Source of the DNA: Candidatus Poribacteria bacterium
GTDB taxonomy: Bacteria > Poribacteria > WGA-4E > PCPOR2b
Length of the DNA: 64,000 bases
Direction: 5' to 3'
Assembly (NCBI GenBank): GCA_963665285.1
Contig: OY762266.1
Coordinates: forward strand, 1,032,059 to 1,096,058
Positions 1 to 64,000 of this stretch are shown here, one piece after another (the first letter of the stretch is position 1; every line of letters starts with the position of its first letter). The translations under genes were made by a program, and so were the position numbers. The notes under the pieces were generated by a model that saw only the letters and a list, made by a program, of their open reading frames with translations, did no database searches and was not told the origin of the DNA.

Positions 1-1478
1 ATGCCAGTACAGTCAACCTGGCATACCAGCTCTGGCGACAACCGCAAACCCCGCGTTACGACAAAATTGCACCGCGGGAGTATGATGAGTTTTTCTTTCA
101 ACCGCAAGATCGAGATCTGCTCTACGCCACCTACCTCTCCAAACCGGAAAACTTGGCGATCGATCAGATTCAACTCACCACCTCGTTTCATCGGCAAAAA
201 GAGGGGCGGAATGAACTCCTACGCGATTCAACGGAACGGCGCGAGCGGTTCGATACCGTCAACACAGTGGGACTCAGCGCACAGGCGGTCAATTCATCGC
301 TGCCGAATCAACGCGTCGTCGCAGGTGGTGAATTCTATTTTGATACTCTTTCGAGCGAAACAATCAAAACCAACATCAAGACCGGTGCTGAAAATGCAGA
401 CGACACAAAGGGCAGGTTCATCAACGGATCGCAATTCTGGGATGCTAATCTCTACATTCAGGACGAAATAGAATTGCACGAACGCCTCGAAATGACGCTT
501 GGTGGACGCTATACCCTTTACAACACAAACGCGGACCTGTCGGTGCGCTCCGATCAGTTTGATGACTTTAACCAATCCGGTAACGCATTGACCTACAGCG
601 CAGGGCTAGTTGCAAGCGTCACCGACGGATTAAACATCGTCGGTAATTTCGCCACATCGTTCCGCGCGCCTTCTTTGAACGATACAACTGCTGTTGAAGT
701 CACCAATGAAGGTATCGACTCCCCTTCACCAGATCTCAAATCGGAGAGAGGATGGACAGCAGAAGGAGGCTTTAAGGCACGCTATCCGTGGCTTATCGGT
801 TCACTGACCCTTTTTCATGGTCGCGTCAGCGATCTGGTCACCCGTGTACCCGTCGAAGATGCTTACAAAGACCAACCGCTGCCAGAACTGATTCAGGAAA
901 TCCAGCAAAGCAATCCGGGGGTTGATGTTTATGTATTCGATAATGTGGATGAAGTGCAGATCCAAGGCGTTGAACTGGCTGGAATGGTTCCGATTCCGAT
1001 TCAAAGCGGTTTGTCGCTCTACGGTAACGCGATGTTCACACGTGGAAAGGTACTGACCATCAACGGTGCAGCACCTGATCCCGATAAGCCGTGGGAAGAG
1101 CGGATTCGTCGTGAACCACCACTCAACGGCATGGTCGGTATTCGCTGGCAACCGCCTGCCCAACGATTCTGGGGAGAATTCTTCGTCCGTGCCGCAACCG
1201 GGCAGAGACGGTTAAATCGGAGCGATATTCGAGACCCACGGATTCCGGGAACCACTCGTGATACAGGTGAGGTCGAGTTTGATGCCAACGGCGCAGCGAT
1301 TGGTGAGGGTTCGCCGGGCTGGGTAACGCTTAACCTGCGTGGCGGTTTTCAGGTGACCCAATACAACCGACTCACCCTCGCCCTCGAAAATCTGCTTGAT
1401 AAGCGGTACCGTGAACACGGCTCCGGCATCAATGCGCCGGGATTCAACCTGATTGTCAGCCTTGACAACCAGTTTTGA
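1..1478 (+). CDS. TonB-dependent outer-membrane receptor, C-terminal beta-barrel portion (5' end lies outside the window)
   Basis: Frame 3 is open from the window edge; the protein ends ...NLIVSLDNQF with the terminal aromatic residue and beta-barrel strand periodicity typical of TonB-dependent receptors; the RYxEH-like motif (DKRYREHGSG) is near the C-terminus. Confidence 0.8.
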   Translation, partial: ASTVNLAYQLWRQPQTPRYDKIAPREYDEFFFQPQDRDLLYATYLSKPENLAIDQIQLTTSFHRQKEGRNELLRDSTERRERFDTVNTVGLSAQAVNSSLPNQRVVAGGEFYFDTLSSETIKTNIKTGAENADDTKGRFINGSQFWDANLYIQDEIELHERLEMTLGGRYTLYNTNADLSVRSDQFDDFNQSGNALTYSAGLVASVTDGLNIVGNFATSFRAPSLNDTTAVEVTNEGIDSPSPDLKSERGWTAEGGFKARYPWLIGSLTLFHGRVSDLVTRVPVEDAYKDQPLPELIQEIQQSNPGVDVYVFDNVDEVQIQGVELAGMVPIPIQSGLSLYGNAMFTRGKVLTINGAAPDPDKPWEERIRREPPLNGMVGIRWQPPAQRFWGEFFVRAATGQRRLNRSDIRDPRIPGTTRDTGEVEFDANGAAIGEGSPGWVTLNLRGGFQVTQYNRLTLALENLLDKRYREHGSGINAPGFNLIVSLDNQF

Positions 1479-1692
1479 TTGTCGGAGATTGAGAAGATTA
1501 ATTCGAGAAGTCGCGCACATATCCATCTGACCTTAATTACATTCCGGTCAAGGAGTATTACATATTCAGGTTATTACTTGAATATGTAGCAATCCCCCTC
1601 CTAGCCATTCTTTGCTTAACCGCCAAATCGCTTCACACCAAAATCTACAGAATGGACTCGGATGGGGCAATCAGACACGGCTCACGTTAAAT

Positions 1693-2239
1693 CATAGTAG
1701 ATTTTAGAATTATTGGGACACTCCCACTGCACAACCAACCCCCTAAATCCCCCTTATCAGGGGGACTTTGGAAAATTCGCACAGGTGGGTATTACCGGAA
1801 GGGTGAAGATAATCGGAAGGGGTATGTAATGGATATCGATGGTGAAAATCAGTAGAACCTGACCTGTCATCCCGTGATTGTCATGTTAAACGTATGGCGA
1901 GCTGCTAGTTGCAGCCATATTCGACCTTATCGAAGTTCGGTATGCGGTAAGCTCTGTAAATCAGCATATAGATTAGATTGAACCAGAACATGAAACCCAA
2001 CACTATAATAGTAGGTCAGGTGTCCTGTCTATAGCTATAGCAGGACGATATGCACAATCTGAGTTATAGTGAATCTTAGAATTAATGGCACATTCTAAAC
2101 CGGTGCGGTTAGGAAACCGAACCCACCGTTTACCCGTTTGGTAGGCACTGTTTCCAACTGTGCCTATGCGGTGCGGTTGGAAACCGCACCTACCGGGGGG
2201 TGAAAGTGTGTTTTTATTTTTAGAATTCACCATAAACGT
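1693..2239 (+). repeat. Composite or ancestral copy of a MITE-like repeat family (left part at 1693-1785, right-end-like motif TAGAATTCACCATAAA at 2222-2239) with ~430 bp of unique structured sequence in between
   Basis: Shares the core CCCCCTAAATCCCCCTTATCAGGGGGACTTTGGAAAAT with the copies at 5077-5239 and 40069-40209. Confidence 0.35.
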
Positions 2240-2488
2240 AGTGAAGTTCGGATTTTCTTGAAAAGCCGAATCCAAAGTGGTTCGGTATAATAGCAGAAAA
2301 GGCAACCAAAGTCACATAGGAAACGCTCCCAACGCCAATTGTTAGCAAATTCCTAGGTGACAATTGACTCGACACGCCTATCTCCGATTTCTCGTAGAGG
2401 GGGTGTTTTTTATCTGCCGCCCTTTCTGCTGCTAATTAGTATAATCGAATTACTAATAATTGTTAAGCAAATTCTAAAGGAGATTCAA

Positions 2489-2992
2489 ATGATGAAACCG
2501 TTACACATTGCTAAAATCCTATTTTTAATTACATTACTGATTTCGATTGGGTTGGTTGGTTGTGGTGAAGAATACGACGACGATGACCACGATAACAATG
2601 AATATGACGACGATAATGACGATGATGAGTATGACGATGATGACGACGATAGGCGTGCTGCCAATGCTCTCGGCGTCGTATTTGATAATCCCGTAGATGC
2701 TGGCAGACCAAGTCCCTCGTTTAACGCCGATATCCTGCCTATCCTTACGAACCGATGTGCCTTTGCAGGATGCCATGTCGCTGGAGGACCAGACGGTATA
2801 GATCTCCGCACATATAACGCCGTGATTGCCGGAGGAAGAGATGACGATACTGTCATTGCCGGCGATGCGAGAGAGAGTGAACTAGTTGAAGTAATTATTG
2901 AGGGCGAGATGCCACCTGGTGGTCCACCTTTGCCAGCAGCTCAGATCCAACTCATCATTGATTGGATCAATGAAGGTGCTAAGAACAACTGA
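2489..2992 (+). CDS. Lipoprotein with an acidic Asp/Glu-rich linker and one PSCyt1-like (Planctomycete cytochrome c-like) domain, CAFAGCH motif
   Basis: ATG at 2489 follows AAGGAG; lipobox LVGCG; IxPILxxRCxxxxCH...MPP...IxxWIxxGA pattern matches the PSCyt1 family; TGA stop. Confidence 0.7.
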   Translation: MMKPLHIAKILFLITLLISIGLVGCGEEYDDDDHDNNEYDDDNDDDEYDDDDDDRRAANALGVVFDNPVDAGRPSPSFNADILPILTNRCAFAGCHVAGGPDGIDLRTYNAVIAGGRDDDTVIAGDARESELVEVIIEGEMPPGGPPLPAAQIQLIIDWINEGAKNN

Positions 2993-3239
2993 ACCCGATC
3001 AAATATGTAGGAGTTACGCACTTCAGCTTGCAGTATCGCAATTCAGTGGACGGATGTAAGGACCGCAGATCTGCGGTCCCTACGAAATCGTGGATCCACG
3101 GTTTGGTAATGTTTGAGGGCAACCACAAGGGTTGTCCCTACGAGGCTTTGAACGTTCAGCCGCGTAAGTCCTAATATGTTTCGTTTTCGTAGATCTTTTA
3201 CAGATAGAGTGGAAAATAGTTAATTGGAGGAAATAACTG

Positions 3240-5075
3240 ATGTCCACGAAATTAAAGAAATATCTAAGTATTACAATATGTCTGTTTTTTACAGTGATAG
3301 GTTGCGCAATCAAACACCAAGGCTCTAATCGTTTGGATAAAAATGAGGAGGGCGAGTCCCATAACTCCTCGACCTCCGATGTTGGCTTGGATCCCTCTGG
3401 CGATGAAAATCTAAAGAAAACCGGTAATACAGAAGGTCTTGAAAAGGATGGATTGAAGCAGCATAACTTCGGTGAAAATGGAACGACCGACTCTAGTCTA
3501 AGTGGCTCTAGCAATGGGGTGGTGATTTACCCAACAGCCCAAAAGCCGAGTTCCAACGTGTATAGCCAGAGAGCGCAACATCGCGACGACGACGATGATG
3601 ACGACGACCATGATGACGACGACCATGACGATGACCATGATGATGACGACGACCATGACGATGATGATGACGACGACCACGACGATGACCATGATGATGA
3701 TGATGACGACGATGATGACGACGATTACCATTATGGTAATGTGTTATTTGATGATCCTACAGATGCCGGTAGATCCAGTCCCTCTTTTCAGGATGATATT
3801 TTACCTATCCTTACAAACCGATGTGCCTTCGCAGGGTGCCATGTCGCCGGGGGACCGTACGGTATAGATCTCCGTACCTATAACGCCGTGATGGCAGGAG
3901 GCCATGATGGTGCTATTGTCATTGCAGGCAATGCGCGAAGGAGCGAACTAGTCGAACAAATTGTTGAGGGCGAAATGCCTCCTAGCGGTCCACCTTTGCC
4001 GGCAGCTCAGATCCAACTCATCATTGATTGGATTAATGAGGGAGCCAAGAATAACTCAAATAATGAAACGAATGTGGTATCTGATAATCCTACAGATGCT
4101 GGTAGACCAATTCCCTCTTTTCAGGACGATATTTTACCTATCCTTACGAACCGATGTGCCTTCGCAGGGTGCCATGTCGCCGGAGGACCGGGCGGTATAG
4201 ATCTCCGTACGTATGATGCCGTGATTGCCGGAGGCAGTAAGGGTGCTATCGTTATTGCAGGCGATGCGGGAGAGAGCGAACTGGTCAAACAGATCGTTGA
4301 GGGTACAATGCCCCCTGGCGGTCCACCTTTGCCGGCAGCTCAGATCCAACTCATCACTGATTGGATTAATGAGGGAGCCAAGAACAACTTGGACGGTGAA
4401 ACAGATCGCGAGCCTCCGATTCCTCCAGATTCGTTCCCATCCCCGGACGTTAATCGGGATGGAGTCGTGAATATCCTAGATCTGATACAGGCTGCCTTTC
4501 AATTCGGACAAGTTGGCCCCCATCTCGCCGGAGATGTCAATGGCAACGGGACCGTGGATGTGGCCGATTTGATACTTATCAGCGTGGGTTTGAGCGGAAA
4601 TGCTGCAGCACCTGCGCCACCTGTTGACGATTCAAGTCTAACTACCAACTATCATCCATCAAGTGTCAAGCGTCAATTCCAAGCCCTTGCAGCTCTGGAA
4701 TCACTGGCAACCCCCTCACGTGAGGTACATCTTGCCCGCGATATGCTCAAAGCGTGGTTAGCCCGCGTGAAGCTGTTGGTCACGGAAACGAAATTGCTGC
4801 CAAACTATCCCAACCCGTTCAATCCTGAAACGTGGATACCCTACCAGCTAGCAGAGACTGCCTATGTAAAAATTCACATTTATGATGTCGTTGGGAATCT
4901 GGTGAGGACGTTAGATCTGGGCACCAAACCTGTGGGCAATTATATGTCACGGGAACAAGCAGCATATTGGGATGGCCGCAATGACATGGGGGAAGGGGTC
5001 AGCAGTGGGGTGTATTTCTACACGCTGACGACAGGGGATTATCAGACAACGCGCCGGATGATCGTTGCGCGATAA
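3240..5075 (+). CDS. Secreted lipoprotein: ~60-residue poly-Asp/His tract, two PSCyt1-like domains (CX4CH), dockerin-like pair of Ca-binding loops, C-terminal T9SS sorting domain
   Basis: GGAGG RBS; lipobox VIGCA; DVNRDGVVNILDL and DVNGNGTVDVADL segments; C-terminus LLPNYPNPFNPETWIPY...GVYFYTL (Por_Secre_tail-type CTD). Confidence 0.8.
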   Translation: MSTKLKKYLSITICLFFTVIGCAIKHQGSNRLDKNEEGESHNSSTSDVGLDPSGDENLKKTGNTEGLEKDGLKQHNFGENGTTDSSLSGSSNGVVIYPTAQKPSSNVYSQRAQHRDDDDDDDDHDDDDHDDDHDDDDDHDDDDDDDHDDDHDDDDDDDDDDDYHYGNVLFDDPTDAGRSSPSFQDDILPILTNRCAFAGCHVAGGPYGIDLRTYNAVMAGGHDGAIVIAGNARRSELVEQIVEGEMPPSGPPLPAAQIQLIIDWINEGAKNNSNNETNVVSDNPTDAGRPIPSFQDDILPILTNRCAFAGCHVAGGPGGIDLRTYDAVIAGGSKGAIVIAGDAGESELVKQIVEGTMPPGGPPLPAAQIQLITDWINEGAKNNLDGETDREPPIPPDSFPSPDVNRDGVVNILDLIQAAFQFGQVGPHLAGDVNGNGTVDVADLILISVGLSGNAAAPAPPVDDSSLTTNYHPSSVKRQFQALAALESLATPSREVHLARDMLKAWLARVKLLVTETKLLPNYPNPFNPETWIPYQLAETAYVKIHIYDVVGNLVRTLDLGTKPVGNYMSREQAAYWDGRNDMGEGVSSGVYFYTLTTGDYQTTRRMIVAR

Positions 5076-5076
5076 A

Positions 5077-5239
5077 TTATGGTGAGTTAGACAAATAAGT
5101 GGACATTTGCCAAAGTCCCCTCTTTCCCCCTAATAAGGGCGCTAGGGGGTTACGGATTTAGGCGGTTGTTTGTAGGTACAGATTGCCTAATCTGTACATG
5201 GGCATTGGCAGTGTGTAAGTAATTCTAAAATCCACCATA
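5077..5239 (-). repeat. MITE-like non-coding repeat, copy 2 (inverted relative to the 40069-40209 copy); abuts the stop codon of the upstream gene
   Basis: About 150 bp with near-identity to 40069-40209, including the palindrome GTACAGATTAGGCAATCTGTAC and the CCCCCTAAATCC...GGGGGACTTTGG core; terminal ATGGTG / CACCAT ends. Confidence 0.5.
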
Positions 5240-5432
5240 GTTTTACTGTAGGAGGGATTTCCAAATCCCGACAGCCCACGGTAGGGGCGATCTCCCGGTT
5301 GCAACTTTTCAAGCAAAATGGTTAAAAAGCCGAAAACTGAAGAGCCCTGTGTATTTCTTCGACTACCGTTGGCTATTTGCCTACGATGTGCTATAATTGA
5401 AGACACATTTAACCATTGTGAGGACTAAATTC

Positions 5433-7451
5433 ATGGTCAAATCCACCTGCACAATCTGTCTACATCTTCTAGCTTTTGGGATCGCAAGTTGCCTTTGTGC
5501 TTCAGCACAAGATGACACAGAACCTGTTGAACTCGACGAAATTGTGGTGACACCCGGCAGGTTCGCGATTGATGATGGGACACCCTCAAAGTTATCACTC
5601 TCAAAGCAACGGATTGAGCAGTTTCCGTTGGTTGATAACGATGTGATGCGGGCTGCACATATTTTTCCGGGGGTCGTTGCGAGCGATTACAGCGCACGAT
5701 TCAGCGTTCGCGGGGGCGAAAAGGACGACATTTTGGTCAGATTAGACGGGATGGAACTCTTCGATCCGTACCACCTACAAGATTGGGGAGGCGCTGTTTC
5801 GCTCGTTGGACTCGATTTAATCCAGCGTGTCGAATTGCTGATGGGTGGCTTCCCAGCGGAGTACGGGGATAAAATGTCCGGTGTGTTTGATATCGCCACG
5901 AAAGAGGAGAAGATTGAGAAGGTTTCTGCTAATTTCGGGCTTGACCTTATCAATACAACCGCAATGGTGGAGGGCCCCCTATCAGAAAAAGGGTCATGGC
6001 GCCTGTCAGCACGCCGGGGTTACGTTGACCTGATCCTTGCCATGATTGATTTCGATGAAGACTACAAACCACAATATGCTGATGTATACGGCAAGCTGAC
6101 CTACGCACCGACACAGAAGGATACGCTCACACTCAATGGATTATATGGCTGGGATAAGAACCGGATTCGGCAAGGGGACCCCGACAATAACTTAGATTCG
6201 CGCTATGATAATTTAACCGTTTGGACGCGGTGGCGGCATCACTTCGGCACAGCGAACTGGTCTGATGTGTTTGTTTTTGGAGGGACCGCAGCGCATGATC
6301 GTCAGACCGGAGCGGCGAATTCTGATGTGCGTTCGTTCCATTTCTTCGGCACCAAAACGGAATTCACCGCCGGTTTTCTGGATAAACATCTGTTTCGTAG
6401 CGGAATCGAATGGCGTTGGACCGCAGCGCAGTACGATTACGACGTCCGAGAACGGCAGCCCGGAATAGATCAGTACACACGAATCCTTGCAGATTTTGAA
6501 GACAATGGAGGCGAAATCAAGGCGTTTCTTCAAGATGAGTGGCAGCTACATCCGAAACTCGCGCTCAATGTGGGAGGACGGTACGTGCTGCAGAACTATC
6601 GCGCCGCCGGTATCCAAAGCTATGAAATTGGACCTCGGATTGCACTTGCGGTGCGGCCAATAGAGAAACTGGTGTTGCGTGGGGCGTGGGGAATCTATCA
6701 CCAACCCATTTCTATGATGAATATTCCTGTGGAGGATAACGTTCAGACCGCTGGACGTGCTGAACAGGCGGTTCATTACATTCTCGGCGGTGAATACCAT
6801 CCACACGCTAATTTCTTGTTCCGTTTGGAGGCGTACTACAAGACACTGGACAATCTTTCAGGGCGGCTCAGGGAGTTCGGACGACAGACCCAGATTTTCG
6901 CACCTCCGGAATATGGAGAGGCAAAAGGGATGGATGTTTTTGCGACGCATGCAGTTTCAGATCGGCTAACGTGGGGAGTCGGCTATGCATACACCATTGC
7001 GAAAGAGAGTGCAGGCGGTGAGACATTTTTTCGTCAGTCCGACCGACGGCATTCACTCGCGCTCAGTAGCAGCCATCAACTTTCACGGGGGTGGCATCTC
7101 TATCTTACTTGGCGTTTCCATACCGGCGAACCGAGAACGCCGTTGACGCATACGCTGGTTTCGCTTCCGGGAGGTGGCAGCGTGTGTGACCGACAGTTTG
7201 GGGAGACGCATTCAGAGCGGCTACCACCTTATCACAGTCTCGATTTCCGGTTTACGAAACGGAATCCATATAGCCGGTGGGAACTCACATGGTATTTTCA
7301 AATCTTAAATCTCTACAATCGTACTAACCTTGACCAATACGCGTTCAGCGAGAATCGAGACGAGGAAACGGGCGCGCTGCTCGGGTGTGAGATTGATGAA
7401 GAACCGATGCTGCCGATCCTGCCGACACTGGGTATTTCGGTCACTTTTTAA
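5433..7451 (+). CDS. TonB-dependent receptor (plug plus beta-barrel)
   Basis: Signal peptide MVKSTCTICLHLLAFGIASCLCASAQ; plug motif DEIVVT; C-terminal ...LGISVTF; GAGG RBS upstream of the 5433 ATG. Confidence 0.85.
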   Translation: MVKSTCTICLHLLAFGIASCLCASAQDDTEPVELDEIVVTPGRFAIDDGTPSKLSLSKQRIEQFPLVDNDVMRAAHIFPGVVASDYSARFSVRGGEKDDILVRLDGMELFDPYHLQDWGGAVSLVGLDLIQRVELLMGGFPAEYGDKMSGVFDIATKEEKIEKVSANFGLDLINTTAMVEGPLSEKGSWRLSARRGYVDLILAMIDFDEDYKPQYADVYGKLTYAPTQKDTLTLNGLYGWDKNRIRQGDPDNNLDSRYDNLTVWTRWRHHFGTANWSDVFVFGGTAAHDRQTGAANSDVRSFHFFGTKTEFTAGFLDKHLFRSGIEWRWTAAQYDYDVRERQPGIDQYTRILADFEDNGGEIKAFLQDEWQLHPKLALNVGGRYVLQNYRAAGIQSYEIGPRIALAVRPIEKLVLRGAWGIYHQPISMMNIPVEDNVQTAGRAEQAVHYILGGEYHPHANFLFRLEAYYKTLDNLSGRLREFGRQTQIFAPPEYGEAKGMDVFATHAVSDRLTWGVGYAYTIAKESAGGETFFRQSDRRHSLALSSSHQLSRGWHLYLTWRFHTGEPRTPLTHTLVSLPGGGSVCDRQFGETHSERLPPYHSLDFRFTKRNPYSRWELTWYFQILNLYNRTNLDQYAFSENRDEETGALLGCEIDEEPMLPILPTLGISVTF

Positions 7452-7510
7452 GAGAGTAGCAGTACGTCTTGATTGGGCAACAAGTGCAAGAAGATAGGAA
7501 AGATTTGTTC

Positions 7511-8473
7511 ATGAAACGAAAATTAGTTTGGAAAATGTTGCTGATAGGGAGCAGTCTGTTGACACTAAACGCTTGGGGCAATAAGACGATTTCCTTCACC
7601 GCTGATCTGACGGGAAACCTCGACATCTACATCATGGATATCAATCGCAAGAATCCCGTCAACCTAACCAACCATCCGGCGGAGGACTCTTCCGCGACAT
7701 GGTCACCAGATGGCAGCGCTTTCGCTTACGTTTCACACAGGGATGGTAATCCAGAGATTTACGTGATGGAGATGAAGAACAAGGAATCTCGGCGGCTGAC
7801 GAACAACCGGGCAACTGACATCGATCCCGCTTGGTCGCCCGATGGACGCTGGATTGCCTTTGCATCTAACCATCACAGGGAACACGCGGCAGATACCGAC
7901 ATCTACATAATGAACCCAAACGGAAAGAAGGTTCAACAACTCACAAACAAGGGTGGACACAATTCAACACCGGCGTGGTCGCCGGATGGGCAGAGTATCG
8001 CATTCCGCACTACACTCGATGGTATCGGGGCGATCCATCTGATGAACGCAGACGGCAAAAAACAGCGCGCCCTCACGCAGGTATCCGCGACAAACCCCAC
8101 GTGGGCAGCCAGCGGCAAAGAGATCTACTTCTCTAGCGATATGTTCGACAATGTAAAGATGCCTACCCTGTTTGCCATAGATGTTAACGGGGGAAATGTC
8201 CGGAAGTTAGCAAACGCCGCCCAAGCCTGCGAGCAACCTGCCGAATCGCCCAATGGACAATGGATCGCCTATGTGTCAACTCAGGGCAATAACAAAGACA
8301 TCCATCTACTCGGTGTGGCAGATGGGGGGATCCAACAATTGACACAAGATCCAGGACAGGAATTTTCTCCTGCATGGGTGCCGTTAGGGTTCTCTGTTTC
8401 ACCAAACGCACACATGCGGACAACGCTCTGGGGAACCTTGAAGCAAACAGGTTTACAGTCAATCCACCGCTAA
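7511..8473 (+). CDS. TolB-like periplasmic beta-propeller protein (PD40/WD40-like repeats)
   Basis: Signal peptide, then repeated ...WSPDGxxIAFxS...DIYxM... blades typical of the TolB C-terminal propeller. Confidence 0.7.
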   Translation: MKRKLVWKMLLIGSSLLTLNAWGNKTISFTADLTGNLDIYIMDINRKNPVNLTNHPAEDSSATWSPDGSAFAYVSHRDGNPEIYVMEMKNKESRRLTNNRATDIDPAWSPDGRWIAFASNHHREHAADTDIYIMNPNGKKVQQLTNKGGHNSTPAWSPDGQSIAFRTTLDGIGAIHLMNADGKKQRALTQVSATNPTWAASGKEIYFSSDMFDNVKMPTLFAIDVNGGNVRKLANAAQACEQPAESPNGQWIAYVSTQGNNKDIHLLGVADGGIQQLTQDPGQEFSPAWVPLGFSVSPNAHMRTTLWGTLKQTGLQSIHR

Positions 8474-8483
8474 AGTTGTAGGT

Positions 8484-8510
8484 GGGGCATCCCCGATAAG
8501 ATCGGGATTT
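8484..8510. repeat. REP-like palindromic element (GGGGCATCCCCGATAAGATCGGGATTTT), copy 1 of 3
   Basis: Inverted version of the AATCCCGATYTTATCGGGG motif also present at 43915-43943 and 58538-58562; hairpin followed by a T-rich run, so possibly also the terminator of the TolB-like gene. Confidence 0.4.
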
Positions 8511-8559
8511 TGTTGCGCTCAACTTGCTGCGCAATCTACTTTTGTGGCGCAACGGAGCC

Positions 8560-9975
8560 TTTACCAATCTTGCGTGCAATGCCCCATCCCTTTAGGGTGG
8601 GGCTGTAGCCCGCCCAAGTGCGTTGTTAGTCAAAAAACGGTTGAAATTGCAGGAAAAGATGCTACAGTTACCTTGGCTTTCGTGAGAGGGCGCAACTTCC
8701 CTGCTTAGTGGTGTCTCTCACCTCCAATTGCGTGGACATGAACTCCAGATAGCCGAGTCCCTATGAAAACCTACAAGTTCAAAATGTATAGCAACCACAA
8801 TAATCGTGAGTTGCAAAAAACGATTGACAGCCATGCTCACGTGTGGAATCACTTTGTGGCGTTGTGTCGCCGATACTATGCTATCTACGGGACATATCCG
8901 GGTAAGAAAGCACTGATGCGCCACTTAACCAAGTTGAAGCGGCTTCCCCGCTTTGCCCATTGGAATCAGTTGCCGAGTCAATCGTTGCAAGACGTGATAG
9001 ACCGACTTGATAAAGCGTACTCTAAACTGTTTACTGACAGCAAAAGCGGCAAACGTTCGGGTCGTCCCCGTTTCAAGAGACGTAAACTATACAAGTCCTA
9101 CACGCTCAAGCAAGCCGGTTGGAAACTGCTACAAGACAACTATATCCGTATCGGCAAACGGATATACCGGTATTTCAAAAGTCGGGAAGTCTTAGGCACG
9201 CCGAGACGCTGCACGATTAAGCGCGACAGCGTAGGAGACGTATGGCTAATCATTCTGACAGACCATGTAGATACCGATTTAGAGTCGCCCACGACGGGTA
9301 ATAACGCGGGGTTTGACTTTGGACTAAAGAGGTATCTCACCGGGTCTGACTTCAATGACTACGACTCTCCACAATTCTTCAAGCGCGGTCTCAACGCTAT
9401 CAAACGCGCAAACCGCAACCACTCACGAAAGGTTAAAGGTTCAAACAACCGTGAACGTGCGAGACTCAATGTTGCAAGGAAACACCGGCGTATTGCCAAT
9501 CAAAGAGCCGACTTCCATTGGCAGCTAGCGCATGAGCTAACAGACCGGTATGATTGGATTTCACTGGAGACCCTCAACATTAAGGGCCTGAAGTCCCTTT
9601 GGGGTCGTAAGGTCTCTGATTTGGGGTTCTATGACTTCGTACAGAAACTGAAGTATATTGACTCTAAGAAACAGCATCGTGAAGTCCGATTCATTGATAA
9701 GTGGTATCCATCAAGCCGAACCTGTCACGGCTGCGGCATAGTTAATCAAGACCTGAACCTTCGTGATAGAACATGGCAGTGTCCAAGCTGCCACACACAG
9801 TTGGATAGAGACCGCAATGCGGCACTCAATATCCATAGGGTGGGGGCATCCACCCTCTCAGAAGAGGTCGTAAGTCCCAGTTCACCGGGCTAACTTCGTT
9901 GATAGAGCAATTCGACGCCTTAAAGGGAACGGGTGAGAATACCCACCCTTTAGGGTGTGGGAGTATGTCAATCCC
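8560..9975 (+). mobile_element. IS200/IS605-family insertion sequence of the tnpB-only (IS1341-like) type; boundaries approximate
   Basis: TnpB ORF flanked by similar subterminal hairpins sharing the core CCCTTTAGGG (8581-8603 and 9943-9961); no tnpA present. Confidence 0.5.
8763..9893 (+). CDS. tnpB: TnpB (IS605 OrfB family RNA-guided endonuclease-like protein)
   Basis: C-terminal RuvC-II (SLETLNIKG), zinc finger CHGCG...CPSCH and RuvC-III DRDRNAALNI motifs; 376 aa. Confidence 0.9.
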   Translation: MKTYKFKMYSNHNNRELQKTIDSHAHVWNHFVALCRRYYAIYGTYPGKKALMRHLTKLKRLPRFAHWNQLPSQSLQDVIDRLDKAYSKLFTDSKSGKRSGRPRFKRRKLYKSYTLKQAGWKLLQDNYIRIGKRIYRYFKSREVLGTPRRCTIKRDSVGDVWLIILTDHVDTDLESPTTGNNAGFDFGLKRYLTGSDFNDYDSPQFFKRGLNAIKRANRNHSRKVKGSNNRERARLNVARKHRRIANQRADFHWQLAHELTDRYDWISLETLNIKGLKSLWGRKVSDLGFYDFVQKLKYIDSKKQHREVRFIDKWYPSSRTCHGCGIVNQDLNLRDRTWQCPSCHTQLDRDRNAALNIHRVGASTLSEEVVSPSSPG

Positions 9976-10792
9976 ACCGTGCCCAGACGTTCGGGGTGAC
10001 CTGCCCCTCGTCAATGTACGGATCTTCACCAGCGACAGTGATAATACCGCGGTAATTTCGCTGCCCCTTCCAACCCAACCACGATGCTGTTGAACAATAG
10101 TGGCTCACAAAGATACGCCGAAATGTGTCGCTTCGGTTCTTTTTGGAACGGTGTAAGAGGTAACCGTTGAAAAAGAGGACACTGCCAGCTGACATCTCGA
10201 TCGGAATCTCGGCAGTGTCATCAAAACCCACAGCTTCTTGGCAGCTGTCGAATTCATCGCGTTTGTCGTGCGGCACACGATCGTAAATTACACCGGAACG
10301 ATGGCTATTTGGCAGAACCCAAAGGCAGCCGTTCTCAATTGTGGCATCATCTAATGTAATCCACACGCCAATCAGCGATCTATCCCGTGTCGGAATCGGA
10401 TGTTCGTCTTGGTGCCAAGGGTTACCGGTATGCCCAGGGACTTTGCTCAACATCATTGACTGCATGCACTTCACCCCACCGTCCCAAAATGGGATATGCG
10501 CCCCAACAATGTCTCGGAGTACTTCACAGATTCCTGGATGCTCAATGTAACGCCGAACCAAAGGGCTAAAGACATGCGGTTCGCCGACACACATGATTCT
10601 ATCTAATACTTCTGTCTCGCTTGCTGTTCCCGGCATCGGCGGGATCGCCTCACACGGATAATCCCCCCGAAAAATCTTCAGCATCTCTGTTTTCAAATCG
10701 TTGCATTCTTCCGGTGTAATGAGATCCGGAAGCATTAAATATCCGTCGTTGATATAGGATTTTGCCCAAAGATTAGAATGCCCTTGTTCCAT
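9968..10792 (-). CDS. Phytanoyl-CoA dioxygenase (PhyH) family Fe(II)/2-oxoglutarate oxygenase
   Basis: Motifs WHQDEH, LWVLPNSHR and LLHRS characteristic of the PhyH family. Confidence 0.85.
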   Translation of the reverse strand: MEQGHSNLWAKSYINDGYLMLPDLITPEECNDLKTEMLKIFRGDYPCEAIPPMPGTASETEVLDRIMCVGEPHVFSPLVRRYIEHPGICEVLRDIVGAHIPFWDGGVKCMQSMMLSKVPGHTGNPWHQDEHPIPTRDRSLIGVWITLDDATIENGCLWVLPNSHRSGVIYDRVPHDKRDEFDSCQEAVGFDDTAEIPIEMSAGSVLFFNGYLLHRSKKNRSDTFRRIFVSHYCSTASWLGWKGQRNYRGIITVAGEDPYIDEGQVTPNVWARWD

Positions 10793-11148
10793 TTTCAGAT
10801 CCTTTATGATGGCGGTTTCACACCGCTCATTATTCCGCTCGAATAATCCGCCACATTTCCAGTAGAATTTTACGCTATTAGAGCTAAAAAAGTCAAAACG
10901 AAATAATCTTGTTTGACAGATTCTACACAGAAAACATCTATCTTCAAAAAAACCAGAAAAACTCCGAACATTCTTTAATCTGAACTGCCTATAAACTAAA
11001 GAAAGGTACGCTGCCTAATCAAAAATGAGCAGCATACCTTCGGAAAACAACTCATAAAACCGTTTGAACTATTTCCATCCTAATTGCTAAGTGACACAAG
11101 CCAGTCGAGAATATTCAAATTTGTTAATCAGAAAGGAGATTCAGATCT

Positions 11149-12477
11149 ATGAAACGTTTCACATCGGTTCTAACCATTACCATCCTTTTCTTAGTGACGG
11201 GACTCTGTTTTGGCCACGGCGACCGGGAAGTCGCGGAAGACCAAGAGACAGTCAAATCCACAGGATTCTGGATTTACAACGATCTCAATCAAGGTTTCGC
11301 CGAAGCCCAAAAGACAGGTAAACCGTTACTCGTTGTCTTCCGCTGAGTGCCGTGAGTGAGCTGCAAAGGCTTCGACGAACAGGTTGTTCGTCACGATAAA
11401 AGAATTAGCGAATTGATGGAACAGTTCGTCCGTGTCCGAATTATTCAGGGCAATGGGATGGATTTATCGCTCTTCCAATTTGATTATGACCTAACATTCG
11501 CTGCGTTCTTCCTTAATGCCGACAGGACCATCTACGGACGCTTCGGCACACGGTCAAACTTTGAAAATGCGGCGAAAGACATCTCCCTCCAAGGATTCAG
11601 GAAAGCCCTCGAAGGCGCCCTCGAACTCCACAGAGATTACCCTGCAAACAAGGAATTGCTAGCAGGCAAAACCGGACCGGAACCACAGAAAAAAGTACCA
11701 GAAGCCTATCCGGCACTGCTGCGATATACCGCTCAACTAAATTTCAACGACCGTATAAATGCGCAGTGCATCCACTGCCATCAGGTCGGGCAAGCACAGC
11801 GAGAGGTCTACTGGTACGAACGGAAGCCGGTTCCCGATCACGTGCTGTATCCATTTCCACTGCCAAGCGTTTTGGGATTGACGTTTTCGCCCAATCATCC
11901 GGCGAAGATTCGCAACATCGCCCCTGGCTCATCGGCAGAGAAGGACGGTTTTCGTAGTGCCGATGAACTCCTGACCCTTAATGGCCAACCAATCCTCTCC
12001 ATTGCAGACATACAGTGGATTCTACACCGCGCCCCCTCGACAGGTTCACTGCCCGCGAAAATTAACCGACGTGGACAAGAGATCGATTTGAGAATCACAC
12101 TCAACGACGGATGGCGGCAGGGAAGCGATATCTCTTGGCGCACGACGACACAAGAGTTGCGCCTCGTCGCCCTCGGCGGCATGACCCTGCAGAATCTTTC
12201 TGAGGTTGACCGTCAGCGTAGAGGGATTAGTGAAACAGAGATGGGGCTGAGAGTTGGGAGTATCAATCGTGCTGGACGGCGCGGTGGACAGACCAATGCA
12301 GCCAAAGCAGGGATTCAACGGGGTGATGTCATTGTCGCATTCGGCGATCGAACGCAACGGCTAACGGAAAGTGGCATTATCGGTTATGTGCTTCAGGTAC
12401 GTCCGGAAGCGAAGGCACTGCCTATAGTCGTTTTGCGAGATGGCAAACAGATGGAGTTCCAACTGTCGTTGGAATAG
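11149..12477 (+). CDS. Periplasmic thioredoxin-like (Thioredoxin_7/DsbD-gamma-like) plus PDZ protein with two in-frame TGA codons (11344-11346, 11353-11355); candidate selenoprotein
   Basis: Signal peptide; GKPLLVVFR-TGA-VP-TGA-VSCK aligns with GKPVLVDFxAxWCxxCK of thioredoxin-like proteins, so the second TGA sits at the first Cys of the CxxC motif. The reading frame continues without any other interruption into a 373-aa ORF with a C-terminal PDZ domain. Confidence 0.5.
11374..11392 (+). promoter_or_regulatory. Hairpin GACGAAC-AGGTT-GTTCGTC 18 nt downstream of the second in-frame TGA; candidate bacterial SECIS element
   Basis: 7-bp perfect stem with a G-containing apical loop, at the distance range expected for bSECIS. 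Confidence 0.3.
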
Positions 12478-12549
12478 CTCATACCATAATTCGCCCTCGG
12501 ATAAAAAGATGCGGATAAGTTGCTAATAGCTCAAATCGAACACATAAAC

Positions 12550-12617
12550 TGCGTAATGAGTAATACGTCATACCTAAAGGACAGTCTTGCACATTACTCA
12601 TTGCGTATTATTTTTTT
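12550..12617 (+). terminator. Rho-independent terminator-like hairpin (about 15-bp stem, 26-nt loop) followed by TTATTTTTTT
   Basis: The inverted repeats AATGAGTAAT and ATTACTCATT, with extending pairs, lie between the thioredoxin/PDZ gene and the O-methyltransferase gene. Confidence 0.45.
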
Positions 12618-12637
12618 AGGTAAAACAGGAGAGATTT

Positions 12638-13318
12638 ATGGAACGTTTAGACGTGCTTCATCCATCAATTGACGAATACCTACTTGATGTTATTCCAGCG
12701 CGCGACGAGGTACTAACAGAGATGGAGGCATACGCACGGGAACGTCGTTTCCCGATTGTGGGCCCGCTCGTTGGTCGTGTGTTACACCAACTGGTACTGC
12801 TGACGAACCCAACGAGGATTTTCGAGATGGGATCCGGCTTTGGCTACTCGGCATATTGGATGGCAAAGGCGTTGCGTCAGCCGGAAGCGCGCATTATCTG
12901 CACCGACGGCTCGCAGGAGAACGCTGATCGTGCGGCGGGTTATCTTGGGCGAGGCGGAATTGCAAATCGTATCGACTATCGTGTGGGGAACGCACTCGAA
13001 ATCATCGAAGAAACCGAAGGGGAATTTGACATCATCTACAATGACATTGACAAAGATGGCTATCCCGACGCGTTTCGCAAGGCGATTCCACGGCTCAGGA
13101 GTGGTGGACTGTTTATCACGGACAACATGCTATGGCTGGGGCGTGTAGTCACATACGATACCGATGCTGACGTGCAAGAACTTGATGAAGAAGAGCAATG
13201 GGTGCACAATACCACAGTCGGGGTCAAAGAGTTGACATGGCTGCTTTACAGTTCCCCCGATGTGTTCACGACAATCATCCCGCTTCGTGATGGGGTATCA
13301 GTTGCAATAAAACGTTAA
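12638..13318 (+). CDS. Class I SAM-dependent O-methyltransferase (caffeoyl-CoA OMT-like)
   Basis: Motifs FEMGSGFGYS and D..Y.D.DK typical of the O-methyltransferase family 3 fold. Confidence 0.8.
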   Translation: MERLDVLHPSIDEYLLDVIPARDEVLTEMEAYARERRFPIVGPLVGRVLHQLVLLTNPTRIFEMGSGFGYSAYWMAKALRQPEARIICTDGSQENADRAAGYLGRGGIANRIDYRVGNALEIIEETEGEFDIIYNDIDKDGYPDAFRKAIPRLRSGGLFITDNMLWLGRVVTYDTDADVQELDEEEQWVHNTTVGVKELTWLLYSSPDVFTTIIPLRDGVSVAIKR

Positions 13319-13320
13319 TC

Positions 13321-13914
13321 CTACTTCGATGCCAGATGATACACTTCGATTTCGCGGACTTGAGCCCATGCTGGCTGAATAACACGGAAGTGAGGATAAT
13401 ACGCGCCGGCAAGTGTGGTCCTTCGATCTACAACCTTGTCGCCGGGCGATAACATAACCTTTGTAACAACGTTATCATCGACTGTACGGGAAACATTGAT
13501 GCGGATAGTGTTTGTCCGACAGTTTAACCGATCAATAACAATTTCTGACTGTGCACGCCCTTCACCAATATCCCGCAGCTGACGCACAGAGTGGACCGTC
13601 TTCCACTCAAACTTATCAAGATCCCAATAGTCGACATGAAACCAGAACAGATTGACGTTATGAACGATAATCTTCCGAACCTGTTTAACCTCCGGGAACC
13701 GTAACGTAAAGATCCGTTCATTTTTCGCGGCCACAGCCGCAACCGTATCTAATCGCCCATCATTGAGTGCTGGATGGTTCGCCTCTGACCCATAGCTCGC
13801 CAGCGCAAAGTTCTCACTCCATGAATTGGCTAATAGAGAGGACCATACACAACCGGACAAGCCAACACAAGCAAATAACAACAAGAAAATCCCAAACTGC
13901 TTTAGAGCGTTCAT
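13321..13914 (-). CDS. Hypothetical lipoprotein
   Basis: Signal peptide with lipobox LSGC; no confident family assignment. Confidence 0.5.
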   Translation of the reverse strand: MNALKQFGIFLLLFACVGLSGCVWSSLLANSWSENFALASYGSEANHPALNDGRLDTVAAVAAKNERIFTLRFPEVKQVRKIIVHNVNLFWFHVDYWDLDKFEWKTVHSVRQLRDIGEGRAQSEIVIDRLNCRTNTIRINVSRTVDDNVVTKVMLSPGDKVVDRRTTLAGAYYPHFRVIQPAWAQVREIEVYHLASK

Positions 13915-14023
13915 CTTTTTACCTCGCAATCTCATTTTACATCACCTCATCCTTAGCTGCAGCCCGTCGCTGTAGGCGGGACAGGATGTCCCGCCGCGTC
14001 AGACAACTTTCTCAAACAAAACA

Positions 14024-14800
14024 CTAGTATCGAACATAAGGACGAATGTAAGACGCTTCATGTTTAGAACGAAACCAAGTTCGTTGGAATTTTCCGATTA
14101 GAAACATTCCCACCCCAAACCCACCGACATGCGCCACCCAAGCGATAGACGCGCCTTGGAACGAAAAATAGACATTAACTAGTTGGATAGCGATCCAAGG
14201 TAACAGCAGAACAATTGCGGGCACGGAGATAATATAGATAAAGAGAAGGCATCGAACACGCGCCTTGGGACAGGCGATAAAGTGCGCTCCCAATACGCCG
14301 GCGATTGCGCCACTCGCGCCAATCAGGGGCAAATTAGAATTGTAGTAAATCATCACGTAACAGAGCGTCGCCAACACACCGCACAACAGATAGAACAGGA
14401 AAAATTTCAGACTCCCAATCATACTTTCAAGGGTGGGACCAAAAGCCGAGAGATACAGCATGTTACCAATAATGTGGATAAATCCCCCCTGCAAAATGTG
14501 GACATCGTGCAAAAATAGTGAAGTGAGAAGCGTCTTATCAAAAAGGTTTGGAAGCGGTGGGAGGAACGAATGGCGATGCATAATCTGGTTGGGAATTGCG
14601 CCAGATACTTCTGCCAACGACACCCCTTGATAGAGTGCGTAAAGCTGATATACAAAGACCAAGAAATTTGTAACGATTAAAAATTGGACCGCGCGGGGCT
14701 TAAAAGACTTCTGCGTCGATGATGTGCTCGGCAGTGGGATAAACAAAGTGTCGTGTCCTTTCGACAAGTGAGCAGATAGACAAATCTGCGATAACGTCAC
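14024..14800 (-). CDS. Rhomboid family intramembrane serine protease
   Basis: GASGAIAG (catalytic Ser) and AHVGGFGVG (catalytic His) in a polytopic membrane protein. Confidence 0.8.
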   Translation of the reverse strand: MTLSQICLSAHLSKGHDTLFIPLPSTSSTQKSFKPRAVQFLIVTNFLVFVYQLYALYQGVSLAEVSGAIPNQIMHRHSFLPPLPNLFDKTLLTSLFLHDVHILQGGFIHIIGNMLYLSAFGPTLESMIGSLKFFLFYLLCGVLATLCYVMIYYNSNLPLIGASGAIAGVLGAHFIACPKARVRCLLFIYIISVPAIVLLLPWIAIQLVNVYFSFQGASIAWVAHVGGFGVGMFLIGKFQRTWFRSKHEASYIRPYVRY

Positions 14801-14838
14801 ACATTAACTACGACACATGACACTTTACGTTTCACGTT

Positions 14839-15117
14839 TCACGCCTCGCTCGACACATCAAACCGATCAATGATTCCCATCACCAACTCCCTTATAGGAG
14901 CGGTTTCGATCTCAAAGACCTCTTGGGCAACCCCCGGCCCCGCCCCAACCAGCACGATATCGTTCTCTCCCGCCCCAACATAGTCAACGGCAATCGTCGG
15001 TGTTCGTACCAACTGGGATTTCAAACTCAACGGTTGAACAAGCAGAAGGGTTCGATTGTCATAAGCAGGGTGCTTAATGACCGAAACCACTTTACCAATG
15101 ACCTTTGCGATGTACAT
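14839..15117 (-). CDS. EutN/CcmL-family bacterial microcompartment vertex (BMC-P) protein, paralog 2
   Basis: MYIAKVIGKVVS...LLLVQP N-terminus typical of EutN/CcmL/PduN; its ATG overlaps the upstream stop by 1 nt (TGATG) and a GGAGGAG RBS lies inside the end of the upstream gene. Confidence 0.7.
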   Translation of the reverse strand: MYIAKVIGKVVSVIKHPAYDNRTLLLVQPLSLKSQLVRTPTIAVDYVGAGENDIVLVGAGPGVAQEVFEIETAPIRELVMGIIDRFDVSSEA

Positions 15118-15401
15118 CACTCCTCCGCTTCTTCGGTTACAGTAATTGAATCAACAATTCCAACCACAGCGACATCGACAGGCATTGCACGCTCTGCTGA
15201 TACAAATGCGGCATCTCCACCGGTGACGATATAGATCAGTTCTCCATACCCAGCGGCACCTTGTATATCCACAGCGGTGACAGGATCGCCAACAGATTCC
15301 CCTTCCGCATCAAGGGGTTGTACGACCAACAGACGATAGCCAACTAAACTCGGATCTTTTCGAGTTGCAACAATGGTCCCGATGACCTTTCCAATATCCA
15401 T
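15117..15401 (-). CDS. EutN/CcmL-family bacterial microcompartment vertex (BMC-P) protein, paralog 1
   Basis: MDIGKVIGTIVATRKDPSLVGYRLLVVQPLDAEGE... is a strong match to the EutN_CcmL consensus. Confidence 0.75.
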   Translation of the reverse strand: MDIGKVIGTIVATRKDPSLVGYRLLVVQPLDAEGESVGDPVTAVDIQGAAGYGELIYIVTGGDAAFVSAERAMPVDVAVVGIVDSITVTEEAEE

Positions 15402-15415
15402 AGACCTACGCTCAC

Positions 15416-16870
15416 CTAACCCCTTTGAATCCCATACTCCTCCATCTTAGAATGGAGTGTATTCCGATTAATACCGAGGATCTCAGCGGCTTTCCTGCGA
15501 TTCCAGCCGGTACGCTGGAGAATAAACTCAAAGAGCGGTTTTTCAACAGCAATGCGAATATCTGCGTGAAGTGATCCAGAGGTTGCCCCTGATTCGACAA
15601 ATTCATCCACACGCTCCGACATAAGCGAAGCAAGCCGACTCTCAAAACCTGTCGGTGCTTTTGTAATGGGCGACACCGGGTTTCCAGATAGTTCAGGGAA
15701 ATGTTCCGGAAGGAGTACCTGACCGGCACACATTACGAGCGCACGCTTCAAGCTATTTTCAAGTTCACGGACGTTTCCGGGCCAATCATAAATCGTCAGC
15801 AGCTTGAACGCTTCCGGCGAAATTGCGCCTTGCGGTTCGCCATAATCCTGAGCATACCGGGACATAAAAAAATTGACTAGATCAGGAATATCCTCTTTTC
15901 GCTCACGTAACGGAGGCAAAGAGATTGGCACCACATTTAGCCGATAAAACAGATCTTCCCGAAACGCCCCCTCCTGAATTGCCAGATCAAGACGCCGATT
16001 CGTGGCGGCAACCACGTGCACATCAACCTTCCGAATCTCATTTGATCCAATCGGTTCAACCTCCCGCTCTTGGAGAACACGCAACAGTTTCATCTGCACT
16101 TCTATCGGCAATTCACCAACTTCATCCAGAAAAATCGTCCCCCGATCTGCCTGTTCAAATTTCCCTTGACGCGCCGTGTCGGCACCCGTATAGGCCCCTT
16201 TAACATGCCCAAAGAGTGCACTTTCAATCAAGTCCGAGGGAATCGCACTACAATCTACCACCACAAACGCTTCATCCGCCCGTTTACTATTTTGGTGAAT
16301 CGCTTTGGCGATTGATTCCTTACCTGTACCACTCTCGCCCATAATTAGAACGGTTTCGTCGCTGATTGCCGCCCGTCCAATGGTCAGGTAGATCACGTGC
16401 ATCGCATCGCTCTCACCAACAATCTGAGTGCCCACATCTTCCCCGTTTTGTGGTGCAACGCTATCGTCTGGTAGCGAATCCTCCGCCATCACGGTTTTCA
16501 TTTGATCAGCAGCATATACCGCACGAGATACCAAAGGCATAATCTCTTGGAGATCGAAAGGCTTGGTCACATAGTCATAAGCGTGCCGCTTTGCAGCTTC
16601 AATCGCGGTTTGCGTTGTACCGTGAGCGGTGATAACAATAATTGATGCAGCTTTATTGATCTCCTGCAGCTCTTCAATTAACTCTAACCCGTTGACATCA
16701 GGCATAAAAATGTCGAGGAAAATCGTGTCGATCGCTTCTGAGCGGAGGAGATCAATCGTTTCTTTCCCGTTTCGTGCAGAAAATGTGTGATACCCCTCGT
16801 TCTGAAGGGCTTTCTCCAACACAAAGCGGATGCTATCGTCGTCGTCAGCGATGAGAATTGTGTGTGTCAT
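15416..16870 (-). CDS. Sigma-54-dependent response regulator (NtrC family: REC, AAA+ sigma54 activator, Fis-type HTH)
   Basis: Receiver domain ADDDDSIRF...; Walker A GESGTGKE; GAFTGA-like GHVKGAYTGA; C-terminal HTH. Confidence 0.9.
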   Translation of the reverse strand: MTHTILIADDDDSIRFVLEKALQNEGYHTFSARNGKETIDLLRSEAIDTIFLDIFMPDVNGLELIEELQEINKAASIIVITAHGTTQTAIEAAKRHAYDYVTKPFDLQEIMPLVSRAVYAADQMKTVMAEDSLPDDSVAPQNGEDVGTQIVGESDAMHVIYLTIGRAAISDETVLIMGESGTGKESIAKAIHQNSKRADEAFVVVDCSAIPSDLIESALFGHVKGAYTGADTARQGKFEQADRGTIFLDEVGELPIEVQMKLLRVLQEREVEPIGSNEIRKVDVHVVAATNRRLDLAIQEGAFREDLFYRLNVVPISLPPLRERKEDIPDLVNFFMSRYAQDYGEPQGAISPEAFKLLTIYDWPGNVRELENSLKRALVMCAGQVLLPEHFPELSGNPVSPITKAPTGFESRLASLMSERVDEFVESGATSGSLHADIRIAVEKPLFEFILQRTGWNRRKAAEILGINRNTLHSKMEEYGIQRG

Positions 16871-16941
16871 AGAGACCTAATGATAGTTGTTTAAACCGAG
16901 ACCGGCAGCTGCAAAAACACCATTAACCCTAAGTAGGGTGT

Positions 16942-17766
16942 CTAAATTATAATATCTAAGCTGTGGGTGTAGAGTTCGATGTCCAACCGTGCCGCCAATC
17001 CAACAGCGTTGGGATCAACAAACGGAGATATGAAGAATTTTCGATTTACGGCTACATTTTCCGTCTGCTCAAAGAATGCTACTTTTCTTTGAAAAAGGGA
17101 AAGGTCACTGCGGCTGACTGATGACTTAATTTCAATTGCAATCACTGAAGCGTTCCGGATGATTACATCCATCTCTATCTGTTCCGGATGTCCGAAAACC
17201 GATCCGGAATCGTCATAACCCTCGTACCGTTCCACCCGGAAACCGAGTTCATCCGTCAAAATTGCAGCAAGCCCATTGCGGAATGCCTCTTCAGACTGCA
17301 ATCCCCATCGCGCGCCAAGCCCTTGAATAGTATGGTTGAATCGCCTTATGGCATCATTTGTATATGCACGTGACGCGCTGGACTCTTCGCGTAGGGCCTT
17401 TATCTCCTGCCGGAATTCAACCCACCGCTGCTCGGACTCCTCACGTAGCCGATTGGACTCCTCGCGTAGGATTTGCATCTCCTGCCGGAACTCAACCCAC
17501 CGCTGCTCGGACTCCTCACGTAGGACTTGCATCTCCTGCCGGAACTCAACCCGCTGTCGTTCAGATTCCTCACGCATCTGCTTGAGCTCATTCAAAATCG
17601 CTGTTATATCTTCTTTTTTGGCAAAAGTCTCCGACATAACACCAATCAACTCATAACGAATCTCTGCATTTTGGGTTATTAGGCGCGGAAATTCATTAGC
17701 GATTAATTCGCGAATTTCTTCTTCAGTTAATGATATGTTTCTTTCATCCGTCATATCTGTACTCAC
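16942..17766 (-). CDS. DUF3782-family protein: coiled-coil with three ~20-aa tandem repeats (SEQRWVEFRQEMQ) and a C-terminal nuclease-like domain
   Basis: The repeat architecture and LGARWGLQSEEAFRNGLAAIL segment resemble DUF3782 proteins; D...EMDVIIRN...AIEIK suggests a PD-(D/E)XK-like fold. Confidence 0.55.
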   Translation of the reverse strand: MSTDMTDERNISLTEEEIRELIANEFPRLITQNAEIRYELIGVMSETFAKKEDITAILNELKQMREESERQRVEFRQEMQVLREESEQRWVEFRQEMQILREESNRLREESEQRWVEFRQEIKALREESSASRAYTNDAIRRFNHTIQGLGARWGLQSEEAFRNGLAAILTDELGFRVERYEGYDDSGSVFGHPEQIEMDVIIRNASVIAIEIKSSVSRSDLSLFQRKVAFFEQTENVAVNRKFFISPFVDPNAVGLAARLDIELYTHSLDIII

Positions 17767-17775
17767 TGAATTTGC

Positions 17776-19308
17776 TCAAACCGGCAATGTGATAATAAAC
17801 GTTGCACCTGGAGTTTCTGCCACATTAACCTCAATGGTGCCGCCGTGCTCCTCAACAATTTGCTGGCTAATCGCTAGCCCTAGCCCTGTCCCTTTCTGTT
17901 TCGTTGTGTAAAAAGGATCGAACAAACGCGAAGCGACATCCGGCGGTATGCCACGTCCGGTATCCTTGATATAAATTTGAACCACCTGAATCAGGGGATT
18001 ATAGGCGGTTTCAATCGTCAAGACGCCCCCGTCGTCCATCGACTCAATTGCATTCCGAAATAGGTTCAACAACACCTGCGTCATTCCGTCATCGTTCACG
18101 GCAACCGATGGACAATCGTCAGCAAGACGTTTCTCAATCCGTATATTGTCCCGATCCAACTCCGGCTGACAAATCGAGAGGCTATTCTCGATTAAGTCAT
18201 TAATGGCATTCGGCTTAACGCCGGCGGTACGTGGGTTGCCCGACACAAGTAGCTGCTCAACCACACGATTCAGCCGATCCACCTCTTTGATAATGACCTG
18301 AATATACTCTTGAATCTCTGAATTCGATTCGCCCTCAAGTTGGAGCAACTGCGCCGCACCGCGGATCCCACCAAGGGGGTTTCTCACCTCGTGCGCCACC
18401 GTCGTCGCAAGTTTACCCAGTGCTGCGAGCCTTTCGGATTGAACCAGCGAGTCGATCATCTGCTGAATTTTAACGCGCTGTGCCACAATCGCAGCGATAA
18501 TTGTCAAGATACGGATATCGTCCTCAATCGAAAATTCGTCCGACGCTTTATCGATTGTTAGTGTACCGACGACTTTTTCATCAACAATCACGGGGACGCA
18601 CCAGAACGCTATTGAATCTTTAGACTGCACCAATTTCGCATCTGGAAACTCAATCTGCTGAAGGGGCGTGCGACTGTGTGGCACACCAATCGGGTGACCG
18701 GATTGCAGCACCTGTTGTTGGATAATATCGATTTGGCTGTCCGTTCCGCGTCGGAGTTCCGCCTCTGTCAACCCAAAAACTGCCTCCACCTTTTTAACCA
18801 ACTCGCCATCTTCCCAAATTCTCAGTGCACCCCGGTATACCCCCACCTGATTAGCAAGCGTTTTGATAATCTTTTGGAACAGCTCGTCCAATTCTACAGC
18901 GGTATTTGCTGTATCACCAATATCAAAAAGGGTGGATAGATCCCGCACCCGTTTTTCAAGGTCTGTGTTGACTTGATCTATCTGCTGAAGCTGCGTTTCA
19001 GTGGTGGCGCGTTGCGCTTTGAAAAGCTGGATAGTGCGAACGATAAAATACGCGATAATAGGATATAAGATCGCAACCACACCCAAATGGATTTGCTCAT
19101 AGTAGATCCCAGCGTGTATCCAATTGGCGAGTGTCGTGCACGCAAGCAGCAGATACTGTCCGCGACGGTTGTCGTATATCCCCGCGAGGATTATAACCCC
19201 GTAGTAAAGATGCGAGACAACGCCGTAGCTCTCCGGGCTATGCAAGCCGTAAACAAACAGGTTAATCAGTAGGACGACGAATATCAGGAAGAAAGTTAGC
19301 ATGAGCAA
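17776..19308 (-). CDS. Sensor histidine kinase (transmembrane N-terminus, GAF, HisKA, HATPase_c)
   Basis: H-box VAHEVRNPLGGIRG; G2 box GTGLGLAISQQIVEEHGG. Confidence 0.85.
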   Translation of the reverse strand: MLMLTFFLIFVVLLINLFVYGLHSPESYGVVSHLYYGVIILAGIYDNRRGQYLLLACTTLANWIHAGIYYEQIHLGVVAILYPIIAYFIVRTIQLFKAQRATTETQLQQIDQVNTDLEKRVRDLSTLFDIGDTANTAVELDELFQKIIKTLANQVGVYRGALRIWEDGELVKKVEAVFGLTEAELRRGTDSQIDIIQQQVLQSGHPIGVPHSRTPLQQIEFPDAKLVQSKDSIAFWCVPVIVDEKVVGTLTIDKASDEFSIEDDIRILTIIAAIVAQRVKIQQMIDSLVQSERLAALGKLATTVAHEVRNPLGGIRGAAQLLQLEGESNSEIQEYIQVIIKEVDRLNRVVEQLLVSGNPRTAGVKPNAINDLIENSLSICQPELDRDNIRIEKRLADDCPSVAVNDDGMTQVLLNLFRNAIESMDDGGVLTIETAYNPLIQVVQIYIKDTGRGIPPDVASRLFDPFYTTKQKGTGLGLAISQQIVEEHGGTIEVNVAETPGATFIITLPV

Positions 19309-19374
19309 TTCACGGTTTCAAAAATTACTTCCAATGCAGAACCGAGGAATCAGAAGTCTGAATCGCAAAGAATT

Positions 19375-19983
19375 TTACTGTCCATTCCGCAAGAAATTAT
19401 CAAGCATCTTGAGTCCTATCCGACCGCTCTTCTCCAAATGGAACTGCGTCGCAATCAGGTTCTGATGGGCGACGACACTGGAAAACTCAACGCCATAAGT
19501 GGTCTTGCCGACTATGTACGAATCGTCTTGCGGTATCGGGTAGTACGAGTTGACAAAATAGAAATGGGCGGGATTCGGCACATCGCGAAAAATTGGATGT
19601 GCCTGTGTCTGATACACCTCATTCCAGCCAATCTGTGGCACTTTTTGGGTTGACGTCGCCTCATACTTTTTAACAACGCCGGGCAAGATGCCGAGACAAT
19701 CGGTATCCTCCTCCTCGCTATGCTCAAATAGAATCTGTATACCGATACAGATACCCAACATGGACTTACCCGACTCGTAAACCTCCCACAATATCTCCGC
19801 AAGCCCAGCCGCGTTCAGATTATCCATCGTTGCCCGCGCTGCCCCCACGCCGGGGAAGACAACTTTCTCTGACTCCAAAATGGTCTGGGGGTCGGCGGTA
19901 ATTTCTGCGTCGTAGCCTAAGTATTTGACGGCGCGTTCGACACTCGTCAGGTTGCCCGCACCGTAGTCAATAATTGCAATCAT
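19375..19983 (-). CDS. hisH: Imidazole glycerol phosphate synthase glutamine amidotransferase subunit HisH
   Basis: MIAIIDYGAGNL...PGVG...FHLEKS class I GATase signature; 202 aa. Confidence 0.85.
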   Translation of the reverse strand: MIAIIDYGAGNLTSVERAVKYLGYDAEITADPQTILESEKVVFPGVGAARATMDNLNAAGLAEILWEVYESGKSMLGICIGIQILFEHSEEEDTDCLGILPGVVKKYEATSTQKVPQIGWNEVYQTQAHPIFRDVPNPAHFYFVNSYYPIPQDDSYIVGKTTYGVEFSSVVAHQNLIATQFHLEKSGRIGLKMLDNFLRNGQ

Positions 19984-20096
19984 TGGAGACTCAAGTTGAT
20001 AAAAGATTCGTTTGGAAAACTAAAAAGGGACCGTTGAAATGATGTTGCAGGGTGAAAATTTCGATCTGTGAGAACAGGTTCGAGACGTTCATCTGC

Positions 20097-21029
20097 TCAA
20101 ATGCTATTTGGACTTGACTCAAAAAGTTCTATCTGTTTGGAAGTCGCTGCGGTTCTCGATTTAGTCCGTCCCCAAATGGCTTCCAAGTCCTGCGTGCATT
20201 TATAGTCATTGAATAAGTCTGAAACATCATCCGCTGTTCTTTTCTCAGCAAGTCTTTCTTCGATGATTTCAACATTGATCTTATCGAGTTCAATGCCAAT
20301 CGATTCCCGTCCTAACTGCTCCGCAACGACCAACGTCGTCCCTGAACCTGCAAATGGATCTAATACAACATCGCCGGGATTTGTCGAAGAAAGGATTATC
20401 CGAAGGAGTAATTGAATCGGTGCCTGCTGCTTGTGCAAGCGATTTCCCTCCGCGTCCCGCAAGGCTTCATCTCCAGCAAAATAGCCCGATGTCAACTCAC
20501 GAATATCGTCCCACACATCGGTGACAAACATACCGTTTTCCCGTTCATATTTGTAGCCCGCAGGGAGCGGCGGATTGATTCGCAAGCGGTGAAAGACCCG
20601 TGGACGCTCCCCTTTTGTTGCAAACGCAATGATCTGGTAGTGCTTACCAAAGCGATTCATTCCGGGCACGGCGGACGTTTTCTTTTTCCAAATAATAAGA
20701 TTTTGAAATGTCCACCCAGATTGGCGTAGACACCGTAACACAGACTCAGTTTTCTTTTCACGCTGCATGAAATAGATTGCACCACCCGAAGCAGTTTGGT
20801 CGAAAATCTTCGTGCACACATCCCCCATCCACTTCCAATATTGCGCTTCAGGCAAATTATCATCCCACTCGTTGTAGCCTTTATCTTGATTAAAGGGTGG
20901 ATCGAGAAAGGTGAGATCAATATGCCCGAAAGTGGTGTTCTGTTGATCTAATAGCGAAGTGCAATCTCCATGTAGCACAGCTGCTTTTATTTTATTTTTT
21001 GTTCGCATAGATTCTGTGTTATTTGGCAT
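20097..21029 (-). CDS. DNA methyltransferase, beta-class N4-cytosine/N6-adenine (DPPF then FAGSGTT)
   Basis: Motif IV LDPPFN precedes motif I DPFAGSGTT; N4/N6 MTase family. Confidence 0.8.
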   Translation of the reverse strand: MPNNTESMRTKNKIKAAVLHGDCTSLLDQQNTTFGHIDLTFLDPPFNQDKGYNEWDDNLPEAQYWKWMGDVCTKIFDQTASGGAIYFMQREKKTESVLRCLRQSGWTFQNLIIWKKKTSAVPGMNRFGKHYQIIAFATKGERPRVFHRLRINPPLPAGYKYERENGMFVTDVWDDIRELTSGYFAGDEALRDAEGNRLHKQQAPIQLLLRIILSSTNPGDVVLDPFAGSGTTLVVAEQLGRESIGIELDKINVEIIEERLAEKRTADDVSDLFNDYKCTQDLEAIWGRTKSRTAATSKQIELFESSPNSI

Positions 21030-21243
21030 ATTCTTCTTCGCGGAGTTCGGCAATAGCTTGGGTGGCATACTTTACAACTGTTTCCTCACTTACGCCCTTA
21101 TTTTTCTCATGCACCCGGTCCATGACCGCTAACACCTTTTGAAATGCTCTACCCCTTACCAATCTCTTCTGAATCGTCGCTTGCCCGTTTCTCATAATTT
21201 TCATAATACCGTAGTCAATAATCTTGGCCATGTTATATCCCAT
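21019..21243 (-). CDS. Small hypothetical protein between the endonuclease and the methyltransferase (possible controller or accessory protein)
   Basis: Its start overlaps the stop of the upstream ORF; no recognisable motif. Confidence 0.3.
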   Translation of the reverse strand: MGYNMAKIIDYGIMKIMRNGQATIQKRLVRGRAFQKVLAVMDRVHEKNKGVSEETVVKYATQAIAELREEEYAK

Positions 21244-22325
21244 TACGCGAAAAAACCATCATTGATCATAATGCGAAAACCATTGATTTCAGCTTCCTGC
21301 TTTAGATTCGTAAGACGATTTTTCCCTGAACGGCTAATCGAATTAAGACTGAAACCCTCACCCGTCGTCAGCTTCAAAATTGGCACAGGATTGTAATTTG
21401 TCTCATCAATGTTCAGATGCTCCAAGTTCGTAAATAGTATCATCTTCACCAAACCATCCTTTATGTCACCGAGAGAGGGAAGTTCAGCTTTGTTCGTATG
21501 CTTCGCCTCAATCAGATGGATTTCCTCCCCATGGATCTCAACCTCATCACAGGTTAAATAGTAATTGCCACCAAGATAATTTTTGATGGTTAGCTTTCCT
21601 TTGATCCCCGTTACGAGCTCTTTGGGCTGTGTAGTGACACTTTCCCTTGCCTGTGCCTGCCTTGCCAAATCCCTTGATAGTGCCTTAAATTCTGCTTGAC
21701 CTTCACGAAGTATGCCGATTCGACGTTCCGCAGATTCCCAAGAGTGCATTTCCACGCTTAATTTTTCGGATATAGTCGAATAGGCATTCAACGCCTGCGA
21801 GCCAATTTCGCCGATACCTTCGACTTGCGTCATGTTCCAGTGCAAGGCATCGGACTGATAAGACATCAAGCGATCAATTTCGCTGATGATGTGCTCTGAA
21901 TTAAACTTTTGACCCGTGATTTTATGTGTGTATCTTGTGCTTTTTGAAGCATCAACATAGTAGCCAATTATCACGTAAACACCCAACAGACTCATTAAAG
22001 AGATTGTATCCCATTGGAGAAAGTCTCGATCGCCCTGTTTACCCTCATCCTTCAAAATTGGAATTATCGTCGCTTTTTTGCCAGAAAAACTCAGGGTATC
22101 ATAGACTCTTGAATACGGGTAAGACCGTGTCCTTTTTGGTGAAACCCAGCAGCTTAAAGCAATCTGCTTGTTTGGATCAATCTGTAAAATAAAAGTTGCT
22201 TTGTCTGAAAGCGTTGCGTCAAAATCTTTATAACTGAAAGATTTAAGTTTGCTGCATAGAAGTGGGGTATATTTTACTCCAGTGATCCTAGCGAAAATAT
22301 CCATCGGGTTCTCGTTACACCTCAA
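21243..22325 (-). CDS. Putative Type II restriction endonuclease
   Basis: Flanked by two methyltransferases on the same strand; candidate PD-(D/E)XK core CDEVEIHGEEIHLIEAKHT. Confidence 0.5.
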   Translation of the reverse strand: MRCNENPMDIFARITGVKYTPLLCSKLKSFSYKDFDATLSDKATFILQIDPNKQIALSCWVSPKRTRSYPYSRVYDTLSFSGKKATIIPILKDEGKQGDRDFLQWDTISLMSLLGVYVIIGYYVDASKSTRYTHKITGQKFNSEHIISEIDRLMSYQSDALHWNMTQVEGIGEIGSQALNAYSTISEKLSVEMHSWESAERRIGILREGQAEFKALSRDLARQAQARESVTTQPKELVTGIKGKLTIKNYLGGNYYLTCDEVEIHGEEIHLIEAKHTNKAELPSLGDIKDGLVKMILFTNLEHLNIDETNYNPVPILKLTTGEGFSLNSISRSGKNRLTNLKQEAEINGFRIMINDGFFA

Positions 22326-22331
22326 ACAAGA

Positions 22332-23189
22332 TTAAAACAACTCCCCTTGATCAACAATTGGACGCAGTTGACCGACCGAATAATCTATATATTTTTGCTG
22401 CGTCTCAATTCCGATATGCGCTCTGCCCAATTTTTCTGCGGCACAATTTGTTTGCCCACTTCCAGCAAAAATGTCAATCACCACATCTCCCCTATAAGAA
22501 TAAAACTGAATGACCCGTTCCGCAAGTTCCAACGGAAATGGACACGGATGCAGATTCTCTTGTGGGGCTACTGGACGGATTTTCCAGACGTTTTTGCTCT
22601 TCTCGCCTTGGTAATCCTTCAGGTCAATTTCATTTTGGGTTTTCTCTTTAACACTTCTATTCCAATAAATGTTGTTCTGATTTTTCTTATCGGCAGGCTT
22701 TTGAAAGACAAATACATATTCGGCAACCAAACTTGGATAGTAATATCCGGGATAGGGATGCTGTAACAAGACACCTGACCGTCTATCCCTCGCAACGGGC
22801 TTTTCCCAGATAATATCCTCCTTGAATTGCCATCCAATATCTTCAAGCCAACTGACAAAATGAAATGGGAGTGCAGTGCGTGTGCCGTTCCATAAGACCG
22901 GGGCAATATTTACCACATTGTGTCCCCCCGGCTGAGTGATTCTCAATAACGCCTTGAATCGATTAACTAGAAAAAGCCGATATTCCTCGTAGGATATATC
23001 TTCTCGCTCCCATCTCGCTTTGGTGCCGTGTAGCTTTTCAATATGCTCCTCGTAATTGATTGCGTTTAGGTAAGGAGGCGAGGTGAAACCAAGCATAAAA
23101 TGGTTGTCAGGAAAATTATCCATAACCGAGAGACAATCCCCTTTGATAATCCGCCCATTACCAATTTTGATTTCTTCTAAGGCTGCCAT
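22332..23189 (-). CDS. DNA methyltransferase, beta-class with SPPY motif (likely N4-cytosine- or N6-adenine-specific)
   Basis: FTSPPY motif IV and DIFAGSGQT motif I; start MAALEE at 23189 chosen so that it does not overlap ribH. Confidence 0.8.
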   Translation of the reverse strand: MAALEEIKIGNGRIIKGDCLSVMDNFPDNHFMLGFTSPPYLNAINYEEHIEKLHGTKARWEREDISYEEYRLFLVNRFKALLRITQPGGHNVVNIAPVLWNGTRTALPFHFVSWLEDIGWQFKEDIIWEKPVARDRRSGVLLQHPYPGYYYPSLVAEYVFVFQKPADKKNQNNIYWNRSVKEKTQNEIDLKDYQGEKSKNVWKIRPVAPQENLHPCPFPLELAERVIQFYSYRGDVVIDIFAGSGQTNCAAEKLGRAHIGIETQQKYIDYSVGQLRPIVDQGELF

Positions 23190-23214
23190 AAGCTTAAAGT
23201 GTCTATCAGTTGGT

Positions 23215-23685
23215 CTATCCGTCAATCTGCCGATACAGATTCGCCATCTCAATCGCCGTGACCGCCGCCTCTGCCCCTTTATTCCCCGCCTTGGTGCCAG
23301 CACGTTCAATCGCCTGCTCAATCGTATCAGTCGTGATAACGCCGTAAATCACAGGGATCCCCGTGTTCAAAGAGACCTGTGCGATCCCTTTCGCGCTTTC
23401 GTTGGCGACATAGTCAAAGTGCGGGGTCGCACCGCGAATCACTGCACCGATACAGATGATCGCATCGTATCGCCCTTTTTCGGCGAGCCGTTTTGCCGTA
23501 GTGGGAATCTCGAACGAACCGGGCGTCCAGCAGATGTCCACATCGTCCTCGTCCACACCGTGGCGCTTGAGTGCGTCAAGAGCCCCATCCAACAATTTAG
23601 TGGTAATAAAGCTATTAAATCGACTGATCACGATCCCGATCTTCAGATCAGTGCCGATAAGATTGCCTTCGTAGATATTTGGCAT
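23215..23685 (-). CDS. ribH: 6,7-dimethyl-8-ribityllumazine synthase
   Basis: 156 aa; IGIVISRFN...GAVIRGAT...HFDYV signature. Confidence 0.9.
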
Positions 23686-23705
23686 TGTCCCTAGGTGCCG
23701 GTTGT

Positions 23706-24980
23706 TTAGCCCTGAACCATCAGACCATCATAACCGTGCACCGTCTCCTCCTTCTCATCGTTGATAGTATCTAACAACAGATGCCCTAGCTTCGTCCGTT
23801 TCGTCTCCAGATAGTGGCGGTTGAACTCGTGGGGTCTGGTTTGCAGCGGAATCCGTTCGACAATCTCAAGGTTATGCCCCTCCAAACCGCTCACCTTGCG
23901 TGGATTGTTTGTCAACAGACGCATCTTCTGCACGCCAAGGTCCGTCAAAATCTGGGCACCCACACCGTAATCCCGTAAATCTGGAGGGAAGCCAAGCCGT
24001 TCATTCGCTTCAACGGTATCAAGCCCCTCGCTGTCCTGCAATCGGTAGGCGCGAATCTTGTTGCCAAGTCCCATACCCCGCCCCTCCTGACGCATATAGA
24101 CTAAGACCCCGCGCCCCTCCTTTTGAATGAGTTGCATCGCCTTCTCTAACTGCTCACCGCAATCGCAGCGCAGCGAACCGAACACATCCCCGGTGAAACA
24201 CTGCGAGTGCATCCGTACCAGCACCGGCTCCCCGTCCGAAATGTCTCCTGTAATCAACGCTATGTGGGTTTTCTGATCATCGGCACTTTGGTACGAATGG
24301 AGTCTGAAATATCCGTGCCTTGTCTGGAGATCCGCTTCCGCAACCCGTCTGATAAGCGTTTCCGTTTGACGCCGGTAGGCGATCAGATCCGCAATGGTGA
24401 TGAACTTTAGCCCGTATTCTTGAGCGAACTCAAAGAGCTGCGGCAGGCGTGCCATCGTGCCATCCTCGTTCAAGATCTCGCAGAGAACCCCCGCCGGATA
24501 GAGTCCCGCTAAACGTGCCAAATCGACCGTTGCCTCTGTATGGCCCGCACGCCGTAAGACACCGCCCTCCTTCGCCTGCAACGGGAAGATATGGCCCGGA
24601 CGGGCGAAATCCTCGGCTTTCGCCTCGGGCCGGACAAACTTCTGAATCGTATGTGCTCGCTCGTAGGCGGAGATCCCGGTGGTCACATCTTTGGCATCAA
24701 TTGTTACTGTAAACGCCGTACGCAGTTGCTCAGTGTTTTCCGAGACCATCAACGGAAGATTCAATTCTGACAGCCGTTCTGCGGTTGCGGGCAAGCAAAT
24801 CATACCACGCCCGTATTTCGCCATAAAATTAATCGCCTCCGGCGTGGCTTTCTCAGCTGCCATGATTAAATCGCCTTCATTTTCCCTATCCGGATCATCG
24901 GAGACGATAATCATCTCCCCATTGCGAATTGCTTCAATGGCTTCTGGGATTGTGCTAAACTTCATAGATGGTGCCTTCAT
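23706..24980 (-). CDS. ribBA: Bifunctional 3,4-dihydroxy-2-butanone-4-phosphate synthase / GTP cyclohydrolase II
   Basis: N-terminal DHBP synthase (DRENEGDL) and C-terminal GCHII (CxCGxxxxC zinc motif CDCGEQ). Confidence 0.9.
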
Positions 24981-24998
24981 TTAGTCAAAATTTTAATT

Positions 24999-25643
24999 TC
25001 AAATATACCCGTGTTTCGCCAAAAAATCCATATCGATTGATGCCCCATCAGCAGAGGAGTAGGTCAACAATCGCTCGATATAACGCCCTAACAGATCTAC
25101 CTCTATATTCACGTGAGCACCGACCCGTTTATGCCCCAACGTTGTCACCCCCTTGGTGTGCGGGATAAGCGCGACCTCAAAGCCATCGTCAAACAGATTT
25201 GAGATTGTCAGGCTGACACCATCAACACAGACCGAGCCCTTATACACTACATACCGCATCGCCTCCTGAGAAACCGAAACACGCATCAAAGATGATGTGC
25301 CTTCATCCTGCCAACCGCTAATGGTTCCGACCTCGTCAACATGCCCCAAAACAAGATGTCCACCCAACCGATCCGCTAAACGCAACGCGCTCTCAAGATT
25401 AACTGAATCGCCCGGTTTGAGGGAACCCAATGTTGTCCGCCGCAGCGTCTCGGCGGAAACATCTGCCGTGAAACTATCGTGCGTCAGGTCGGTAATTGTC
25501 AGGCAGACACCATCTATCGCAATGCTGTCCCCTACATCACCATCCGATAAGACCTGTGAGGCTGCAATAGTCAGCACTCCTGCTTGTGAGCTGCGCTGAA
25601 TCCCCTTTACGCTGCCTAACTCCGCAACAATTCCTGTGAACAT
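24999..25643 (-). CDS. ribE: Riboflavin synthase alpha chain
   Basis: MFTGIVAELG N-terminus; two lumazine-binding repeats. Confidence 0.85.
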   Translation of the reverse strand: MFTGIVAELGSVKGIQRSSQAGVLTIAASQVLSDGDVGDSIAIDGVCLTITDLTHDSFTADVSAETLRRTTLGSLKPGDSVNLESALRLADRLGGHLVLGHVDEVGTISGWQDEGTSSLMRVSVSQEAMRYVVYKGSVCVDGVSLTISNLFDDGFEVALIPHTKGVTTLGHKRVGAHVNIEVDLLGRYIERLLTYSSADGASIDMDFLAKHGYI

Positions 25644-26147
25644 AACTATCTGCTTTGATCTAATCTCGCTGTTAAGATCTGTCCCCAATTTTTGTCGGGG
25701 ATGTCGGTTGTGGACTAGGTGAGTAATTATAGCATGAGCGGGGGGCTCTGTAAACCAAAAACCTGCAAGCCCTGAGAGATCTCAATTTCGAAATACAGAC
25801 TCTACCGGGGAATGTCTTTCCAACGACAGCCACTCACAAAAAAACTTGACACACAATCCGATGTCATAGTAGTGTATCTACCCCTCCATCGTTGGGCGAT
25901 TTCTTGCCCGTGTGGACGTGTGCCAAATTGTGCAACTATTAATTTCAGATTCATTGTAACTTTGATAAATCTCGTAGGGGCATTGAGGACTCACGGTTTA
26001 GTAACTCTCGCAGACAAATTGAACTGGAGGTAACTCAGCACCCGTTTTCCCAAAACACATGACAAATTACACAACTACTTGATCGTAGAGGAGCCGACAT
26101 TTATGAGAGCGCAATTTTTCCGTTTCTGCTTCTTCCGATGCGACAAA

Positions 26148-27329
26148 ATGAGAAATGCAGTTTGGAACCCAAAATGCCTCATGTTACTGTTCTGTATCGT
26201 TTTATTGACTTATGGGACAGAAGGAATCAGCCACGGAGATGTCTGTGAAGCAGGCGACATTCTCGCACCCGGCGAAAGTTGTACCTACCCCGGCACCGAT
26301 GCCGAGTTTTCCGTCCTCGATAACGGGAACGGACAATTTCTGTTTTTTTCTTCCGGCAACAGCATTACTTTAAGAAATACAACGATCAATGGCGTGTCTT
26401 ATACCCTAGTTGCCAACAAGCTCGCCAGCGGTTCTTGGGAAATAGAGGAGATTGCAGACAGCACAGCACCCACAACAACAAACACCGCACCGACATTCAC
26501 CAACGGTGCCAGCACCACACGCTCTGTAGCGGAGAATACGGAGGCCAACGCAAACATAGGTAACGCAATCGCAGCAACAGACCCTGAGAACGACACCTTG
26601 ACATACACGCTCAGTGGCACCGATGCAGCCTCTTTTGACATCGAGTCAACTACAGGGCAGTTGAAAACCAAGTCCGCACTCGACTACGAAACCAAGTCCG
26701 CTTATACCGTAACAGTCACCGTCTCCGATGGTAGTCTGACTGACACCATAACTGTCACTATCAATATCACCGACATAGCTGAAACCTCTCCAGCAACGAC
26801 GACAGTAAACATCCCCGACTCCAATCTCCGTGCAAAAATTGAAACTGCACTTGGCAAAGGGTCAGGAGACCCAATCTCCTCAGCGGAGATGGAGACATTA
26901 ACCTCACTTAATGCACAAGATGCAAGTATCTCTACTTTGACCGGGCTTGAAACAGCAACCAATCTGACAATTCTAAAACTTGGCGACAATTCAGTATCGA
27001 ATCTCTCGCCGCTGACAGGGTTGACGAAACTGACGGAGTTACAAATTTGGGACAACTCGATATCGAATATATCCGCAGTCGCAGGATTAACACAACTGAC
27101 GCGCTTATATTTGTGGGGCAACACCATCTCGGATATATCTCACGTGGCAGGACTGACGAATTTGACACATCTGCGACTGGGTGAAAACTCAATATCAAAT
27201 ATATCAGCAGTGGCAGGATTGACTAACCTGATCCATCTAAATGTTAAAGAAAACGCAATATCAGATATTTCCGCAATAGCGAGATTGACTAACCTGACGG
27301 AACTAGGTTCTGTTGACATTTCATCGTAG
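26148..27329 (+). pseudogene. 5' fragment of a giant surface protein gene interrupted by IS5 (signal peptide, 2-Cys N-terminal domain, cadherin-like domain, leucine-rich repeats)
   Basis: The reading frame runs into the IS left end at 27306 and stops 23 nt inside it; LRR units L..L..L.L..N.ISNIS. Confidence 0.7.
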
Positions 27330-28113
27330 CCAGATAATGGCAGCGACAAAACTTAGAAATCCCATATACCGTGTAGCCAATTTATCAAACCGAGAGAAGA
27401 CACGGCGATAGTGCTTGATTTTGTTAATGAAACATTCGACCTGATGTCTCTCTTTATACAGATGTGCATCATAAGTGCGTGGTTCCCGACGGTTGGCACG
27501 AGGGGGTATCACTGGCACGGCACCCATGCAGGTTATCGACTCAACAAATGCCATAGCATCATACGATGTGTCGGCAATCACATACTCACTGCTGTAACCG
27601 TCAATTAACGCCTCGGCACAAGTGATGTCGTGCTGTTGCCCGGCACTTAGCCTAAAACGTAATGGGTTACCTAACCCATCAACAGCCACATGAATCTTGG
27701 TCGAGAATCCACCTCGACTGCGTCCGAGTGCCTGACAGGCTTGTCCACCACTGGTTTTCAAAGCACCCGCAGCACATGGGTGGGCACGAATGATGGTGGT
27801 ATCAATGATGAGCCACTCCATATCTGGGTCAGTGGCAAAGTGCTGGTGTAACCGTTGAAAGACCCCTTTATCGCACCACCTTGCAAAGCGTTTATAGACG
27901 CTATTCCAATTGCCGTAGGATTTTGGTAATAATCGCCATTGACTACCACTACGAGTTATCCAAAGTACCGCTTGGATAAAACGCTTTAGGTGTATTTCCT
28001 TCCCGGTGTAGATGTCGGGACAGGTTTTAAGGAATGAAACTATTTTTAACCATTGAGTATCGGGTAGGGTAAGGGTTGACATATCTATATTATTACACAA
28101 ATGTCAACACGCC
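27307..28113 (-). mobile_element. IS5-family insertion sequence (about 807 bp) with imperfect terminal inverted repeats (TGTTGACATTT core) and 4-bp CTAG target-site duplication
   Basis: CTAG at 27303-27306 and 28114-28117; the ends GTTCTGTTGACATTT and AAATGTCAACACGCC are inverted repeats. Confidence 0.8.
27321..28100 (-). CDS. IS5-family DDE transposase (apparently intact, 259 aa)
   Basis: Typical IS5/IS4 family sequence, e.g. ...FSTKIHVAVDGLGNP...; it fills the element. Confidence 0.9.
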   Translation of the reverse strand: MCNNIDMSTLTLPDTQWLKIVSFLKTCPDIYTGKEIHLKRFIQAVLWITRSGSQWRLLPKSYGNWNSVYKRFARWCDKGVFQRLHQHFATDPDMEWLIIDTTIIRAHPCAAGALKTSGGQACQALGRSRGGFSTKIHVAVDGLGNPLRFRLSAGQQHDITCAEALIDGYSSEYVIADTSYDAMAFVESITCMGAVPVIPPRANRREPRTYDAHLYKERHQVECFINKIKHYRRVFSRFDKLATRYMGFLSFVAAIIWLR

Positions 28114-28185
28114 CTAGTCATTGGAGATAACACCATCTCCAATATAACTCCGGTTACAAACCTAACCAAGCTGGTATGGCTAGAT

Positions 28186-31100
28186 ATGCCGAACAACAGC
28201 ATCACGGATATTTCCGCCGTAACGGGACTAACCAACCTTCTAGAACTATATTTTGAACAGAACTCAGTATCAGATCTCACCCCGTTGGTGACAAATACGG
28301 GATTGGGAACGAACGCAGAAATTGATGTGGGGGGAAATCCGTTGAATTATCCCTCTATCTATACCCACATTCCCGCGCTACAAGCAAGAGGTGCGTATGT
28401 AGAATTCGACAACCGAACGCCTACCGCACCTGTGAAAATATCAGGGGACAACCAAGCGGGCGATGCCGGTGCAACCCTTGCGCAGTCATTTGTCGTTGAA
28501 GTGCAGGATGGAGATAACGTCGCATTCGCAGGGGTGCCGGTGACATTTGCTGTGACTGCGGGTGGCGGCACACTGAGTGCAACAAGTACCACAACCGATG
28601 CGAATGGCAGGACACAGAGCATACTGACGCTCGGCAACACCGGGGGCACAAACACGGTTAGCGTAAGTGCACAGGGTGCCTCCCAGACAGCGACCTTCAC
28701 CGCCACGGCGACAACAACAAACGCCGCACCGACATTCACCGACGGTACTAGTACCACCCGCTCTGTAGCAGAGAATACCGCCACCGGTGCGAACATCGGT
28801 AGTGCAGTCGTAGCCACCGACGCAGACAACGATACCCTCGCCTATACGCTCGCCGGCACTGATGCGTCATCGTTCAGTATTGTCAGCAGCTCTGGGCAGT
28901 TACAAACACAGGCAGCACTAGATTATGAAACGAAGTCTTCTTATTCGATCACGGTCTCCGTCTCGGATGGGAATGGCGGCAGCGACAGCATCACCGTCAC
29001 GATTAATGTCACAGATGTCACCGAGCAACAGACCGGCATGACTACATACGAGGTTGGTGATGAGATTCCCGCACCAAGTGGGTTCAGTGCATCTCGTCTT
29101 TTAATCGGGGCTAGAACAGGTCTAACTGCAGATAATGGCACATATACCTGTGTCTCCGATAATAACTGTGTAATTCAAAACGGCCAAGTCGCACAAGGCT
29201 CGATTCAAGTTACAGCGATGGCAGCAAACTCCGCACCGGTCTTCACTGATGGAACCAGCACTACCCGCTCTGTAGCCGAGAATACTGCAGCCAACATGAA
29301 CATCGGCACTGCTATCGGTGCCACGGACACCGACAATGACACATTGACCTACACACTTACTGGCACCGATGCCGCATCGTTTGGTATTAATAGCAGTACT
29401 GGGCAGCTGCAAACCAAGTCCGCACTCGACTACGAGACTAAATCTACCTATACCGTAACAGTCACTGTTTCCGATAGTAGTCTCACTGACACCATCACCG
29501 TCACCATCAACATTACTGACGTAACCGAAACTCAAGTAAGTACGGCGGCTTGTCAAGTCGGAGATGTGCTTGCGCCCGGTGAGAGTTGCACCTACCCCGA
29601 TACCGATGCCACGTTCTCCGTGCTCGATAACGGACAAGCGCAATGGCACATCCCCGACTTACCCCCGTTGCTCCAGTGGATTAACCAAACAGCTATCAGC
29701 GGTTCACTGAGTATCTCCACAACTATCAATGGTGAGACATATCACTTCGTTGCCGAAGAACTCTCCAGCGGATCATGGGAAATCAAGGAGATTGGAGATA
29801 GTGGAACTCAGGAACCTGACCTACCCGTACAACCCCCAGTAACTGAGACCACCACCCCGACACTAAGTGTCTCAACCGCGAATCCACTCACAGAAGCAAC
29901 GCTCCATGAAGGAGTCGTAACGCTCACACTCAGCGACGGCACTTACGAACAGTCCAGCTTCAGGATCAGAAATGCCATAACAGTCTCCGGCATCAATGGT
30001 GTGACTAAGAGCACGTTCGGTGTAGATCGCGTCAGCGACACACAAGCTACCGTTGAACTGGAGTTCGACGGCAATATCAGCACAAATAGCACATTAACTA
30101 TCTCCGTGGGAGCGGGGGCTATAGCAGATTACGACGGGGATGCACTCACCGCACAACTAACCGTTACCGCTGTCACCGAGTCACTGGCAGCCTCGACCAC
30201 ATCTCCATTAACAGAGGCAACCTTGGATGAAAGCGTCGTAACACTCACACTGAGCGGCAGATCTTTTGAAGAATCCAGTTTCAGCATTAGAGATGGCGTG
30301 ACCGTATCCGGCATTGACGGTGTCACTGTAGGCACATTCGATGTAGATCGGGCAAGCGACACACAAGTGACGGTTGAACTGACATTCGATGGCACCAACT
30401 TTGACACGACCTCCTCACTAACCTTCACCGTAGGAGCGGATGCCATAGCAGGTTACGGCGGTCCTGCGCTCACCGCACAAGTGTCCGTCACCGCAGGCAC
30501 AGAATCATTTACGGCTTCAACCGCATCTCCGCTGGCGGAGACAACGCTGGATGGAAGTATTATTACACTCACACTCAGTGGCAGGACTTACGAACGATCC
30601 AGATTCACAATCAGAAATGCTATAACCATATCTGGTGTATCAGGCATTACTATCGGCACGTTTGGTGTAGATCGCGTCAGCGACACGCAAGTCACAGTTG
30701 AACTGATATTCAACGGCGACATCGACACCGATAGTACGCTAACATTCACCTTGGCGGCAAGCGCGATAGCTAACTACACCGGCTCCGCGTTCACCGCACA
30801 GCTACCGGTTACTGCGGGTACGGAATCATTGGTAGCCTCAACCGATGCACCATTAACAGAAGCAACACTGGACGAAAGCGTTGTAACACTCACACTGAGC
30901 GGTAGGACTTATGAACAATCCAGTTTCACAATTAGAGATGCTGTGACGGTTTCCGGCATCGACGGTGTCACCGTCGGCACATTCGATATAGATCGCGTCA
31001 GCGATTCACAGATAACCGTTGAATTGACATTCGCCGGGGACTTCGACACCGATGCCACGCTCACCTTCACCGTCGATGCAGGCGCAATCGCAGGTTATGG

Positions 31101-32397
31101 TGGCGATGCATTCACCGCACAGTTACCCGTTACCGCAGGTACGGAGTCATTGGTAGCCTCAACCGATACTCCATTAACGGAGGCAACCTTGCATGAAAGT
31201 GTGATAACACTGACACTGAGCGGTAGAGTTTATGAACAATCCAGTTTCAGCATCAGACGTGCCGTAACGGCATCTGGTATTGACGGTGTTACTGTCGGCA
31301 CGTTCGATGTAGACCGCGTCAGTGACACGGAAATTACCGTCGAACTTACATTCGATGGCACAGATTTCGACACCGATGCCACGCTCACCTTCACCGTCGA
31401 TGCAGGCGCAATCACAGGTTACGATGGGGCTGCATTCACTGCACAACTCCCCGTCACCGCAGGTACGGAGTCATTGGTAGCTTCAACCGATGCCCCTTTA
31501 ACAGAAGCAACCTTGCATGAAAGCATTGTAACTCTGACACTAAGCGGTAGAACTTATGAGCGGTCCAGCTTTAGAATTAGAGATGCCGTGATGCTATCCG
31601 GCATTGCCGGTGTCACGGTGGGCACGTTCGGTATAGACCGCGTCAACGATACGCAAGTGACGGTTGAACTTGAATTCGACGGAAACTTCCAAACCGACAC
31701 CCATCTCACCTTCAGCGTGCACGCAGAAGCGATAGCAGGCTACAACGGGCCCGCACTCACCGCACAAATACCCGTTACCGCGGGTCAAGAAGCGGATGCA
31801 AATAACGATGGCGTGATAGACATCCAAGACTTGGTATTGGTAGCATCAAATTACGGAAAAACAGGACAGAATGCCGCAGATGTCAACGGGGATGGTGTGG
31901 TAAATGTTGCCGATCTCCTCACGGTTACCGGCGCACTAGACAGTGCTGCATCCGCGCCTTCGGCACATCCACAGGCACTTGAGATGTTCACCGCAGCAGA
32001 TGTAAAACTGTGGCTTTCTCATGCACGGCAACTCGATCTCACAGACCCAATATCCCTAAAGGGCATACTCTTCTTAGAGCAACTCCTCGCAGCACTGCTC
32101 CCGAGAGAAACAGCACTATTACCAAACTACCCGAATCCGTTTAACCCGGAGACATGGATACCGTATCGGTTAGCGGAGGACGCCCTGGTAACGCTGACCA
32201 TCTATGACCAGAGCGGTCAAGTTATCCGCACGCTTGATGTTGGGTATCAGACTGCGGCGTTCTATGAGAGCCGCTCGAAAGCAATTTACTGGGATGGTCG
32301 TAACGAATTCGGTGAAGGGGTCGCAAGTGGAATTTACTTTTACAACCTAACGGCAGACAATTATTCCGCAACGCGGAAGATGCTTATTTTGAAGTAA
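28186..32397 (+). CDS. 3' portion of the IS-interrupted giant surface protein: LRR, Big-like, 2x cadherin-like, 2-Cys domain, about 8x ~100-aa tandem repeat, dockerin-like, T9SS C-terminal domain
   Basis: The frame is open from the IS right end (28118); an internal ATG at 28186 could allow independent expression; C-terminus LLPNYPNPFNPETWIPY. Confidence 0.8.
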   Translation: MPNNSITDISAVTGLTNLLELYFEQNSVSDLTPLVTNTGLGTNAEIDVGGNPLNYPSIYTHIPALQARGAYVEFDNRTPTAPVKISGDNQAGDAGATLAQSFVVEVQDGDNVAFAGVPVTFAVTAGGGTLSATSTTTDANGRTQSILTLGNTGGTNTVSVSAQGASQTATFTATATTTNAAPTFTDGTSTTRSVAENTATGANIGSAVVATDADNDTLAYTLAGTDASSFSIVSSSGQLQTQAALDYETKSSYSITVSVSDGNGGSDSITVTINVTDVTEQQTGMTTYEVGDEIPAPSGFSASRLLIGARTGLTADNGTYTCVSDNNCVIQNGQVAQGSIQVTAMAANSAPVFTDGTSTTRSVAENTAANMNIGTAIGATDTDNDTLTYTLTGTDAASFGINSSTGQLQTKSALDYETKSTYTVTVTVSDSSLTDTITVTINITDVTETQVSTAACQVGDVLAPGESCTYPDTDATFSVLDNGQAQWHIPDLPPLLQWINQTAISGSLSISTTINGETYHFVAEELSSGSWEIKEIGDSGTQEPDLPVQPPVTETTTPTLSVSTANPLTEATLHEGVVTLTLSDGTYEQSSFRIRNAITVSGINGVTKSTFGVDRVSDTQATVELEFDGNISTNSTLTISVGAGAIADYDGDALTAQLTVTAVTESLAASTTSPLTEATLDESVVTLTLSGRSFEESSFSIRDGVTVSGIDGVTVGTFDVDRASDTQVTVELTFDGTNFDTTSSLTFTVGADAIAGYGGPALTAQVSVTAGTESFTASTASPLAETTLDGSIITLTLSGRTYERSRFTIRNAITISGVSGITIGTFGVDRVSDTQVTVELIFNGDIDTDSTLTFTLAASAIANYTGSAFTAQLPVTAGTESLVASTDAPLTEATLDESVVTLTLSGRTYEQSSFTIRDAVTVSGIDGVTVGTFDIDRVSDSQITVELTFAGDFDTDATLTFTVDAGAIAGYGGDAFTAQLPVTAGTESLVASTDTPLTEATLHESVITLTLSGRVYEQSSFSIRRAVTASGIDGVTVGTFDVDRVSDTEITVELTFDGTDFDTDATLTFTVDAGAITGYDGAAFTAQLPVTAGTESLVASTDAPLTEATLHESIVTLTLSGRTYERSSFRIRDAVMLSGIAGVTVGTFGIDRVNDTQVTVELEFDGNFQTDTHLTFSVHAEAIAGYNGPALTAQIPVTAGQEADANNDGVIDIQDLVLVASNYGKTGQNAADVNGDGVVNVADLLTVTGALDSAASAPSAHPQALEMFTAADVKLWLSHARQLDLTDPISLKGILFLEQLLAALLPRETALLPNYPNPFNPETWIPYRLAEDALVTLTIYDQSGQVIRTLDVGYQTAAFYESRSKAIYWDGRNEFGEGVASGIYFYNLTADNYSATRKMLILK

Positions 32398-32478
32398 TGC
32401 TACCTCCATTCTTGTACCATTCCAGACCAGAACCCGATTGCATGTTGCAATCGAAAACTAGTGAAAAAGGAGTGTATT

Positions 32479-34656
32479 ATGAAAACACGAGTTGTGAATC
32501 GCACACATTTGATGCTTATCTTAGCTACCGTTTTGATAGTTCTTGGTATACAGGGACCTAGCTACGGGCAAACAATAACTGCATCGGTTCAGCAGTCGTT
32601 AACGGAGGCAAACCTGCATGGGAGCGTCGTTACACTCACACTCACAGGCAGCACTTACGAAAGTTCCTCTTTTAGAATCGAGCGCGCGGTGTCATTCTCC
32701 GGCATTGATGGTGTTACTGTTGCTACGTTCTTTGGCGTAGAGCGCGTAAGCGACACGGTAGTCACAATTGAACTTGAGTTTGATGGCAACATAGATGCTA
32801 ATGCCACTCTTACTTTCACCGTGGGGGCAGACGCAATATCAGGTTACAGTGGAAACGCGCTTACTGCGACTCTACCTGTTACAGCACTGCAGGAATCGCT
32901 TGATGCATCAACGGAGTCCCCCTTGACGGAGGCAACGCTTCACGGGAGCATCATCACATTCACACTCAGCGGTCGTCGGTTCGCCGATGAATGGGATATC
33001 GCAGACGCGGTATCAGTATCCGGTATTGACGGTGTCATTTTTGTATCGTGGGAGGTGGATCGCGTCAGCGACACAGAGGTGACCCTTGAGTTGATTTTCT
33101 TCGGAGACTTTGACACCGATGCCACCCTTACCTTTACCGTGGGAGCAGATGCAATTGCAGGTTACAATCAGGGATTCACCGCACAAATTCCTGTCACTGC
33201 ATTGGAGGAATCACTCGTCGCGTCAACGGATTTTTCCTTGACAGAGGCAACGCTAAATGGAAGCATCGTTACCCTCACCCTTAGCGGCAGGATTTATGAA
33301 GAGTATTCCTTCCAGATCGAAGACGCTTTGACGGTATCCGGCATTGACGGTGTCACTGTTGAAGAATACATCGGTGTGGAGCGTGTAAGCGACACAGAGG
33401 TGAGCGTTGCACTAACATTCGATGGGAACTTTGACACCGATGCAACCCTCACCTTTACTGTGGGCGCAGACGCAATCGCAGGTTACAATCAGGATTTTAC
33501 CGCAGAAATTCCCGTTACTGCGATAGAAAAATCAGATGCCACAGTGAGTATTTCACCAGCATCGGTAGTATCTCCTGATGTCGGAAAGGAGTTGACATTC
33601 AGCCTCAATATCACAGGCGGAGAAAACGTCGCAGGCTTTCAAGTGACGGTGTCGTTTGATTCCACTACGCTCCAACCTATCGTGTCGTTTGATTCCGAGG
33701 CCCGCAATGCGGCTGATTCCAACGTATTCCAAGTATCTTTTACCAACGGCGACTACCTGCCAGCAGGTGCATTTTTTGCGGACCCAATTGTCGTTGACGA
33801 CTGGCTAGGCGATACGTTCCTTGGGGAACCAATATGGTCTACGAAAGTGATACTCGCCGCAAACACACTCGCCGGGGCTGCCAACGGAGACGGTACACTT
33901 GCCACCCTCACATTCAAGGTTGGTGACTTTAAGCCATCCACGCTGACCCTATCCCAAGTCTACCTTGTAGATTCAGCTGGAAAGCGATGGGAAGCTACCA
34001 CTGAAAATGGGACAGTAACTATACCGCCAGCACCGGAAGAAGAAACTGTGGGGGATATCAACCGCGATGGTGTAGTGGACATCCTAGATTTGACAATCGT
34101 TAGTGTCCGTTTCGGTCAGAGGGGACAAAACAGTGCCGATCTCAACGACGATGGTCTTGTCGATATCGTCGACCTCGTCCTTGTTGCCAGCGCGTTTAGT
34201 GAGGAGGCAGAAGCCCCTTCCCTATATCCGCAGACATTGGAACTGCTCAACGCTGCGGACCTGCGCCTGTGGCTTACCCAAGCACAGCAACTGGCATTGA
34301 CAGATCCCACCCATCTGCGTGGCATTACCGTGTTAGAACAACTTCATGCAGCGTTAATCCCACAAGAGACCACCCTGTTGCCAAACTACCCGAATCCGTT
34401 CAATCCAGAGACGTGGATACCGTACCGGCTAGCGGGGGACGCATTCGTAACGCTGACTATCTATGACGGTAGCGGTCAGATTGTCCGTACACTTGATATT
34501 GGACATCAGATAGCTGGCTATTATACGGACCGAATGAAAGCAGCCTATTGGGATGGGAAAAACGAGTTTGGTGAAGGGGTGGCAAGTGGTGTATACTTCT
34601 ATCACCTGTCCGCAGGCGATTTTTCGGCCACACGGAAGATGTTAATTTTAAAATAG
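32479..34656 (+). CDS. Secreted repeat protein: 4x ~100-aa repeat, cohesin-like domain, dockerin-like, T9SS C-terminal domain
   Basis: AAGGAG RBS and signal peptide; cohesin-like beta-sandwich pattern (FQVTVSFDSTTLQ...DGTLATLTFKV); dockerin DINRDGVVDILDL...DLNDDGLVDIVDL; Por_Secre_tail-type CTD. Confidence 0.8.
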   Translation: MKTRVVNRTHLMLILATVLIVLGIQGPSYGQTITASVQQSLTEANLHGSVVTLTLTGSTYESSSFRIERAVSFSGIDGVTVATFFGVERVSDTVVTIELEFDGNIDANATLTFTVGADAISGYSGNALTATLPVTALQESLDASTESPLTEATLHGSIITFTLSGRRFADEWDIADAVSVSGIDGVIFVSWEVDRVSDTEVTLELIFFGDFDTDATLTFTVGADAIAGYNQGFTAQIPVTALEESLVASTDFSLTEATLNGSIVTLTLSGRIYEEYSFQIEDALTVSGIDGVTVEEYIGVERVSDTEVSVALTFDGNFDTDATLTFTVGADAIAGYNQDFTAEIPVTAIEKSDATVSISPASVVSPDVGKELTFSLNITGGENVAGFQVTVSFDSTTLQPIVSFDSEARNAADSNVFQVSFTNGDYLPAGAFFADPIVVDDWLGDTFLGEPIWSTKVILAANTLAGAANGDGTLATLTFKVGDFKPSTLTLSQVYLVDSAGKRWEATTENGTVTIPPAPEEETVGDINRDGVVDILDLTIVSVRFGQRGQNSADLNDDGLVDIVDLVLVASAFSEEAEAPSLYPQTLELLNAADLRLWLTQAQQLALTDPTHLRGITVLEQLHAALIPQETTLLPNYPNPFNPETWIPYRLAGDAFVTLTIYDGSGQIVRTLDIGHQIAGYYTDRMKAAYWDGKNEFGEGVASGVYFYHLSAGDFSATRKMLILK

Positions 34657-34820
34657 AACGAGAGTTAATCACCCCGATTGATGGACTAGCACCGCTCCTA
34701 GAACGGAAGAACAGAATCGTCACTGTTTTTGTGGATAGGCGGGGCATCTTGCCCCGCCCCCGGGACTGAGAAAATCCGATTGTACGCTACAATTCATATT
34801 CAACAAAAAGGAGCTTTCTA

Positions 34821-37800
34821 ATGAAGAACGTGGCAACCAACCAGAAACTTATTCTGTTAATGCTAATGACTGCTTTCCTGATGTGCTGGCTACAAGGCGT
34901 TAGCCACGGTGGGAGTGTTGTCGGCGGTGTAGGACAAGCTATCGGTGCTGCTGGGACAGCTGTTGGGGTAGGTCTCGGTGCTGTTGGGACAGGTCTTGGG
35001 GCAGCTGCGGGTGCTGTTCTAATCGCTGTCGGTGTCGTTGACCTTGGCATCCGCCTCATTGCCACGGTTGTCTGGCATACTGATAGCCTCTCAAGTATGA
35101 CTGTCATTCCCAATGGCGGGATAATTGGTGTTGTAGTTTCAAATCTCATTCACTTGGGAGATTCGCACGCGCTGGCACCCCACACTACACTCACATACGA
35201 CTCACCTATCAACAGTATCGCTTTCAGCCCCAATAACCCGCTACTTGCCAGTGCGAGTGCTGATAGTACAATCCAATTGTGGAACCTCAATACAAATACA
35301 CTCCAAGCTACGCTCCGCGGGCATACCAGTAACGTCTTAAATGTCGCCTTCGATCCCAATGGATCGCTACTCGCCAGTGGAAGTGCCGATGGCACAGTCC
35401 GATTATGGAACCCCAGCACAGAAACACTCCAAGCCACGCTTGAAGCGCATACGAGTGATGTCTTGAGTATTGCCTTCAATTCCGATGGATCGCTACTCGC
35501 CAGTGGAAGTGCCGATGGCACCGTCCGATTATGGAACCCCAGCACAGAAACACTCCAAGCCACGCTTGAAGCGCATATGGATAGTGTTCTGGACGTTGCC
35601 TTCAGTCCTGATGGCTTGCTACTTGCCAGTGCGAGTGATGATGGCTTGGTCGGATTATGGGACACCCACACAGAGATACTCCAAGCCACGCTTGGGCATG
35701 AGTCACCTGTTTTGAGTGTTGCCTTTAGTCCTGACGGTGATCTGCTTGCGACCGGAAGTGCGGACGGGGTAGCACGTTTGTGGGACCCTCATGTGCCAGA
35801 ACATAAAGCCACGCTTGGGCATGAGTCGCCTGTTGAGAGTGTTGCCTTCGACGGAAGCATACTCGTTACCGGAAGTCAGGACGGCAGGGTTCGCCAGTGG
35901 GAAATCACGTCCGAAACTGCCCCAACATCCGCATCGCAAAGTTCAGAATCAACCTGTCAGGTTGGGGATATCCTCGCCCCCGGTGAGAGCTGCACTTACC
36001 CCGACACCGATGCCACATTTTCCGTGCTTGATAACGGTCAAGCACAGTTGGACATTCCCAACTTACCCTCGTGGATCAACAACGTATCCATCGGTGGTTC
36101 GCTGAGTATTACTGCGACTATCAATAATGAGGATTATCACTTCGTTGCCACAGAACTCTCCAGCAGTTCATGGGAAATAGATGAACTTGGCGACAGCAGC
36201 GATTCGGATGGCGACCAAACACCTGGAGGCAGCGAGAGCCAACCAGACGGGATAACAGCCTCAACTACGGCTCCATTAACAGAGGCAACTCTAGATGAAA
36301 GTGTGGTAACACTTACTCTGAACGGTGGAACTTATGAACGATCCAGTTTCAGCATTAGAGACGCTGTAACAGTGTCGACTAGCATCTCAGGTGTAACTGT
36401 TCGAACATCTGACATTGACCGTGTCAGCGACGCACAAGTCACTGTTGAACTGACTTTCGACGGCACCGACTTCGACACAAATTCCACAATCACCTTCACC
36501 GTGGGTGCAGGTGCAATAGCAAACTACAGTGGCTCCGCATTCACCGCACAGATACCGGTCACTTCGGGTTCGGAATCATTGGTAGCCTCAACCGATGCCC
36601 CAATAACAGAAGCGACGCTGGATGGAAGTGTCGTAACCCTCACACTCAGTGGCAGGACTTTTGAGCGATCCAGTTTCAGGATTAGAGACGCCGTGACAGT
36701 GTCCGGCATCTCAGGTGTAACTGTTGGTACGTTTGGCATAGACCGTGTCAGCGATACGGAGGTAACAGTTGAACTTGAATTCGGGGGAAACATTGACACA
36801 AATAGTACGCTAACTATTAGCGTGGCGGAAGGTGCAATAGCAAACTACAGTGGTTCCGCATTCACCGCACAGATACCCGTCACCTCGGGTTCGGAGTCAT
36901 TGGCAGCCTCAACCGATGCTCCATTAACAGAGGCAACCTTGGATGAAAGTGTGGTCACACTGACACTCAGTGGCAGGGCTTATGAAAGCTCCAGTTACAC
37001 CGTCGGACATGCCATAACAGTATCCGGCATTGATGGAGTCACTTTCAAATCGTACGATGTAGACCGTATCAGCGATACAGAGGTGACAGTTGAATTGACA
37101 TTTTCCGGGGACTTTGATACCAATGCTACCCTCACCTTCACCGTGGGGGCAGGTGCGATAGCGGGATACGATGGTGCTGCATTCACGGCGCAAATACCTG
37201 TCACCGGGGGTACGGAATCAATAATTGCTTCAACCACAGTTCCATTGACTGAGTCAGCTTTGGATGAAAGTGTGGTCATACTGACACTCAGTGGCAGGGC
37301 TTATGAAGGCTCCAGTTACACCGTTGGGCGTGCCATAACAGTATCTGGCATTGACGGGGTCACTTTTAGATCATGGGATGTAGACCGCATCAGCGATACA
37401 AAAGTCACTGTTGAGCTCACATTCAATGGTAATATTCAAACCGACAGTCGCCTAATCTTCACGGTGGAGGAGGGTGCCATAGCAGGCTACAGCGGCTCTG
37501 CATTCACAGCAGAAATACCCGTCACCGCCGGGCTTGAAGCTGATGCAAACAATGATGGTGTGGTGGACCTCCAAGATTTGGTGCTGGTAGCATCGAATTA
37601 CGGGCAGACAGGGACAAACAGTGCCGATATCAATGGGGATGGGGTTGTAAATATTGATGATCTCACCACAGTTGCTGGGGCACTAGACAACGCAGGAGCT
37701 GCACCTTCAGTACATCCGCAGATACTTGAATTATTCACCGCAGCGGATGTGAAACTGTGGCTTTCTCATGCACGGCAACTAAACCTTTCCGATCCAACGT

Positions 37801-38144
37801 CCCTAAAGGGCATACTCTTCTTAGAACAACTCCTCGCAGCACTGCTCCCGACAGAGACTGTGCTCTTGCCCAACTACCCCAACCCGTTCAACCCAGAGAC
37901 GTGGATACCGTATCATCTCGCAAAGGATGCGGATGTCACCTTGACTATCTATGACACGAATGGACAGCTGGTTCGGCAGTTTCTACTAGGGCATCAAGCT
38001 GCCGGCATGTATCACACCCGCAGCCGCGCAGTGCACTGGGAGGGTCGTAACGAGTTTGGGGAACCTACAGCAAGTGGGGTGTATTTCTATCATCTATCCG
38101 CAGGCGATTATTCTGCCATGCGGAAGATGGTTATTTTGAAGTAA
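34821..38144 (+). CDS. Secreted repeat protein: Gly/Ala-rich segment, about 7 WD40 blades, 2-Cys domain, 8x ~100-aa repeat, dockerin-like, T9SS C-terminal domain
   Basis: WD40 units ...LLASGSADGTVRLWNP...; same modular layout as the 28186 and 32479 proteins. Confidence 0.8.
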   Translation: MKNVATNQKLILLMLMTAFLMCWLQGVSHGGSVVGGVGQAIGAAGTAVGVGLGAVGTGLGAAAGAVLIAVGVVDLGIRLIATVVWHTDSLSSMTVIPNGGIIGVVVSNLIHLGDSHALAPHTTLTYDSPINSIAFSPNNPLLASASADSTIQLWNLNTNTLQATLRGHTSNVLNVAFDPNGSLLASGSADGTVRLWNPSTETLQATLEAHTSDVLSIAFNSDGSLLASGSADGTVRLWNPSTETLQATLEAHMDSVLDVAFSPDGLLLASASDDGLVGLWDTHTEILQATLGHESPVLSVAFSPDGDLLATGSADGVARLWDPHVPEHKATLGHESPVESVAFDGSILVTGSQDGRVRQWEITSETAPTSASQSSESTCQVGDILAPGESCTYPDTDATFSVLDNGQAQLDIPNLPSWINNVSIGGSLSITATINNEDYHFVATELSSSSWEIDELGDSSDSDGDQTPGGSESQPDGITASTTAPLTEATLDESVVTLTLNGGTYERSSFSIRDAVTVSTSISGVTVRTSDIDRVSDAQVTVELTFDGTDFDTNSTITFTVGAGAIANYSGSAFTAQIPVTSGSESLVASTDAPITEATLDGSVVTLTLSGRTFERSSFRIRDAVTVSGISGVTVGTFGIDRVSDTEVTVELEFGGNIDTNSTLTISVAEGAIANYSGSAFTAQIPVTSGSESLAASTDAPLTEATLDESVVTLTLSGRAYESSSYTVGHAITVSGIDGVTFKSYDVDRISDTEVTVELTFSGDFDTNATLTFTVGAGAIAGYDGAAFTAQIPVTGGTESIIASTTVPLTESALDESVVILTLSGRAYEGSSYTVGRAITVSGIDGVTFRSWDVDRISDTKVTVELTFNGNIQTDSRLIFTVEEGAIAGYSGSAFTAEIPVTAGLEADANNDGVVDLQDLVLVASNYGQTGTNSADINGDGVVNIDDLTTVAGALDNAGAAPSVHPQILELFTAADVKLWLSHARQLNLSDPTSLKGILFLEQLLAALLPTETVLLPNYPNPFNPETWIPYHLAKDADVTLTIYDTNGQLVRQFLLGHQAAGMYHTRSRAVHWEGRNEFGEPTASGVYFYHLSAGDYSAMRKMVILK

Positions 38145-38246
38145 CAGAAGATTGGCAAAAAGGAAGACAGGCATGGGTTGCCTATTTTCCTTCTGTTCTT
38201 CATTCAAGAATCTAAATTTTATTCTAACTCAAAAGGAAAAAAAAAT

Positions 38247-38753
38247 ATGTTTCAACAAGCAATCCCCCGTTCGTTTTTGTGGTTAGTTAGCATTTGGGCA
38301 GTTCTTACTATCGGAATCATCGGCTGCGGTGGTGATGACGATGATAATGAATGGGTCGGCACATGGGCAATAGAAACCGTTGATGGCGAAAGTCTTGAAC
38401 AAGATTTTGCAGAAGATTTTGGAGACGCCGAAATAGACTTCGACATTACTGCCAACGAATGGACATTTGATAGTGATGGAACAATGGAAGCGGAATTCGG
38501 CATGAATTTTGAAGTGAGCGAGCAGGGGTTTGAATTTTCAGGTGAAGGTTCAATGAAAATAACGGGGACTTACTCCCTATCGGGCTCCAACTATACACTT
38601 ACACCTACAAACGTAGAAGGAACCGGCTTATTTGAAGAAGAAGTAGAACCGGTCGGTCCTACAGACGAAGATACCGGCACATGGTCTAGAAGCGGGAATA
38701 CCCTCACACTCAACAGCGATGATGGTAGCACCATCGTCTTCAAAAAGAAATAA
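38247..38753 (+). CDS. Small lipoprotein (lipocalin-like), paralog A
   Basis: MFQQAIPRSFLWLV...IGIIGCGGDDDD lipobox; 51% identity-like similarity to 40220-40711. Confidence 0.65.
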   Translation: MFQQAIPRSFLWLVSIWAVLTIGIIGCGGDDDDNEWVGTWAIETVDGESLEQDFAEDFGDAEIDFDITANEWTFDSDGTMEAEFGMNFEVSEQGFEFSGEGSMKITGTYSLSGSNYTLTPTNVEGTGLFEEEVEPVGPTDEDTGTWSRSGNTLTLNSDDGSTIVFKKK

Positions 38754-38834
38754 ATCCCACTAGGGTTGACAACTCTTGAGGGTAGGCGCGCTGCTTACCC
38801 TCAAGAAAAGGCTCTTCTCCGAGAAATTAAGCAG

Positions 38835-38867
38835 CCTGTAGGTCGAGATTCATATCTCGACGCCCAA
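38835..38867. repeat. Copy 1 (partial) of the structured repeat CCTGTAGGTCGAGATTCAYATCTCGACRCCCAA
   Basis: Shared 33-nt block with 55233-55293; contains the hairpin GTCGAGAT-tcat-ATCTCGAC. Confidence 0.4.
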
Positions 38868-38921
38868 ATGTCAACAGAACCTATATCGGAAAGGAATTGC
38901 TGAAAAAGGATAAAAGAAACC

Positions 38922-39869
38922 ATGAACAGAATTTGGACCTATGTGCTCGGCTTTACTTTGCTCATTTTACCCGTCGTCCTCGCTGTGGCACAAGCTGATA
39001 CTCCCGCTGTCTGTCTGATTGGCGACCATCCGGGCATCCCCGATTCCGACGCACAGACCGCGGCACTGTTGGTCTGCGATGAATTGCGAAAGCAGGGCAT
39101 ATCCGTCACTGATCCCGTTTACGAGGCACGGGCTTCAGCACATGGGTATCGCATTGTTTTGCGCCGGCTGGGCGAGAAGATCATTGTGCGCCTGAGTCAC
39201 GAAAAACCCATCGGCACGATTATCACCGACCAGCAGCTAACTTTGGCAAATATCGAAGAGATGATCCCAGCAGCACCAAGACTGGTTGACGCACTTGTTC
39301 ACGGCAAGCCCATTGATGATACAGTGGATATGGAAACCGTCACCGAACAAGAGGCTCGCGAACTCCGGAAAATATCCGGTGAGTCTCTTTGGCATCTAGA
39401 AATCTTCGGAACCTTTGTCCCCAGCACAGACATTGCAGCCGCTCCTGGCTATGGATTGGGTTGGTCTTACCAAACACCCTCCTATGCTGTGGGGGCCGAC
39501 CTTCGACTTGCTATTAATAGTTATGAGGACACCTATGAGGACAGCAGCGACGGTTTCGGTTTCTTTTCCTGGGCTATAGGCGGAAGTTACTTTCTCAATA
39601 AACAGAATATTTCGCCCTATGTGGGCGGTGGGCTCGCCATAATCGCTGTCGGCTATCGAGAAGCTCACTACGATTCAGGAGAAGTGGATCTCGGCTTGGG
39701 TGCCTATGGCGTTGCTGGCGTAGAGGCACTGCGCCTCACCCAGAGTCGCTTGAATCTTGAACTGCGAATAGATAGACCGTTCTTTACGCTGCCAAATCAA
39801 GACATCATGCCGATAACAATTGGCATCTCCTTTTCTCGGAATTATAACCCCGGCGGTTGCTTGTTCTAA
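38922..39869 (+). CDS. Hypothetical secreted protein, possibly outer-membrane associated
   Basis: Signal peptide; Gly/aromatic-rich C-terminal half ending in F. Confidence 0.5.
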   Translation: MNRIWTYVLGFTLLILPVVLAVAQADTPAVCLIGDHPGIPDSDAQTAALLVCDELRKQGISVTDPVYEARASAHGYRIVLRRLGEKIIVRLSHEKPIGTIITDQQLTLANIEEMIPAAPRLVDALVHGKPIDDTVDMETVTEQEARELRKISGESLWHLEIFGTFVPSTDIAAAPGYGLGWSYQTPSYAVGADLRLAINSYEDTYEDSSDGFGFFSWAIGGSYFLNKQNISPYVGGGLAIIAVGYREAHYDSGEVDLGLGAYGVAGVEALRLTQSRLNLELRIDRPFFTLPNQDIMPITIGISFSRNYNPGGCLF

Positions 39870-40068
39870 TTTTAGAGCCAATTGGAATCGTTGAATTTAT
39901 AGAAACCCCGAAGCGATCGTAGTTGATGATATCATCTCTTTTTTGATTTATTCATAGAGTCATTCGGTATAAACTGTGAATAACGAAAGATCGCTAGAAA
40001 GGAGGGTAGGTGTCTGTTACCTATTTTCCTGGTGCGCCTTCCTCAAGAATCTAAAGTTTATTCTAACT

Positions 40069-40209
40069 TATGGTAGATTATAGAATTACTTAGACACTGC
40101 CGATGCAGATGTACAGATTAGGCAATCTGTACCCACAAACAACCCCCTAAATCCCCCTTGTCAGGGGGACTTTGGAAAATGTCCACTTATTTGTCTAATT
40201 CACCATAAA
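40069..40209 (+). repeat. MITE-like non-coding repeat, copy 3, inserted immediately upstream of the start of lipoprotein paralog B
   Basis: Interrupts the otherwise conserved 5' leader shared with paralog A (compare 38170-38246 with 40010-40068). Confidence 0.5.
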
Positions 40210-40219
40210 TGGAGAACAG

Positions 40220-40711
40220 ATGAACATCTTTCAACAAGTAATCCCCCGTTCGTTCCTGTGGTTAGTTACCCTTTGTGCAGTTCTCATTATCGGAATCATC
40301 GGTTGTGGTGGCGATGATAATGAGACTGACGATGATAACGAATGGGTCGGCACATGGAGTCTCGACACCTACGATGGTCAAACTTTGGAACAAGTTTTGG
40401 AACAAGAATTGGGAACAGAGGGAGTGACTGTTTCCATTGTTACCAACAGCTGGACATTTAATGATGATGGAACGTTGGAAGCGGAGATCAGTTTTCAGAT
40501 TGGAAATCAAGGAGGAAACTCTGCATTTGCCATAACTAGTTCAAGTAAAACAACGGGCACTTACTCCCTATCTGGTTCCAACTATACTCTCACACTGGAA
40601 GAAATTCCTATCGCTTCTCTTAAAGAAAGCACCGGTACATGGTCTAGAGCAGGGGATATCCTTACACTCAACAGCGATAATGCTGGTAGCATCACCTTCA
40701 AAAAGAAATAA
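40220..40711 (+). CDS. Small lipoprotein (lipocalin-like), paralog B
   Basis: MNIFQQVIPRSFLWLV...IGIIGCGGDD; conserved C-terminus GTWSRxGxxLTLNSDxxxSIxFKKK. Confidence 0.65.
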   Translation: MNIFQQVIPRSFLWLVTLCAVLIIGIIGCGGDDNETDDDNEWVGTWSLDTYDGQTLEQVLEQELGTEGVTVSIVTNSWTFNDDGTLEAEISFQIGNQGGNSAFAITSSSKTTGTYSLSGSNYTLTLEEIPIASLKESTGTWSRAGDILTLNSDNAGSITFKKK

Positions 40712-40858
40712 ATCCTAATTGGGTTGACACTTGCGGTAGACGCACCGCCTACTCTCCCAAAAAGGCTCTTTTCCGAGAAACCGAGTTTTTTAGAAAATCT
40801 TGGTTTCTGACAGACACGCAATCAACTGTACTACTACAAACCGCTGATTAAGGAAAAA

Positions 40859-42643
40859 ATGCAAACAGAAAAACCGATCGACAGCGTCACACTCACTATC
40901 ATCAACAACTACCTTGTCAACACCTGTCGTGAGATGGGATTGGCGATGATGAAAACCTCATACTCCTCCATCTTTAACGAAGGACTGGACTTCTCCTGCG
41001 TCATCTTCGATCGTGACGGCGAGATGGTGGCTTATGCAGAGTTTTGCCCCGCCCAGATCGGCGCGATCCTCTACACCATGCAGTGGACAATCGCCGAAAT
41101 CGGTCTGGAGAACTTCAAGCCCGGCGATGTGGTGATGCACAACGACCCCTATCGCGGCGGCTGCCACATGCCGGAGCATACAGTGATCCAAGCGGTCTAC
41201 CACAACGGTGAACTATACGGATTCATCGGCAACATCGCTCACGTCACTGAGATAGGCGGGAAAGCGGTCGGCGGCTTTGCAGCCGATGCCAAAGAGGTGT
41301 ACCAAGAAGGTCTCCGATTGCCGCCAGTCAAGATTATCCGAGAAGGCGAGCCCGTTGAGGACATCTGGAAAATTATCCTCGAAAACCACCGTACACCGCG
41401 TACCTCTTGGGGCGATTTCCACGCGATGCTCGGATCCCTCAACGTGGCAGAGCGGCGACTCCATCAACTGCTTGACCGCTACGGGTTCGATGAAATTCTC
41501 ACCGCAGGGAAGCAGCTCATGGACTACTCGGAGACACGGATGCGGGCAGAAATCCGAGACATCCCCAACGGCGAGTACCAATTCGATGACTGGATCGAAA
41601 ATGACGGTGTCGTTCCTGACAAGCGATATCGAATCAATTGCACAGTCATTGTGCGTGACGAGGACATCCTCTTTGATTACACCGACTCAAGTCCCCAAGC
41701 ACGCGGTCCATGCAACTGCACCTACGGCGTAACGGCATCTGCAACGTTCAATGCAATGCTCAATATCACCGACCAGACTATTCCCCGTAATTCAGGCTGC
41801 TACCGACCCATCCAACTGATTGTCCCACCGGGCACCGTCGTGAATGTGAAACACCCCGGACCTAGTGTCGGCGGCAACTCCGAGATCCACGAACGGATAG
41901 TCGATGTCCTGTTCGGCTGTCTATCATACGCTGTGCCCGAGCGCGTCGCCGCGGCGGCTGGTGCCAGTGCGTGCAACTTCCTTTTCGGAGGGATGCACCC
42001 AAGCACGGACCAATATTACGCGAACTACCACATCGATGGTTGTGGCTGGGGTGGCAAGGCGACCGGCGACGGCAATCACACACAGTGCCCTATCAACGGA
42101 AATTGTCGGAATACTCCCGTCGAGGTCTTTGAGACACGTTACCCTTGGTTGACAAAAACATACCGCATCGTCGAGGATTCGGGCGGGCACGGTCAGCATC
42201 GCGGTGGCTGCGGCAGCGAGAGGGTTATCGAAGCGCTCGCACCAGAAATCACCGTTTCGAGCTTTATGGACAGGCATGAGACGGGAGCGTGGGGGCTATT
42301 TGGTGGACAAGAAGGAGCAAGCGGCGCAGTGCGGATTCGGAAAAACGGGGACGACCGTTGGCGGACATTCTCGGAAGTCTACGGAACAGCCTCACCCAAC
42401 AAATTCGCCGACATCCAAATCCAAGCCGGCGATGAAGTTAGGATCGTCAGCCCGGGTGGTGGCGGGTACGGACCGCCTGAAAATCGGGAGCCGAGCGAGG
42501 TTCTGGACGATGTTCGCGAAGGCTTGGTATCCCCTAAAGAAGCACAGGAGGTGTACGCCGTGACGCTTGTTCGGGAGGCAGGAGACTGGCGTGTTGACGA
42601 AGGCGCGACAGCCGACCTCCGCCGCGAAAGGGGGATATCCTGA
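40859..42643 (+). CDS. Hydantoinase B / oxoprolinase (HyuB) family protein
   Basis: Full-length similarity pattern to Hydantoinase_B proteins (594 aa). Confidence 0.8.
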   Translation: MQTEKPIDSVTLTIINNYLVNTCREMGLAMMKTSYSSIFNEGLDFSCVIFDRDGEMVAYAEFCPAQIGAILYTMQWTIAEIGLENFKPGDVVMHNDPYRGGCHMPEHTVIQAVYHNGELYGFIGNIAHVTEIGGKAVGGFAADAKEVYQEGLRLPPVKIIREGEPVEDIWKIILENHRTPRTSWGDFHAMLGSLNVAERRLHQLLDRYGFDEILTAGKQLMDYSETRMRAEIRDIPNGEYQFDDWIENDGVVPDKRYRINCTVIVRDEDILFDYTDSSPQARGPCNCTYGVTASATFNAMLNITDQTIPRNSGCYRPIQLIVPPGTVVNVKHPGPSVGGNSEIHERIVDVLFGCLSYAVPERVAAAAGASACNFLFGGMHPSTDQYYANYHIDGCGWGGKATGDGNHTQCPINGNCRNTPVEVFETRYPWLTKTYRIVEDSGGHGQHRGGCGSERVIEALAPEITVSSFMDRHETGAWGLFGGQEGASGAVRIRKNGDDRWRTFSEVYGTASPNKFADIQIQAGDEVRIVSPGGGGYGPPENREPSEVLDDVREGLVSPKEAQEVYAVTLVREAGDWRVDEGATADLRRERGIS

Positions 42644-42855
42644 TGGCTCAGTGGGAACCGATTTCCGACGCACTATACGCCACACAGATCCACCACTGTG
42701 ATCTCTGCGGAAAGATGTTGGTCAGACGCCTATGGCGCGTAGAATACGATGGCAAATCCTTAAAGTTCTGCGATGAGCGATGCGAAGGTACATGGTTTGA
42801 CTACTGGCTGCCCCGCTACGGCGAGGCACACGGCTTCACCGGCAATAAAGATTGA
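42643..42855 (+). CDS. Small zinc-ribbon protein, translationally coupled (ATGA overlap) to the HyuB-family gene
   Basis: CDLCGK ... CDERCEG pair of CxxC-like motifs; 70 aa. Confidence 0.45.
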   Translation: MAQWEPISDALYATQIHHCDLCGKMLVRRLWRVEYDGKSLKFCDERCEGTWFDYWLPRYGEAHGFTGNKD

Positions 42856-42926
42856 GGTTTATGTAAAAAGGTCCAAACCACTATAAATTGGGCTAAACTC
42901 TCGCACAGACATAGTGATTGACGTAA

Positions 42927-43841
42927 TTACAACCGACTGCGCTTAAGAGTCAGTATTGTCACTTCTGGACGACAATTCAAACGTACGGATATAGGCAGCC
43001 CAAAGCTAACCATTCCCAACCCTCGGTTTGTATAAACTTGCATTTGCTTAACCTGATTTAGCCCCCAAGGATATTTTCTGCCGAGAGGAGGAAGAATGGG
43101 AGCACCCCAGAACGGGATTCGGACTTGTCCACCATGACTATGCCCAGATAGTTGGAGTGTTACTCTTTCATCAGAAGCGACCTGATCTGCGATGTCCGGC
43201 TCATGAGCGAGAAGAATTACTGTCTCATTAGCTGGCACATTCTCCAAAGCCTTTCTCAAATTATGTCTTTTCTCCAGAACATCATCTATCCCTGCAATCC
43301 AAATTCGGTTGCCATCTTTTTCAATGGGTTGGTTACGGTTTCGGAGAAGAGTAAGAGAATAATAATCAAACGCCTCGACAATCTCCTCCACATTTCCCCA
43401 GTACTCGTGATTACCTAGTACCAAAAAGCAACCAAGAGGGGCTTTTATCCGACTCAACACCTCTGCTATAGGGAAAGCCTGTGCGCTTTCCCGTGTGACA
43501 TAATCTCCAGTAACAACGACAAGGCTAGGCTGCAGCTCATTGATGATACTGACAGCTATTGCGACATCTTTTGGTGTGATGAAGTCATCTGCATGAAGAT
43601 CAGAAATCTGGGCGATTCTCATGTCCTCGAATGCGTCGGGCAGATTAGGTAACTTCACGGTGAGCCGTTCGACTTGGATCCACTTAGGTTCGATATGGCA
43701 TGTGTATCCCACTGCCCCTCCAATTGATGCAGTGCTACTAAGACCTGCAAATGCAGCACGTTCTAGAAAAGATCGACGGGAAATCAGTTTGTTTTTCAAA
43801 TTTCTGCTCCCAGTGTTTTCAGAGATAATCAGCATTCTCAA
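42927..43841 (-). CDS. Tat-secreted metallophosphoesterase (calcineurin-like phosphoesterase)
   Basis: Twin-arginine motif SRRSFLERAAFAG; GDxVxR, GNHE and GHSHGGQ motifs. Confidence 0.8.
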   Translation of the reverse strand: MRMLIISENTGSRNLKNKLISRRSFLERAAFAGLSSTASIGGAVGYTCHIEPKWIQVERLTVKLPNLPDAFEDMRIAQISDLHADDFITPKDVAIAVSIINELQPSLVVVTGDYVTRESAQAFPIAEVLSRIKAPLGCFLVLGNHEYWGNVEEIVEAFDYYSLTLLRNRNQPIEKDGNRIWIAGIDDVLEKRHNLRKALENVPANETVILLAHEPDIADQVASDERVTLQLSGHSHGGQVRIPFWGAPILPPLGRKYPWGLNQVKQMQVYTNRGLGMVSFGLPISVRLNCRPEVTILTLKRSRL

Positions 43842-43914
43842 GGGGTGAGTGTTACTTTAATTCTTCTCATAACCTTTGGCGCTAATCAGTGAGAAAGTCG
43901 TTTCCACATTGTTC

Positions 43915-43943
43915 AAGTCGCTTTGAATCCCGATTTATCGGGG
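43915..43943. repeat. REP-like palindromic element GCTTTGAATCCCGATTTATCGGGG, copy 2 of 3
   Basis: Same motif as 58538-58562 and inverted at 8484-8510. Confidence 0.4.
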
Positions 43944-44159
43944 AGTTCATTGATTCATTAGTTGGTTGGTTCATTCATTTTTCGGACGTTCCCCCTTCGG
44001 ATACACATGTCGCCCCGCTGGGGCTTTCGGGTATTTGTTTATCCGTGAGCTATAAACATGTCACCCCTCTGGGGCTAAATGAACCGCTGAATCAATGGTT
44101 TTCACGTTTCACGCATTACATTATCAACAGCTGCAAACTAGCACCATTGGTTATAAAGA

Positions 44160-45656
44160 TTACTGACGAATTTCAGACAGAATTCGCCTCGCCTTTGCTC
44201 TTGAGAGATTGTAGGATTGCCAAGGGCTTTCTGAATTCAGTTCCGCCTGTTTATCGCGAAGAAGTACTGTCTCTGCTTTTGCAGCCATATCTCCATAACT
44301 GTCGGCACTTAAACGCGTTAATTCCGGTATTGCATCGTAGGATAACTCCTGCAAATAATCAAAATCTATTTTACCGGTCCTGAAATATCTATCAATGTTT
44401 CTCTGTGCAATAATTGCATCAATATTGACATAGTTCAGGGTAGTATAGGCGAGCAGTGCCGCGACAGCAAACGCTTTGAGTAAAGGTAGTTCCCTCCGCC
44501 AAAGTTTGTAGAGGGTCAACATAAACAGAGTAAAAAGGAAGCCGATAAAGGTGTGGGCAAAGATTCTCGCATAAGTGTAACCATACGCATCCTCATACAA
44601 CTTCAATCTCAAGTGCGCGGAATAGAGCATAATTACGGTACAAAGTACGAGCAGACAGCGTAACGCAAGAACTAAGCGATCCAACTTGCCACCATTTTTT
44701 GTGAAGCGCAGACCTATCAGCAATATGCTTAGGTTAATAATGGTAACAACAATTAGCTCGGAAAACCCCCGTCTCGCGTATTCTGCGTAAGTGTAATCAG
44801 GGATAGAGCGGATTACTTCCTCACCACCAAAAAGGTAGGTAAACTGAATCGCACAGAACAGAATGTAGACGGCGTTCACCATCACCAGAACCGTAACAAC
44901 GATCGTAGCGTCCGAGCCCCCTGTACCCCTCTCTACCGGTACGGACACCCCCTCCACCTCTGCCTTTAGTACAACCGCCAGATAACCAAACAGCAACACT
45001 GTGATAATCCCAATAACTCCCACATGCTCGGCGAGAGGAATAGAACCAATAGATTCTAAGGGCTTGAGAATATCAGCGAGAAATTTCTGAAAGACCGTAT
45101 CTGCCGACGCAAGCAATGGAATCACAATAACCAAGAGAGGCACGGAGATTATCAAACCGATGAAAATGTTTTTGAGAGTCTTACGTCTCTCAGGTGCCAT
45201 TCTGTTTGCAACTGTCGCTAGTGAAATAAGTTCCAATAATACCTTTGGTACATTGGCAGAAATATGATCGGTCAATCTTCCTATAAAACGGCTGACGCAT
45301 CGCACGCTAGACCACTCATATCCATAGACAAGCAGTGTCGTCTGAACAAGCAGGAGCAGTGGAATCAGGACAGAATTGCGGGCGAGCAACACCGGGTTTG
45401 AATGGATAGCAAACGTAGCCGAGAGCAATAAAATAGGGATAAACAGAAACCAACCAAAGTCAATTTGGAACGAAACCCGTTTGTGTGAAGCAACCCAGAA
45501 TACGCAGTAGAAGACAGCCACAAACAACGGATATGAAACCCCGATTGCCTTTCCAAAAAACAGGTAGTCAAAAATAATCCCTGCTACGAGCGCGAGTATC
45601 GCAAATAATCGAATTTCTCGCGCTGTAATGTTTGTGTGCTCCATACTGCTCCTCAC
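44160..45656 (-). CDS. Polytopic integral membrane protein of unknown function (10 or more predicted TM helices)
   Basis: Long hydrophobic segments throughout; no catalytic motif recognised. Confidence 0.55.
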   Translation of the reverse strand: MRSSMEHTNITAREIRLFAILALVAGIIFDYLFFGKAIGVSYPLFVAVFYCVFWVASHKRVSFQIDFGWFLFIPILLLSATFAIHSNPVLLARNSVLIPLLLLVQTTLLVYGYEWSSVRCVSRFIGRLTDHISANVPKVLLELISLATVANRMAPERRKTLKNIFIGLIISVPLLVIVIPLLASADTVFQKFLADILKPLESIGSIPLAEHVGVIGIITVLLFGYLAVVLKAEVEGVSVPVERGTGGSDATIVVTVLVMVNAVYILFCAIQFTYLFGGEEVIRSIPDYTYAEYARRGFSELIVVTIINLSILLIGLRFTKNGGKLDRLVLALRCLLVLCTVIMLYSAHLRLKLYEDAYGYTYARIFAHTFIGFLFTLFMLTLYKLWRRELPLLKAFAVAALLAYTTLNYVNIDAIIAQRNIDRYFRTGKIDFDYLQELSYDAIPELTRLSADSYGDMAAKAETVLLRDKQAELNSESPWQSYNLSRAKARRILSEIRQ

Positions 45657-45676
45657 GTATTATTCCTTTCCTGTCC

Positions 45677-46660
45677 CTACCATGTCAACACGACCCCCAA
45701 CGACTTATCACGTTCATCGCGCAGCAACCGGTAGGCTTCACCCGCTTCCGTATAGGGTAGTCGGTGCGAGATTAAACGATCCACGTTGAGTTCGCGACGC
45801 TCAATCATCTTCAAGATCTGACGCCGGTTATATTGCTGCGTCCAAGGAAATGCAGGCGTCGCAACCGTCGGACACTTCGGCTGATGACATCCAACTAGGG
45901 TGAGTTCCTTCAGATGGAAATCCATAAAATCCACCTCCACCTTTCGGTGCCAGATTGATCCCAGCGCCATGATCCGCCCACCAATCCGCGCCATATCAAA
46001 CGCAATCGGCAGCAGCTCTGGATAGCCAGAAGCCTCAATGGTAACATCTAACCCGCGCCCTTCAGTGATGCTACCAACCTCGGAGCGGAGGTCACACTGC
46101 TTCGGATTCAGGGGGTGCGTCGCCCCCGAAGCCTTTGCCACCTCTAACCGCGGCTCACTCAGATCGATTGCGAAGAGCAACTCCGCACCTGTTTGCGCGG
46201 CAAGCTGCAACGCCAACTGACCGACGAGTCCCATCCCCGTAATGCAGGCGAACTCACCCAACTCAATCCGGGCTTTTCGGACACCGTGCATCGCAACACT
46301 TCCAAGCACACCGAAAGTGCCTTCATCGAAGGACACACTATCCGGCAGCTTCGCCAACGACTGTGGTGCAGCAGACACAGTTACATGACTAGCATGCCGT
46401 CCCAGCGACAACACACGGCCCCCGATTTCGTAGCCCTCCACCCCTGCACCAATTTCGAGGATTCGACCGGTGTTTGAGTAACCGGGGGTAAAATCGTCTG
46501 TCCGTCCCTGCTCCTGCGTACCGAGTTCCGTACCCGCGCTAATCAGCGTAGATACTGTCTCGACAAGCACCTCACCGCTTTCTGGCGAGCGAATCTCAGT
46601 CGTCTTCGTTCCAACGCTATTGTCTGGTCTAACAACAACCTGTGTACCTGTTCGTGTCAT
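45677..46660 (-). CDS. Zinc-dependent alcohol dehydrogenase family (MDR) oxidoreductase
   Basis: Rossmann GxGxxG (ITGMGLVG); GGAGG RBS 7 nt upstream of the ATG at 46660. Confidence 0.8.
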   Translation of the reverse strand: MTRTGTQVVVRPDNSVGTKTTEIRSPESGEVLVETVSTLISAGTELGTQEQGRTDDFTPGYSNTGRILEIGAGVEGYEIGGRVLSLGRHASHVTVSAAPQSLAKLPDSVSFDEGTFGVLGSVAMHGVRKARIELGEFACITGMGLVGQLALQLAAQTGAELLFAIDLSEPRLEVAKASGATHPLNPKQCDLRSEVGSITEGRGLDVTIEASGYPELLPIAFDMARIGGRIMALGSIWHRKVEVDFMDFHLKELTLVGCHQPKCPTVATPAFPWTQQYNRRQILKMIERRELNVDRLISHRLPYTEAGEAYRLLRDERDKSLGVVLTW

Positions 46661-46992
46661 TGTATTCCTCCATGCATATGTAACACGCAAATGTAATGCC
46701 ATCCAAGTTTAGAATCACCTAAGTTACTACCCTATCAAAATGAAAAATTCAACGGTTTTTCCTGTAGGGGTGAGGTCTCCCTGCGTATTGAGTGCTCCAC
46801 CTTTCGCTCCAGAGGAGCGATATGTCTATAGAATTGATGAATGGGTATTCTCTATAGTTTTTGTATCAGGATTAACAATTTTGCCGTTCTTAAAGAGGAA
46901 TTCGGAAAAAATACCCCTTGTCCCATCGGGGTAAAAAATTTGCATATCCCTTAACAATACAACACAATCTCTACGAGAAAAGAGGAAACATT

Positions 46993-47589
46993 ATGCTATA
47001 CCTGAACTCAGTAGAAAATGCCGCAGCCAGCAAAACGGATAAAAAATATGCAATCTGTTACGAAAAAATTCCCGCTATGCAGAATGTCACAGAATTAGCA
47101 CCATCAAAAGAGTTGCTTACACGGTGGGAAACCAAAGAAATTGGTTGGGAAGAATTTCGTAAAAACTTTATGGCTGAAATGAGAGCAGAATATCGCAAGG
47201 AGGAGAGCCGATTAAAAGCCCTAATACAATATAGCTTGGAAAACGACATCACCCTCCATTCACCGGAGCCAAGTGGAGAGCAGACCTATCGCGCCATTCT
47301 GGAAGAGTTGATTAACAATATCTGGCAAGGAGAAGGGCGGATAGATCGCGTAATCAACCTCGTAGGAGAGCATGTTGAGCCGTCCCACCTGACAACCGCA
47401 AATCAGGAGCAGATGAAACAGATTGCCACGAAATGCGAGTTTTTTTCACCAATGCAGCGAGGCAGTCAGTCCCGCACATGCCAACACTGTAACCATCTGG
47501 ATCAACAGGTGTACATGTGTCCACGGACCAACCGGGTCGTCATTCATTATGAGTGGACAACCCCGGTCTGGATCAGTGTTCAATCCTGA
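46993..47589 (+). CDS. DUF488 (YeaO-like) domain protein with a C-terminal Cys-rich extension
   Basis: ELAPSKELLTRWETKEIGWEEFRKNF resembles the DUF488 core. Confidence 0.45.
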   Translation: MLYLNSVENAAASKTDKKYAICYEKIPAMQNVTELAPSKELLTRWETKEIGWEEFRKNFMAEMRAEYRKEESRLKALIQYSLENDITLHSPEPSGEQTYRAILEELINNIWQGEGRIDRVINLVGEHVEPSHLTTANQEQMKQIATKCEFFSPMQRGSQSRTCQHCNHLDQQVYMCPRTNRVVIHYEWTTPVWISVQS

Positions 47590-48380
47590 TACGCCTGAAC
47601 TACTTTGAGAAATTCCTGCACTTCCGATGGGACAAGGTGATCCACCGAATTTCCCGCCTGAATTTGCGCTCGGATGTCCGTCGAAGAAATCTCCGCATAA
47701 AAGTCTGGCAACTCAATAAGATCGATCCCGTTCGCGTAACGACGGTAGTCCGGCGCTCCCATCGTCTTGCTCACCGCATCCGCATCGTAGTCTTGGCGGT
47801 TTGCAACGATGAAACGACATTGATTAAAAAGGGCTTCCAATGCACCGTGCAAATCGGTATAATATTTCGGATCGAACAGGCGAATGAACGTATCATAGCC
47901 GACAATGAATGAAAAGTGTGTGTCAGGGGGATACGCAGGCTTTAACGCTTCAATCTTCTCAATAAATTTGCCATGGCTGCAAGCGGCAACCGAAAAATCC
48001 TCCCGGCTCGCCGCGTATTCTTTGAGTATCAATAAACGATCTGCTAGAGAAAGACCGAATACACCCTTATCAACATTTGCCCTTGCCAAAATCAGCAAAA
48101 TCTCATCCAGATCGTATTTCTTCTGTGCTGCTTCAATCATTTTGATATGGGCAACAGTGAGCGGGTTAAAAGATCCGGAAAAGATGCCGAGTCTCCTATC
48201 ACTCTCCTTGATATGTCGAGCAGCGCGATAAACCGAGCGAATTTGGGGAGCACCGTTGGGATCTAACTGATCAACAAGTGTCTCCAGACAGCGATTCTCA
48301 TCAGAATGTTTGCGCGTTTGAATGTCTCCCAAGATTAACTCCTCCCTAAGCCGACCTCGATTGTAAATCGACAGTTGCAA
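47580..48380 (-). CDS. Cytidylyltransferase-like nucleotidyltransferase (NadD/NMNAT-like)
   Basis: GSFNPLTVAH variant of the (H/T)xGH nucleotide-binding motif. Confidence 0.45.
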   Translation of the reverse strand: MQLSIYNRGRLREELILGDIQTRKHSDENRCLETLVDQLDPNGAPQIRSVYRAARHIKESDRRLGIFSGSFNPLTVAHIKMIEAAQKKYDLDEILLILARANVDKGVFGLSLADRLLILKEYAASREDFSVAACSHGKFIEKIEALKPAYPPDTHFSFIVGYDTFIRLFDPKYYTDLHGALEALFNQCRFIVANRQDYDADAVSKTMGAPDYRRYANGIDLIELPDFYAEISSTDIRAQIQAGNSVDHLVPSEVQEFLKVVQAYQD

Positions 48381-48409
48381 TTCACCATGTCTTTAGAGTA
48401 GCACCACCT

Positions 48410-51400
48410 ATGCCAATTATCAAGCGAAATTTTAACAATCTGGCGTCCTATCTTGCGGAGTTCAATTTGAGAATTCAAGCGGTGCAGCAATCACTGATCA
48501 ATACATATTTACGGTGTATCCACTACGCTGTGCTTGCCGTGCTGCTAATCGTGATTTCCATCGCTACGGTAGGCAAGGTTTCCGCTGATACCGAAGCACC
48601 GATTACCAGTCATCAGAGGATGCTCGCCCTGCTCAAGCAGATCGCTGACCAAACCGCTGAAACGAACAATTACCTCGGTGAGGGGATAGCACGTCAACTC
48701 CGTAGACACCTCGCCAATCTACCCGTCAACGCCTCGGATCTTACCCGATGGCGTCTCCATACAGAGCTGGGCGAGGCGGAACTTCGGCTCGGCAATGAAG
48801 AGGCCGCAATCGATCAGCTCACACAGGCAGGTAAACTGCTGCCCCGCTTGAGAGGGCAGCTTTCTCCCCTGATGGCGAATCAGGCACTCTTTCGCCTCGG
48901 CGTAGCATACATGCGACAAGGCGAAACCCAAAATTGCTGCCCCAGCCAGAATGGGATTCAGAGCGACCCCGACAGTTGTATTCTGCCGTTGCGAGAAGGC
49001 GGGATCCACACCCAGCAAGAGGGTTCACTAAAAGCGATAAACTACCTCACAGAGGTGCTGCGAAACACAACGGTTGAGTTACCCCTCCATCTAGAGGCGA
49101 GATGGCTGCTCAACATTGCCTACATGACGGTCGACGATTATCCAGAGGGTGTTCCCAAGCCATACCTCCTGCCCCCAGAAGCATTCCAATCCGCAGAAGA
49201 AATGCCGCGTTTCACTAACATCGCACCACATCTGGGGCTTGATACATTCGATCTATCCGGCGGTGCAATCGTCGATGACTTCGACAACGATCACTACCTA
49301 GATATCGTCGCTTCGACGTGGGATTCCGCAGGACAGATCCGATTTTTCCGAAACAACCGGGACGGAACCTTCGCAGAGCAAACAGAACAGGCAGGGCTTC
49401 TCGGTTTGTACGGCGGATTGAACCTCCTCCAAGCAGATTACGACAGCGATGGCGATGTTGATATCCTTGTGTTGCGAGGTGCTTGGTTGGAGGCAGCAGG
49501 TCAACATCCCAACTCCCTGCTGCGCAATAATGGTGACGGCACCTTCACGGACGTAACCTTCGATGCCGGTTTAGGCGAGGTGCACTATCCCACTCAAACA
49601 GCATCTTGGAGCGACTACGATAGCGATGGCGATCTCGATCTATACATCGGAAACGAGTCAACCGAATCGTTCAATGCCCCGTGTCAGCTATTCCGCAACA
49701 ACGGTAATGGCACTTTCTCCGATGTGGCTGCGCAAGCCGGTGTGCAGAACTACGGTTTCACCAAGTCAGTAATTTGGGGCGATTACAATGCGGATCGGCT
49801 TCCCGACCTTTATCTGTCCAATTTCAAAGGTGCCAACCGTCTCTATCGCAATAACGGGGATGGCACTTTCACCGATGTGGCAGCGGAACTGGATATCGAC
49901 CTACCGATGCGCAGCTTTCCCGCGTGGTTCTGGGACTTTGACAACGATGGAACGCTGGACCTGTACGTATCCGCCTATTCCGCTGGCATCTCACATCTCG
50001 CAGCAAACGCTCTCGGTGTCTCCATAGGTGCCCCACCCGCTGCAGCGGGAGCAGAATCGAGGACGACTTATCATAACCGTCCCGATCCAAGTGAGAGCGG
50101 ATTACCACATCTGTATCGCGGGGATGGGCAGGGCGGTTTCAAGGAGGTCGCACGCCGACACAATCTAGTGCAACCCAACGCACCGATGGGATCAAACTTC
50201 GGTGATCTTGACAACGATGGGTATCTCGACTTTTACCTCGGCACCGGATACCCAGATTATAAGAATCTCATGCCAAGTGTGATGTATCGCAATCGACGGG
50301 GCATAGATTTCGTGGACGTAACCTACACCGGAGGATTTGGGCATCTGCAGAAGGGACACGCTGTCGTTTTCGCGGACCTCGACAACGACGGCGACCAAGA
50401 TATCTTTGAGCAGATGGGCGGTGCCTTTCCGGGCGATGGATATAGTAACGTCCTGTATGAAAACCCCGGCTTCAAAAACCATTTTCTCACGATTAAACTT
50501 GTCGGTGTGGATTCCAACAGGTCAGCGATCGGGGCGCGTATCCATGCCGAGGTCGTCGAAAATGGGGAGCGACGCTCGATCTATAAGCATGTCAACAGTG
50601 GGGGCAGCTTCGGTGCCAATCCACTTCGGCAAACAATCGGCTTAGGGAAGGCGGAAAAGATCGAGACGCTCGAAATTTTCTGGCACACCACCGGACTCAC
50701 ACAAACATTCCACGACGTACCTCTCGACCAGTTCATCCGGATTGCCGAAGGTGAGACGCAATACACAATTATCGAACTCGAAAAATTGAAATTGGGGTCA
50801 GAGGATCAGATAGGGGACGAAGGATCTGAAGTTTCTCAGAATCGTCACAAGGTTCATTCTGCACGGGTATTGCAGCCTACTTCGGAAGGCAGCGAGTCCT
50901 CTGCTTTCGCGGAATATTACAATCGTGGGCTAGACTTAAGTAAAAGCGAAAATTATCTGCTCGCTGTGGAATCGCTCAAAAGAGCCATCCAAATTGACCC
51001 CAACCGTGAGGAGGCGCACCGTCTCCTTGGACGCATCTACCTGTTTTACCTCGCCAAAACCGCAGAGTCAATCGAATCTCTCCAAACCGCGCTCAAGTTG
51101 AATCCCGATAATCCCATCGCACACCAGATGCTTGGCGTAGCCTACTTCAGACACAATCAATATCCAGAGGCGATTCAGGCGTTGCGCCGAGCTATCGAAT
51201 TGGATCCTAAAGTCTCCCCGGATTACCCGTACCACCCATACTATGACCTCGGCATGGTCTATCTGAAACAGGGCAATTTTGATGATGCGATTATCTGCTT
51301 TAAAAGAGCAATCGAACTGGACCCAGATCAGATTCGTGCGTACTACAGTCTGGGCAACACATATATCCGACAAGGGAACGTCCAGAAAGGTGCCGAGCTG

Positions 51401-51889
51401 ATTAGAAAGTACCAAAGCCTCAAACCTTATATGAATTTCGTTTCGCAACTTGAGATCGCCCTCCAACAGGATCCAGACAACCCAGAACGTTGGTATCAAC
51501 TCGGACACCTTCACGCACAATACGGTAGGTTTGAAAAAGCTATCACATCTTTAGAACAATCTACCAAACTTAGTCCCAAAAACTGGGAAGTTTACAATAT
51601 ACTCGCAGTTTGCCACATGAGACTCAACCAACTGGACAAAATGCAGCGTGTGTGTGAAACCGCTGTCCGCCTCGCTCCCGATGAACCCAAGGCACATAAT
51701 ACGCTTGGGATGAGCCAGTTCCTCCAAAGAAAGTATTCCGACGCGATACAGTCATTTACGACTGCTATTCGACTTGACTCACATAACCCGGAGTTCCACG
51801 AAAATCTCGGCGAAACATATAAACGGTTGGGCGAGCCAAAAAAAGCTGCTCAGGAATTCCGAATCGCGCGGCAACTCCGAACAAAATAA
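48410..51889 (+). CDS. CRTAC1-family protein: FG-GAP/VCBS repeats plus ASPIC/UnbV domain, with N- and C-terminal TPR repeats
   Basis: Repeated DYDxDGDxDL segments; UnbV block NRSAIGARIHAEV...SGGSFGANPL; C-terminal TPR array. Confidence 0.8.
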   Translation: MPIIKRNFNNLASYLAEFNLRIQAVQQSLINTYLRCIHYAVLAVLLIVISIATVGKVSADTEAPITSHQRMLALLKQIADQTAETNNYLGEGIARQLRRHLANLPVNASDLTRWRLHTELGEAELRLGNEEAAIDQLTQAGKLLPRLRGQLSPLMANQALFRLGVAYMRQGETQNCCPSQNGIQSDPDSCILPLREGGIHTQQEGSLKAINYLTEVLRNTTVELPLHLEARWLLNIAYMTVDDYPEGVPKPYLLPPEAFQSAEEMPRFTNIAPHLGLDTFDLSGGAIVDDFDNDHYLDIVASTWDSAGQIRFFRNNRDGTFAEQTEQAGLLGLYGGLNLLQADYDSDGDVDILVLRGAWLEAAGQHPNSLLRNNGDGTFTDVTFDAGLGEVHYPTQTASWSDYDSDGDLDLYIGNESTESFNAPCQLFRNNGNGTFSDVAAQAGVQNYGFTKSVIWGDYNADRLPDLYLSNFKGANRLYRNNGDGTFTDVAAELDIDLPMRSFPAWFWDFDNDGTLDLYVSAYSAGISHLAANALGVSIGAPPAAAGAESRTTYHNRPDPSESGLPHLYRGDGQGGFKEVARRHNLVQPNAPMGSNFGDLDNDGYLDFYLGTGYPDYKNLMPSVMYRNRRGIDFVDVTYTGGFGHLQKGHAVVFADLDNDGDQDIFEQMGGAFPGDGYSNVLYENPGFKNHFLTIKLVGVDSNRSAIGARIHAEVVENGERRSIYKHVNSGGSFGANPLRQTIGLGKAEKIETLEIFWHTTGLTQTFHDVPLDQFIRIAEGETQYTIIELEKLKLGSEDQIGDEGSEVSQNRHKVHSARVLQPTSEGSESSAFAEYYNRGLDLSKSENYLLAVESLKRAIQIDPNREEAHRLLGRIYLFYLAKTAESIESLQTALKLNPDNPIAHQMLGVAYFRHNQYPEAIQALRRAIELDPKVSPDYPYHPYYDLGMVYLKQGNFDDAIICFKRAIELDPDQIRAYYSLGNTYIRQGNVQKGAELIRKYQSLKPYMNFVSQLEIALQQDPDNPERWYQLGHLHAQYGRFEKAITSLEQSTKLSPKNWEVYNILAVCHMRLNQLDKMQRVCETAVRLAPDEPKAHNTLGMSQFLQRKYSDAIQSFTTAIRLDSHNPEFHENLGETYKRLGEPKKAAQEFRIARQLRTK

Positions 51890-51905
51890 AATAACGGATG
51901 GACGA

Positions 51906-53549
51906 ATGCAACGAAAGCCAAAACATTGGTTGCTCCTGATAGTCAACCTCCTGATTGTCCCTTGCCACGCACAGATGACGACTCAATTCGTTGATGTCAC
52001 CGCAGCGGCAGGAATCACCTTCAAGCACGTCAATGGTGCCAGTGATCGCAAGTTCTATCTGGAAACAATGGGATCCGGCGCAGCTTTCTTGGACTATGAT
52101 AACGACGGGGATTTAGACCTTTACATCGTCAACGGCGCACCGTTATCCGGTTTTGAGACGGCTACCCCACCCACGAACATCCTCTATCAAAACGACGGGG
52201 ACGGCAAGTTCACCGATGTCACTGCGACGGCAGGAGTGGGAGACACCAGCTACGGTATGGGCTGCGTTGCCGCAGATTACGACAACGACGGTGACTCAGA
52301 TCTATACGTGACCAATTTCGGGCAAAATCTTTTATACAGGAACAGTGGGGATGGCACATTCACCGATGCGACGGTTCACGCCGGGGTGGGAAACGGGCAA
52401 AAATGGAGTTCAAGTTGCGCCTTCGTGGATTACGACCATGATGGCAACCTAGATCTCTATGTCGTCAACTACCTCAATTATGACATAGCGAAAGATCGGG
52501 ATTGGCATGATCCTCGCGGAAGGCGGATTTATTCCAATCCGCAGGTGTATTCAGGCGTCTCAGACACCCTTTACAGAAACAGTGGCGATGGGACGTTTAC
52601 CGACGTAACAGAGCAAGCAGGGGTCTATAATAACGATGGCAAAGGACTCGGTGTCACCTGCGGGGATTACGACAACGATGGGCGTATCGATATCTATGTC
52701 GCCAACGACACAACGCCCAACTTTCTCTACCGCAATGTCGGTGACGGGCGTTTTGTGGACATTGGCCCCTTTGTAGGCGCAGCGTATAACGAGCACGGCG
52801 TTGCGGAAGGTGGGATGGGGGTCGATTTTGGGGACTACAACAACGATGGTGCTCTCGACATTTTCGTCACTAACTTCTCCAACGAAACAAATACACTGTA
52901 CCATAACACCGCAGACGGTGCCCTAATTGACTTTACAAACATTGCAGGGCTGGGGGAGGTTAGTTTTCTGAAATTAGCTTTCGGGACAAAGTTCTTCGAC
53001 GCGAGCAACGATGGCGCATTAGATCTCTTTGTCGTAAACGGTCACCTCTATCCAACGGAATCTGATGCGCTCGAATACGCACAAACCGACCAGCTTTTCA
53101 TCAACACAGGGGAGGAGACTTTCGTGGATGCTTCCGCGCAATCCGGTGAGTATTTCGCGACCAAGAGGGTGGGGCGTGGTGCCGCCTTTGGCGATTACGA
53201 TAACGACGGCGACACCGACATTTTTGTCGTGAATCTGAATCAGGAAGGGGTGCTGCTCCGCAACGAAGGCGGAAACAAACACAACTGGTTGACAATAAAA
53301 ACCGTGGGGGTCAAAAGCAACCGCGATGGGATAGGCACACGCGTCGAAGTTGTAACCCGCTCCCATGCCCTGATGAAAGAGGTGCAAGCCGGATCGAGCT
53401 ATCTTTCAGGACACGACCTACGGCTCCTCTTTGGGCTAGGGACAGAAACGAAGGCGGAAACCGTGAAAATCACCTGGCCCAGCGGGGTAGAACAAACACT
53501 CAAGGACGTTGAAGCGAATCAACTTCTTATCGTTACTGAGGACAACTAG
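51906..53549 (+). CDS. CRTAC1-family protein (FG-GAP repeats plus ASPIC/UnbV)
   Basis: Signal peptide; DYDNDGDLDLY repeats; UnbV block NRDGIGTRVEV...AGSSYLSGHD. Confidence 0.8.
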   Translation: MQRKPKHWLLLIVNLLIVPCHAQMTTQFVDVTAAAGITFKHVNGASDRKFYLETMGSGAAFLDYDNDGDLDLYIVNGAPLSGFETATPPTNILYQNDGDGKFTDVTATAGVGDTSYGMGCVAADYDNDGDSDLYVTNFGQNLLYRNSGDGTFTDATVHAGVGNGQKWSSSCAFVDYDHDGNLDLYVVNYLNYDIAKDRDWHDPRGRRIYSNPQVYSGVSDTLYRNSGDGTFTDVTEQAGVYNNDGKGLGVTCGDYDNDGRIDIYVANDTTPNFLYRNVGDGRFVDIGPFVGAAYNEHGVAEGGMGVDFGDYNNDGALDIFVTNFSNETNTLYHNTADGALIDFTNIAGLGEVSFLKLAFGTKFFDASNDGALDLFVVNGHLYPTESDALEYAQTDQLFINTGEETFVDASAQSGEYFATKRVGRGAAFGDYDNDGDTDIFVVNLNQEGVLLRNEGGNKHNWLTIKTVGVKSNRDGIGTRVEVVTRSHALMKEVQAGSSYLSGHDLRLLFGLGTETKAETVKITWPSGVEQTLKDVEANQLLIVTEDN

Positions 53550-53563
53550 TCACGTCTCATGTG

Positions 53564-54667
53564 TTACATTCTCCAAGGCACCGACACCCCAAGCTCATCT
53601 GCCAACTCTTCAAGGCTCACTACTTGAGACTTGTGGAGCGGAATACCGTTCGCACGACGTTCTTGGGTGAGTTCCCATTCGACTTCACCGGGAAGCGTAA
53701 CCCGATCAAATCCCGCCCGCGGTTCGGCTTTGCGGGTCGTGCGGATCTGCTCGTCCATCTCCTCCTTAAATTGATCCACTGAGGTCAAACTCGCAACGTT
53801 GATAGCGAAGAAAAAGTGAGCGGTCGCCATTTTTTCAGGCGGTGCGTTCCGTCGATTGTACGCTTTATTGATCCCCATCAGTCCACCGCCCAACGGTCCA
53901 CACAGCACATCCATAATCATGGCGAGTGCAGAACCTTTTGGACCCGCAGCGGGCAGGATAGCCACCACCTTTGACGGATCATCAGTCTCTTCGCCATTCT
54001 CGTCCAGTCCCCAGCCCAAAGGAATCTTCTGATTATACATCCGCGCTGTCCCAATTCTACCAGCAGCGGCAGCACCGCACGCCATATCCAACACAATCGG
54101 AGGCTCTTCGCCAGCAGGGATGGCGAAAGCAAGCGCGTTGTTGCCGATTGAGTTGGTCCTCGCGCCAAAGACCGCCACGTTCACACCGCCTCCATTGGTC
54201 GTCGCAAAGCCGATCATGTCGTGTTCAAGCGCACGCATCGCATGACTAGAGGCAGCACCGAAGTGTTGGCTGTTGCGCACAACCACAATGCCGATCGAAG
54301 TTGCCTTCGCTTTTTCAATAGCGAGGTTCATTCCGTGGATAGCAACAAGGTGCCCCAAGCCACGATCGGCATCGAGTAGGGCAGACGCAGGATTATCTGC
54401 AAGTATCTTAATGTCGGGATTCGGGTTGGTGCCACCGTTTATCATCCCCCGCACATAGCCCGGCACACCACGTGTAGCGTGTGACGGAACGCCTCGCAGA
54501 TCCATTAAAACCTGCATCTGAGCAATCGTGTCGGCATATTCCCGTGCGACACCCGCCTTTTGGTACAGTTGGCTACAGACCTGTTGGAGCTGGTCTGCGT
54601 TGACAGTTGTTTCCTGTTCGCGTTGATTCATTTTAATCTCCTCATGCGTGAAACGTAGAACGTTCAA
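53564..54667 (-). CDS. Ldh_2 family (malate/L-lactate/sulfolactate dehydrogenase type 2) oxidoreductase
   Basis: HFGAASSH and surrounding pattern typical of Ldh_2. Confidence 0.75.
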   Translation of the reverse strand: MNVLRFTHEEIKMNQREQETTVNADQLQQVCSQLYQKAGVAREYADTIAQMQVLMDLRGVPSHATRGVPGYVRGMINGGTNPNPDIKILADNPASALLDADRGLGHLVAIHGMNLAIEKAKATSIGIVVVRNSQHFGAASSHAMRALEHDMIGFATTNGGGVNVAVFGARTNSIGNNALAFAIPAGEEPPIVLDMACGAAAAGRIGTARMYNQKIPLGWGLDENGEETDDPSKVVAILPAAGPKGSALAMIMDVLCGPLGGGLMGINKAYNRRNAPPEKMATAHFFFAINVASLTSVDQFKEEMDEQIRTTRKAEPRAGFDRVTLPGEVEWELTQERRANGIPLHKSQVVSLEELADELGVSVPWRM

Positions 54668-55137
54668 GGACGAATGTAAAGATTGTACGGTCGATTAAGT
54701 CCATCTGGATCGCCCTGATCCAACAGCATATTCGGTGTTTTTCCCAAAACACACCGAGCCACCCACCGATTGAGGGCGGGGATTTCGTCTGGCGAAAACG
54801 CTTCAATCTGCTCAAGGGTAAAGTATCCAGCGGCATCAACCTCGCGTCCATCGGGAATGGGATCATGCGATTCCACCGGCGTCAATCTGAAAATGAGGTA
54901 GGTTGAGTTATCACCCTCCTTCACACGGTGGCGCACCCCAAGTAATCCATCAACCGCTGCGCGGATGTGGGTTTCTTCGTAAATCTCCCGCACAACTCCC
55001 TCATGGGCGCATTCTTCTGGCTTGACATATCCCCCTGGAATCTGCCACATCTTGGCACCGTAGGCATGATGAACCAAGAGCAGCTGTCCACCCCGGATGA
55101 CCGCCCCGCCAACACCGAGCGTAAATTTCCACTCCAT
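54664..55137 (-). CDS. NUDIX hydrolase
   Basis: Nudix box GGYVKPEECAHEGVVREIYEETHI. Confidence 0.8.
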   Translation of the reverse strand: MEWKFTLGVGGAVIRGGQLLLVHHAYGAKMWQIPGGYVKPEECAHEGVVREIYEETHIRAAVDGLLGVRHRVKEGDNSTYLIFRLTPVESHDPIPDGREVDAAGYFTLEQIEAFSPDEIPALNRWVARCVLGKTPNMLLDQGDPDGLNRPYNLYIRP

Positions 55138-55232
55138 ATACCCCCCTTTTCTGACTAGCGGTAGGAGCGATCCCCGAATCGCGACTTGCGTTATCTTAAC
55201 CTAAGTTGCTATTTATTGGAAATCCATCAGAA

Positions 55233-55293
55233 CCTGTAGGTCGAGATTCACATCTCGACACCCAACCGTCGATTATGGAAAATCGACCTACAG
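55233..55293. repeat. Copy 2 (complete) of the structured repeat: outer stem CTGTAGGTCGA / TCGACCTACAG enclosing two internal hairpins
   Basis: Seen directly; the 5' 33 nt are shared with 38835-38867. Confidence 0.4.
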
Positions 55294-55396
55294 AAATGAT
55301 ACAATTTGCACAGAGATTAGGGGCTATTGGTTTGAATATGCCCGCTCCTAGCAACTTGCGTTATCTCAGACGAAACTCAAACTCCCAAATAGCCCC

Positions 55397-56602
55397 TTAA
55401 ATCCCCCACCGCTCATTGATCTCATCTTGATAGCCAGTCACCCTGTCGTTGTAGACATCATCGAATTTCACAGCCTGACCGATCCACCCCGATTCATAAA
55501 TCGCGTTGCAAACCGCTTGCGCCTTCAAGCCATCAACCCCATCAAGCTCGGGTCTGCGCCGTGTGCGAACTGCGTCCAGAAAGTCGTAGACCTCAAGCAT
55601 CACCCCTTCCGTGATACCGTGCGGGAACAACCGCTCCTTCTCCTCTGTGCTAAGATTTGCCATGTAGGTGCTTTGCAAGGTATCTGGATCCTCAGTGCTC
55701 CCGTCCCATAGCTGCAACTCAGGCGATTGTGGGTATCCACCGGTGCTGTAGATGGAACCGATGCTTCCGTGATAGCTGTTATAGCCGATACTGCGTCCCG
55801 GGGCAGCACCGGTGTTGACCCATTGACCGATAACCCCACTCTTAAAGGTAATTGTTGCAAGTGCGGTATCCTCGACGGTCTGCGGTACATGGTTGCCGTC
55901 CGAATCTTTGAACTGGTGTTGGCTCATATTCTCCGATCGGGCGTAGATCTCATCCGGCTCACCGTAGAAATAGATGAGGAGGTCTATGTAGTGCACCCCA
56001 CCATCAATGATCCCGTTTCCGCCGCTCGTGAGTTTGTCTTTCCGCCATGTCGTCATCTCATCGCGCAAGAGATTTTCAGGATCTTTGTTAACACCCCCAA
56101 CACCCTGTCGGAAAAACATGCGAGGCTCCCCAATCCGTTTCTCTTTGTTGATCAGCCACTCAACAGTACGCGGTCCAACCCATCGGCGCACCTGCTCCGC
56201 AGTGGCGAGGATACGATCGTGTGCTGCTGCGCTCTCAATCATCTTGTGCCCCGCCCGGACTGTCACCCCAAGCGGTTTCTCAACGATAACATCAACCCCT
56301 GCCTCAAAGCAGGTAATTGCAAGTGTGTGATGCAGGAAATGGGGCCCACAGATGTCAGCGGCGGTCAATGTCTCCTGCGCTAGCATCTGATCAATATCGT
56401 CGTAGACTGCGGGTTCCACACCGTCCTGCACCTCGGCGGCTCTTGCAGCAAAGCCCTTCGCCCGATCTATATCGACATCACACATCGCCACAAAATCGAA
56501 TATATCAATACCACAATTCTTGAGACCAATATAGGCGCTCAGATGCGCCCCCGCCATCCCACCGCAGCCAATGATTGCCAATCTGACCTTGTCTGTTTGC
56601 AT
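55397..56602 (-). CDS. Gfo/Idh/MocA family NAD(P)-dependent oxidoreductase
   Basis: N-terminal Rossmann RLAIIGCGGMAGAH. Confidence 0.85.
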   Translation of the reverse strand: MQTDKVRLAIIGCGGMAGAHLSAYIGLKNCGIDIFDFVAMCDVDIDRAKGFAARAAEVQDGVEPAVYDDIDQMLAQETLTAADICGPHFLHHTLAITCFEAGVDVIVEKPLGVTVRAGHKMIESAAAHDRILATAEQVRRWVGPRTVEWLINKEKRIGEPRMFFRQGVGGVNKDPENLLRDEMTTWRKDKLTSGGNGIIDGGVHYIDLLIYFYGEPDEIYARSENMSQHQFKDSDGNHVPQTVEDTALATITFKSGVIGQWVNTGAAPGRSIGYNSYHGSIGSIYSTGGYPQSPELQLWDGSTEDPDTLQSTYMANLSTEEKERLFPHGITEGVMLEVYDFLDAVRTRRRPELDGVDGLKAQAVCNAIYESGWIGQAVKFDDVYNDRVTGYQDEINERWGI

Positions 56603-56652
56603 ACAGTCCTCCCTCTCTGAAATACCACACCGCTGTTTTTATTTTTCAACCC

Positions 56653-57549
56653 TCAATTTTTGTTGACAAGATAAATCCCATAAGCGACCAAGCAGGCACC
56701 CACAATCAGCCCAAAACCAATCTCATCGCCCAACAGCAGATAGCTCAAAAACACCCCGAACAGCGGCGTCAGAAAAAACAGAACAACTAACCTGCTCGGA
56801 CTATACTTCTCAAGGATCGATGTCCAAGACACAAAGCAAAATCCAGCAATCACGATGCCCTGATAGAAAATCGCGCTCACCCCGGAAATCGAGAAGTGAA
56901 AGTTAGCCCCCCGCTCCAAGAACAAGCTCGAAACGACAAAACATGGGATGCTGAAAACCATTAACCAGAATAGCAGCCGATACGGGTGGACGGATTGGAT
57001 GATGAGTTTGGTGACCACCGTCCGAAGACCTAACAGACAACCACTCAGCAAGACAATGAGGTCCCCGCGCAGGTAATCGTGCGAGTCAAATTTCAGATTG
57101 CCCCCGAAAGTCAGCAGGACACCACCAAATGCAAGGGTAATCCCAACTGTTTTCCTGAGCGAAAGCCGATCGCCCGGCACCCAGAAATGGGCGAACAACG
57201 CAGTAAAGAATGGGTAGGTGCTGATGAAAACCGTCGAGCGGGATGCCTCTGTGATTTGCGTTCCGAGGTTCAGCGTGGCAATCTGGAGCGTGAAGATCAC
57301 CGACACAAAAATCAGTGGGAGCCACTCACCCGGATTCATTCGGAGTCGAACCCGCTGATGTAATGACCACAACGTAATCGCGGCAAATCCGAGGAGAAAA
57401 CGCATCGTCGCGAGCGCAAAAGGCGGAACCCCCTGCAAGCCGATTTTAATCGAGACCGAGTTCCCACCCCAGAGCAGCCCAAGCAACAGTACCAACGCGA
57501 TGACCTTGACGCTTGGTTGGTCTGCGGCGATTTCAGGTTTTTCACTCAT
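56653..57549 (-). CDS. DMT superfamily (EamA-like) transporter
   Basis: Ten predicted TM helices in two EamA repeats. Confidence 0.7.
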   Translation of the reverse strand: MSEKPEIAADQPSVKVIALVLLLGLLWGGNSVSIKIGLQGVPPFALATMRFLLGFAAITLWSLHQRVRLRMNPGEWLPLIFVSVIFTLQIATLNLGTQITEASRSTVFISTYPFFTALFAHFWVPGDRLSLRKTVGITLAFGGVLLTFGGNLKFDSHDYLRGDLIVLLSGCLLGLRTVVTKLIIQSVHPYRLLFWLMVFSIPCFVVSSLFLERGANFHFSISGVSAIFYQGIVIAGFCFVSWTSILEKYSPSRLVVLFFLTPLFGVFLSYLLLGDEIGFGLIVGACLVAYGIYLVNKN

Positions 57550-57700
57550 GTTTTCTCGCGCTTCTTTCCTCTACGTTCCACATTTTAAGTTACGCATCAG
57601 GTTGGACATGTTATGTAAAACGCAAGAAGATCCGAATCGCAGGAATGCTCCCATCCTTCCCTTCCAACCCCTATTCACCCAATACCTAGAGAGATACTTC

Positions 57701-58501
57701 TCAATCATAATTACTTGGTCGATGGTCGCCTAGCAGTCGTCGTTGCCGCGGCGTTGCCTGTGAGAGAATCGCCTCGTCAAACTGAAATTTATTGAGATAG
57801 GGCGGAAATTTCTGTGTAATCATCCGCTTGGCGTAATGCACCTGCAATAGATAACGGTTCTGATCGCTCGTATTCGCCGAACCACGATGCCACACCTCGC
57901 TTCGGAAAACGACGACATCGCCGGCGTTACACAGGATGCTATGATCGCCAACCCCTTTCCACTCGACATCGCCATTTGGTCCCCGCCCCGCTTGATGACT
58001 CCCCGGAATAAACTTTGTCGGTCCTAGTTCCTCATATAGGTCATCAAGATAAAAATGGGCGGTGGTGATGAAAATTGGCACCTTCACGCGGGGATCCGTC
58101 AATACATCCGCTGGCAGGCTAATCGGCAGCCAATCGGTGTGTAAGCCCTGATCCGGACGCCCGGGACCCGTCGTCCACGCTGTCATCCCGATAACATGGC
58201 AATCCTCGCCGTGGATCGCCTCCGCTAACTCAACAATCTCCGGCTTATCAAGATATTGCAGGAAAACGGCATCCCGATTGAAAGCATTATTGATGTGTTT
58301 ATTGAGAAAACCGCCGTTCTCAGGGGTGCTGTATTTATCGAAACTTTCCGGTATCTGCGTCAGCCGGTCCATGGCATCTCGCAGTTCAGCAATCTCCTCA
58401 GCGTTGAGAACCGCAGGGAAGTAGACAAAGCCATCTTCCTCTACAGCTTTAACTCGACTTTCTAAATCTGGATATGCAATAAGTGGTAGTGCATCAGCCA
58501 T
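57701..58501 (-). CDS. PhyH family dioxygenase (paralog 2)
   Basis: HTDW...GSHQ...WHRGSAN pattern. Confidence 0.8.
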   Translation of the reverse strand: MADALPLIAYPDLESRVKAVEEDGFVYFPAVLNAEEIAELRDAMDRLTQIPESFDKYSTPENGGFLNKHINNAFNRDAVFLQYLDKPEIVELAEAIHGEDCHVIGMTAWTTGPGRPDQGLHTDWLPISLPADVLTDPRVKVPIFITTAHFYLDDLYEELGPTKFIPGSHQAGRGPNGDVEWKGVGDHSILCNAGDVVVFRSEVWHRGSANTSDQNRYLLQVHYAKRMITQKFPPYLNKFQFDEAILSQATPRQRRLLGDHRPSNYD

Positions 58502-58537
58502 CTATTCATTCCTCCCATCCTATTATAGTAGGCACGT

Positions 58538-58562
58538 TGCTTTGAATCCCGATCTTATCGGG
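58538..58562. repeat. REP-like palindromic element GCTTTGAATCCCGATCTTATCGGGG, copy 3 of 3
   Basis: Seen directly. Confidence 0.4.
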
Positions 58563-58660
58563 GCTCCGCGCGCCGTAACCTCCGTAAACTATCGCTGATT
58601 TTATCGACTCCACTGTGCCGTGTCAACACTTTTCTAAGGCAATGGCAATAGGGCCCACGT

Positions 58661-59425
58661 TTAATCCATTATCCCAATCCGCTTGAGATAGGTCACAGAC
58701 TGCTCCATTCGGGCTTGCACCCCCGCTTCATCTATCTCCTCACCTTCAATCCCTTCCAACTCCATCGCGCAAGGACCGTAGAACCCAGCATCGTTCAAGA
58801 TCTGAAACACGCCTTTGAAATCAACCACCCCCTCACCGAGCGCAGGAAAGTGCCACGTCCGATACCCACCGTTCGTATCTTTGAGGTGGACAGCACCAAC
58901 ATGATTGATAATCTTCTTAAGTTCCCCGACAGCGGTAACGTTATGGTTGTAGAAATAGACATTGCCGGTGTCAAAGTTGATACAGATGTTCGGGTGATTG
59001 ACCCCCTGCATGGTTTCCAGGGCGACCTCGGCGTTGTGCGCCAGATCGAGGTGCGTTTCCAAACAGACCTTGATCCCGAGTGGTGCAGCGTTTTCACCAA
59101 TCTGTCTCAGCCGTTCATAGATAACGTTTCGATCGTGATCGCCGGCGTGAGCACTAGTAAAAATAACCTTCACGCCGATTCCGCTCGCAGCGTCTAAGCA
59201 TGCCTGAAAGTCTGAGACAACGTTTTCGTCCTGAACATTGCAACCCGCAGCAACGCTGGTCGCCGTGAGTCCGTGGGACTTCAACTCAGCGAGTAACTTA
59301 TCGACATCTCCCGGCGCAGGCGCAGCGACCTCAACGTTTGTCAATCCAATCTTCGCGAGATGCGGATACGCACCCTCATGAAATTGCCCATAACTATTCA
59401 AATTACATGCTATGATATTTTTCAT
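58661..59425 (-). CDS. Sugar phosphate isomerase/epimerase (xylose isomerase-like TIM barrel)
   Basis: GGGAGG RBS before MKNIIACNL; TIM-barrel metal-ligand pattern. Confidence 0.8.
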   Translation of the reverse strand: MKNIIACNLNSYGQFHEGAYPHLAKIGLTNVEVAAPAPGDVDKLLAELKSHGLTATSVAAGCNVQDENVVSDFQACLDAASGIGVKVIFTSAHAGDHDRNVIYERLRQIGENAAPLGIKVCLETHLDLAHNAEVALETMQGVNHPNICINFDTGNVYFYNHNVTAVGELKKIINHVGAVHLKDTNGGYRTWHFPALGEGVVDFKGVFQILNDAGFYGPCAMELEGIEGEEIDEAGVQARMEQSVTYLKRIGIMD

Positions 59426-59459
59426 CCGTGTACCTCCCATTGAAAGATTAACTCCCCAA

Positions 59460-60383
59460 CTACAGAATATCTTCTAACACCCGCCGGAGAAAGCCATTAT
59501 CTTCCTCCAATAACGCAACGGCTTCCTTCCGATCAACCTCTTTCACAAGCATGACAATCGCGGTTTTCACACTACCATCGGCGCATTCCAATGCCGTTTG
59601 TGCCGTCGCATAATCCGTCCCCGCAACCTCCATAATAATACGCGCCCCCCGATCAATCAGCTTTGCGTTCGACGCCTGAATGTCAACCATTAAATTATTG
59701 TAAACCTTCCCAATCTGGATCATTGAGACGGTGGTGAGCATATTTAACACCAACTTTGTCGCTGTCCCAGTTTTCAACCGCGTGGAGCCGGTGATAATTT
59801 CCGGACCAACAACCGGCACGATAAAGACATCCACAAACGCTTTCATGTTATCGGCGGGCGGCGTACAACAGAGGAAAATCGTCTTGGCACCGATTCGATG
59901 TGCCTCCTCCAACGCGCCAAGCACATAAGGCGTGCGACCACTGCCAGCAATCCCAACCACCACATCCCGATCAGTCACGCCGTGATCGCGCAGGGCTTGC
60001 GCCCCAGCGTCAGGTTTATCTTCCGCAGCCTCAACGGAGCGACGTAACGCACGGTCCCCACCGGCGATGATTCCCTGCACCATGCTGGGCGGCGTGCTAA
60101 ATGTCGGCGGACATTCGGAGGCATCAAGGACACCAAGCCTACCACTCGTCCCCGCACCGATATAAAAAAGCCGTCCACCCCGACGAAACGCTGCTGTGAT
60201 GAGCGTTATCCCCTGCGCGATTGATGCCGATTCGGCTTCCACAGCCGCAACTGCTTTCCGATCTTCCTCATGGAAAATCCGCAAAACCTCTTCCGTTGAT
60301 TTGAGGTCAATATCGACTGAGTTCGGGTTTCGTTGCTCTGTGATAAGTTTGGAGAGATCGTTCAACATCACATCCGCCTGCAC
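59460..60383 (-). CDS. murQ: N-acetylmuramic acid 6-phosphate etherase
   Basis: SIS domain with LFYIGAGTSGRLG and ...ASECPPTF. Confidence 0.85.
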   Translation of the reverse strand: MQADVMLNDLSKLITEQRNPNSVDIDLKSTEEVLRIFHEEDRKAVAAVEAESASIAQGITLITAAFRRGGRLFYIGAGTSGRLGVLDASECPPTFSTPPSMVQGIIAGGDRALRRSVEAAEDKPDAGAQALRDHGVTDRDVVVGIAGSGRTPYVLGALEEAHRIGAKTIFLCCTPPADNMKAFVDVFIVPVVGPEIITGSTRLKTGTATKLVLNMLTTVSMIQIGKVYNNLMVDIQASNAKLIDRGARIIMEVAGTDYATAQTALECADGSVKTAIVMLVKEVDRKEAVALLEEDNGFLRRVLEDIL

Positions 60384-60422
60384 ATATCTGTAAGAACCGA
60401 GATGAATGGGCTGCCAGCCCTG

Positions 60423-61226
60423 CTATTGCGCCAACATCTGTTTGGCAACCTCAATCTCATCTCGAAACCGAGGCAAATTTGCCGCCCCTTCCAAGAAAAG
60501 ATCCAGATAGCGTTTCATCGTGAGGCGATCACCCCGCTTCTCGTACATCCGCGCGAGATGGTAGTATACCTCCGTATCCTCTGGGTTAAGCGATCGAGCC
60601 TTTTCGTATGCACGGATTGCGAGATCAACCTGCTCCGTATCTTGATAGGCGTGTGCGAGGTTATAATAGGCATCTGGATCGCTCTCATCTAATGCAATAG
60701 CTTGCTGATAGTAGCTAATCGCTTCCTCAAATTGATCGCGGGCATGATAAGCACCAGCCAGATTGAAGTATGCATCTTGAAAGGTCGGATCTGCCTCAAT
60801 TGCCTTGCGATAGGTTTCGATCGCCTCACCAAACTGCTCCTCGGTATCATAAGTATAAGCCAAATTGTTGTGGAAGGCTGGATTGTCGGGGGAGAGCTCG
60901 ATCGCCTTTTGAAATGCCCGAATCGCAGGATCCGATAGTTGCATGTCTACGTAGACTAACCCGAGCGCGTTATGCACCTGCGCGTTCTCCTCATCAATTG
61001 CCAATGCCTCCTGGAATTGCTCAATAGCTTTTTCATACTCCCCCATCTCGTGGTAGACTTCGCCAAGTTCCAAATATCCCGTTGGATCTTCCGGCGTGAG
61101 TGCCATTCCCATCCTAAGCCGGGTCGCTTCACGACTCAATTCCTCTTTCCGCTCTGGCTTCTTCTCAGCAGGCTGACAACTTAAAAAAACGACGCAAATT
61201 AGAAGAAAAACCGGAAGTATTCTCAT
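60423..61226 (-). CDS. TPR-repeat lipoprotein
   Basis: Signal peptide with LSC lipobox; six TPR units. Confidence 0.75.
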   Translation of the reverse strand: MRILPVFLLICVVFLSCQPAEKKPERKEELSREATRLRMGMALTPEDPTGYLELGEVYHEMGEYEKAIEQFQEALAIDEENAQVHNALGLVYVDMQLSDPAIRAFQKAIELSPDNPAFHNNLAYTYDTEEQFGEAIETYRKAIEADPTFQDAYFNLAGAYHARDQFEEAISYYQQAIALDESDPDAYYNLAHAYQDTEQVDLAIRAYEKARSLNPEDTEVYYHLARMYEKRGDRLTMKRYLDLFLEGAANLPRFRDEIEVAKQMLAQ

Positions 61227-61489
61227 CGGTGAACCTCCGACGCAATAAACATTAGAAATTCCCTACGAATTTAATTATAACAGAGCCACCCGAAGTGTCA
61301 ATGACTTTCTGCAAGGCGGAAATTTATTGAGATTTAACCCGCATTATGCTACTATTATAATACGACTGTACGGTTACAATTTCGGACCAATATGGATTGC
61401 AACTTAGACCGCATTTGTAACCAAATTGTCAATTAGACCCTCCTTTCGCATAAAATAGAGATTGAAGGGAGCGGTTAGGAGAGAGACGA

Positions 61490-62299
61490 ATGAAAAAACC
61501 ACTGTATCTTATTGGCGGTATTGCGGGGGCAATCTTGCTCCTACTTATCACCATTATGAGCTACTTCATATTTAAATTTAAGAATAATTTTGAAGCAGAA
61601 CAGGAAAGTCGGATTACCTACGAAAAAAAGTCCCAACAGCTACAAAGTGAATTGACCACAACCCAAGCAGAACTCGAAGCAAAGAAAAACAAGATTAACC
61701 TCTTGGAGGACACAATCGACGAGGTACAAGCGCGCGCAACCAATTTGACTGAAGCCAAAGCGCAGGCAGAAGCGGAGGCGACGAAACTTCGTTTAGAGGA
61801 GCAGCGTAGACAAGAGGAGATAAAGCGGAAAGAGGAAGAATTTCGAGATCTCCGCACCGAACTCCAGAAAGAAATCGAAGCAAAAGAAATCACCATCACT
61901 ACGCTCAAAGGACAATTAACAGTCAACCTAATGGATAAGATTCTGTTCGCCTCCGGAAAAGCTGAGATTAAGACTGATGGAAAGCGGGTCTTGGATAAAA
62001 TTGCGAAGACTTTCCTAAACCGTTTTCCGGATCGAGAGATTCGGGTTGAGGGCCATACGGACAACGTCCCGTTCAGAGGCTCAGTCCTGAACAACTGGGA
62101 CCTATCCACGCAACGGGCGATTTCTGCCGTCCGTTATCTGCAGACGCGTGCGGGCGTAGATCCCGCTCGTCTAGCGGCGGTCGGCTATGCCTACTACCGT
62201 CCAATCGATACAAACAAGACCTCCAAAGGAAGAGCGAGAAATCGTCGTATCGAAATTATTGTGATGCCACCGAAACAGGCTGAGGAACAAGAATTTTGA
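61490..62299 (+). CDS. OmpA/MotB-domain protein with N-terminal TM helix and coiled coil
   Basis: C-terminal OmpA-like block ...NRRIEIIV... Confidence 0.8.
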   Translation: MKKPLYLIGGIAGAILLLLITIMSYFIFKFKNNFEAEQESRITYEKKSQQLQSELTTTQAELEAKKNKINLLEDTIDEVQARATNLTEAKAQAEAEATKLRLEEQRRQEEIKRKEEEFRDLRTELQKEIEAKEITITTLKGQLTVNLMDKILFASGKAEIKTDGKRVLDKIAKTFLNRFPDREIRVEGHTDNVPFRGSVLNNWDLSTQRAISAVRYLQTRAGVDPARLAAVGYAYYRPIDTNKTSKGRARNRRIEIIVMPPKQAEEQEF

Positions 62300-62353
62300 T
62301 CCCGTTGTTTCACAGCTTCAATAGCTGTACACAATTGGAAGGAGATTGTACAC

Positions 62354-63148
62354 ATGCCAACAAAGTCAGCCGTTAAATTTGGGCACCAAGAGCACACCCA
62401 GTTTATGGAGGAGGGTTACGCGAGACTCGGACACCTCTTGTCAAACAAAGAGATAGCTGCGTTGCAGCAACGAATTGATGACATTATGTTGGGGGTCATA
62501 CCCTACGAGAATATGCGGTTCCAACTCGATAGCACTAGCGGTGTCTACCGCGAAGCACCCCCGGAGAGTATAGGACACAAGGGCGCGACGCTCCAATATC
62601 GGAAGATTATGGATCTTGAGCAGGATCCCTTGTTCCTCTCCTACATGCAGCATCCGCTCCTACGCGATATTACACGGCGTTATATCGGCGAAGATGTTTC
62701 GATCTACCGGGCGATGTTTATGAATAAACCTGCCAATCAAGGCACAGTGCTGCCGTGGCATCAGGATGTTGGGGTAGGCTGGGGACTGGATCGTAATCCA
62801 ATTATTACCGTCTGGATGGCGTTAGACGACGCAACCGTAGAGAACGGTTGTATGCAAATCGTGCCCGGCATCCATAAACACGGTGTAATAAATGAGGGAC
62901 ATTTCGCTACGGAAGCGGACGCCGAAAAATATCAACTGGAGGAGAATGCCATTGATTTGGAAGTGGAGGAGGGAGAAGTCGTTCTGCTGAATAACCTCCT
63001 GCTACACCGTTCCGGGGTAAACCCAACAGGGAAACAGCGACGCGCATTCAGTGCTGCCTACATGGATGCAGCGGCGACACATGTGGCTACGGGCGAGACG
63101 TTCCCGGTGATTTTCGGTAAGAATGCGCTGAAGCCTTCCGAATGTTGA
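62354..63148 (+). CDS. PhyH family dioxygenase (paralog 3)
   Basis: WHQDVG...VENGCMQIVPGIHK...LLHRS. Confidence 0.85.
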   Translation: MPTKSAVKFGHQEHTQFMEEGYARLGHLLSNKEIAALQQRIDDIMLGVIPYENMRFQLDSTSGVYREAPPESIGHKGATLQYRKIMDLEQDPLFLSYMQHPLLRDITRRYIGEDVSIYRAMFMNKPANQGTVLPWHQDVGVGWGLDRNPIITVWMALDDATVENGCMQIVPGIHKHGVINEGHFATEADAEKYQLEENAIDLEVEEGEVVLLNNLLLHRSGVNPTGKQRRAFSAAYMDAAATHVATGETFPVIFGKNALKPSEC

Positions 63149-63173
63149 ATCAAGCCATCAAAGGAGAGTGAAA

Positions 63174-64000
63174 ATGCCAACAGCGGCACTCATCACCTTG
63201 GGATGCAAGGTGAACCAATATGACACACAAGCGATGCAGGAGGTGATGCTCCGTAACGGATATACCGTCGTGGGAGAGAACGATCCCGCCGACGTTTGCA
63301 TCATCAACACCTGCACCGTGACCAATGCCGCAGACCAAAAAGCCCGTCAAGTCATCCGGCGAGCGATTCGGAAAAATCCCGACACCGAAGTCCTCGTCAC
63401 GGGTTGTTACGCTGAAAGTGATCGGGAGGCAATCGCGGCAATTCCGGGCGTATCGCTCGTGTTCGGCAATCGCGAAAAAGCAGATCTTCAGAAGTATATA
63501 GATCTGGTTCACGAATCATGGAGCGAAAAAGATCGGTCACCGCTGTTGCAGATTGATCCCGTCCAGCACGACGCCGTCCGCGAACACGCAAATTTCAGCA
63601 TGTCGGTGAGTGAAGCAGGCAAGCACACACGGGCACTCATCAAGGTGCAGGATGGCTGCAGTGCTTTCTGTACCTATTGCATTATCCCCTATGTCCGAGG
63701 ACGCATGACGAGCCGTCCTCTCTCCGACATCGTGCAGGAAGCAGAACAGATCGCCGCCAACGGATACAGGGAGATCGTTATCACCGGCGTTCATTTGGGA
63801 GCTTACGGGCTGGACATCGGTCGCCAAACGACCATCGCAGATATTCTGGAACATATCCACCCCATTGATGGTATTGAGCGCATCCGTTTCAGTTCAATTG
63901 AGGCAATGAATTTTCCACCGGATCTAGTTGATCGGATGGCAGCACTGCCCAAGTGTATGCCCCACTTCCATCTTCCGCTACAGGCTGGCAGCGATAAAAT
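63174..64000 (+). CDS. mtaB: Radical-SAM methylthiotransferase (MtaB/MiaB family), N-terminal ~275 aa; 3' end lies outside the window
   Basis: LGCKVNQYDTQ MTTase N-terminal domain; radical-SAM CSAFCTYC motif. Confidence 0.75.
   Translation, partial: MPTAALITLGCKVNQYDTQAMQEVMLRNGYTVVGENDPADVCIINTCTVTNAADQKARQVIRRAIRKNPDTEVLVTGCYAESDREAIAAIPGVSLVFGNREKADLQKYIDLVHESWSEKDRSPLLQIDPVQHDAVREHANFSMSVSEAGKHTRALIKVQDGCSAFCTYCIIPYVRGRMTSRPLSDIVQEAEQIAANGYREIVITGVHLGAYGLDIGRQTTIADILEHIHPIDGIERIRFSSIEAMNFPPDLVDRMAALPKCMPHFHLPLQAGSDK

Follow-up and report, generated by a model that had tools for sequence, protein, structure and literature searches.

Little is known of the cell envelope of Poribacteria, sponge symbionts that are abundant but uncultivated. 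In the stretch of poribacterial DNA analysed here (64,000 nucleotides; the window), two lipoprotein genes, B and C, lie between genes for two TonB-dependent receptors (TBDRs), A and D, and their products combine cytochrome-like domains with long runs of aspartate and histidine, raising the question of what such proteins do at this place in the genome. The original prediction saw in them surface lipoproteins that capture a substrate for the receptors. Its gene positions, all on the forward strand, were accurate (Table 1).

Table 1. Features of the receptor-lipoprotein locus, in window positions.
Feature	Position	Strand	Remarks
TonB-dependent receptor A, 3' part	1..1478	+	C-terminal 491 aa of a ~770-aa protein; PF00593, E 6e-40
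Conserved non-coding element immediately 5' of gene B	2271..2491	+	TATAAT 2286-2291; 35-nt invariant core 2319-2353
Gene B, predicted mono-haem lipoprotein cytochrome, 167 aa	2489..2992	+	ORF; orthologues 130-180 aa
Lipobox LVGC of B, predicted lipidated Cys25	2552..2563	+	read from sequence (...ISIGLVGC)
Acidic tract of B, EEYDDDDHDNNEYDDDNDDDEYDDDDDD	2567..2650	+	28 residues, mixed D/E/Y/N/H
Haem domain copy 1 (gene B)	2669..2992	+	CX4CH 2756-2776; distal Met-Pro-Pro 2909-2917
Gene C, lipoprotein, 611 aa	3240..5075	+	lipobox VIGC; two PSCyt1 copies
Poly-Asp/His tract of C	3585..3725	+	47 residues, 41 D and 6 H; imperfect GAY/CAY trinucleotide array
Haem domain copy 2 (gene C)	3735..4061	+	CX4CH 3822-3842; MPP 3975-3983
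Haem domain copy 3 (gene C)	4062..4385	+	CX4CH 4155-4175; MPP 4308-4316
Dockerin type I module of C	4446..4592	+	PF00404, 31.9 bits vs 22.9 on isolated segment 4386-4700, two stretches, in keeping with the duplicated Ca-binding EF-hand-like repeat of dockerins
T9SS type A / FlgD_ig-like C-terminal sorting domain of C	4794..5072	+	TIGR04183 31.5 vs 23; PF18962 27.4 vs 27
Sigma-70-type promoter of receptor D, TTGGCT-17-TATAAT	5369..5397	+	conserved in 8 orthologous loci
TonB-dependent receptor D, 672 aa	5433..7451	+	Plug PF07715 and barrel PF00593
Secreted PD40 beta-propeller protein, 320 aa	7511..8473	+	PF07676, E 1e-47; 60 nt downstream of D

As predicted, B and C both belong to the PSCyt1 family (PF07635), with 24.4 bits for B and 56.1 bits, over two stretches, for C against a gathering score of 22. 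The haem domain, of which copy 3 was modelled structurally, has a cytochrome c fold that is class-I-like with predicted His/Met ligation: the proximal His follows the second Cys, and the distal Met lies towards the C-terminus. A profile search of PDB sequences returned a single match at E <= 10, the protein FoxE (E 4.5e-7), aligned over the pattern CH...MPP...W..GA. The three copies are 81-84% identical, the two in C forming a 333-nt tandem duplication (3738-4389), and each reads CAFAGCH; the CXXCH motif that is canonical for PSCyt1 is thus replaced by CX4CH throughout.

The cysteines of this motif were expected to recur in homologues, and they do, together with the His and the distal Met: CX4CH is present in 117 of 120 close homologues, and C32, C37, H38, M83 and P84 are invariant in an alignment of 18 family sequences. 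The distal Met aligns with the MP(P) of CXXCH relatives, which score strongly on PSCyt1 and also match Cytochrom_C, Cytochrome_CBB3 and PccH. Nearly all poribacterial copies parsed (77 loci) carry CX4CH; where no motif was detected, in a few cases, the ORF appears to have been mis-parsed or to be truncated. The idea that CX4CH sets this locus apart did not hold, because the domain also occurs with CXXCH, and both forms can stand side by side in a single polypeptide. Of 15,316 library relatives, the 150 best contain 259 CXXCH and 68 CX4CH domain copies, often mixed within one protein, and the alignment shows a two-residue insertion between the two types. This shows CX4CH to be a widespread insertion variant equivalent to CXXCH. 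For haem-motif-based annotation of genomes, which normally counts CXXCH only, it matters that the variant is routine and interchangeable in the PSCyt1/FoxE-like family. Covalent attachment of haem to CX4CH is established (PMC6469936, PMC11492766) and is most likely here too, with the motif His and the Met of the invariant MPP as axial ligands.

By inspection, a lipobox of the form [LVI][ASTVI][GAS]C closes the signal peptide in both B (...ISIGLVGC) and C (...FFTVIGC), and its G-C-G is conserved among B homologues; the acidic tract of B differs in length even among close ones. In C, the lipobox is followed by a polar disordered region, the poly-Asp/His tract, two haem domains, a dockerin and a T9SS-type C-terminal sorting domain (CTD). 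The last two modules had been predicted and were recovered by profile, but they are no hallmark of this protein: three unrelated large proteins of the window end in tails that share 42-46% identity with the segment 4386-5072, indicating that dockerin and CTD constitute a generic export cassette of the organism. No T9SS machinery (SprA/Sov, PorK-N, PorU/V) was found among the window genes scanned, up to ~40.7 kb. With such a cassette, protein C might give or take electrons outside the cell, held in an assembly that is dockerin-based or on the cell surface, and supply secreted redox enzymes or extracellular acceptors on the model of PccH and of the X183 cytochrome domains on Teredinibacter carbohydrate-active proteins. 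Related proteins that join the haem domain to Ig, FN3 or cadherin modules would fit such a role. However, the cluster contains no LPMO or other redox-enzyme gene, the B-type small lipoproteins lack the cassette, the sorting domain being confined to C, and the poly-Asp tracts would be left unexplained, so that we consider this role decidedly improbable.

The tracts of the family are, to our knowledge, among the longest poly-aspartate runs in bacterial proteins. At the locus itself, the longest run has 47 residues and not the ~60 first claimed, and a tract precedes two of the three haem domain copies rather than each of them, copy 3 following directly on copy 2. Nor is a preceding tract the rule, as across the family it usually comes after the haem domain (C-terminal in 46 cases, N-terminal in 8, between domains in 6). 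These varied positions, mostly as C-terminal tails, rule out a pure lipoprotein-sorting or tether role. Tract lengths range from 20 to >150 residues, the tails consisting of up to 67 consecutive Asp or of (HD)n repeats, and a GHDHVHGDE linker is conserved in family members. In 1.59 Mb of related DNA, a tract is present in 60 of 117 haem-domain ORFs, leaving about half without one, compared to 6 of 1230 other ORFs (counts of homologous genes, not of independent events), and five of these six are orthologues of protein C. Being almost confined to this cytochrome family, the tracts cannot be put down to chance; among the best 150 relatives, they are restricted to the CX4CH branch.

It is conceivable that the tracts nevertheless have no functional effect: slippage of GAY/CAY triplets might have expanded low-complexity sequence neutrally where a disordered region tolerates it. 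The tract of C is a trinucleotide array, tract length and composition vary strongly even between homologues of ~84% identity, and some paralogues lack a tract wholly. Yet neutral slippage accounts poorly for their near-exclusive occurrence in one family, for positions that differ between clades, and for their retention across lineages whose haem domains are just ~45-60% identical. Moreover, GAT and GAC codons are interleaved, with same-codon runs of at most 5 in the family and of at most 4 in C, pointing to selection at the amino-acid level. We therefore regard slippage as very improbable indeed. Coupling between tract and haem domain is shown to be phylum-wide and position-independent, and the evidence supports the acidic/His tract as a real, selected feature tied to this domain.

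Do the flanking receptors reveal what the lipoproteins serve? Plug and barrel, the two domains of TonB-dependent receptors (the latter with 22 strands), are present in D and in the full-length orthologue of A (L001:6823-9135). The best NCBIfam match of this orthologue, aligned end to end, is TIGR01786, the haem/haemoglobin/transferrin receptor subfamily, but at 193.6 bits against a cut-off of 323.75 receptor A falls outside it, as it falls below the cut-off of every substrate-specific model. Receptor D, at least 67% identical across Poribacteria, reaches no NCBIfam subfamily and scores only 29.7 bits against the haem/haemoglobin/transferrin models (TIGR01786 / TIGR01785). The propeller protein downstream, whose gene is syntenic in the close clade only, had been labelled TolB-like; we rejected TolB, as the TIGR02800 equivalog gave 198 bits where 343 are required, the alignment covered no more of the profile than its propeller part, and the TolB N-terminal domain is absent, leaving a PD40 propeller.

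B, C and D are separated by spacers of 250-1000 nt, and conservation of ribosome-binding sites and promoter at orthologous loci supports the starts assigned to B and D. Given these spacers and the conserved promoter that D, and probably also B, has to itself, B-C-D is not shown to be a single operon. The element upstream of B may be a structured 5' leader: its core is identical in 8 loci from 7 distinct genomes (L009 overlaps L001), nhmmer E-values range from 1e-41 to 1e-48 with no match in Rfam, the RNA fold has a z-score of -2.55, and folding of the consensus gives a closing stem of 12 bp as well as 2 compensatory pairs.

The order TBDR_A-B-C-TBDR_D is conserved in 11 of the loci compared (10 distinct, given the same overlap), and in deeper lineages TBDR_D is still flanked by 1-3 haem-domain genes. 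Across the family, a TBDR lies within 3 kb at ~14 of 77 poribacterial haem-domain loci; conversely, none of three TBDR_D homologues sampled has a PSCyt1 cytochrome as neighbour. Besides the TBDRs, B and C have PD40 propeller and PhyH genes as neighbours. Most paralogues, of which there are many per genome in unrelated contexts, are found away from receptors, after the proteasome/Pup operon or beside PPDK, Cu/Zn SOD or Bat-like genes. The predicted association with receptors thus recurs in many genomes, but not always, and the link is shown to be recurrent but clade-specific, falling short of the obligate co-occurrence of receptor and lipoprotein genes that marks Sus/Tbp/Hmu-like systems.

These observations bear directly on the model of the original prediction, in which B and C would be surface lipoproteins feeding the TBDRs like SusD, TbpB, HpuA or HmuY, with the Asp/His tract or the cytochrome-like domain as the element binding metal or haem. 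The conserved gene order, the haem-domain neighbours of TBDR_D in deeper lineages, the CTD of protein C and the proximity of receptor A to haem/transferrin receptors are all consistent with it, as are the acidic residues right after the lipidated Cys, which resemble the Bacteroidetes lipoprotein export signal (PMC5080379). But adjacency is obligate in neither direction, the invariant Cys-Cys-His-Met set points to a covalent cofactor haem rather than a transferable one, the tract is C-terminal in most members and hence not an export signal, and in some paralogues the Cys is followed by no acidic residues (e.g. CGSAIKEL). On balance, we find substrate capture improbable.

We favour, tentatively and with a probability of roughly 40%, a reading in which B and C are envelope cytochromes coupled to a polyanionic metal-binding tract, carrying out redox-coupled handling of a metal, probably iron. 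B, with one haem domain, and C, with two, would be exported, lipid-anchored c-type cytochromes of PSCyt1/FoxE-like fold, and the poly-Asp tract with its interspersed His, Tyr or Glu would provide a high-capacity site for hard or borderline metal cations. By holding metal beside a one-electron haem centre, the tract would turn the protein into a redox-coupled metal-handling module in the cell envelope. Asp, His, Tyr and Glu are classic Fe(III) ligands, and iron would be the most probable substrate; Fe(II) could be bound and then oxidised, as in FoxE or at the acidic crucible of the magnetochrome MamP, or Fe(III) could be captured and then reduced. As the module is located, in this clade, between two TBDRs, one of them nearest haem/transferrin-type receptors, it may serve uptake there. 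Haem attachment, the identity of the metal, the direction of electron flow, the cellular location and contact with the receptors are what we infer within this reading. Against it, seawater Ca2+ and Mg2+ would largely occupy a poly-Asp tract, and a His/Met cytochrome might just as well serve as a plain carrier of electrons. An iron-redox role is further weakened by paralogues mostly remote from receptors, by TBDR_D homologues without cytochromes, by the tractless half of the ORFs, by the cut-offs that receptor A misses, and by a cluster in which no Fur box, iron regulator or TonB/ExbBD gene was found.

Should B and C be ordinary carriers, they would be membrane-tethered periplasmic proteins, expanded into paralogues and comparable to the lipoprotein cytochromes c that feed terminal oxidases, with the receptors an accident of one clade; the tract would then dock or steer a basic redox partner electrostatically, as does the acidic hinge protein of bc1, or act as a solubilising spacer. 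The class-I-like fold with His/Met ligands, the many paralogues in unrelated contexts, the many copies without a tract, the separate spacers and promoters of B, C and D, and the TBDR_D homologues without cytochrome neighbours would all be accommodated. Tails of 50-150 Asp/His, (HD)n repeats and the GHDHVHGDE linker, however, exceed known docking tracts and resemble metal-binding sequences, the export cassette of C, common to extracellular-type proteins, fits a purely periplasmic carrier poorly, and no oxidase or bc1 genes were found adjoining any cytochrome array. We hold this alternative to be somewhat unlikely. A bolder form of the metal-handling reading, in which a Poribacteria-specific cytochrome class, defined by the CX4CH domain and a giant poly-Asp/His tract, would be a previously undescribed device for redox-coupled metal capture or mineralisation, strikes us as rather unlikely; here the tract would gather iron or another metal and the haem switch its oxidation state for TonB-dependent uptake, detoxification or storage.

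Multi-copy haem proteins with very long poly-aspartate point to a specific, selected envelope chemistry, for which metal capture, redox processing and contact with minerals are candidates. If redox-coupled iron handling is what B and C perform, they would be a new architecture among the few iron oxidase or reductase modules of bacteria, beside FoxE, Cyc2 and the magnetochromes, and would link iron chemistry to TonB-dependent uptake; if they are a capture or mineralisation device, a new mode of metal handling would exist in a major group of sponge symbionts. As the proteins are small and soluble save for their lipid anchor, these proposals are open to direct testing in vitro.

Among known systems, MamP offers a likeness in concept: a small c-type cytochrome domain beside an acidic iron-binding surface oxidises Fe(II) and retains Fe(III). 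MamP is part of the magnetosome setting, however, its magnetochrome fold is unrelated, and its acidic site, a crucible within a PDZ dimer, is folded and not a stretch of disordered poly-Asp. In SusC/SusD, TbpA/TbpB, HmuR/HmuY and BtuB/BtuG, a receptor gene likewise adjoins lipoprotein genes, but B and C are not homologous to the lipoproteins of these pairs, and receptor adjacency is here clade-specific and not reciprocal. FoxE, the di-haem Fe(II) oxidoreductase of Rhodobacter ferrooxidans SW2 (PDB 5MAB), shares with the poribacterial domains the CH...MPP...W..GA layout and His/Met ligation (PMC10654088). It is soluble and periplasmic and has CXXCH motifs, and its gene belongs to foxEYZ, which also encodes a PQQ protein and a membrane transporter. 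B and C differ in being lipoproteins whose single domains are repeated independently, in their CX4CH motif and in their poly-Asp/His tracts, and sequence identity is only 24%. Neither foxY nor foxZ was found near the locus, which places B and C outside the FoxE family as defined by a di-haem protein with FoxY and FoxZ; the homology does not extend beyond the domain. PSCyt1 typically occurs in large planctomycete proteins of several domains and has a CXXCH consensus, whereas most poribacterial members are lipoproteins of 130-180 aa with CA-x-x-G-CH. The same rare CX4CH spacing occurs in haem 3 of hydrazine dehydrogenase and in cytochromes c3 (PMC6469936, PMC11492766), multihaem proteins of unrelated folds and mostly bis-His ligation, whereas the poribacterial domain that carries it is class-I-like and mono-haem, the distal residue being Met.

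The haem domain of lipoproteins B and C, a unit of ~108 aa, is present in three copies in the two proteins together (81-84% mutual identity), the two copies in C being a 333-nt tandem duplication. Every copy carries CAFAGCH, a CX4CH motif, followed downstream by an MPP motif. The original prediction had placed this domain in the PSCyt1 family (PF07635), and both B and C indeed score above the Pfam threshold. The sole match of the family profile among all PDB sequences is FoxE (E = 4.5e-7), a di-haem Fe(II) oxidoreductase from Rhodobacter ferrooxidans, with an alignment that extends through CH...MPP...W..GA. An AlphaFold model of the third copy, computed with a 42-sequence alignment, reached a pLDDT of 89.3 and a pTM of 0.84; an earlier run with a shallow 18-sequence alignment yielded a pLDDT of 63, and that model was set aside. 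Family score, FoxE match and model all support a cytochrome fold, so that the doubts attached to the original prediction over family score and fold do not apply: the domain is a c-type cytochrome. Foldseek ranked hydrazine synthase alpha first for it, through the haem domain of that protein (5c2v_A, probability 0.99, E = 0.03), and the propeller encoded by the PD40 gene gives a weak match to the NCBIfam model for the same protein (E = 1.3e-9); this likeness is probably a domain-level resemblance only.

In alignments, the haem site differs from the canonical one by a two-residue insertion (CA-x-[S/T/A]-G-CH versus C-x-x-CH). The pattern CA-x-x-[G/E/K]-CH is found in 117 of 120 close homologues, and the 18-sequence family alignment shows no variation at either cysteine, at the histidine or at the Met and Pro of MPP, bearing out the predicted conservation of the cysteines. 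Nearly all copies parsed from 77 Poribacteria loci are CX4CH, the few exceptions resembling mis-parsed or truncated ORFs. An exhaustive profile search returned 15,316 representative relatives (E <= 1e-3). The best 150 contain 259 CXXCH, 68 CX4CH and 2 CX3CH domain copies, with CXXCH and CX4CH often sharing one polypeptide. Classical cytochrome c Pfam families also match the CXXCH relatives. Given this conservation in homologues and the mixture among relatives, CX4CH is a variant at the level of the family, not a feature of the locus. CX4CH is a rare yet accepted covalent haem motif (PMC6469936, PMC11492766), and here the motif is real and very probably haem-binding.

The strongest result of the analysis is the coupling of this domain to acidic tracts. 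In B, the tract comprises 28 residues (D/E/Y/N/H) immediately after the lipidated Cys; in C, it comprises 47 residues (41 Asp, 6 His) ahead of the first haem domain, so that the predicted tract is present, but somewhat shorter than the ~60 residues proposed. A census of 1,347 non-nested ORFs (100 aa or longer) from 1.59 Mb of Poribacteria DNA found tracts in 60 of 117 haem-domain ORFs versus 6 of 1,230 others, five of these six being C orthologues (odds ratio ~215, which counts homologous genes and is thus not a true probability). Among the best 150 library relatives, tracts are limited to CX4CH-type proteins. They can be extreme, as in the 340-aa di-haem lipoproteins of one locus (L058), which end in 67 consecutive Asp; in a subfamily of ~155 aa, the sequence ...FPNLRY runs into (D/H) or (HD)n tails at the C-terminus. 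Some genomes encode a C orthologue that lacks any haem domain, with Ig/FN3-type modules in its place, but retains the tract, which in one of them (L014) is as long as 153 D/H residues; the tract is thus the constant feature of the C family. An acidic tract invites comparison with the lipoprotein export signal of Bacteroidetes (PMC5080379). In the 60 tract-bearing proteins, however, it follows the last haem domain on the C-terminal side in 46, lies between domains in 6 and is N-terminal in only 8, the clade of the window, which rules out an export signal or simple tether as its general or sole role. Neutral repeat expansion could generate such runs, but Asp codons alternate between GAT and GAC, with no single-codon run longer than five, which points to selection acting on the amino acid and not to recent slippage alone, and we give this explanation little weight.

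The five plus-strand genes of the first 8.5 kb are arranged as originally described. Ribosome-binding sites conserved in eight orthologous loci back the start codons of B and receptor D, and that of D is additionally backed by a promoter conserved in the same number of loci. The spacers between B, C and D measure 250-1000 nt, D has its own promoter, and the three genes may not form a single operon. The best database matches are proteins of Candidatus Poribacteria, a phylum living in symbiosis with sponges. GC-rich palindromes occupy the unusually long spacers on either side of B and C, such as GGACCGCAGATCTGCGGTCC at ~3063-3082, and a REP-like palindrome, CCCCCTTATCAGGGGG, recurs in intergenic regions (1749-1765, 5125-5141, 40153-40169; 5 matches versus 0.11 expected).

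Positions of the features discussed; numbers refer to the window unless preceded by the handle (L) of a related Poribacteria locus
Feature	Position	Strand	Basis
Receptor A, 3' part of TonB-dependent receptor	1-1478	+	gene scan
Element upstream of B	2271-2491		
35-nt core of the element	2319-2353		
Gene B, lipoprotein of 167 aa	2489-2992	+	gene scan
Gene C, modular lipoprotein of 611 aa	3240-5075	+	gene scan
Haem domain, third copy (modelled)	4062-4385		
Receptor D, complete TonB-dependent receptor	5433-7451	+	gene scan
Secreted PD40 beta-propeller protein	7511-8473	+	gene scan
Solo IS200/IS605-type TnpB (OrfB) gene	8763-9893		
DUF3782/PD-(D/E)XK nuclease gene	16942-17766		
N6/N4 DNA methylase genes	20097-21068, 22332-23321		
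Unannotated 360-aa ORF	21243-22325		
Exported cassette carriers (cadherin/Ig, Ig-like, WD40 modules)	31768-32394, 34024-34653, 37515-38141		sequence comparison
C orthologues with tract, without haem domains	L014 10360-12537; L038 10645-12354; L013 10408-11844		locus comparison
Paralogues with GHDHVHGDEGDDF linker	L004 9513-10931; L005 9223-10955; L031 9159-11057		
Receptor-D homologues and flanks	L085-L087 8001-10058		

We mapped the window proteins onto the 77 Poribacteria loci and added six context look-ups. The order receptor A, B, C-like gene, receptor D recurs in 11 fetched loci (10 distinct, as L009 overlaps L001), in most of which the PD40 gene and an antisense PhyH gene come next (not in L015, L036 and L038), and in four deeper lineages a receptor D of 69-76% identity has one to three haem-domain genes beside it. 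The predicted association with TonB-dependent receptors is therefore recurrent, but clade-specific and far from universal. Most paralogues lie away from receptors, as tandem arrays with two to five members. The arrays are found downstream of the proteasome/Pup-ligase operon and before PPDK in 19 loci, adjoining a Cu/Zn superoxide dismutase lipoprotein in 10 and near DUF4159/VWA genes in 20. Conversely, three sampled receptor-D homologues (68-74% identity) have no cytochrome gene as a neighbour. Context look-ups, locus map and reciprocal look-ups together rule out receptor adjacency as a rule for the family. A receptor acting with a capture lipoprotein, as originally proposed, we regard as improbable. 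The full-length receptor A orthologue is nearest to the haem/haemoglobin/transferrin receptor subfamily, yet its score is below cut-off, and in the window sequence of receptor A the stretch from the FRAP-like to the PDLK motif contains no His; receptor A is at most a candidate haem receptor. No receptor subfamily fits receptor D.

The three sampled receptor-D homologues, all from other genomes, have a context unlike that of the window: they adjoin genes for a squalene-hopene-cyclase/prenyltransferase-like protein and a GT2 glycosyltransferase, followed by a rhodanese gene in L085 and L087 and a CoaE-like gene in L086. One paralogue class of the cytochrome lipoproteins, with a conserved GHDHVHGDEGDDF linker, forms tandem arrays immediately 3' of the proteasome/Pup-ligase operon, in 10 loci beside the Cu/Zn superoxide dismutase lipoprotein. 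As functional clues, the recurring neighbours (proteasome/Pup operon, PPDK, heptosyltransferase, DUF4159/VWA, Cu/Zn superoxide dismutase) form no coherent pathway. The PhyH neighbour was discounted because PhyH genes are numerous in Poribacteria (PMC5087111), with three in the window alone. The PD40 and PhyH genes, which directly adjoin in the syntenic locus L001, are separated in the window by the inserted TnpB gene. Further downstream, two DNA methylase genes on either side of an unannotated ORF, together with a nuclease gene, may constitute a restriction-modification or defence islet (16942-23321). ARAGORN predicts neither tRNA nor tmRNA genes in the window.

The dockerin and T9SS-type sorting domain of C are present as predicted, but they are generic: they form a ~220-aa cassette that shares 42-46% identity with the C-terminal ends of three large, otherwise unrelated window proteins, whose modules are typical of the eukaryote-like proteins of sponge symbionts. 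The cassette marks C as a member of the organism's exported proteome and suggests nothing specific about uptake. That C donates electrons outside the cell from within a dockerin assembly is, in our view, a minor alternative.

Upstream of B, a non-coding element of ~200 nt scarcely varies among eight loci from seven distinct genomes, with a core identical in all eight, while the flanking proteins are just 80-90% identical. A TATAAT immediately precedes it, and its consensus fold, in which a 12-bp stem (GCAGAAAAGGC/GCCUUUUCUGC) encloses two hairpins, is a plausible closed multi-stem structure, making it a candidate riboswitch-like leader or operator. Rfam gave nothing meaningful for the window at gathering thresholds or for 1479-3300 at E <= 10, and a metagenome scan found no further copies of the core. 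In L014, the element precedes an inserted gene for an 803-aa lipoprotein without Pfam match.

What we have established is an exported, lipid-anchored cytochrome c domain with a conserved haem site, to which a selected, polyanionic, His-containing tract is attached. We propose, with a probability of roughly 0.4, that the tract would gather a metal cation beside the haem, and that the haem would then switch the oxidation state of the tract-held metal. The metal is most likely iron, since D, H, Y and E are classic ligands of Fe(III), since the proteins closest in structure (FoxE, PccH and MtoD) have roles in iron or extracellular electron transfer, and since the genes of the window clade sit between two TonB-dependent receptors. 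By our own reasoning, the thermodynamics of a His/Met haem would favour Fe(II) oxidation. The main rival is that the proteins are ordinary electron carriers, with the acidic tract serving to dock a basic partner; we consider it somewhat less likely than our proposal, but ahead of the other alternatives.

Taken singly, the fold, the lipid anchor and the CX4CH motif are of known kinds. Our literature search for poly-aspartate cytochromes and PSCyt1 function retrieved nothing relevant, and a phylum-wide family that joins a CX4CH class-I-like cytochrome to very long poly-Asp/His tracts is apparently undescribed. MamP is a conceptual parallel to the pairing of a haem with a putative metal-binding tract.

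Follow-up and report, generated by a model that had tools for sequence, protein, structure and literature searches.

A tnpB-only IS200/IS605-type element with a predicted omega-RNA, inserted at the phyH stop codon in a Candidatus Poribacteria genome

The window that was analysed, a stretch of 64,000 nt from a Candidatus Poribacteria bacterium, contains on its plus strand, at positions 8565-9971, a transposable element in which tnpB is the sole gene. It is flanked by a PD40 beta-propeller gene and by a convergent phyH gene whose stop codon it overlaps; the features of the locus are collected in Table 1. The element is an ordinary and intact specimen of a well-known kind of mobile DNA, the tnpB-only transposon, and the similarity searches described below show that it belongs to a family that has expanded to hundreds of copies in the genomes of Candidatus Poribacteria, which are sponge symbionts. 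An earlier note on this DNA had proposed a TnpB-only element of the IS200/IS605 type, and this is borne out by the single tnpB gene, the multiple copies, the absence of a target duplication and the insertion 3' of TTAC. The gene, the hairpins and the lack of a tnpA gene described in that note all stood; its right boundary did not.

Table 1. Features of the element and of its surroundings (positions in the window; +, plus strand; -, minus strand)
Feature	Position	Strand	Remarks
PD40 beta-propeller gene	7469..8473	+	neighbour of the element
TTAC, target / transposon-adjacent motif (TAM)	8561..8564	+	outside the element; from paralogue boundaries and phyH orthologues without the element
Left end (LE)	8565..8620	+	outer stem 8569-8577 with 8608-8618; AATG 8578-8581; hairpin 8582-8602; conserved in copies
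Promoter-like site of tnpB	8641..8668	+	TTGAAA, 16-nt spacer, TG-n-TACAGT; consensus scan, putative function
Stem-loop in 5'-UTR of tnpB transcript	8680..8721	+	conserved; alifold helix on 80 copies; single-sequence folds
tnpB, 376 aa	8763..9893	+	RuvC D185 (9315-9317), E269 (9567-9569), D350 (9810-9812); zinc finger C321-C343 (9723-9791)
Predicted omega-RNA scaffold core	9836..9971	+	last ~18 tnpB codons plus 78-nt 3' non-coding part; 5' reach maybe ~9760
Helix H1	9838..9855	+	GGGTGGG / loop / CCACCC; within the ORF; 99.8% of cells paired
Helix H2	9876..9889	+	CCCAG TTCA CCGGG; directly 5' of the stop codon; double changes at all 5 pairs
Near-invariant linker CTTCGTTGATAGAGCAATTC	9894..9913	+	at least 90% conserved over 80 copies though mostly non-coding
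Variable hairpin module (CCTTAAAGG...)	9914..9936	+	length and sequence differ by subfamily; small hairpin retained
Right imperfect hairpin	9941..9961	+	(A)CCCACCC TTTA GGGTG-T-GGG(G); found in all 80 copies, stem kept
TCAA, right cleavage site (transposon-encoded motif)	9968..9971	+	last bases of the element; 10 nt 3' of hairpin foot; geometry as in IS608
phyH, PhyH dioxygenase, 274 aa	9968..10792	-	Pfam PhyH, E 3.8e-40; convergent neighbour; stop codon and last base of final codon element-derived
Predicted guide portion, flank TCCCACCGTGCCCAGACGTT	9972..9991	+	from TnpB mechanism (PMC10055086) and boundary; length of 16-20 nt assumed

The tnpB product matches the Pfam families OrfB_IS605 (PF01385, E 5.2e-20) and Cas12f1-like_TNB (PF07282, E 7.6e-19), with a sub-threshold N-terminal match to HTH_OrfB_IS605. 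In the PDB it can be aligned over its full length to the ISDra2 TnpB structures 8bf8, 8exa and 8h1j (E 2.5e-40, residues 2-361 against 5-372). The RuvC triad is kept, D185 (in AGFDFG), E269 (in ISLETL) and D350 (in LDRDRN) being the equivalents of D191, E278 and D361 of ISDra2, and the zinc finger is retained as C321xxC324...C340xxC343; the D-E-D triad and the CxxC...CxxC pattern are therefore both present, as expected from the intact RuvC motifs and zinc finger that had been noticed beforehand in the 376-aa protein. We predict that this TnpB is an RNA-guided nuclease and that it would be capable of cleavage. Its likeness to ISDra2 TnpB thus comprises full-length homology and the same triad and zinc finger; the differences lie in its length, 376 aa against 408 aa, and in the RNA, where no similarity is detectable at the sequence or Rfam level. 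ISDra2 has TTGAT as its TAM and possesses a tnpA gene of its own.

A protein search returned 4366 relatives of TnpB at E <1e-10, the best of them 94% identical. When one genome per species was scanned, 150 stretches were confirmed by tblastn, and the best 79 of these loci all belong to metagenome-assembled genomes (MAGs) of Candidatus Poribacteria, more than 20 of them to the single chromosome OZ252032.1. An intact ORF of ~375 aa is found in 77 of the 79 paralogues and is interrupted in the other two. The members of the family are present in dozens per genome, at unrelated sites and with unrelated guides. The window element and the 79 best paralogous loci of the 150 make up the set of 80 copies used throughout, in which the ends were mapped by motif anchoring and BLAST-based boundaries; a MAFFT alignment of the flanks (430-500 nt, 39 copies) was unreadable because the flanks are unrelated. 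A literature search found no paper that deals with Poribacteria together with TnpB.

At the right end, GAGTA[TC]GTCA[AC] terminates 80 of 80 copies and divergence sets in directly beyond it: the terminal bases are GTCAA in 76 copies and GTCAC in 4, and the next 20 nt differ in all 80. A shared terminus followed by 80 unrelated flanks implies that the window element, whose right end reads ...GAGTATGTCAA, finishes with A9971. The end had previously been placed at ~9962-9965, about 5 nt beyond the phyH stop codon, with a guide originating beyond 9962; the element in fact overlaps the stop codon, so that this placement was off by about 6-9 nt, and the guide would begin at 9972. The other copies, a search for which the earlier note had suggested, thus fixed the ends as well as the target motif. 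The right imperfect hairpin occurs in three sequence variants in which the stem is preserved (CCCCACCC/GGGTGGGG, CCCAATCC/GGTTTGGG and CCCCGTCC/GGGCGGGG), the window copy having an A.G mismatch at its foot, and directly 3' of the foot all copies carry AGTATGTCAA, 10 nt ending in TCAA.

At the left end, similarity among the paralogues starts at TTAC and goes on with CAATCTTGCGTGCAATGCCCC..., which puts the first base of the element at 8565. Long alignments resolved this boundary in 48 copies, 27 of which have TTAC and 21 TTAT as the boundary motif. The left imperfect hairpin at 8582-8602 reads CCCCA-T-CCC TTTA GGGTGGGG. Around it, the outer stem covaries across copies (GCGTGC/GCACGC, CCGATCT/AGATCGG, GCGGGC/GCCCGC), with one mismatch in the window copy. 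Imperfect hairpins centred on CCCTTTAGGG thus occur at 8582-8602 and 9942-9961, in direct orientation and at the same positions in the paralogues. The two hairpins that had been announced at 8581-8603 and 9943-9961 are therefore both present, and the conservation in other copies on which that reading had been made to depend was observed, together with the compensatory changes of the outer stem. The hairpins form part of a 20-nt direct repeat (8588-8607 and 9946-9965, 85% identity), and within the 64 kb the 15-mer CCCTTTAGGGTGKGG is found only at these two places (chance expectation 0.18; two or more occurrences in 1 of 100 shuffles). Neither terminal inverted repeats nor a target-site duplication was found in the element, and single-sequence DNA folds of the ends were not significant alone (z -1.8 and -1.0). 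Further inside, the block that begins with TTGAAATTGCAGG is the most widely common start of similarity across all subfamilies and coincides with the promoter-like site. The stem-loop predicted in the 5'-UTR shows compensatory pairs in the 80 copies (e.g. AU24/CG22/GU15/UA13 and CG56/UA20), and the window copy has a weaker inner stem.

The insertion can be followed at the level of single bases in phyH. Four metagenomic orthologues (90-93% aa identity), found with a degenerate pattern on the phyH C-terminus, are without the element and end in ...VWARWE-stop; the window phyH ends in ...VWARWD-TGA. At the insertion site the element-free orthologues read ...cTAC/TCCCATCG (TAC/TCCCA, with the slash at the insertion point), and joining the left flank of the window element (...GGAGCCTTTAC) to its right flank (TCCCACCG...) restores this arrangement exactly. 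On the minus strand the restored site reads TGG GAG TAA, where TTAC is the complement of G plus TAA, i.e. of the last base of Glu274 and the stop codon. It follows from this reconstruction that TTAC belongs to the flank and lies outside the element. With the element in place phyH reads TGG GAT TGA, in which the T of GAT and the entire stop codon (TGA, the complement of 9968-9970) come from the terminal TCAA. To judge from the comparison with the orthologues, the insertion turned E274 of phyH into D and swapped its stop codon. The reconstructed empty site, GGAGCCTTTACTCCCACCGTGC, had no exact match in metagenome contigs. For annotation, the lesson is that an element of the IS605 type can land on a stop codon and replace it while leaving the gene undamaged; TTAC is the complement of GTAA.

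The organisation of the ends is close to that of IS608 of Helicobacter pylori, a member of the IS605 group. IS608 inserts 3' of TTAC; on the left it is cut 3' of a TTAC that precedes the foot of the left hairpin by 19 nt and on the right behind a TCAA that follows the foot of the right hairpin at 10 nt, and both cleavage sites are read by tetranucleotides located 5' of the hairpins, AAAG in the case of TTAC (He et al. 2011, PMC3201880). The Poribacteria element shares with IS608 the insertion 3' of TTAC without duplication, the subterminal imperfect hairpins in the absence of inverted terminal repeats, and the TCAA at 10 nt from the right hairpin foot. It also shares a tetranucleotide that reads the target, AAAG in IS608 and AATG, AAAG or AAGG in the Poribacteria family. 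Indeed, the AATG that precedes the left hairpin at 8578-8581 is complementary to TTAC at each position, and across copies its fourth base follows the TAM: it is G in 34 of 36 TTAC copies (AATG, AAAG, AAGG) and A in 20 of 25 TTAT copies (AAAA, AAGA). This G/A switch is also seen between very similar left ends that differ at that one base. At the right end, the tetranucleotide preceding the hairpin showed no covariation with TCAA/TCAC across copies. The comparative evidence thus argues that the target is chosen as in IS608, with the tetranucleotide 5' of the left hairpin reading the TAM, and such a choice would require a Y1 TnpA. The differences are that IS608 has both tnpA and tnpB while the Poribacteria element has tnpB alone, that the distance from TTAC to the left hairpin foot is 16-17 nt in the window element against 19 nt in IS608, that the hairpin sequences are unrelated, and that the host of the window element is a sponge symbiont.

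In agreement with the earlier observation, tblastn with an IS608 TnpA sequence and a regular expression for the Y1 signature revealed no tnpA within the element, elsewhere in the 64-kb window or in the 2.5-kb flanks of the 79 copies (~395 kb); this negative result is a weak one. Most tnpB genes are without tnpA, and this commonest state is thought to reflect mobilisation in trans (Meers et al., PMC10055086). The ISGst-type TnpA-less elements of Geobacillus stearothermophilus are similar to the Poribacteria family (PMC10055086): a single genome contains dozens of copies that have tnpB alone, their ends are conserved, the TAM is specific to the clade and a transposon-encoded motif is present, while for both groups mobilisation in trans is presumed, with homing by TnpB. 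They differ in phylum and in end sequences, and in that the cognate tnpA of Geobacillus has been identified and tested while none was found for the Poribacteria element in the window or in the 2.5-kb flanks. The closest parallels are thus distributed over three systems: the ends resemble those of IS608, the protein resembles ISDra2 TnpB and the lifestyle resembles that of the TnpA-less Geobacillus elements.

In ISDra2 the guide-RNA scaffold is encoded by the 3'-terminal part of tnpB together with the right end of the element. A scan of positions 8400-10200 against Rfam 15 with E up to 10, the kind of Infernal search that had been proposed for this region, matched no omega-RNA family, and Rfam may hold no model for this TnpB clade; the matches that did appear, HIV-1_DIS, sn2429 and HCV_5BSL1, are at chance level and belong to unrelated families. 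Because no Rfam family matched, the 3'-terminal 260 nt of the 80 copies were aligned and the alignment itself was examined for structure, with RNAalifold and explicit counts of pairs. Two helices, H1 and H2, emerge. In H1, the pair 9842:9851 is U-A in 34 copies, G-C in 27 and A-U in 15, and is broken in none, which means that the third positions of a Val codon and of a Ser codon covary. In H2 one pair is, for example, G-C in 40, C-G in 18 and A-U in 15 copies, and an A.C mismatch at 9879:9886 is present in the window copy and in 11 others. For the two helices together 97.7% of cells are paired, as compared to 81.9% in column shuffles, and seven pairs have changed on both sides. In the same region normalised synonymous-codon entropy falls to 0.25 in codons 361-376 (9843-9890), against ~0.68 outside these codons (~0.65-0.8 along most of tnpB), with a smaller dip near codons 334-340 (9762-9782). 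The RNA fold of 9800-9971 has an energy of -68.1 kcal/mol (z -4.19), equalled by none of 200 shuffles; in the minimum-energy fold the variable module does not form its own hairpin and pairs instead with the right-end palindrome. We also observed some matched changes between the loop of the variable hairpin and this palindrome (TTCA/TGAA, TTGA/TCAA); exact complementarity is confined to a minority of copies, and the loops are unrelated in several subfamilies.

The conserved 3' structure that the earlier note had expected is thus present across the 80 copies, with covariation in H1 and H2 and suppression of synonymous variation. As for the span of ~9750-9965 proposed for the omega-RNA, the structured 3' end was confirmed and the limits were not: strong constraint begins only at ~9836, preceded by a weaker and patchy one from ~9760 on, and the end lies at 9971. 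On these alignments, the structure fits an omega-RNA scaffold with a guide taken from 9972 onwards. The first bases of this predicted guide, TCCCACCGTGCCCAGACG..., are those that follow TTAC in the empty site, and such an RNA would be expressed and processed in the cell.

It could be objected that these structures are signals used by a transposase on DNA, or a terminator of tnpB or phyH, with no omega-RNA scaffold at all. The right hairpin and TCAA are indeed TnpA substrates in IS608 (PMC3201880), a minus-strand hairpin resembling a terminator is predicted at 9948-9931, and part of the conserved structure near the right end could have a TnpA role on DNA instead of a role in an RNA. However, H1 and H2 are situated 82-134 nt inside the right end, whereas the IS608 substrates measure ~45-56 nt (RE45/RE56, PMC3201880), and both helices covary through synonymous codon positions. 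This explanation of the whole region is accordingly a very improbable one. The structure-solved TnpB homologues (the family of 8exa and 8h1j) use the same region as scaffold.

Another possibility is that the locus is a dead relic, the fossil of a past transposition with a non-functional TnpB and RNA, in which conservation does no more than reflect recent common descent. That no tnpA was found nearby would fit this explanation, as would the interruption of two of the 79 paralogues and the mismatches of the window copy, one each in H2, the LE outer stem and the right hairpin foot. The protein also has one deviation, M276L, which adjoins RuvC-II at a position occupied by M in 77 of 77 others. However, this is the sole deviation, 169 of the 170 columns with a conservation of 95% or more being kept when the other 77 intact copies are taken as reference, and the ORF is intact. 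Moreover, dN/dS against the paralogues is 0.11-0.39 with a median of 0.28 (33 comparisons, dS up to ~1), and 0.19 at a dS of 0.18 for the nearest of them. Nor can relatedness of the copies easily account for the RNA: the covariation score of H1 and H2 is 0.367 and does not exceed 0.079 once the partner has been shifted by 1-3 columns, a control that leaves relatedness as it is. The compensatory changes in the two helices therefore imply selection on the pairing, beyond descent, and we consider a dead relic unlikely.

We thus regard as very probable the reading in which 8565-9971 (+) is a non-autonomous, TnpB-only copy of an IS200/IS605 element that relies on IS608-type transposition in trans and on homing by TnpB and its omega-RNA. 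A Y1 (HUH) TnpA encoded elsewhere would have inserted the element as single-stranded DNA; it would bind both subterminal imperfect hairpins, be led to TTAC, at once left cleavage site and target, through base pairing with the AATG that precedes the left hairpin, and make its right-hand cut behind the TCAA that follows the right hairpin at 10 nt, by the mechanism of IS608. Transcription of tnpB would start from the conserved left-end promoter, and the 3' part of the transcript (~9836-9971, possibly from ~9760) would fold up as the scaffold of the omega-RNA, with the guide in the 16-20 nt that follow. According to the homing model, TnpB cuts the donor joint, the guide matching the sequence of the empty site (PMC10055086). 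Here, the empty site TTAC-TCCCACCGTGCCCAGA..., left behind by excision of the element or present on an element-free sister chromosome, would be cleaved by TnpB with its omega-RNA, and recombinational repair would then restore the element.

One may also ask whether the protein has been recruited by the host, as a TldR-like RNA-guided regulator of transcription or for another function. Domestication of TnpB is documented, and the predicted guide would be antisense to the 3' end of phyH. However, the D-E-D triad is intact, the gene sits between intact transposon ends, dozens of copies per genome occupy unrelated sites with unrelated guides, and the four phyH orthologues are without the element, so that for the window copy we hold a domesticated TnpB to be scarcely conceivable. 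A different speculation concerns the family rather than the copy: dozens of intact TnpB copies per Poribacteria genome without a cognate Y1 TnpA would point to a spread or maintenance that is independent of TnpA, or to a role at the level of the host. We think it quite improbable that this is the case. If it were true, the route without TnpA might be, for example, homing driven by TnpB alone, from one copy of the chromosome to another or from one co-resident symbiont genome to another; or else a host role might keep the copies in place, e.g. through omega-RNA guides antisense to the ends of neighbouring genes such as phyH.

TnpB-only elements of the IS605 family are among the commonest of prokaryotic genes. 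Because they are so common, the window element is by itself of little importance. The modest interest of the case lies in the large and diverse expansion in Poribacteria, in the clean covariation between DNA guide and TAM and in the replacement of the phyH stop codon. It also provides a compact, apparently intact TnpB of 376 aa for which the TAM (TTAC), the boundary and the limits of the scaffold are defined against 79 natural variants, and these are prerequisites for a trial as a small genome-editing nuclease. Finally, the Poribacteria family constitutes a natural covariation set that brings together the left-end DNA guide, the TAM (TTAC or TTAT) and the TnpB clade.

The phyH gene, which converges on the TnpB-only IS200/IS605-family element, takes its TGA stop, together with the third base of the codon before it, from the terminal TCAA of the element. 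As orthologues of phyH without the element end in ...WE-stop, the insertion led to an E274D change and swapped the stop codon, leaving the gene untruncated. Stop-codon insertions by TTAC-targeting elements may be common, since TTAC is the complement of GTAA.

Upstream of the right end, a small variable hairpin is almost exactly reverse-complementary to the palindrome at that end (CCTTAAAGGG vs CCCTTTAGGG), and in the minimum-energy RNA fold the two segments pair with each other in place of forming two local hairpins. Their loops change together (TTCA with TGAA) in some subfamilies, not all. This predicted pairing is a possible alternative fold, RNA versus DNA. In the RNAalifold prediction, the codon for the catalytic Asp350 (GAC/GAU) also pairs with an invariant GUC just before the element end, C-G occurring 47 times, U-G 33 times and a broken pair never; this could be a long-range closing helix of the predicted omega-RNA scaffold, the pairing itself being uninformative because the changes are one-sided only.

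Directly downstream of a conserved promoter-like site lies a stem-loop with many compensatory base-pair changes: one pair, for example, is AU in 24, CG in 22, GU in 15 and UA in 13 of the 80 copies (79 paralogous loci, L001-L079, and the window copy). The window copy has a weaker inner stem than its relatives. The stem-loop may act in mRNA stability or in regulation, or may be a DNA structure of the left end.

Features of the element and of its surroundings (window positions)
Feature	Window position	Paralogous loci	Remark
Conserved stem-loop	8680-8721	same position in L001-L079	presumed tnpB 5' UTR; compensatory changes
Palindrome (T)CCCGAT(A/T)3-4ATCGGG(A)	8492-8506 and 43929-43942	11 sites in L012, L027, L028, L029, L034, L037, L049, L066, L067	
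Small variable hairpin	9915-9927		upstream of right end
Right-end palindrome, pairing segment	9946-9958		
Asp350 codon	9810-9812		
Invariant GUC	9967-9969		
C-terminal end of phyH	9968-9973		

Premature stops were found in two of the 79 paralogues, L026 and L059, where the ORF runs for 399 and 126 nt after the start; their right ends are still normal, so these are decaying copies. Insertions of 21-40 nt are present within the 3' structured region of L034, L051, L059 and L066. A short palindrome, apparently a small REP-like repeat in dispersed copies, was seen at 11 sites across 491 kb of Poribacteria loci. At four sites it is inserted into a TnpB element, either in the 5' region or in the omega-RNA variable region, and a variant forms a terminator-like hairpin 3' of the PD40 gene upstream of the element in the window.

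The left ends of L001-L079 (at about 2290-2340 in each locus) divide the family into subfamilies flanked by TTAC or TTAT, and the fourth base of the tetranucleotide located 5' of the left hairpin, G or A, changes together with this flank. The TnpB clades differ in their predominant motif, mostly TTAC in the clade at 81-94% identity and mostly TTAT in the clade at roughly 70%; the TAM specificity of TnpB has therefore probably co-evolved.

Follow-up and report, generated by a model that had tools for sequence, protein, structure and literature searches.

Poribacteria are dominant sponge symbionts, and whether and how their cells are compartmented has been a matter of debate for two decades. Kamke et al. 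(2014; PLoS One 9:e87353, Text S1 and Table S3) described poribacterial BMC groups A to D, which sit at separate loci, and counted two PF00936 and three PF03319 genes in SAG 4E and one and three such genes, respectively, in SAG 3G. Axen et al. (2014) regarded every sequenced Poribacteria locus as "satellite-like". Sutter et al. (2021; Nat Commun 12:3809, Supplementary Data 2) catalogued the "fragmented" type FRAG2, which is found mainly in Poribacteria (21 of 33 loci) and consists of a BMC-P triplet and two standard BMC-H at dispersed loci. In their BMC-P tree, one poribacterial entry is tagged "FRAG2 (sat)", and the FRAG types have no main locus. Microcompartments of these types are represented by shell genes without recognisable cargo, in uncultivated phyla. 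Jahn (2016) reported that poribacterial BMC-H and PduL are transcribed in sponge tissue, and that the third BMC-P is transcribed at 0.38 times the housekeeping level.

Shell genes separated from the main set are also known from better characterized systems. In Haliangium ochraceum, a satellite locus with an aldolase gene groups two of the three BMC-P paralogs at a distance from the BMC-H gene, and the corresponding main locus contains an aldehyde dehydrogenase. The ccmK3/ccmK4 satellite of the beta-carboxysome likewise encodes shell-protein paralogs away from the main shell genes, and its separate regulation has been proposed as a means to tune the shell (Sutter et al. 2021).

The locus studied here lies in a 64,000-nucleotide stretch of Candidatus Poribacteria DNA (hereafter referred to as the window), which is 100% identical to the 4.07-Mb Poribacteria metagenome contig ERZ25084387:ctg36568l. 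It is also 97.2% identical, at the nucleotide level, to contig AQTV01000005.1 of the single-cell genome (SAG) WGA-4E, where EutN1 is identical and the genes are arranged in the same order. The locus comprises the following features:

13321..13935, minus strand: Poribacteria-specific lipoprotein with a predicted CBM32 / F5-8 type C-like jelly-roll (197 amino acids when read from 13914, where the public gene call begins)
14024..14746, minus strand: rhomboid intramembrane serine protease, 240 amino acids by the public gene call (PF01694, 94.5 bits)
14839..15117, minus strand: eutN2, second BMC-P paralog, 92 amino acids from the ATG at 15117 (PF03319, 75.4 bits)
15117..15401, minus strand: eutN1, BMC-P (EutN/CcmL) vertex-protein paralog, 94 amino acids (PF03319, 86.3 bits)
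15416..16870, minus strand: NtrC-family response regulator, 484 amino acids (REC, sigma54-interaction AAA+, AAA lid and HTH_8)
16942..17766, minus strand: DUF3782 and PD-(D/E)XK (PDDEXK_10) protein with a tandem-repeat coiled coil, between the kinase and regulator genes (Pfam)
17776..19308, minus strand: sensor histidine kinase (Pfam GAF, HisKA and HATPase_c)
19375..19983, minus strand: hisH-like glutamine amidotransferase, upstream of the kinase gene (PF00117)

The kinase, DUF3782, regulator and rhomboid genes were recognized by Pfam as the sequence-only reading had described them, and the comparison with catalogued satellite BMC-P loci that it proposed showed that the locus was already known. 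It is the locus that Kamke et al. (2014) named "BMC group B", catalogued in 2021 within FRAG2. As in group B, tandem pfam03319 genes are flanked on one side by a rhomboid and a hypothetical gene, and on the other by a sigma54-type regulator and a histidine kinase, with riboflavin genes beyond. There was no substantive difference between the two, the window being part of a long-read metagenome contig from the same species, with an additional restriction-modification insertion. Text S1 of the 2014 study even describes the two-component system as "interrupted by a hypothetical protein on SAG 4E". The linkage of the vertex genes to this system, singled out as notable in the sequence-only reading, is real and phylum-wide, but was already noted in that study.

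The dispersal of the shell genes and the phylum in which they occur also agree with FRAG2. Two of the three BMC-P genes lie in the window, and the third, like the BMC-H genes, lies outside it. With two adjacent PF03319 genes, the locus has the single kind of shell domain and the contiguous shell genes by which Axen et al. (2014) define a satellite. It shares the pairing of two of three BMC-P paralogs with the H. ochraceum satellite, but its genomic context is different, with a two-component system, a rhomboid and a lipoprotein alongside and no main locus. It differs from ccmK3/ccmK4 in that the latter encode BMC-H hexamers of a carboxysome whose cargo is known, whereas the poribacterial pair consists of BMC-P genes. 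The window thus adds no new system. The comparative analysis adds the phylum-wide association of the two-component system and the vertex pair with a lipoprotein predicted to be CBM32-like, the status of the DUF3782 gene as an insertion, and the absence of a sigma54 promoter, and these results provide concrete hypotheses for FRAG2 research.

Both vertex-gene products matched the Pfam EutN_CcmL profile from end to end (positions 1-83 of 83; cutoff 25 bits), with E-values of 2e-24 for EutN1 and 5e-21 for EutN2, at exactly the coordinates given in the sequence-only reading. Each is a protein of about 90 amino acids with a single PF03319 domain scoring above the gathering score. EutN1 gave full-length matches to CcmL 4n8x (56 bits) and to the Haliangium shell BMC-P pentamer 5v74 (53 bits), EutN2 matched CcmL 2qw7 (44 bits), and each aligned over its full length with ten solved BMC-P sequences. 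The NCBIfam models for CcmL, EutN and CsoS4 yielded only 27-74 bits, against cutoffs of 89-125. Judged by these profile scores, EutN1 and EutN2 are members of the BMC-P family and none of the named orthologs CcmL, EutN and CsoS4. Their similarity to 5v74, 4n8x and 2qw7 suggests that they may form pentamers and occupy shell vertices. The two proteins are 38% identical, consistent with membership of an old BMC-P triplet. The exact EutN1 protein was present in SAG WGA-4E and on 13 recorded contigs, and EutN2 is identical to NCBI MCE2396846.1, annotated as [quoted passage not shown].

No BMC-H gene was detected in the window by tblastn with PduA, CcmK2 and EutM. Pfam scans of 53 of its approximately 60 ORFs of at least 60 amino acids (all those of at least 100 amino acids except one antisense ORF) revealed no PF00936 domain, aldehyde dehydrogenase, PduL or class II aldolase, in agreement with the earlier claim that BMC-H genes and signature enzymes are absent from the window. 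No PF00936 or other shell genes were found within 10 kb on either side in the 80 related loci scanned. In a search with an approximate sequence of the Haliangium BMC-H protein, which gave at least 8000 candidates, there were no Poribacteria among the 120 matches listed, all of which shared 82% identity or more with the query.

We consider it probable (about 75%) that eutN1 and eutN2 encode two of the three BMC-P paralogs of a FRAG2-type fragmented microcompartment of Candidatus Poribacteria. The BMC-H genes, one of them adjoining a PduL phosphotransacylase gene, and the third BMC-P gene would lie elsewhere on the chromosome, as reported for the conspecific genome SAG WGA-4E, with two PF00936 genes and a third PF03319 gene at other loci (Kamke et al. 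2014). By analogy with solved shells, such as 5v74, the pentamers would cap the vertices of a shell with facets of poribacterial BMC-H. The sequence-only reading had left the choice between a satellite of a main locus and a non-BMC use of the pentamer fold; the conspecific SAG and the FRAG2 catalog support the satellite, except that, strictly, there is no main locus, the system being fragmented. Several observations count against a microcompartment: Poribacteria are not reported to contain polyhedral bodies, an antibody to BMC-H labelled a ring at the cell membrane (Jahn 2016), and the genes travelling with the pair encode envelope proteins rather than metabolic enzymes.

These envelope genes lie immediately beyond the pair. 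The rhomboid translation displays HxxxN, GASG and AHxGG motifs; its longest ORF (14024-14800) reaches 14800, and the shorter gene-call start was mapped from the related locus L083. The conserved downstream partner of the eutN pair is a lipoprotein of 197-204 amino acids, omitted from the operon outlined in the sequence-only reading. Its gene followed eutN2 in 65 of 67 species, and in clades lacking the rhomboid it came directly after the eutN2 stop codon, with a conserved Shine-Dalgarno sequence. The lipobox, L-[SN]-[GA]-C, was found at the equivalent position in 50 of 53 orthologs. The 136 homologs identified had no Pfam domain, and all those with a named source were from Poribacteria. The AF2 model (pLDDT 73) had its best Foldseek matches in the PDB to CBM32/discoidin modules (E-values of 3e-5 to 1e-3), and the lipoprotein, as modelled, has a CBM32-like fold. 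A 397-amino acid protein encoded after the rhomboid gene in the clade without the two-component system was rejected as an ortholog, as it is not homologous to the 204-amino acid lipoprotein.

The constancy of the link between eutN2 and the lipoprotein gene, including the Shine-Dalgarno sequence in rhomboid-less clades, together with the lack of a metabolic enzyme, would be expected if the pentamer fold were used outside microcompartments, with EutN1, EutN2, the rhomboid, the lipoprotein and the membrane kinase forming a shell-independent envelope or host-glycan sensing module. The membrane-associated BMC-H immunosignal points in the same direction, as does the finding that, of the four poribacterial SAGs with any such genes, three have at least as many for BMC-P as for BMC-H (Kamke et al. 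2014). We nevertheless consider such a module improbable. Both EutN proteins have canonical full-length BMC-P sequences and neither has a signal peptide or a membrane segment, which places them in a different compartment from the exported lipoprotein; one clade has the pair without the lipoprotein, and Poribacteria genomes encode standard BMC-H whose interface residues are the standard ones (Sutter et al. 2021).

The comparative set consisted of 70 species-level genomes, obtained by scanning a genome collection with EutN1; all the named ones were Poribacteria. The eutN1-eutN2 pair was present in 65 of 67 species-level genomes, and the order hisH-kinase-ntrC-eutN1-eutN2-lipoprotein was kept in about 64 of 65 species; the kinase and NtrC-type regulator genes upstream of eutN1 and the hisH gene upstream of the kinase gene were each conserved in 64 of 65. 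No gene of the locus was better conserved than eutN2, the product of which showed 80-99% identity across the phylum, versus about 52-60% for the kinase and the regulator, which fits a tightly constrained structural protein. The operon of the sequence-only reading stands as far as the two-component linkage is concerned, but the rhomboid is an optional part of the locus (28 of 67 species) and the DUF3782 gene, present in only 10 of 65 species, is a lineage-restricted insertion outside the core locus.

The synteny extends to hisH, a gene without an evident role in BMCs, and, further upstream, to riboflavin biosynthesis genes, all within one conserved block. This would be consistent with inherited gene order, the two-component system, vertex and lipoprotein genes sharing a transcript at most and no function. 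Such an interpretation, which we regard as possible but doubtful, would also accommodate the spacers of 50-400 nt with palindromic repeat elements that separate ntrC from eutN1 and eutN1 from eutN2 in many species, and the independent, conserved sigma70-type promoters before eutN1 in two clades (TTGACA-17-TATGAT and TTGACA-17-TAAAAT). However, order and strand have been maintained across species whose kinases share no more than about 50% identity, and in the clade of the window the gaps narrow to 14-30 nt. So much conservation would not be anticipated between unrelated neighbours, given that these genomes otherwise have many IS elements and rearrangements.

In the window, 14 nt separate the ntrC stop codon (TAG) from the eutN1 ATG at 15401, on the same strand, and the eutN1 stop codon overlaps the eutN2 start as TGATG, with a GGAGGAG Shine-Dalgarno sequence immediately 5', as expected from the distance and the translational coupling proposed in the sequence-only reading. 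A promoter and terminator scan of positions 13000-20200 yielded fewer sites than shuffled sequence and none between ntrC and eutN1. For the vertex pair in this lineage, the short gap and the lack of an intervening site suggest that transcription most likely occurs by read-through of the kinase-regulator operon, and eutN2 would be translationally coupled to eutN1. That the two-component system has a part in regulation is conjectural.

The most specific such role would be direct control of the vertex genes, the phosphorylated regulator activating a sigma54 promoter before eutN1 so that a signal switches on shell capping. The regulator has the complete enhancer-binding architecture of the NtrC family (PF00072, 105 bits; PF00158, 231 bits; PF25601, 86 bits; and PF02954, 46 bits), with a GAYTGA loop in its translation, and scored 474 bits with the NCBIfam ntrC model and 444 bits with AtoC, both below the equivalog cutoffs. 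The kinase, which has hydrophobic segments at its N-terminus on sequence reading, was AtoS/ZraS-like, also below cutoffs. In addition to the conserved position of both genes before eutN1, on the same strand, other NtrC-type regulators adjoin other poribacterial shell genes, in groups C and D (Kamke et al. 2014). However, the -24/-12 promoter that the sequence-only reading suggested seeking before the kinase/DUF3782/ntrC unit was not found: scanning with the consensus TGGCAC-N5-TTGCW (threshold 9/11) revealed no GG-N10-GC site with a score of 9/11 or more in any intergenic gap of the window and 86 related loci, including the ntrC-eutN1, eutN1-eutN2, kinase-ntrC and hisH-kinase gaps. The only recurrent matches, one of 10-11/11 at +20 of eutN1 (codons G-T-V-V-A) and one within eutN2 (G-P-G-V-A), are codon-driven and were rejected as coding artefacts. 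The absence of a sigma54 promoter, together with the sigma70-type promoters of two clades, leaves direct control by the regulator unsupported. In one clade (loci L005, L009 and L010) no two-component system lies near the pair, and the shared synteny of hisH and the riboflavin genes means that conserved order is not in itself proof of a functional link. We therefore give little credence to direct control.

It is equally speculative, and improbable, that the supply of vertex proteins, and with it the closing of FRAG2 shells or their number, is linked to a signal from the envelope or from host glycans, or that the pentamers work at the membrane and not in a classical polyhedral organelle; membrane action would fit the membrane-associated BMC-H signal reported in 2016.

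No RNA family was detected in the window by Rfam at gathering thresholds. A type II restriction-modification insertion separates hisH from ribBA in the window. The DUF3782 gene contains 75-nt and 54-nt tandem repeats, is of variable length among the species that have it, and is disrupted by IS elements in loci L002-L004.

The two ORFs taken for tandem EutN/CcmL paralogs in the sequence-only reading both matched PF03319 (EutN_CcmL) over the whole model, with scores of 86.3 and 75.4 bits (Pfam cutoff 25 bits). Their products, EutN1 and EutN2, are 38% identical and aligned end to end with solved pentameric vertex proteins (BMC-P), including CcmL (4n8x, 2qw7) and 5v74, the pentameric component of an intact shell from Haliangium ochraceum. 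The proposed translational-coupling geometry was also seen in the sequence: the eutN1 stop and eutN2 start codons overlap in TGATG, with a GGAGGAG Shine-Dalgarno sequence ahead, and 14 nt separate the stop codon of the upstream NtrC-like gene from the eutN1 start. NCBI already lists the exact EutN2 sequence as an EutN/CcmL family microcompartment protein of Candidatus Poribacteria. The genes of the locus are:

Upstream of the eutN pair, minus strand: kinase (GAF-HisKA-HATPase)
16942-17766, minus strand, upstream of the eutN pair: DUF3782/PDDEXK_10 protein
Upstream of eutN1, minus strand: NtrC-family response regulator (REC, sigma54 AAA+, lid, HTH_8)
15117-15401, minus strand: eutN1, 94 aa, 86.3 bits
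14839-15117, minus strand: eutN2, 92 aa, 75.4 bits
Downstream of eutN2: rhomboid protease
13321-13935, minus strand, downstream of eutN2: 204-aa ORF with no Pfam match

The claim that the window holds neither a hexamer shell gene nor a signature enzyme was borne out. With PduA, CcmK2 and EutM as queries, tblastn found no hexamer gene (BMC-H) in the window, and no PF00936, aldehyde dehydrogenase, PduL or class II aldolase was found in a Pfam scan of 53 of the approximately 60 window ORFs of at least 60 aa, covering every ORF of at least 100 aa except one antisense ORF.

The segment spanning the locus (12117-18401, 6,285 nt) matches metagenome contig ERZ25084387:ctg36568l (4.07 Mb) at 100% identity and AQTV01000005.1 at 97.2%; the latter has an identical EutN1 protein and a matching gene order. 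Accession AQTV01000000 belongs to a single-cell genome, Candidatus Poribacteria WGA 4E (SAG 4E; Kamke et al. 2014, methods). The locus was there named “BMC group B” (PMC3909097, Text S1, Table S3), with tandem pfam03319 genes, a rhomboid, a hypothetical gene, a two-component pair (sigma54-specific regulator and histidine kinase, between which SAG 4E has a hypothetical protein) and, farther upstream, riboflavin genes. The same study counted two pfam00936 and three pfam03319 genes in SAG 4E (one and three, respectively, in SAG 3G), with a BMC-H gene adjoining pduL at a separate locus (group A) and the third BMC-P at yet another (group C). In sponge tissue, BMC-H and pduL form a single transcription unit, the BMC-H antibody signal is ring-shaped and located at the cell membrane, and group C BMC-P expression is tabulated at 0.38x the housekeeping level (Jahn et al. 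2016, PMC5087111). Axen et al. 2014 described the Poribacteria loci as satellite-like. In FRAG, or fragmented, microcompartment types, shell genes are dispersed among as many as six locations (Sutter et al. 2021, PMC8217296, Supplementary Data 2). Poribacteria account for 21 of the 33 FRAG2 loci in that catalog, a type with three BMC-P and two standard BMC-H, and its BMC-P tree has a poribacterial entry tagged “FRAG2 (sat)”. Shell genes near sigma54-type regulators and rhomboids are recurrent in SAG 4E: a second NtrC-family regulator and rhomboid pair (or2329-or2330, Table S5; outside the window) lies between its two BMC-H genes (“group D”), and the group C BMC-P adjoins an unrelated PAS kinase and an NtrC-type regulator (Kamke et al. 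2014).

The evidence best supports EutN1 and EutN2 as two of three vertex paralogs of a poribacterial FRAG2 compartment, the facets of which would be built of BMC-H proteins encoded elsewhere; in the window's lineage, the pair would be expressed from the 3' end of a two-component-system operon. The placing of BMC-H genes elsewhere is based on the gene counts published for SAG 4E, a conspecific genome, and on the 2021 catalog; we infer that the two proteins form pentamers and cap the shell, and that the genes are co-transcribed. Of the two interpretations proposed from sequence, the satellite one was essentially right, given the separate shell loci in SAG 4E and the FRAG2 entry. A non-shell role of the EutN proteins, exercised jointly with neighbouring envelope proteins, would fit the lack of cargo and the location of the BMC-H signal at the membrane, but the EutN proteins are cytoplasmic and canonical in sequence, making such a role improbable. 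Published work already covers the locus, the regulator genes beside it and its classification; it is an ordinary representative of a known kind.

All EutN1 homologs were from Candidatus Poribacteria (sponge symbionts). One scan of species-representative genomes yielded 70 loci, one per genome, all from Poribacteria or unnamed MAGs. Among loci with sufficient flanking sequence, the histidine kinase, the NtrC-type regulator and hisH were each present in 64 of 65 species, and eutN2 and the 204-aa protein each in 65 of 67. The linkage to the regulator noted earlier is real, but not new, having been described in 2014. The rhomboid is optional (28/67 species) and the DUF3782 gene (10/65) does not belong to the unit. 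Three gene orders predominate: hisH-kinase-NtrC-eutN1-eutN2-lipoprotein was found in 33 species, with an added rhomboid in 17 and with both DUF3782 and rhomboid in 10. In one clade (L005, L009 and L010), eutN1-eutN2-rhomboid lies beside unrelated genes, without the two-component system, and the downstream protein is non-homologous to the 204-aa protein. As the conserved block extends to hisH and, farther upstream, riboflavin genes, conserved order alone is weak evidence of common function. Identity to the window across the phylum was 80-99% for EutN2, far higher than for EutN1 (59-98%), the regulator (about 60%), the lipoprotein (about 55%) and the kinase (about 52%). Columns at least 95% conserved between the window and L011-L080 amounted to 60% for EutN2 and 48% for EutN1, a marked difference despite adjacency and presumed co-transcription.

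The promoter search speaks against direct sigma54 control of the eutN genes by the regulator next to them. A -24/-12 promoter in front of the kinase/DUF3782/ntrC unit, proposed as a check, was not found: no GG-N10-GC site with at least 9/11 matches to TGGCAC-N5-TTGCA was seen upstream of eutN1, eutN2, ntrC or the genes for the DUF3782 protein and the kinase, in the window, all related loci and each intergenic gap. High-scoring matches that recurred at position +20 in eutN1 and within eutN2 were rejected as products of conserved codons. A conserved sigma70-type promoter lies just before eutN1 in two clades (TTGACA-17-TATGAT in L032, L033, L041, L044, L063, L079 and L080; TTGACA-17-TAAAAT in L005, L009 and L010). 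Between ntrC and eutN1, the window's clade has a gap of 14-30 nt, too short for a promoter and with no predicted terminator, so co-transcription of the pair with ntrC is the simplest inference. In a distant clade (L030-L077), an AT-rich element, AATGAATTAAATSAAATTGAGATTATACTA, occupies the last 35 nt ahead of the eutN1 ATG (L034, 9966-10000, for example), abutting the start codon; it lacks a Shine-Dalgarno sequence, is conserved while the flanking spacer has diverged, and could be an operator, leader or promoter. Recurring palindromic elements (e.g. GTAGGTCGGGTAGAGCGAAGCGAAACCCGAC, CTGTAGGAGCGATCTCCGAATCGCGAC and GTAGCACAAACTGTTAGTTTGTGC) fill the ntrC-eutN1 and eutN1-eutN2 spacers of L030-L078 (locus positions ~9950-10700) in many Poribacteria species; they resemble REP/MITE-type repeats, which would have separated eutN1 from eutN2 by as much as 1.4 kb (L065).

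Tandem repeats of 75 nt and 54 nt make the DUF3782 gene variable in length and build the coiled-coil region of its protein (DUF3782/PDDEXK_10; about 118 to 385 aa among relatives). In L002-L004, an IS element interrupts the gene. It is therefore an insertion rather than a unit component. Its protein weakly matches the PADLOC candidate-defence model C3a181 (57 bits), and the gene resembles one of mobile or defence type placed inside the kinase-regulator operon.

The 204-aa protein has 136 homologs that all appear poribacterial, and in 50 of 53 orthologs a lipobox, L-[SN]-[GA]-C, sits at the corresponding position. Its AlphaFold model (mean pLDDT 73, 37-sequence alignment) matched CBM32 and F5-8 type C jelly-rolls in a Foldseek search of the PDB (E 3e-5 to 1e-3, target TM 0.5-0.69). 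The lipobox and predicted fold mark it as an exported, probably glycan-binding lipoprotein rather than a candidate for cargo. Where clades lack the rhomboid, the lipoprotein gene comes directly after eutN2, with a conserved TTTCTGGAGGAAACAAAATG. A GC-rich hairpin without a trailing T-run, GGCGGGACA-TCC-TGTCCCGCC (13975-13995, minus strand), lies between the rhomboid and lipoprotein genes and could be an RNA stability, attenuation or repeat element.

Elsewhere in the window, a type II restriction-modification cluster (20097-23321, minus strand) lies between hisH and ribBA; L001, a related locus, has two adjacent MTase genes and no endonuclease gene at the corresponding place. Regions 26079-38144 and 48410-51889 (plus strand) encode large repeat proteins that are eukaryote-like and of a kind typical for sponge symbionts: LRR + cadherin (416 aa), cadherin/Ig/dockerin/T9SS-tail (1403 aa), dockerin/FlgD_ig (731 aa), WD40 (1107 aa) and FG-GAP + TPR (1159 aa). 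Other features are:

20097-21068, minus strand: MTase
21019-21243, minus strand: 74-aa ORF
21243-22325, minus strand: REase (PADLOC REase_II, 302 bits; no Pfam match)
22332-23321, minus strand: MTase
8763-9893, plus strand: TnpB/IS605 OrfB-type gene (OrfB_IS605 and Cas12f1-like TNB domains; PADLOC Cas12f-like, 153 bits)
27321-28100, minus strand: IS4/5 transposase
9968-10792, 57701-58501 and 62354-63148: three PhyH dioxygenase genes

Follow-up and report, generated by a model that had tools for sequence, protein, structure and literature searches.

An apparently recent IS5-family insertion in a predicted LRR/cadherin surface-protein gene of a Candidatus Poribacteria sponge symbiont

The window, the whole 64-kb stretch of DNA that was analysed, contains at the locus described here a minus-strand insertion sequence (IS) of 809 bp (27306..28114), set between two plus-strand fragments of a gene to which its transposase runs antisense. 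The 5' fragment (26148..27329) carries an N-terminus that resembles a signal peptide (MRNAVWNPKCLMLLFCIVLLTYG), and also an N-terminal domain, a single cadherin domain and internalin-like leucine-rich repeats (LRRs) of 22 aa; its frame meets a stop after seven codons of IS sequence (GSVDISS). The segment that follows ATG 26148 is signal-peptide-like when read from the sequence and is conserved in orthologs, and alternative starts lie at 26103 (ATG, used in the public call P0011) and 26079 (TTG). The 3' fragment (28117..32397) has 1,426 in-frame codons, with its first ATG at 28186, and holds the last LRRs, a Big_1 domain, two cadherin domains, tandem repeats of ~107 aa, a dockerin/EF-hand-like segment and a T9SS type A domain. 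The 5' fragment thus keeps the signal-like N-terminus without the C-terminal sorting domain, and the 3' fragment keeps the sorting domain without a signal peptide. Repeat analysis found DNA repeat families D1-D6 in the locus. No Rfam family reached its gathering score anywhere in the window, and exact-sequence look-ups of the 731-aa neighbour, the 1,403-aa fragment and the 424-aa RibBA returned no record, the public calls using other starts.

Do the two fragments derive from a single gene? Deleting 27307-28117 yields one open reading frame (ORF) of 1,835 codons, its only stop being the terminal one; under the TA duplication set out below, 26079-27305 joins 28115-32397 once the element and one TA are removed. 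The rejoined protein has 1,812 aa from the likely ATG at 26148, close to the split LRR/cadherin gene of ~1,810 aa that the sequence-only reading of this DNA had proposed, and the frame and LRR register run on across the junction as that reading had stated, with ARLTNLTEL followed directly by VIGDNTISNITPV. In the DNA, the starts of successive LRR units are spaced 66, 66, 66, 66 and 877 nt apart; since 877 = 66 + 811, taking out 811 nt restores the 66-nt period exactly.

Orthologs give the uninterrupted state. The 281-kb contig L004 (ENA ERZ25068966) carries an 83%-identical gene that is unbroken at the orthologous site (GAACTAGTCATTGG), where its DNA (GCAGAACTAGTCATTGGC) has a single CTAG in an open frame. 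The upstream genes ribE, ribBA and ribH, two methylases, a GATase and a histidine kinase are common to L004 and the window. The protein of the L004 ortholog (P0001) and that of a second ortholog, from contig L095 (P0006), are both continuous across the site and run for more than 200 residues beyond it without a break. Because removal of the insertion restores both frame and LRR period, and because the syntenic L004 ortholog is uninterrupted, both fragments come from one gene. The two orthologs are colinear with the rejoined protein and change frame after Big_1, at different positions, so that the full-length frame of 1,835 codons is attested in the reconstructed window sequence only. Indel errors in assembly could be a sufficient explanation of these frame changes (the L095 contig is labelled 3x); they could also reflect real, independent decay of the gene in related lineages.

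The gene is predicted to encode a secreted, T9SS-sorted, internalin-like LRR/cadherin/dockerin surface protein. In total the rejoined protein has three cadherin domains, and its LRRs lie between the signal-like N-terminus and the Big_1-containing C-terminal part. At the extreme C-terminus, the T9SS type A sorting domain (TIGR04183) scores 37 bits against a cut-off of 23, as in T9SS type A cargo proteins, and it is paired with the N-terminal segment that reads as signal-like in the sequence; cadherin and Big_1 domains are also present. The LRR units, 22 aa long, resemble those of Listeria-type internalins and match internalin models in part, but these models reach ~100 bits against family cut-offs of 1,050 or more, so that LRR architecture alone is shared with internalins. 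Poribacteria are rich in LRR, cadherin and Por-sorting-domain proteins, and such ‘eukaryote-like’ LRR/cadherin proteins are thought to mediate the interaction between sponge and symbiont (PMC3909097).

The IS itself is bounded by imperfect inverted repeats of 16 nt that agree at 13 of 16 positions and have GG/CC tips. The repeat distal to the transposase start (GGTTCTGTTGACATTT, 27306..27321, plus strand) overlaps the transposase stop codon, and the proximal one (GGGCGTGTTGACATTT, 28099..28114, read on the minus strand) contains an inward-facing TTGACA hexamer. In the window, 0.06 occurrences of their shared 11-nt core, TGTTGACATTT, would be expected, and there are three, a number reached in none of 100 shuffles; two of the three are the two ends of the element. 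The core is kept in relatives down to 60% amino-acid identity. The tetranucleotide CTAG occupies 27303-27306 and 28114-28117, exactly where the sequence-only reading had placed it, and is scarce in the window: base composition predicts ~249 occurrences, and there are 80.

How much of this CTAG was duplicated? The boundary set consisted of the window copy, the loci L001 and L002 (obtained by look-up of the exact transposase protein, which is recorded at other loci as well) and 80 related copies from assemblies, and the flanks of these 83 copies were aligned on the conserved repeat core. In every copy, the transposase-proximal flank reads YTA and then GG, and the distal flank CC and then TAR, the base just inside being constant (G at one side and C at the other). 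The outer bases can differ between the two ends of one copy, as in L001 (CTAG/CTAA), L007 (TTAG/CTAG) and L026 (CTAG/CTAA). The duplication is therefore confined to the TA of a YTAR target, which makes the element 809 bp long (27306-28114), not the 807 bp given in the sequence-only reading. The left TA copy lies at 27304..27305, within the target CTAG, and the right copy at 28115..28116, both also apparent from the flanks of the 11 same-genome copies. The CTAG seen at both ends is real and its interpretation as a 4-bp duplication is not: in the window, the G of the left CTAG and the C of the right one are the outermost bases of the element, which at a CTAG target complete that word again at each end. 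Whether TA or CTAG is taken as duplicated, removal gives back one and the same target sequence. The element thus has the two end features expected of the IS5 family, inverted repeats at its tips and a duplicated target beside them.

The element has a single transposase ORF, with no frameshift. It likely begins at ATG 28082 and would encode 253 aa (27321..28082, minus strand); the ORF of 259 aa reported earlier also exists (27321-28100, minus strand), starting from a TTG at 28100 that lies inside the inverted repeat. The DUF4096 match starts a few residues past ATG 28082, and public calls include both forms. Pfam finds DUF4096 and DDE_Tnp_1 at 71.9 and 54.5 bits, each past its cut-off, and the NCBIfam model NF033580 (transpos_IS5_3, ‘IS5 family transposase’) scores 258.5 bits against a cut-off of 110 and covers profile positions 4-258 of 258. 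In an alignment with eight relatives (also given as seven) at 61-87% identity, D94, D171 and E216 are invariant, as are Y209, R212 and K223, the residues that complete, with E216, the signature Y-(2)-R-(3)-E-(6)-K. Catalytic roles were given to these residues by motif context (IIDTT, ADTSYD and RHxVECFINKIK). From the invariant D94/D171/E216 and the Y-R-E-K signature, the transposase is judged intact as far as its sequence tells. The earlier description of an intact IS5-family element with inverted ends and a DDE transposase is upheld, the transposase being full length with its catalytic residues conserved.

The near-full profile match places the element in the IS5 family, with which it also shares the YTAR target word and GG termini. 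IS5 itself is ~1.2 kb long and duplicates all 4 bp of its YTAR target; unlike IS5 proper, the window element is 809 bp and duplicates TA alone. Its anatomy, namely a size of ~0.8 kb and a 2-bp duplication, together with inverted repeats that are short and imperfect and a transposase that combines DUF4096 with DDE, points to the IS427 group of the family. The length falls in the range of about 800-1000 bp of that group, and the TA within YTAR agrees with a duplication of 2 bp, occasionally up to 4 bp. Among the IS427-group elements of Paracoccus, lengths are 832-865 bp, inverted repeats are 13-21 nt with 12-18 matching, and the direct repeat is 2 bp in 12 of 13 elements (Table 2, PMC3281130). 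Most transposases of the group are made from two frameshifted ORFs, and the window element departs from this usual programmed frameshifting with its one ORF of 253 aa; the single ORF is not disqualifying, because ISPha1 has one too (PMC3281130). The element is thus like IS1248, ISPha1 and ISPpa2 of Paracoccus (PMC3281130) in size class, duplication and inverted repeats, in its N-terminal DUF4096 region followed by DDE, and in being multi-copy in its host; it differs from them in its host phylum, Poribacteria. A tblastn search against plasmids returned ‘IS5 family transposase’ matches, including 48 Paracoccus records, all at 49% amino-acid identity or less; these mostly align in two pieces (frameshifted), unlike the uninterrupted ORF of the window element.

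The element is not alone in its genome. A second public assembly record (L003, ENA ERZ25084387, contig ctg36568l, 4.07 Mb) differs from the window at one position in 21,227 bp, and look-ups of both transposase forms recovered the window locus together with at least 10 sites on ctg36568l and ctg36534l (2.20 Mb). The genome therefore holds at least 11 copies; all 10 others are identical to the window copy over 809 of 809 positions, and each same-genome copy is flanked by TA, in CTAG, CTAA or TTAG. Identity at 11 sites argues for a burst of transposition that is very recent when measured against the rate of mutation, in agreement with the recent insertion proposed from the sequence alone, and we infer that the burst is still ongoing. 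Another copy splits a gene for an N6/N4 DNA methylase, of which 457 and 216 codons rejoin on removal. Two of the remaining same-genome copies lie near gene ends and the rest are intergenic. Insertion sites in this genome are thus mostly intergenic or in restriction-modification genes, and surface genes are not favoured.

The IS, like the gene that it interrupts, has its nearest relatives (80-98% identity in the case of the IS) in Candidatus Poribacteria metagenome-assembled genomes (MAGs), and by its sequence the host is assigned to Candidatus Poribacteria, as a sponge symbiont. Farther IS relatives (60-70%) occur in MAGs of Dehalococcoidia, Trueperaceae, Promineifilaceae and Desulfobacterales and in an uncultured proteobacterium, and carry the same inverted-repeat core. 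Recent transfer of the IS across phyla was considered and is unsupported, the relatives in other phyla being just 60-70% identical. Elsewhere in the window, a 127-bp stretch at ~38756-38882 was weighed as a candidate MITE of this IS. One of its ends is a perfect copy of the 16-nt inverted repeat followed by TA, and the other is degenerate (GGGTTGACAAC); ~0.6 Mb of related loci yielded its inner hairpin again but not the stretch in full.

What becomes of the divided gene? Since its sorting and signal parts are separated, since promoter and Shine-Dalgarno (SD) signals were not found and since a derived stop occurs in L003, the insertion is read as a plain knockout, in which both fragments would have lost function. 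A promoter/terminator scan of 25.6-28.6 kb gave no promoter-like site on the plus strand between the IS and ATG 28186, and the number of promoter-like sites over the whole scanned region equals the shuffle expectation. No purine-rich stretch that could serve as an SD sequence precedes ATG 28186, and other good genes in the window also have no obvious SD; such consensus scans are weak here, expression signals of Poribacteria being uncharacterised. The single difference between the window and L003 in 21,227 bp is a C to T change at 29686 (plus strand), which turns CAA (Gln) in the window into TAA (stop) in L003 within the 3' fragment. The CAA is ancestral, being common to L004 and L095, and the nonsense change fits a fragment that is no longer under selection, or could be a consensus error. 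The scans and the L003 stop give no support to the earlier suggestion that the 3' fragment may still be expressed from ATG 28186.

The recent insertion of an IS427-group element into a CTAG of one large surface-protein gene, with simple knockout as its outcome, is very probably the right account of the locus. An active or very recently active IS of 809 bp would have transposed into CTAG (a YTAR site) within the LRR region, by the action of a single DDE transposase of 253 aa, DDE chemistry being what its sequence predicts, and with duplication of the central TA of the target. The 5' product would keep the signal peptide, end seven codons into the IS and lose the sorting domain; the 3' part would keep the sorting domain and be left without signal peptide, recognisable promoter or ribosome-binding site.

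A multi-copy repeat misthreaded into an LRR gene by the assembler would mimic such an event, and an element in at least 11 identical copies next to a repetitive LRR region is indeed error-prone for assemblers. A misjoin, however, would not yield a TA duplication with an exact target and continuity of frame and 66-nt register, the other copies all show the same architecture (YTA/GG...CC/TAR), and the junctions in L003 are identical to those of the window. Moreover, the contigs are long-read contigs of 2-4 Mb, and single long reads should span an 809-bp repeat. An artefact is extremely improbable and is excluded for practical purposes. No more credible is that two naturally separate genes flank an IS that sits in their spacer and interrupts nothing. 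Public calls on L003 do list a protein of 408 aa and then two of 500 and 798 aa, and the closest orthologs are also called shorter (649 and 618 aa). Yet the break falls inside an LRR unit whose register and frame return on removal, the upstream ORF stops solely by reading into the IS, P0001 and P0006 continue across the site, and among the top matches no ortholog has a natural stop and restart at that LRR position. The choice of an 807-bp element with a 4-bp CTAG duplication, which would make it a member of the IS5 subgroup proper, is highly improbable: CTAG literally flanks both sides in the window and IS5 itself makes a 4-bp YTAR duplication, but the end 4-mers of L001, L007 and L026 are unequal and TA alone is duplicated in all 11 same-genome copies. 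Likewise, 809 bp and a single small transposase fit the IS427 group and not the IS5 group, whose elements are 1.0-1.5 kb (PMC3281130).

The insertion might instead act as a reversible switch, the gene being turned off and on by IS insertion and precise excision. IS492 in Pseudoalteromonas eps is an example of such phase variation, and the window locus is similar in that an IS lies within a surface-structure gene whose function exact removal would restore; it differs in IS family and chemistry, and in offering no sign of excision or of mixed alleles. In favour of a switch, taking out the IS, which is evidently active, repairs the gene without flaw, and the gene belongs to the LRR/cadherin class thought to act between sponge and symbiont (PMC3909097). 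Several observations make it very unlikely nonetheless. A collection of 5.8 billion proteins gave no empty-site allele of this strain: the best uninterrupted match is 83% identical, and the match at 100% is the truncated fragment of 408 aa. A degenerate 44-nt pattern for the empty site, built on the window and L004 alleles, was unmatched in JGI metagenome contigs. A 2-bp duplication would provide almost no substrate for precise excision of the slippage type, the derived downstream stop in L003 fits decay, and the other copies show no bias towards surface genes. The earlier statement that precise excision restores the frame thus holds as sequence logic, and nothing suggests that excision occurs. 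A broader possibility, of a live IS burst that disables surface-protein and restriction-modification genes, with a window insertion that is perhaps polymorphic or reversible, is unlikely; if true, a live burst would give the symbiont population variable surface repertoires.

With the knockout by a recent IS427-group insertion as the preferred reading, annotation should replace the three gene calls at 26.1-32.4 kb by a single pseudogene, that of a T9SS-sorted LRR/cadherin surface protein, and one IS. The element merits an IS name, with boundaries at 27306-28114 and a TA duplication. The event is genuine, recent and ordinary, the work of an unnamed, recently active element from a well-known IS group. 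High transposase loads and proteins of this kind are already well known in sponge symbionts, and current understanding is unchanged. The locus provides a small, clean example of how IS activity in Poribacteria can remove ‘eukaryote-like’ surface proteins.

Over 21.2 kb, the only difference between the window and a second (ENA) assembly of the locus is a C/T at window position 29686 (position 13584 in L003, the ENA locus), which results in a stop codon in the downstream fragment of the gene interrupted by the IS. Orthologs of this gene in two related genomes (L004, 11760-12960, and L095) carry frame shifts past the Big_1 domain, at differing positions. Do these shifts reflect decay of the gene? 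Either the gene has truly undergone pseudogenisation there, or the shifts are indel errors from long reads; the L095 contig bears the label 3x. Two genes lie beside the interrupted gene, at window 32461-34656 and ~34.9-38.1 kb. Common to all three (repeat families D1-D6 and D9) are tandem repeats of ~107 aa and the last ~100 codons, the latter encoding the T9SS sorting domain. The three genes make up a paralogous surface-protein cluster. Elsewhere in the window (2554-3749), long runs of GAT/GAC/CAT codons in two blocks ~1 kb apart (repeat family D5) are low-complexity coding repeats rich in Asp/His.

Within an intergenic spacer, the stretch at window 38756-38882 contains AAATGTCAACAGAACC, which matches the IS end perfectly over 16 nt and is followed by TA. 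The opposite end, ~110 nt away, is degenerate (CTA|GGGTTGACAAC), and the stretch may have been left by the same IS, as a MITE-like or solo-end remnant. At a related locus (L016, 3779-3828), a 50-nt piece of this stretch adjoins a full IS copy. Two interspersed repeats are also found. A short hairpin-containing repeat (…GTAGGTCGAGATTCATATCTCGAC…), which looks REP-like, has multiple intergenic occurrences across several Poribacteria genomes: at window 38835-38868 and 55233-55265, and at the retrieved loci L006, L026, L027, L028, L067, L090 and L093. The second, an intergenic family of ~50-170 nt with 76-96% identity, pairs window 5077-5239 with 40069-40208 (inverted) and 1730-1776 with 40134-40180, and recurs at L001 (12120-12229), L092 and L093. 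The palindrome CCCCCTnnnnAGGGGG occurs in this family, which is probably of the MITE or REP kind.

Related IS copies have a standard distance of 799 bp between the inverted-repeat cores. In OZ252032.1, the distance is 935 bp in two copies (L036 and L037) and 1008 bp in a third (L039); these exceed the standard by 136-209 bp and therefore carry internal insertions.

An identical copy of the IS is located elsewhere in the same genome (L094, 2987-3795; at 3.85 Mb on ctg36568l), inside a type III-like N6/N4 DNA methylase gene whose 457 and 216 codons join again once the IS is removed. Further copies adjoin type I R-M genes: on L092 the neighbor is an S subunit gene, and on L090 it is the one for HsdM. 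About 9 kb from another copy in this genome lies an OrfB_IS605/Cas12f1-like TnpB gene (L001, 19802-20762). The palindromic word GCAAGTTG-CTAG-CAACTTGC was looked for in the window and is absent there. Comparison of flanks in other Poribacteria genomes shows that many related copies lie at the center of this word (L005, L006, L008, L018, L024, L037 and other flanks), which suggests that a repeated palindromic sequence serves as a preferred target.
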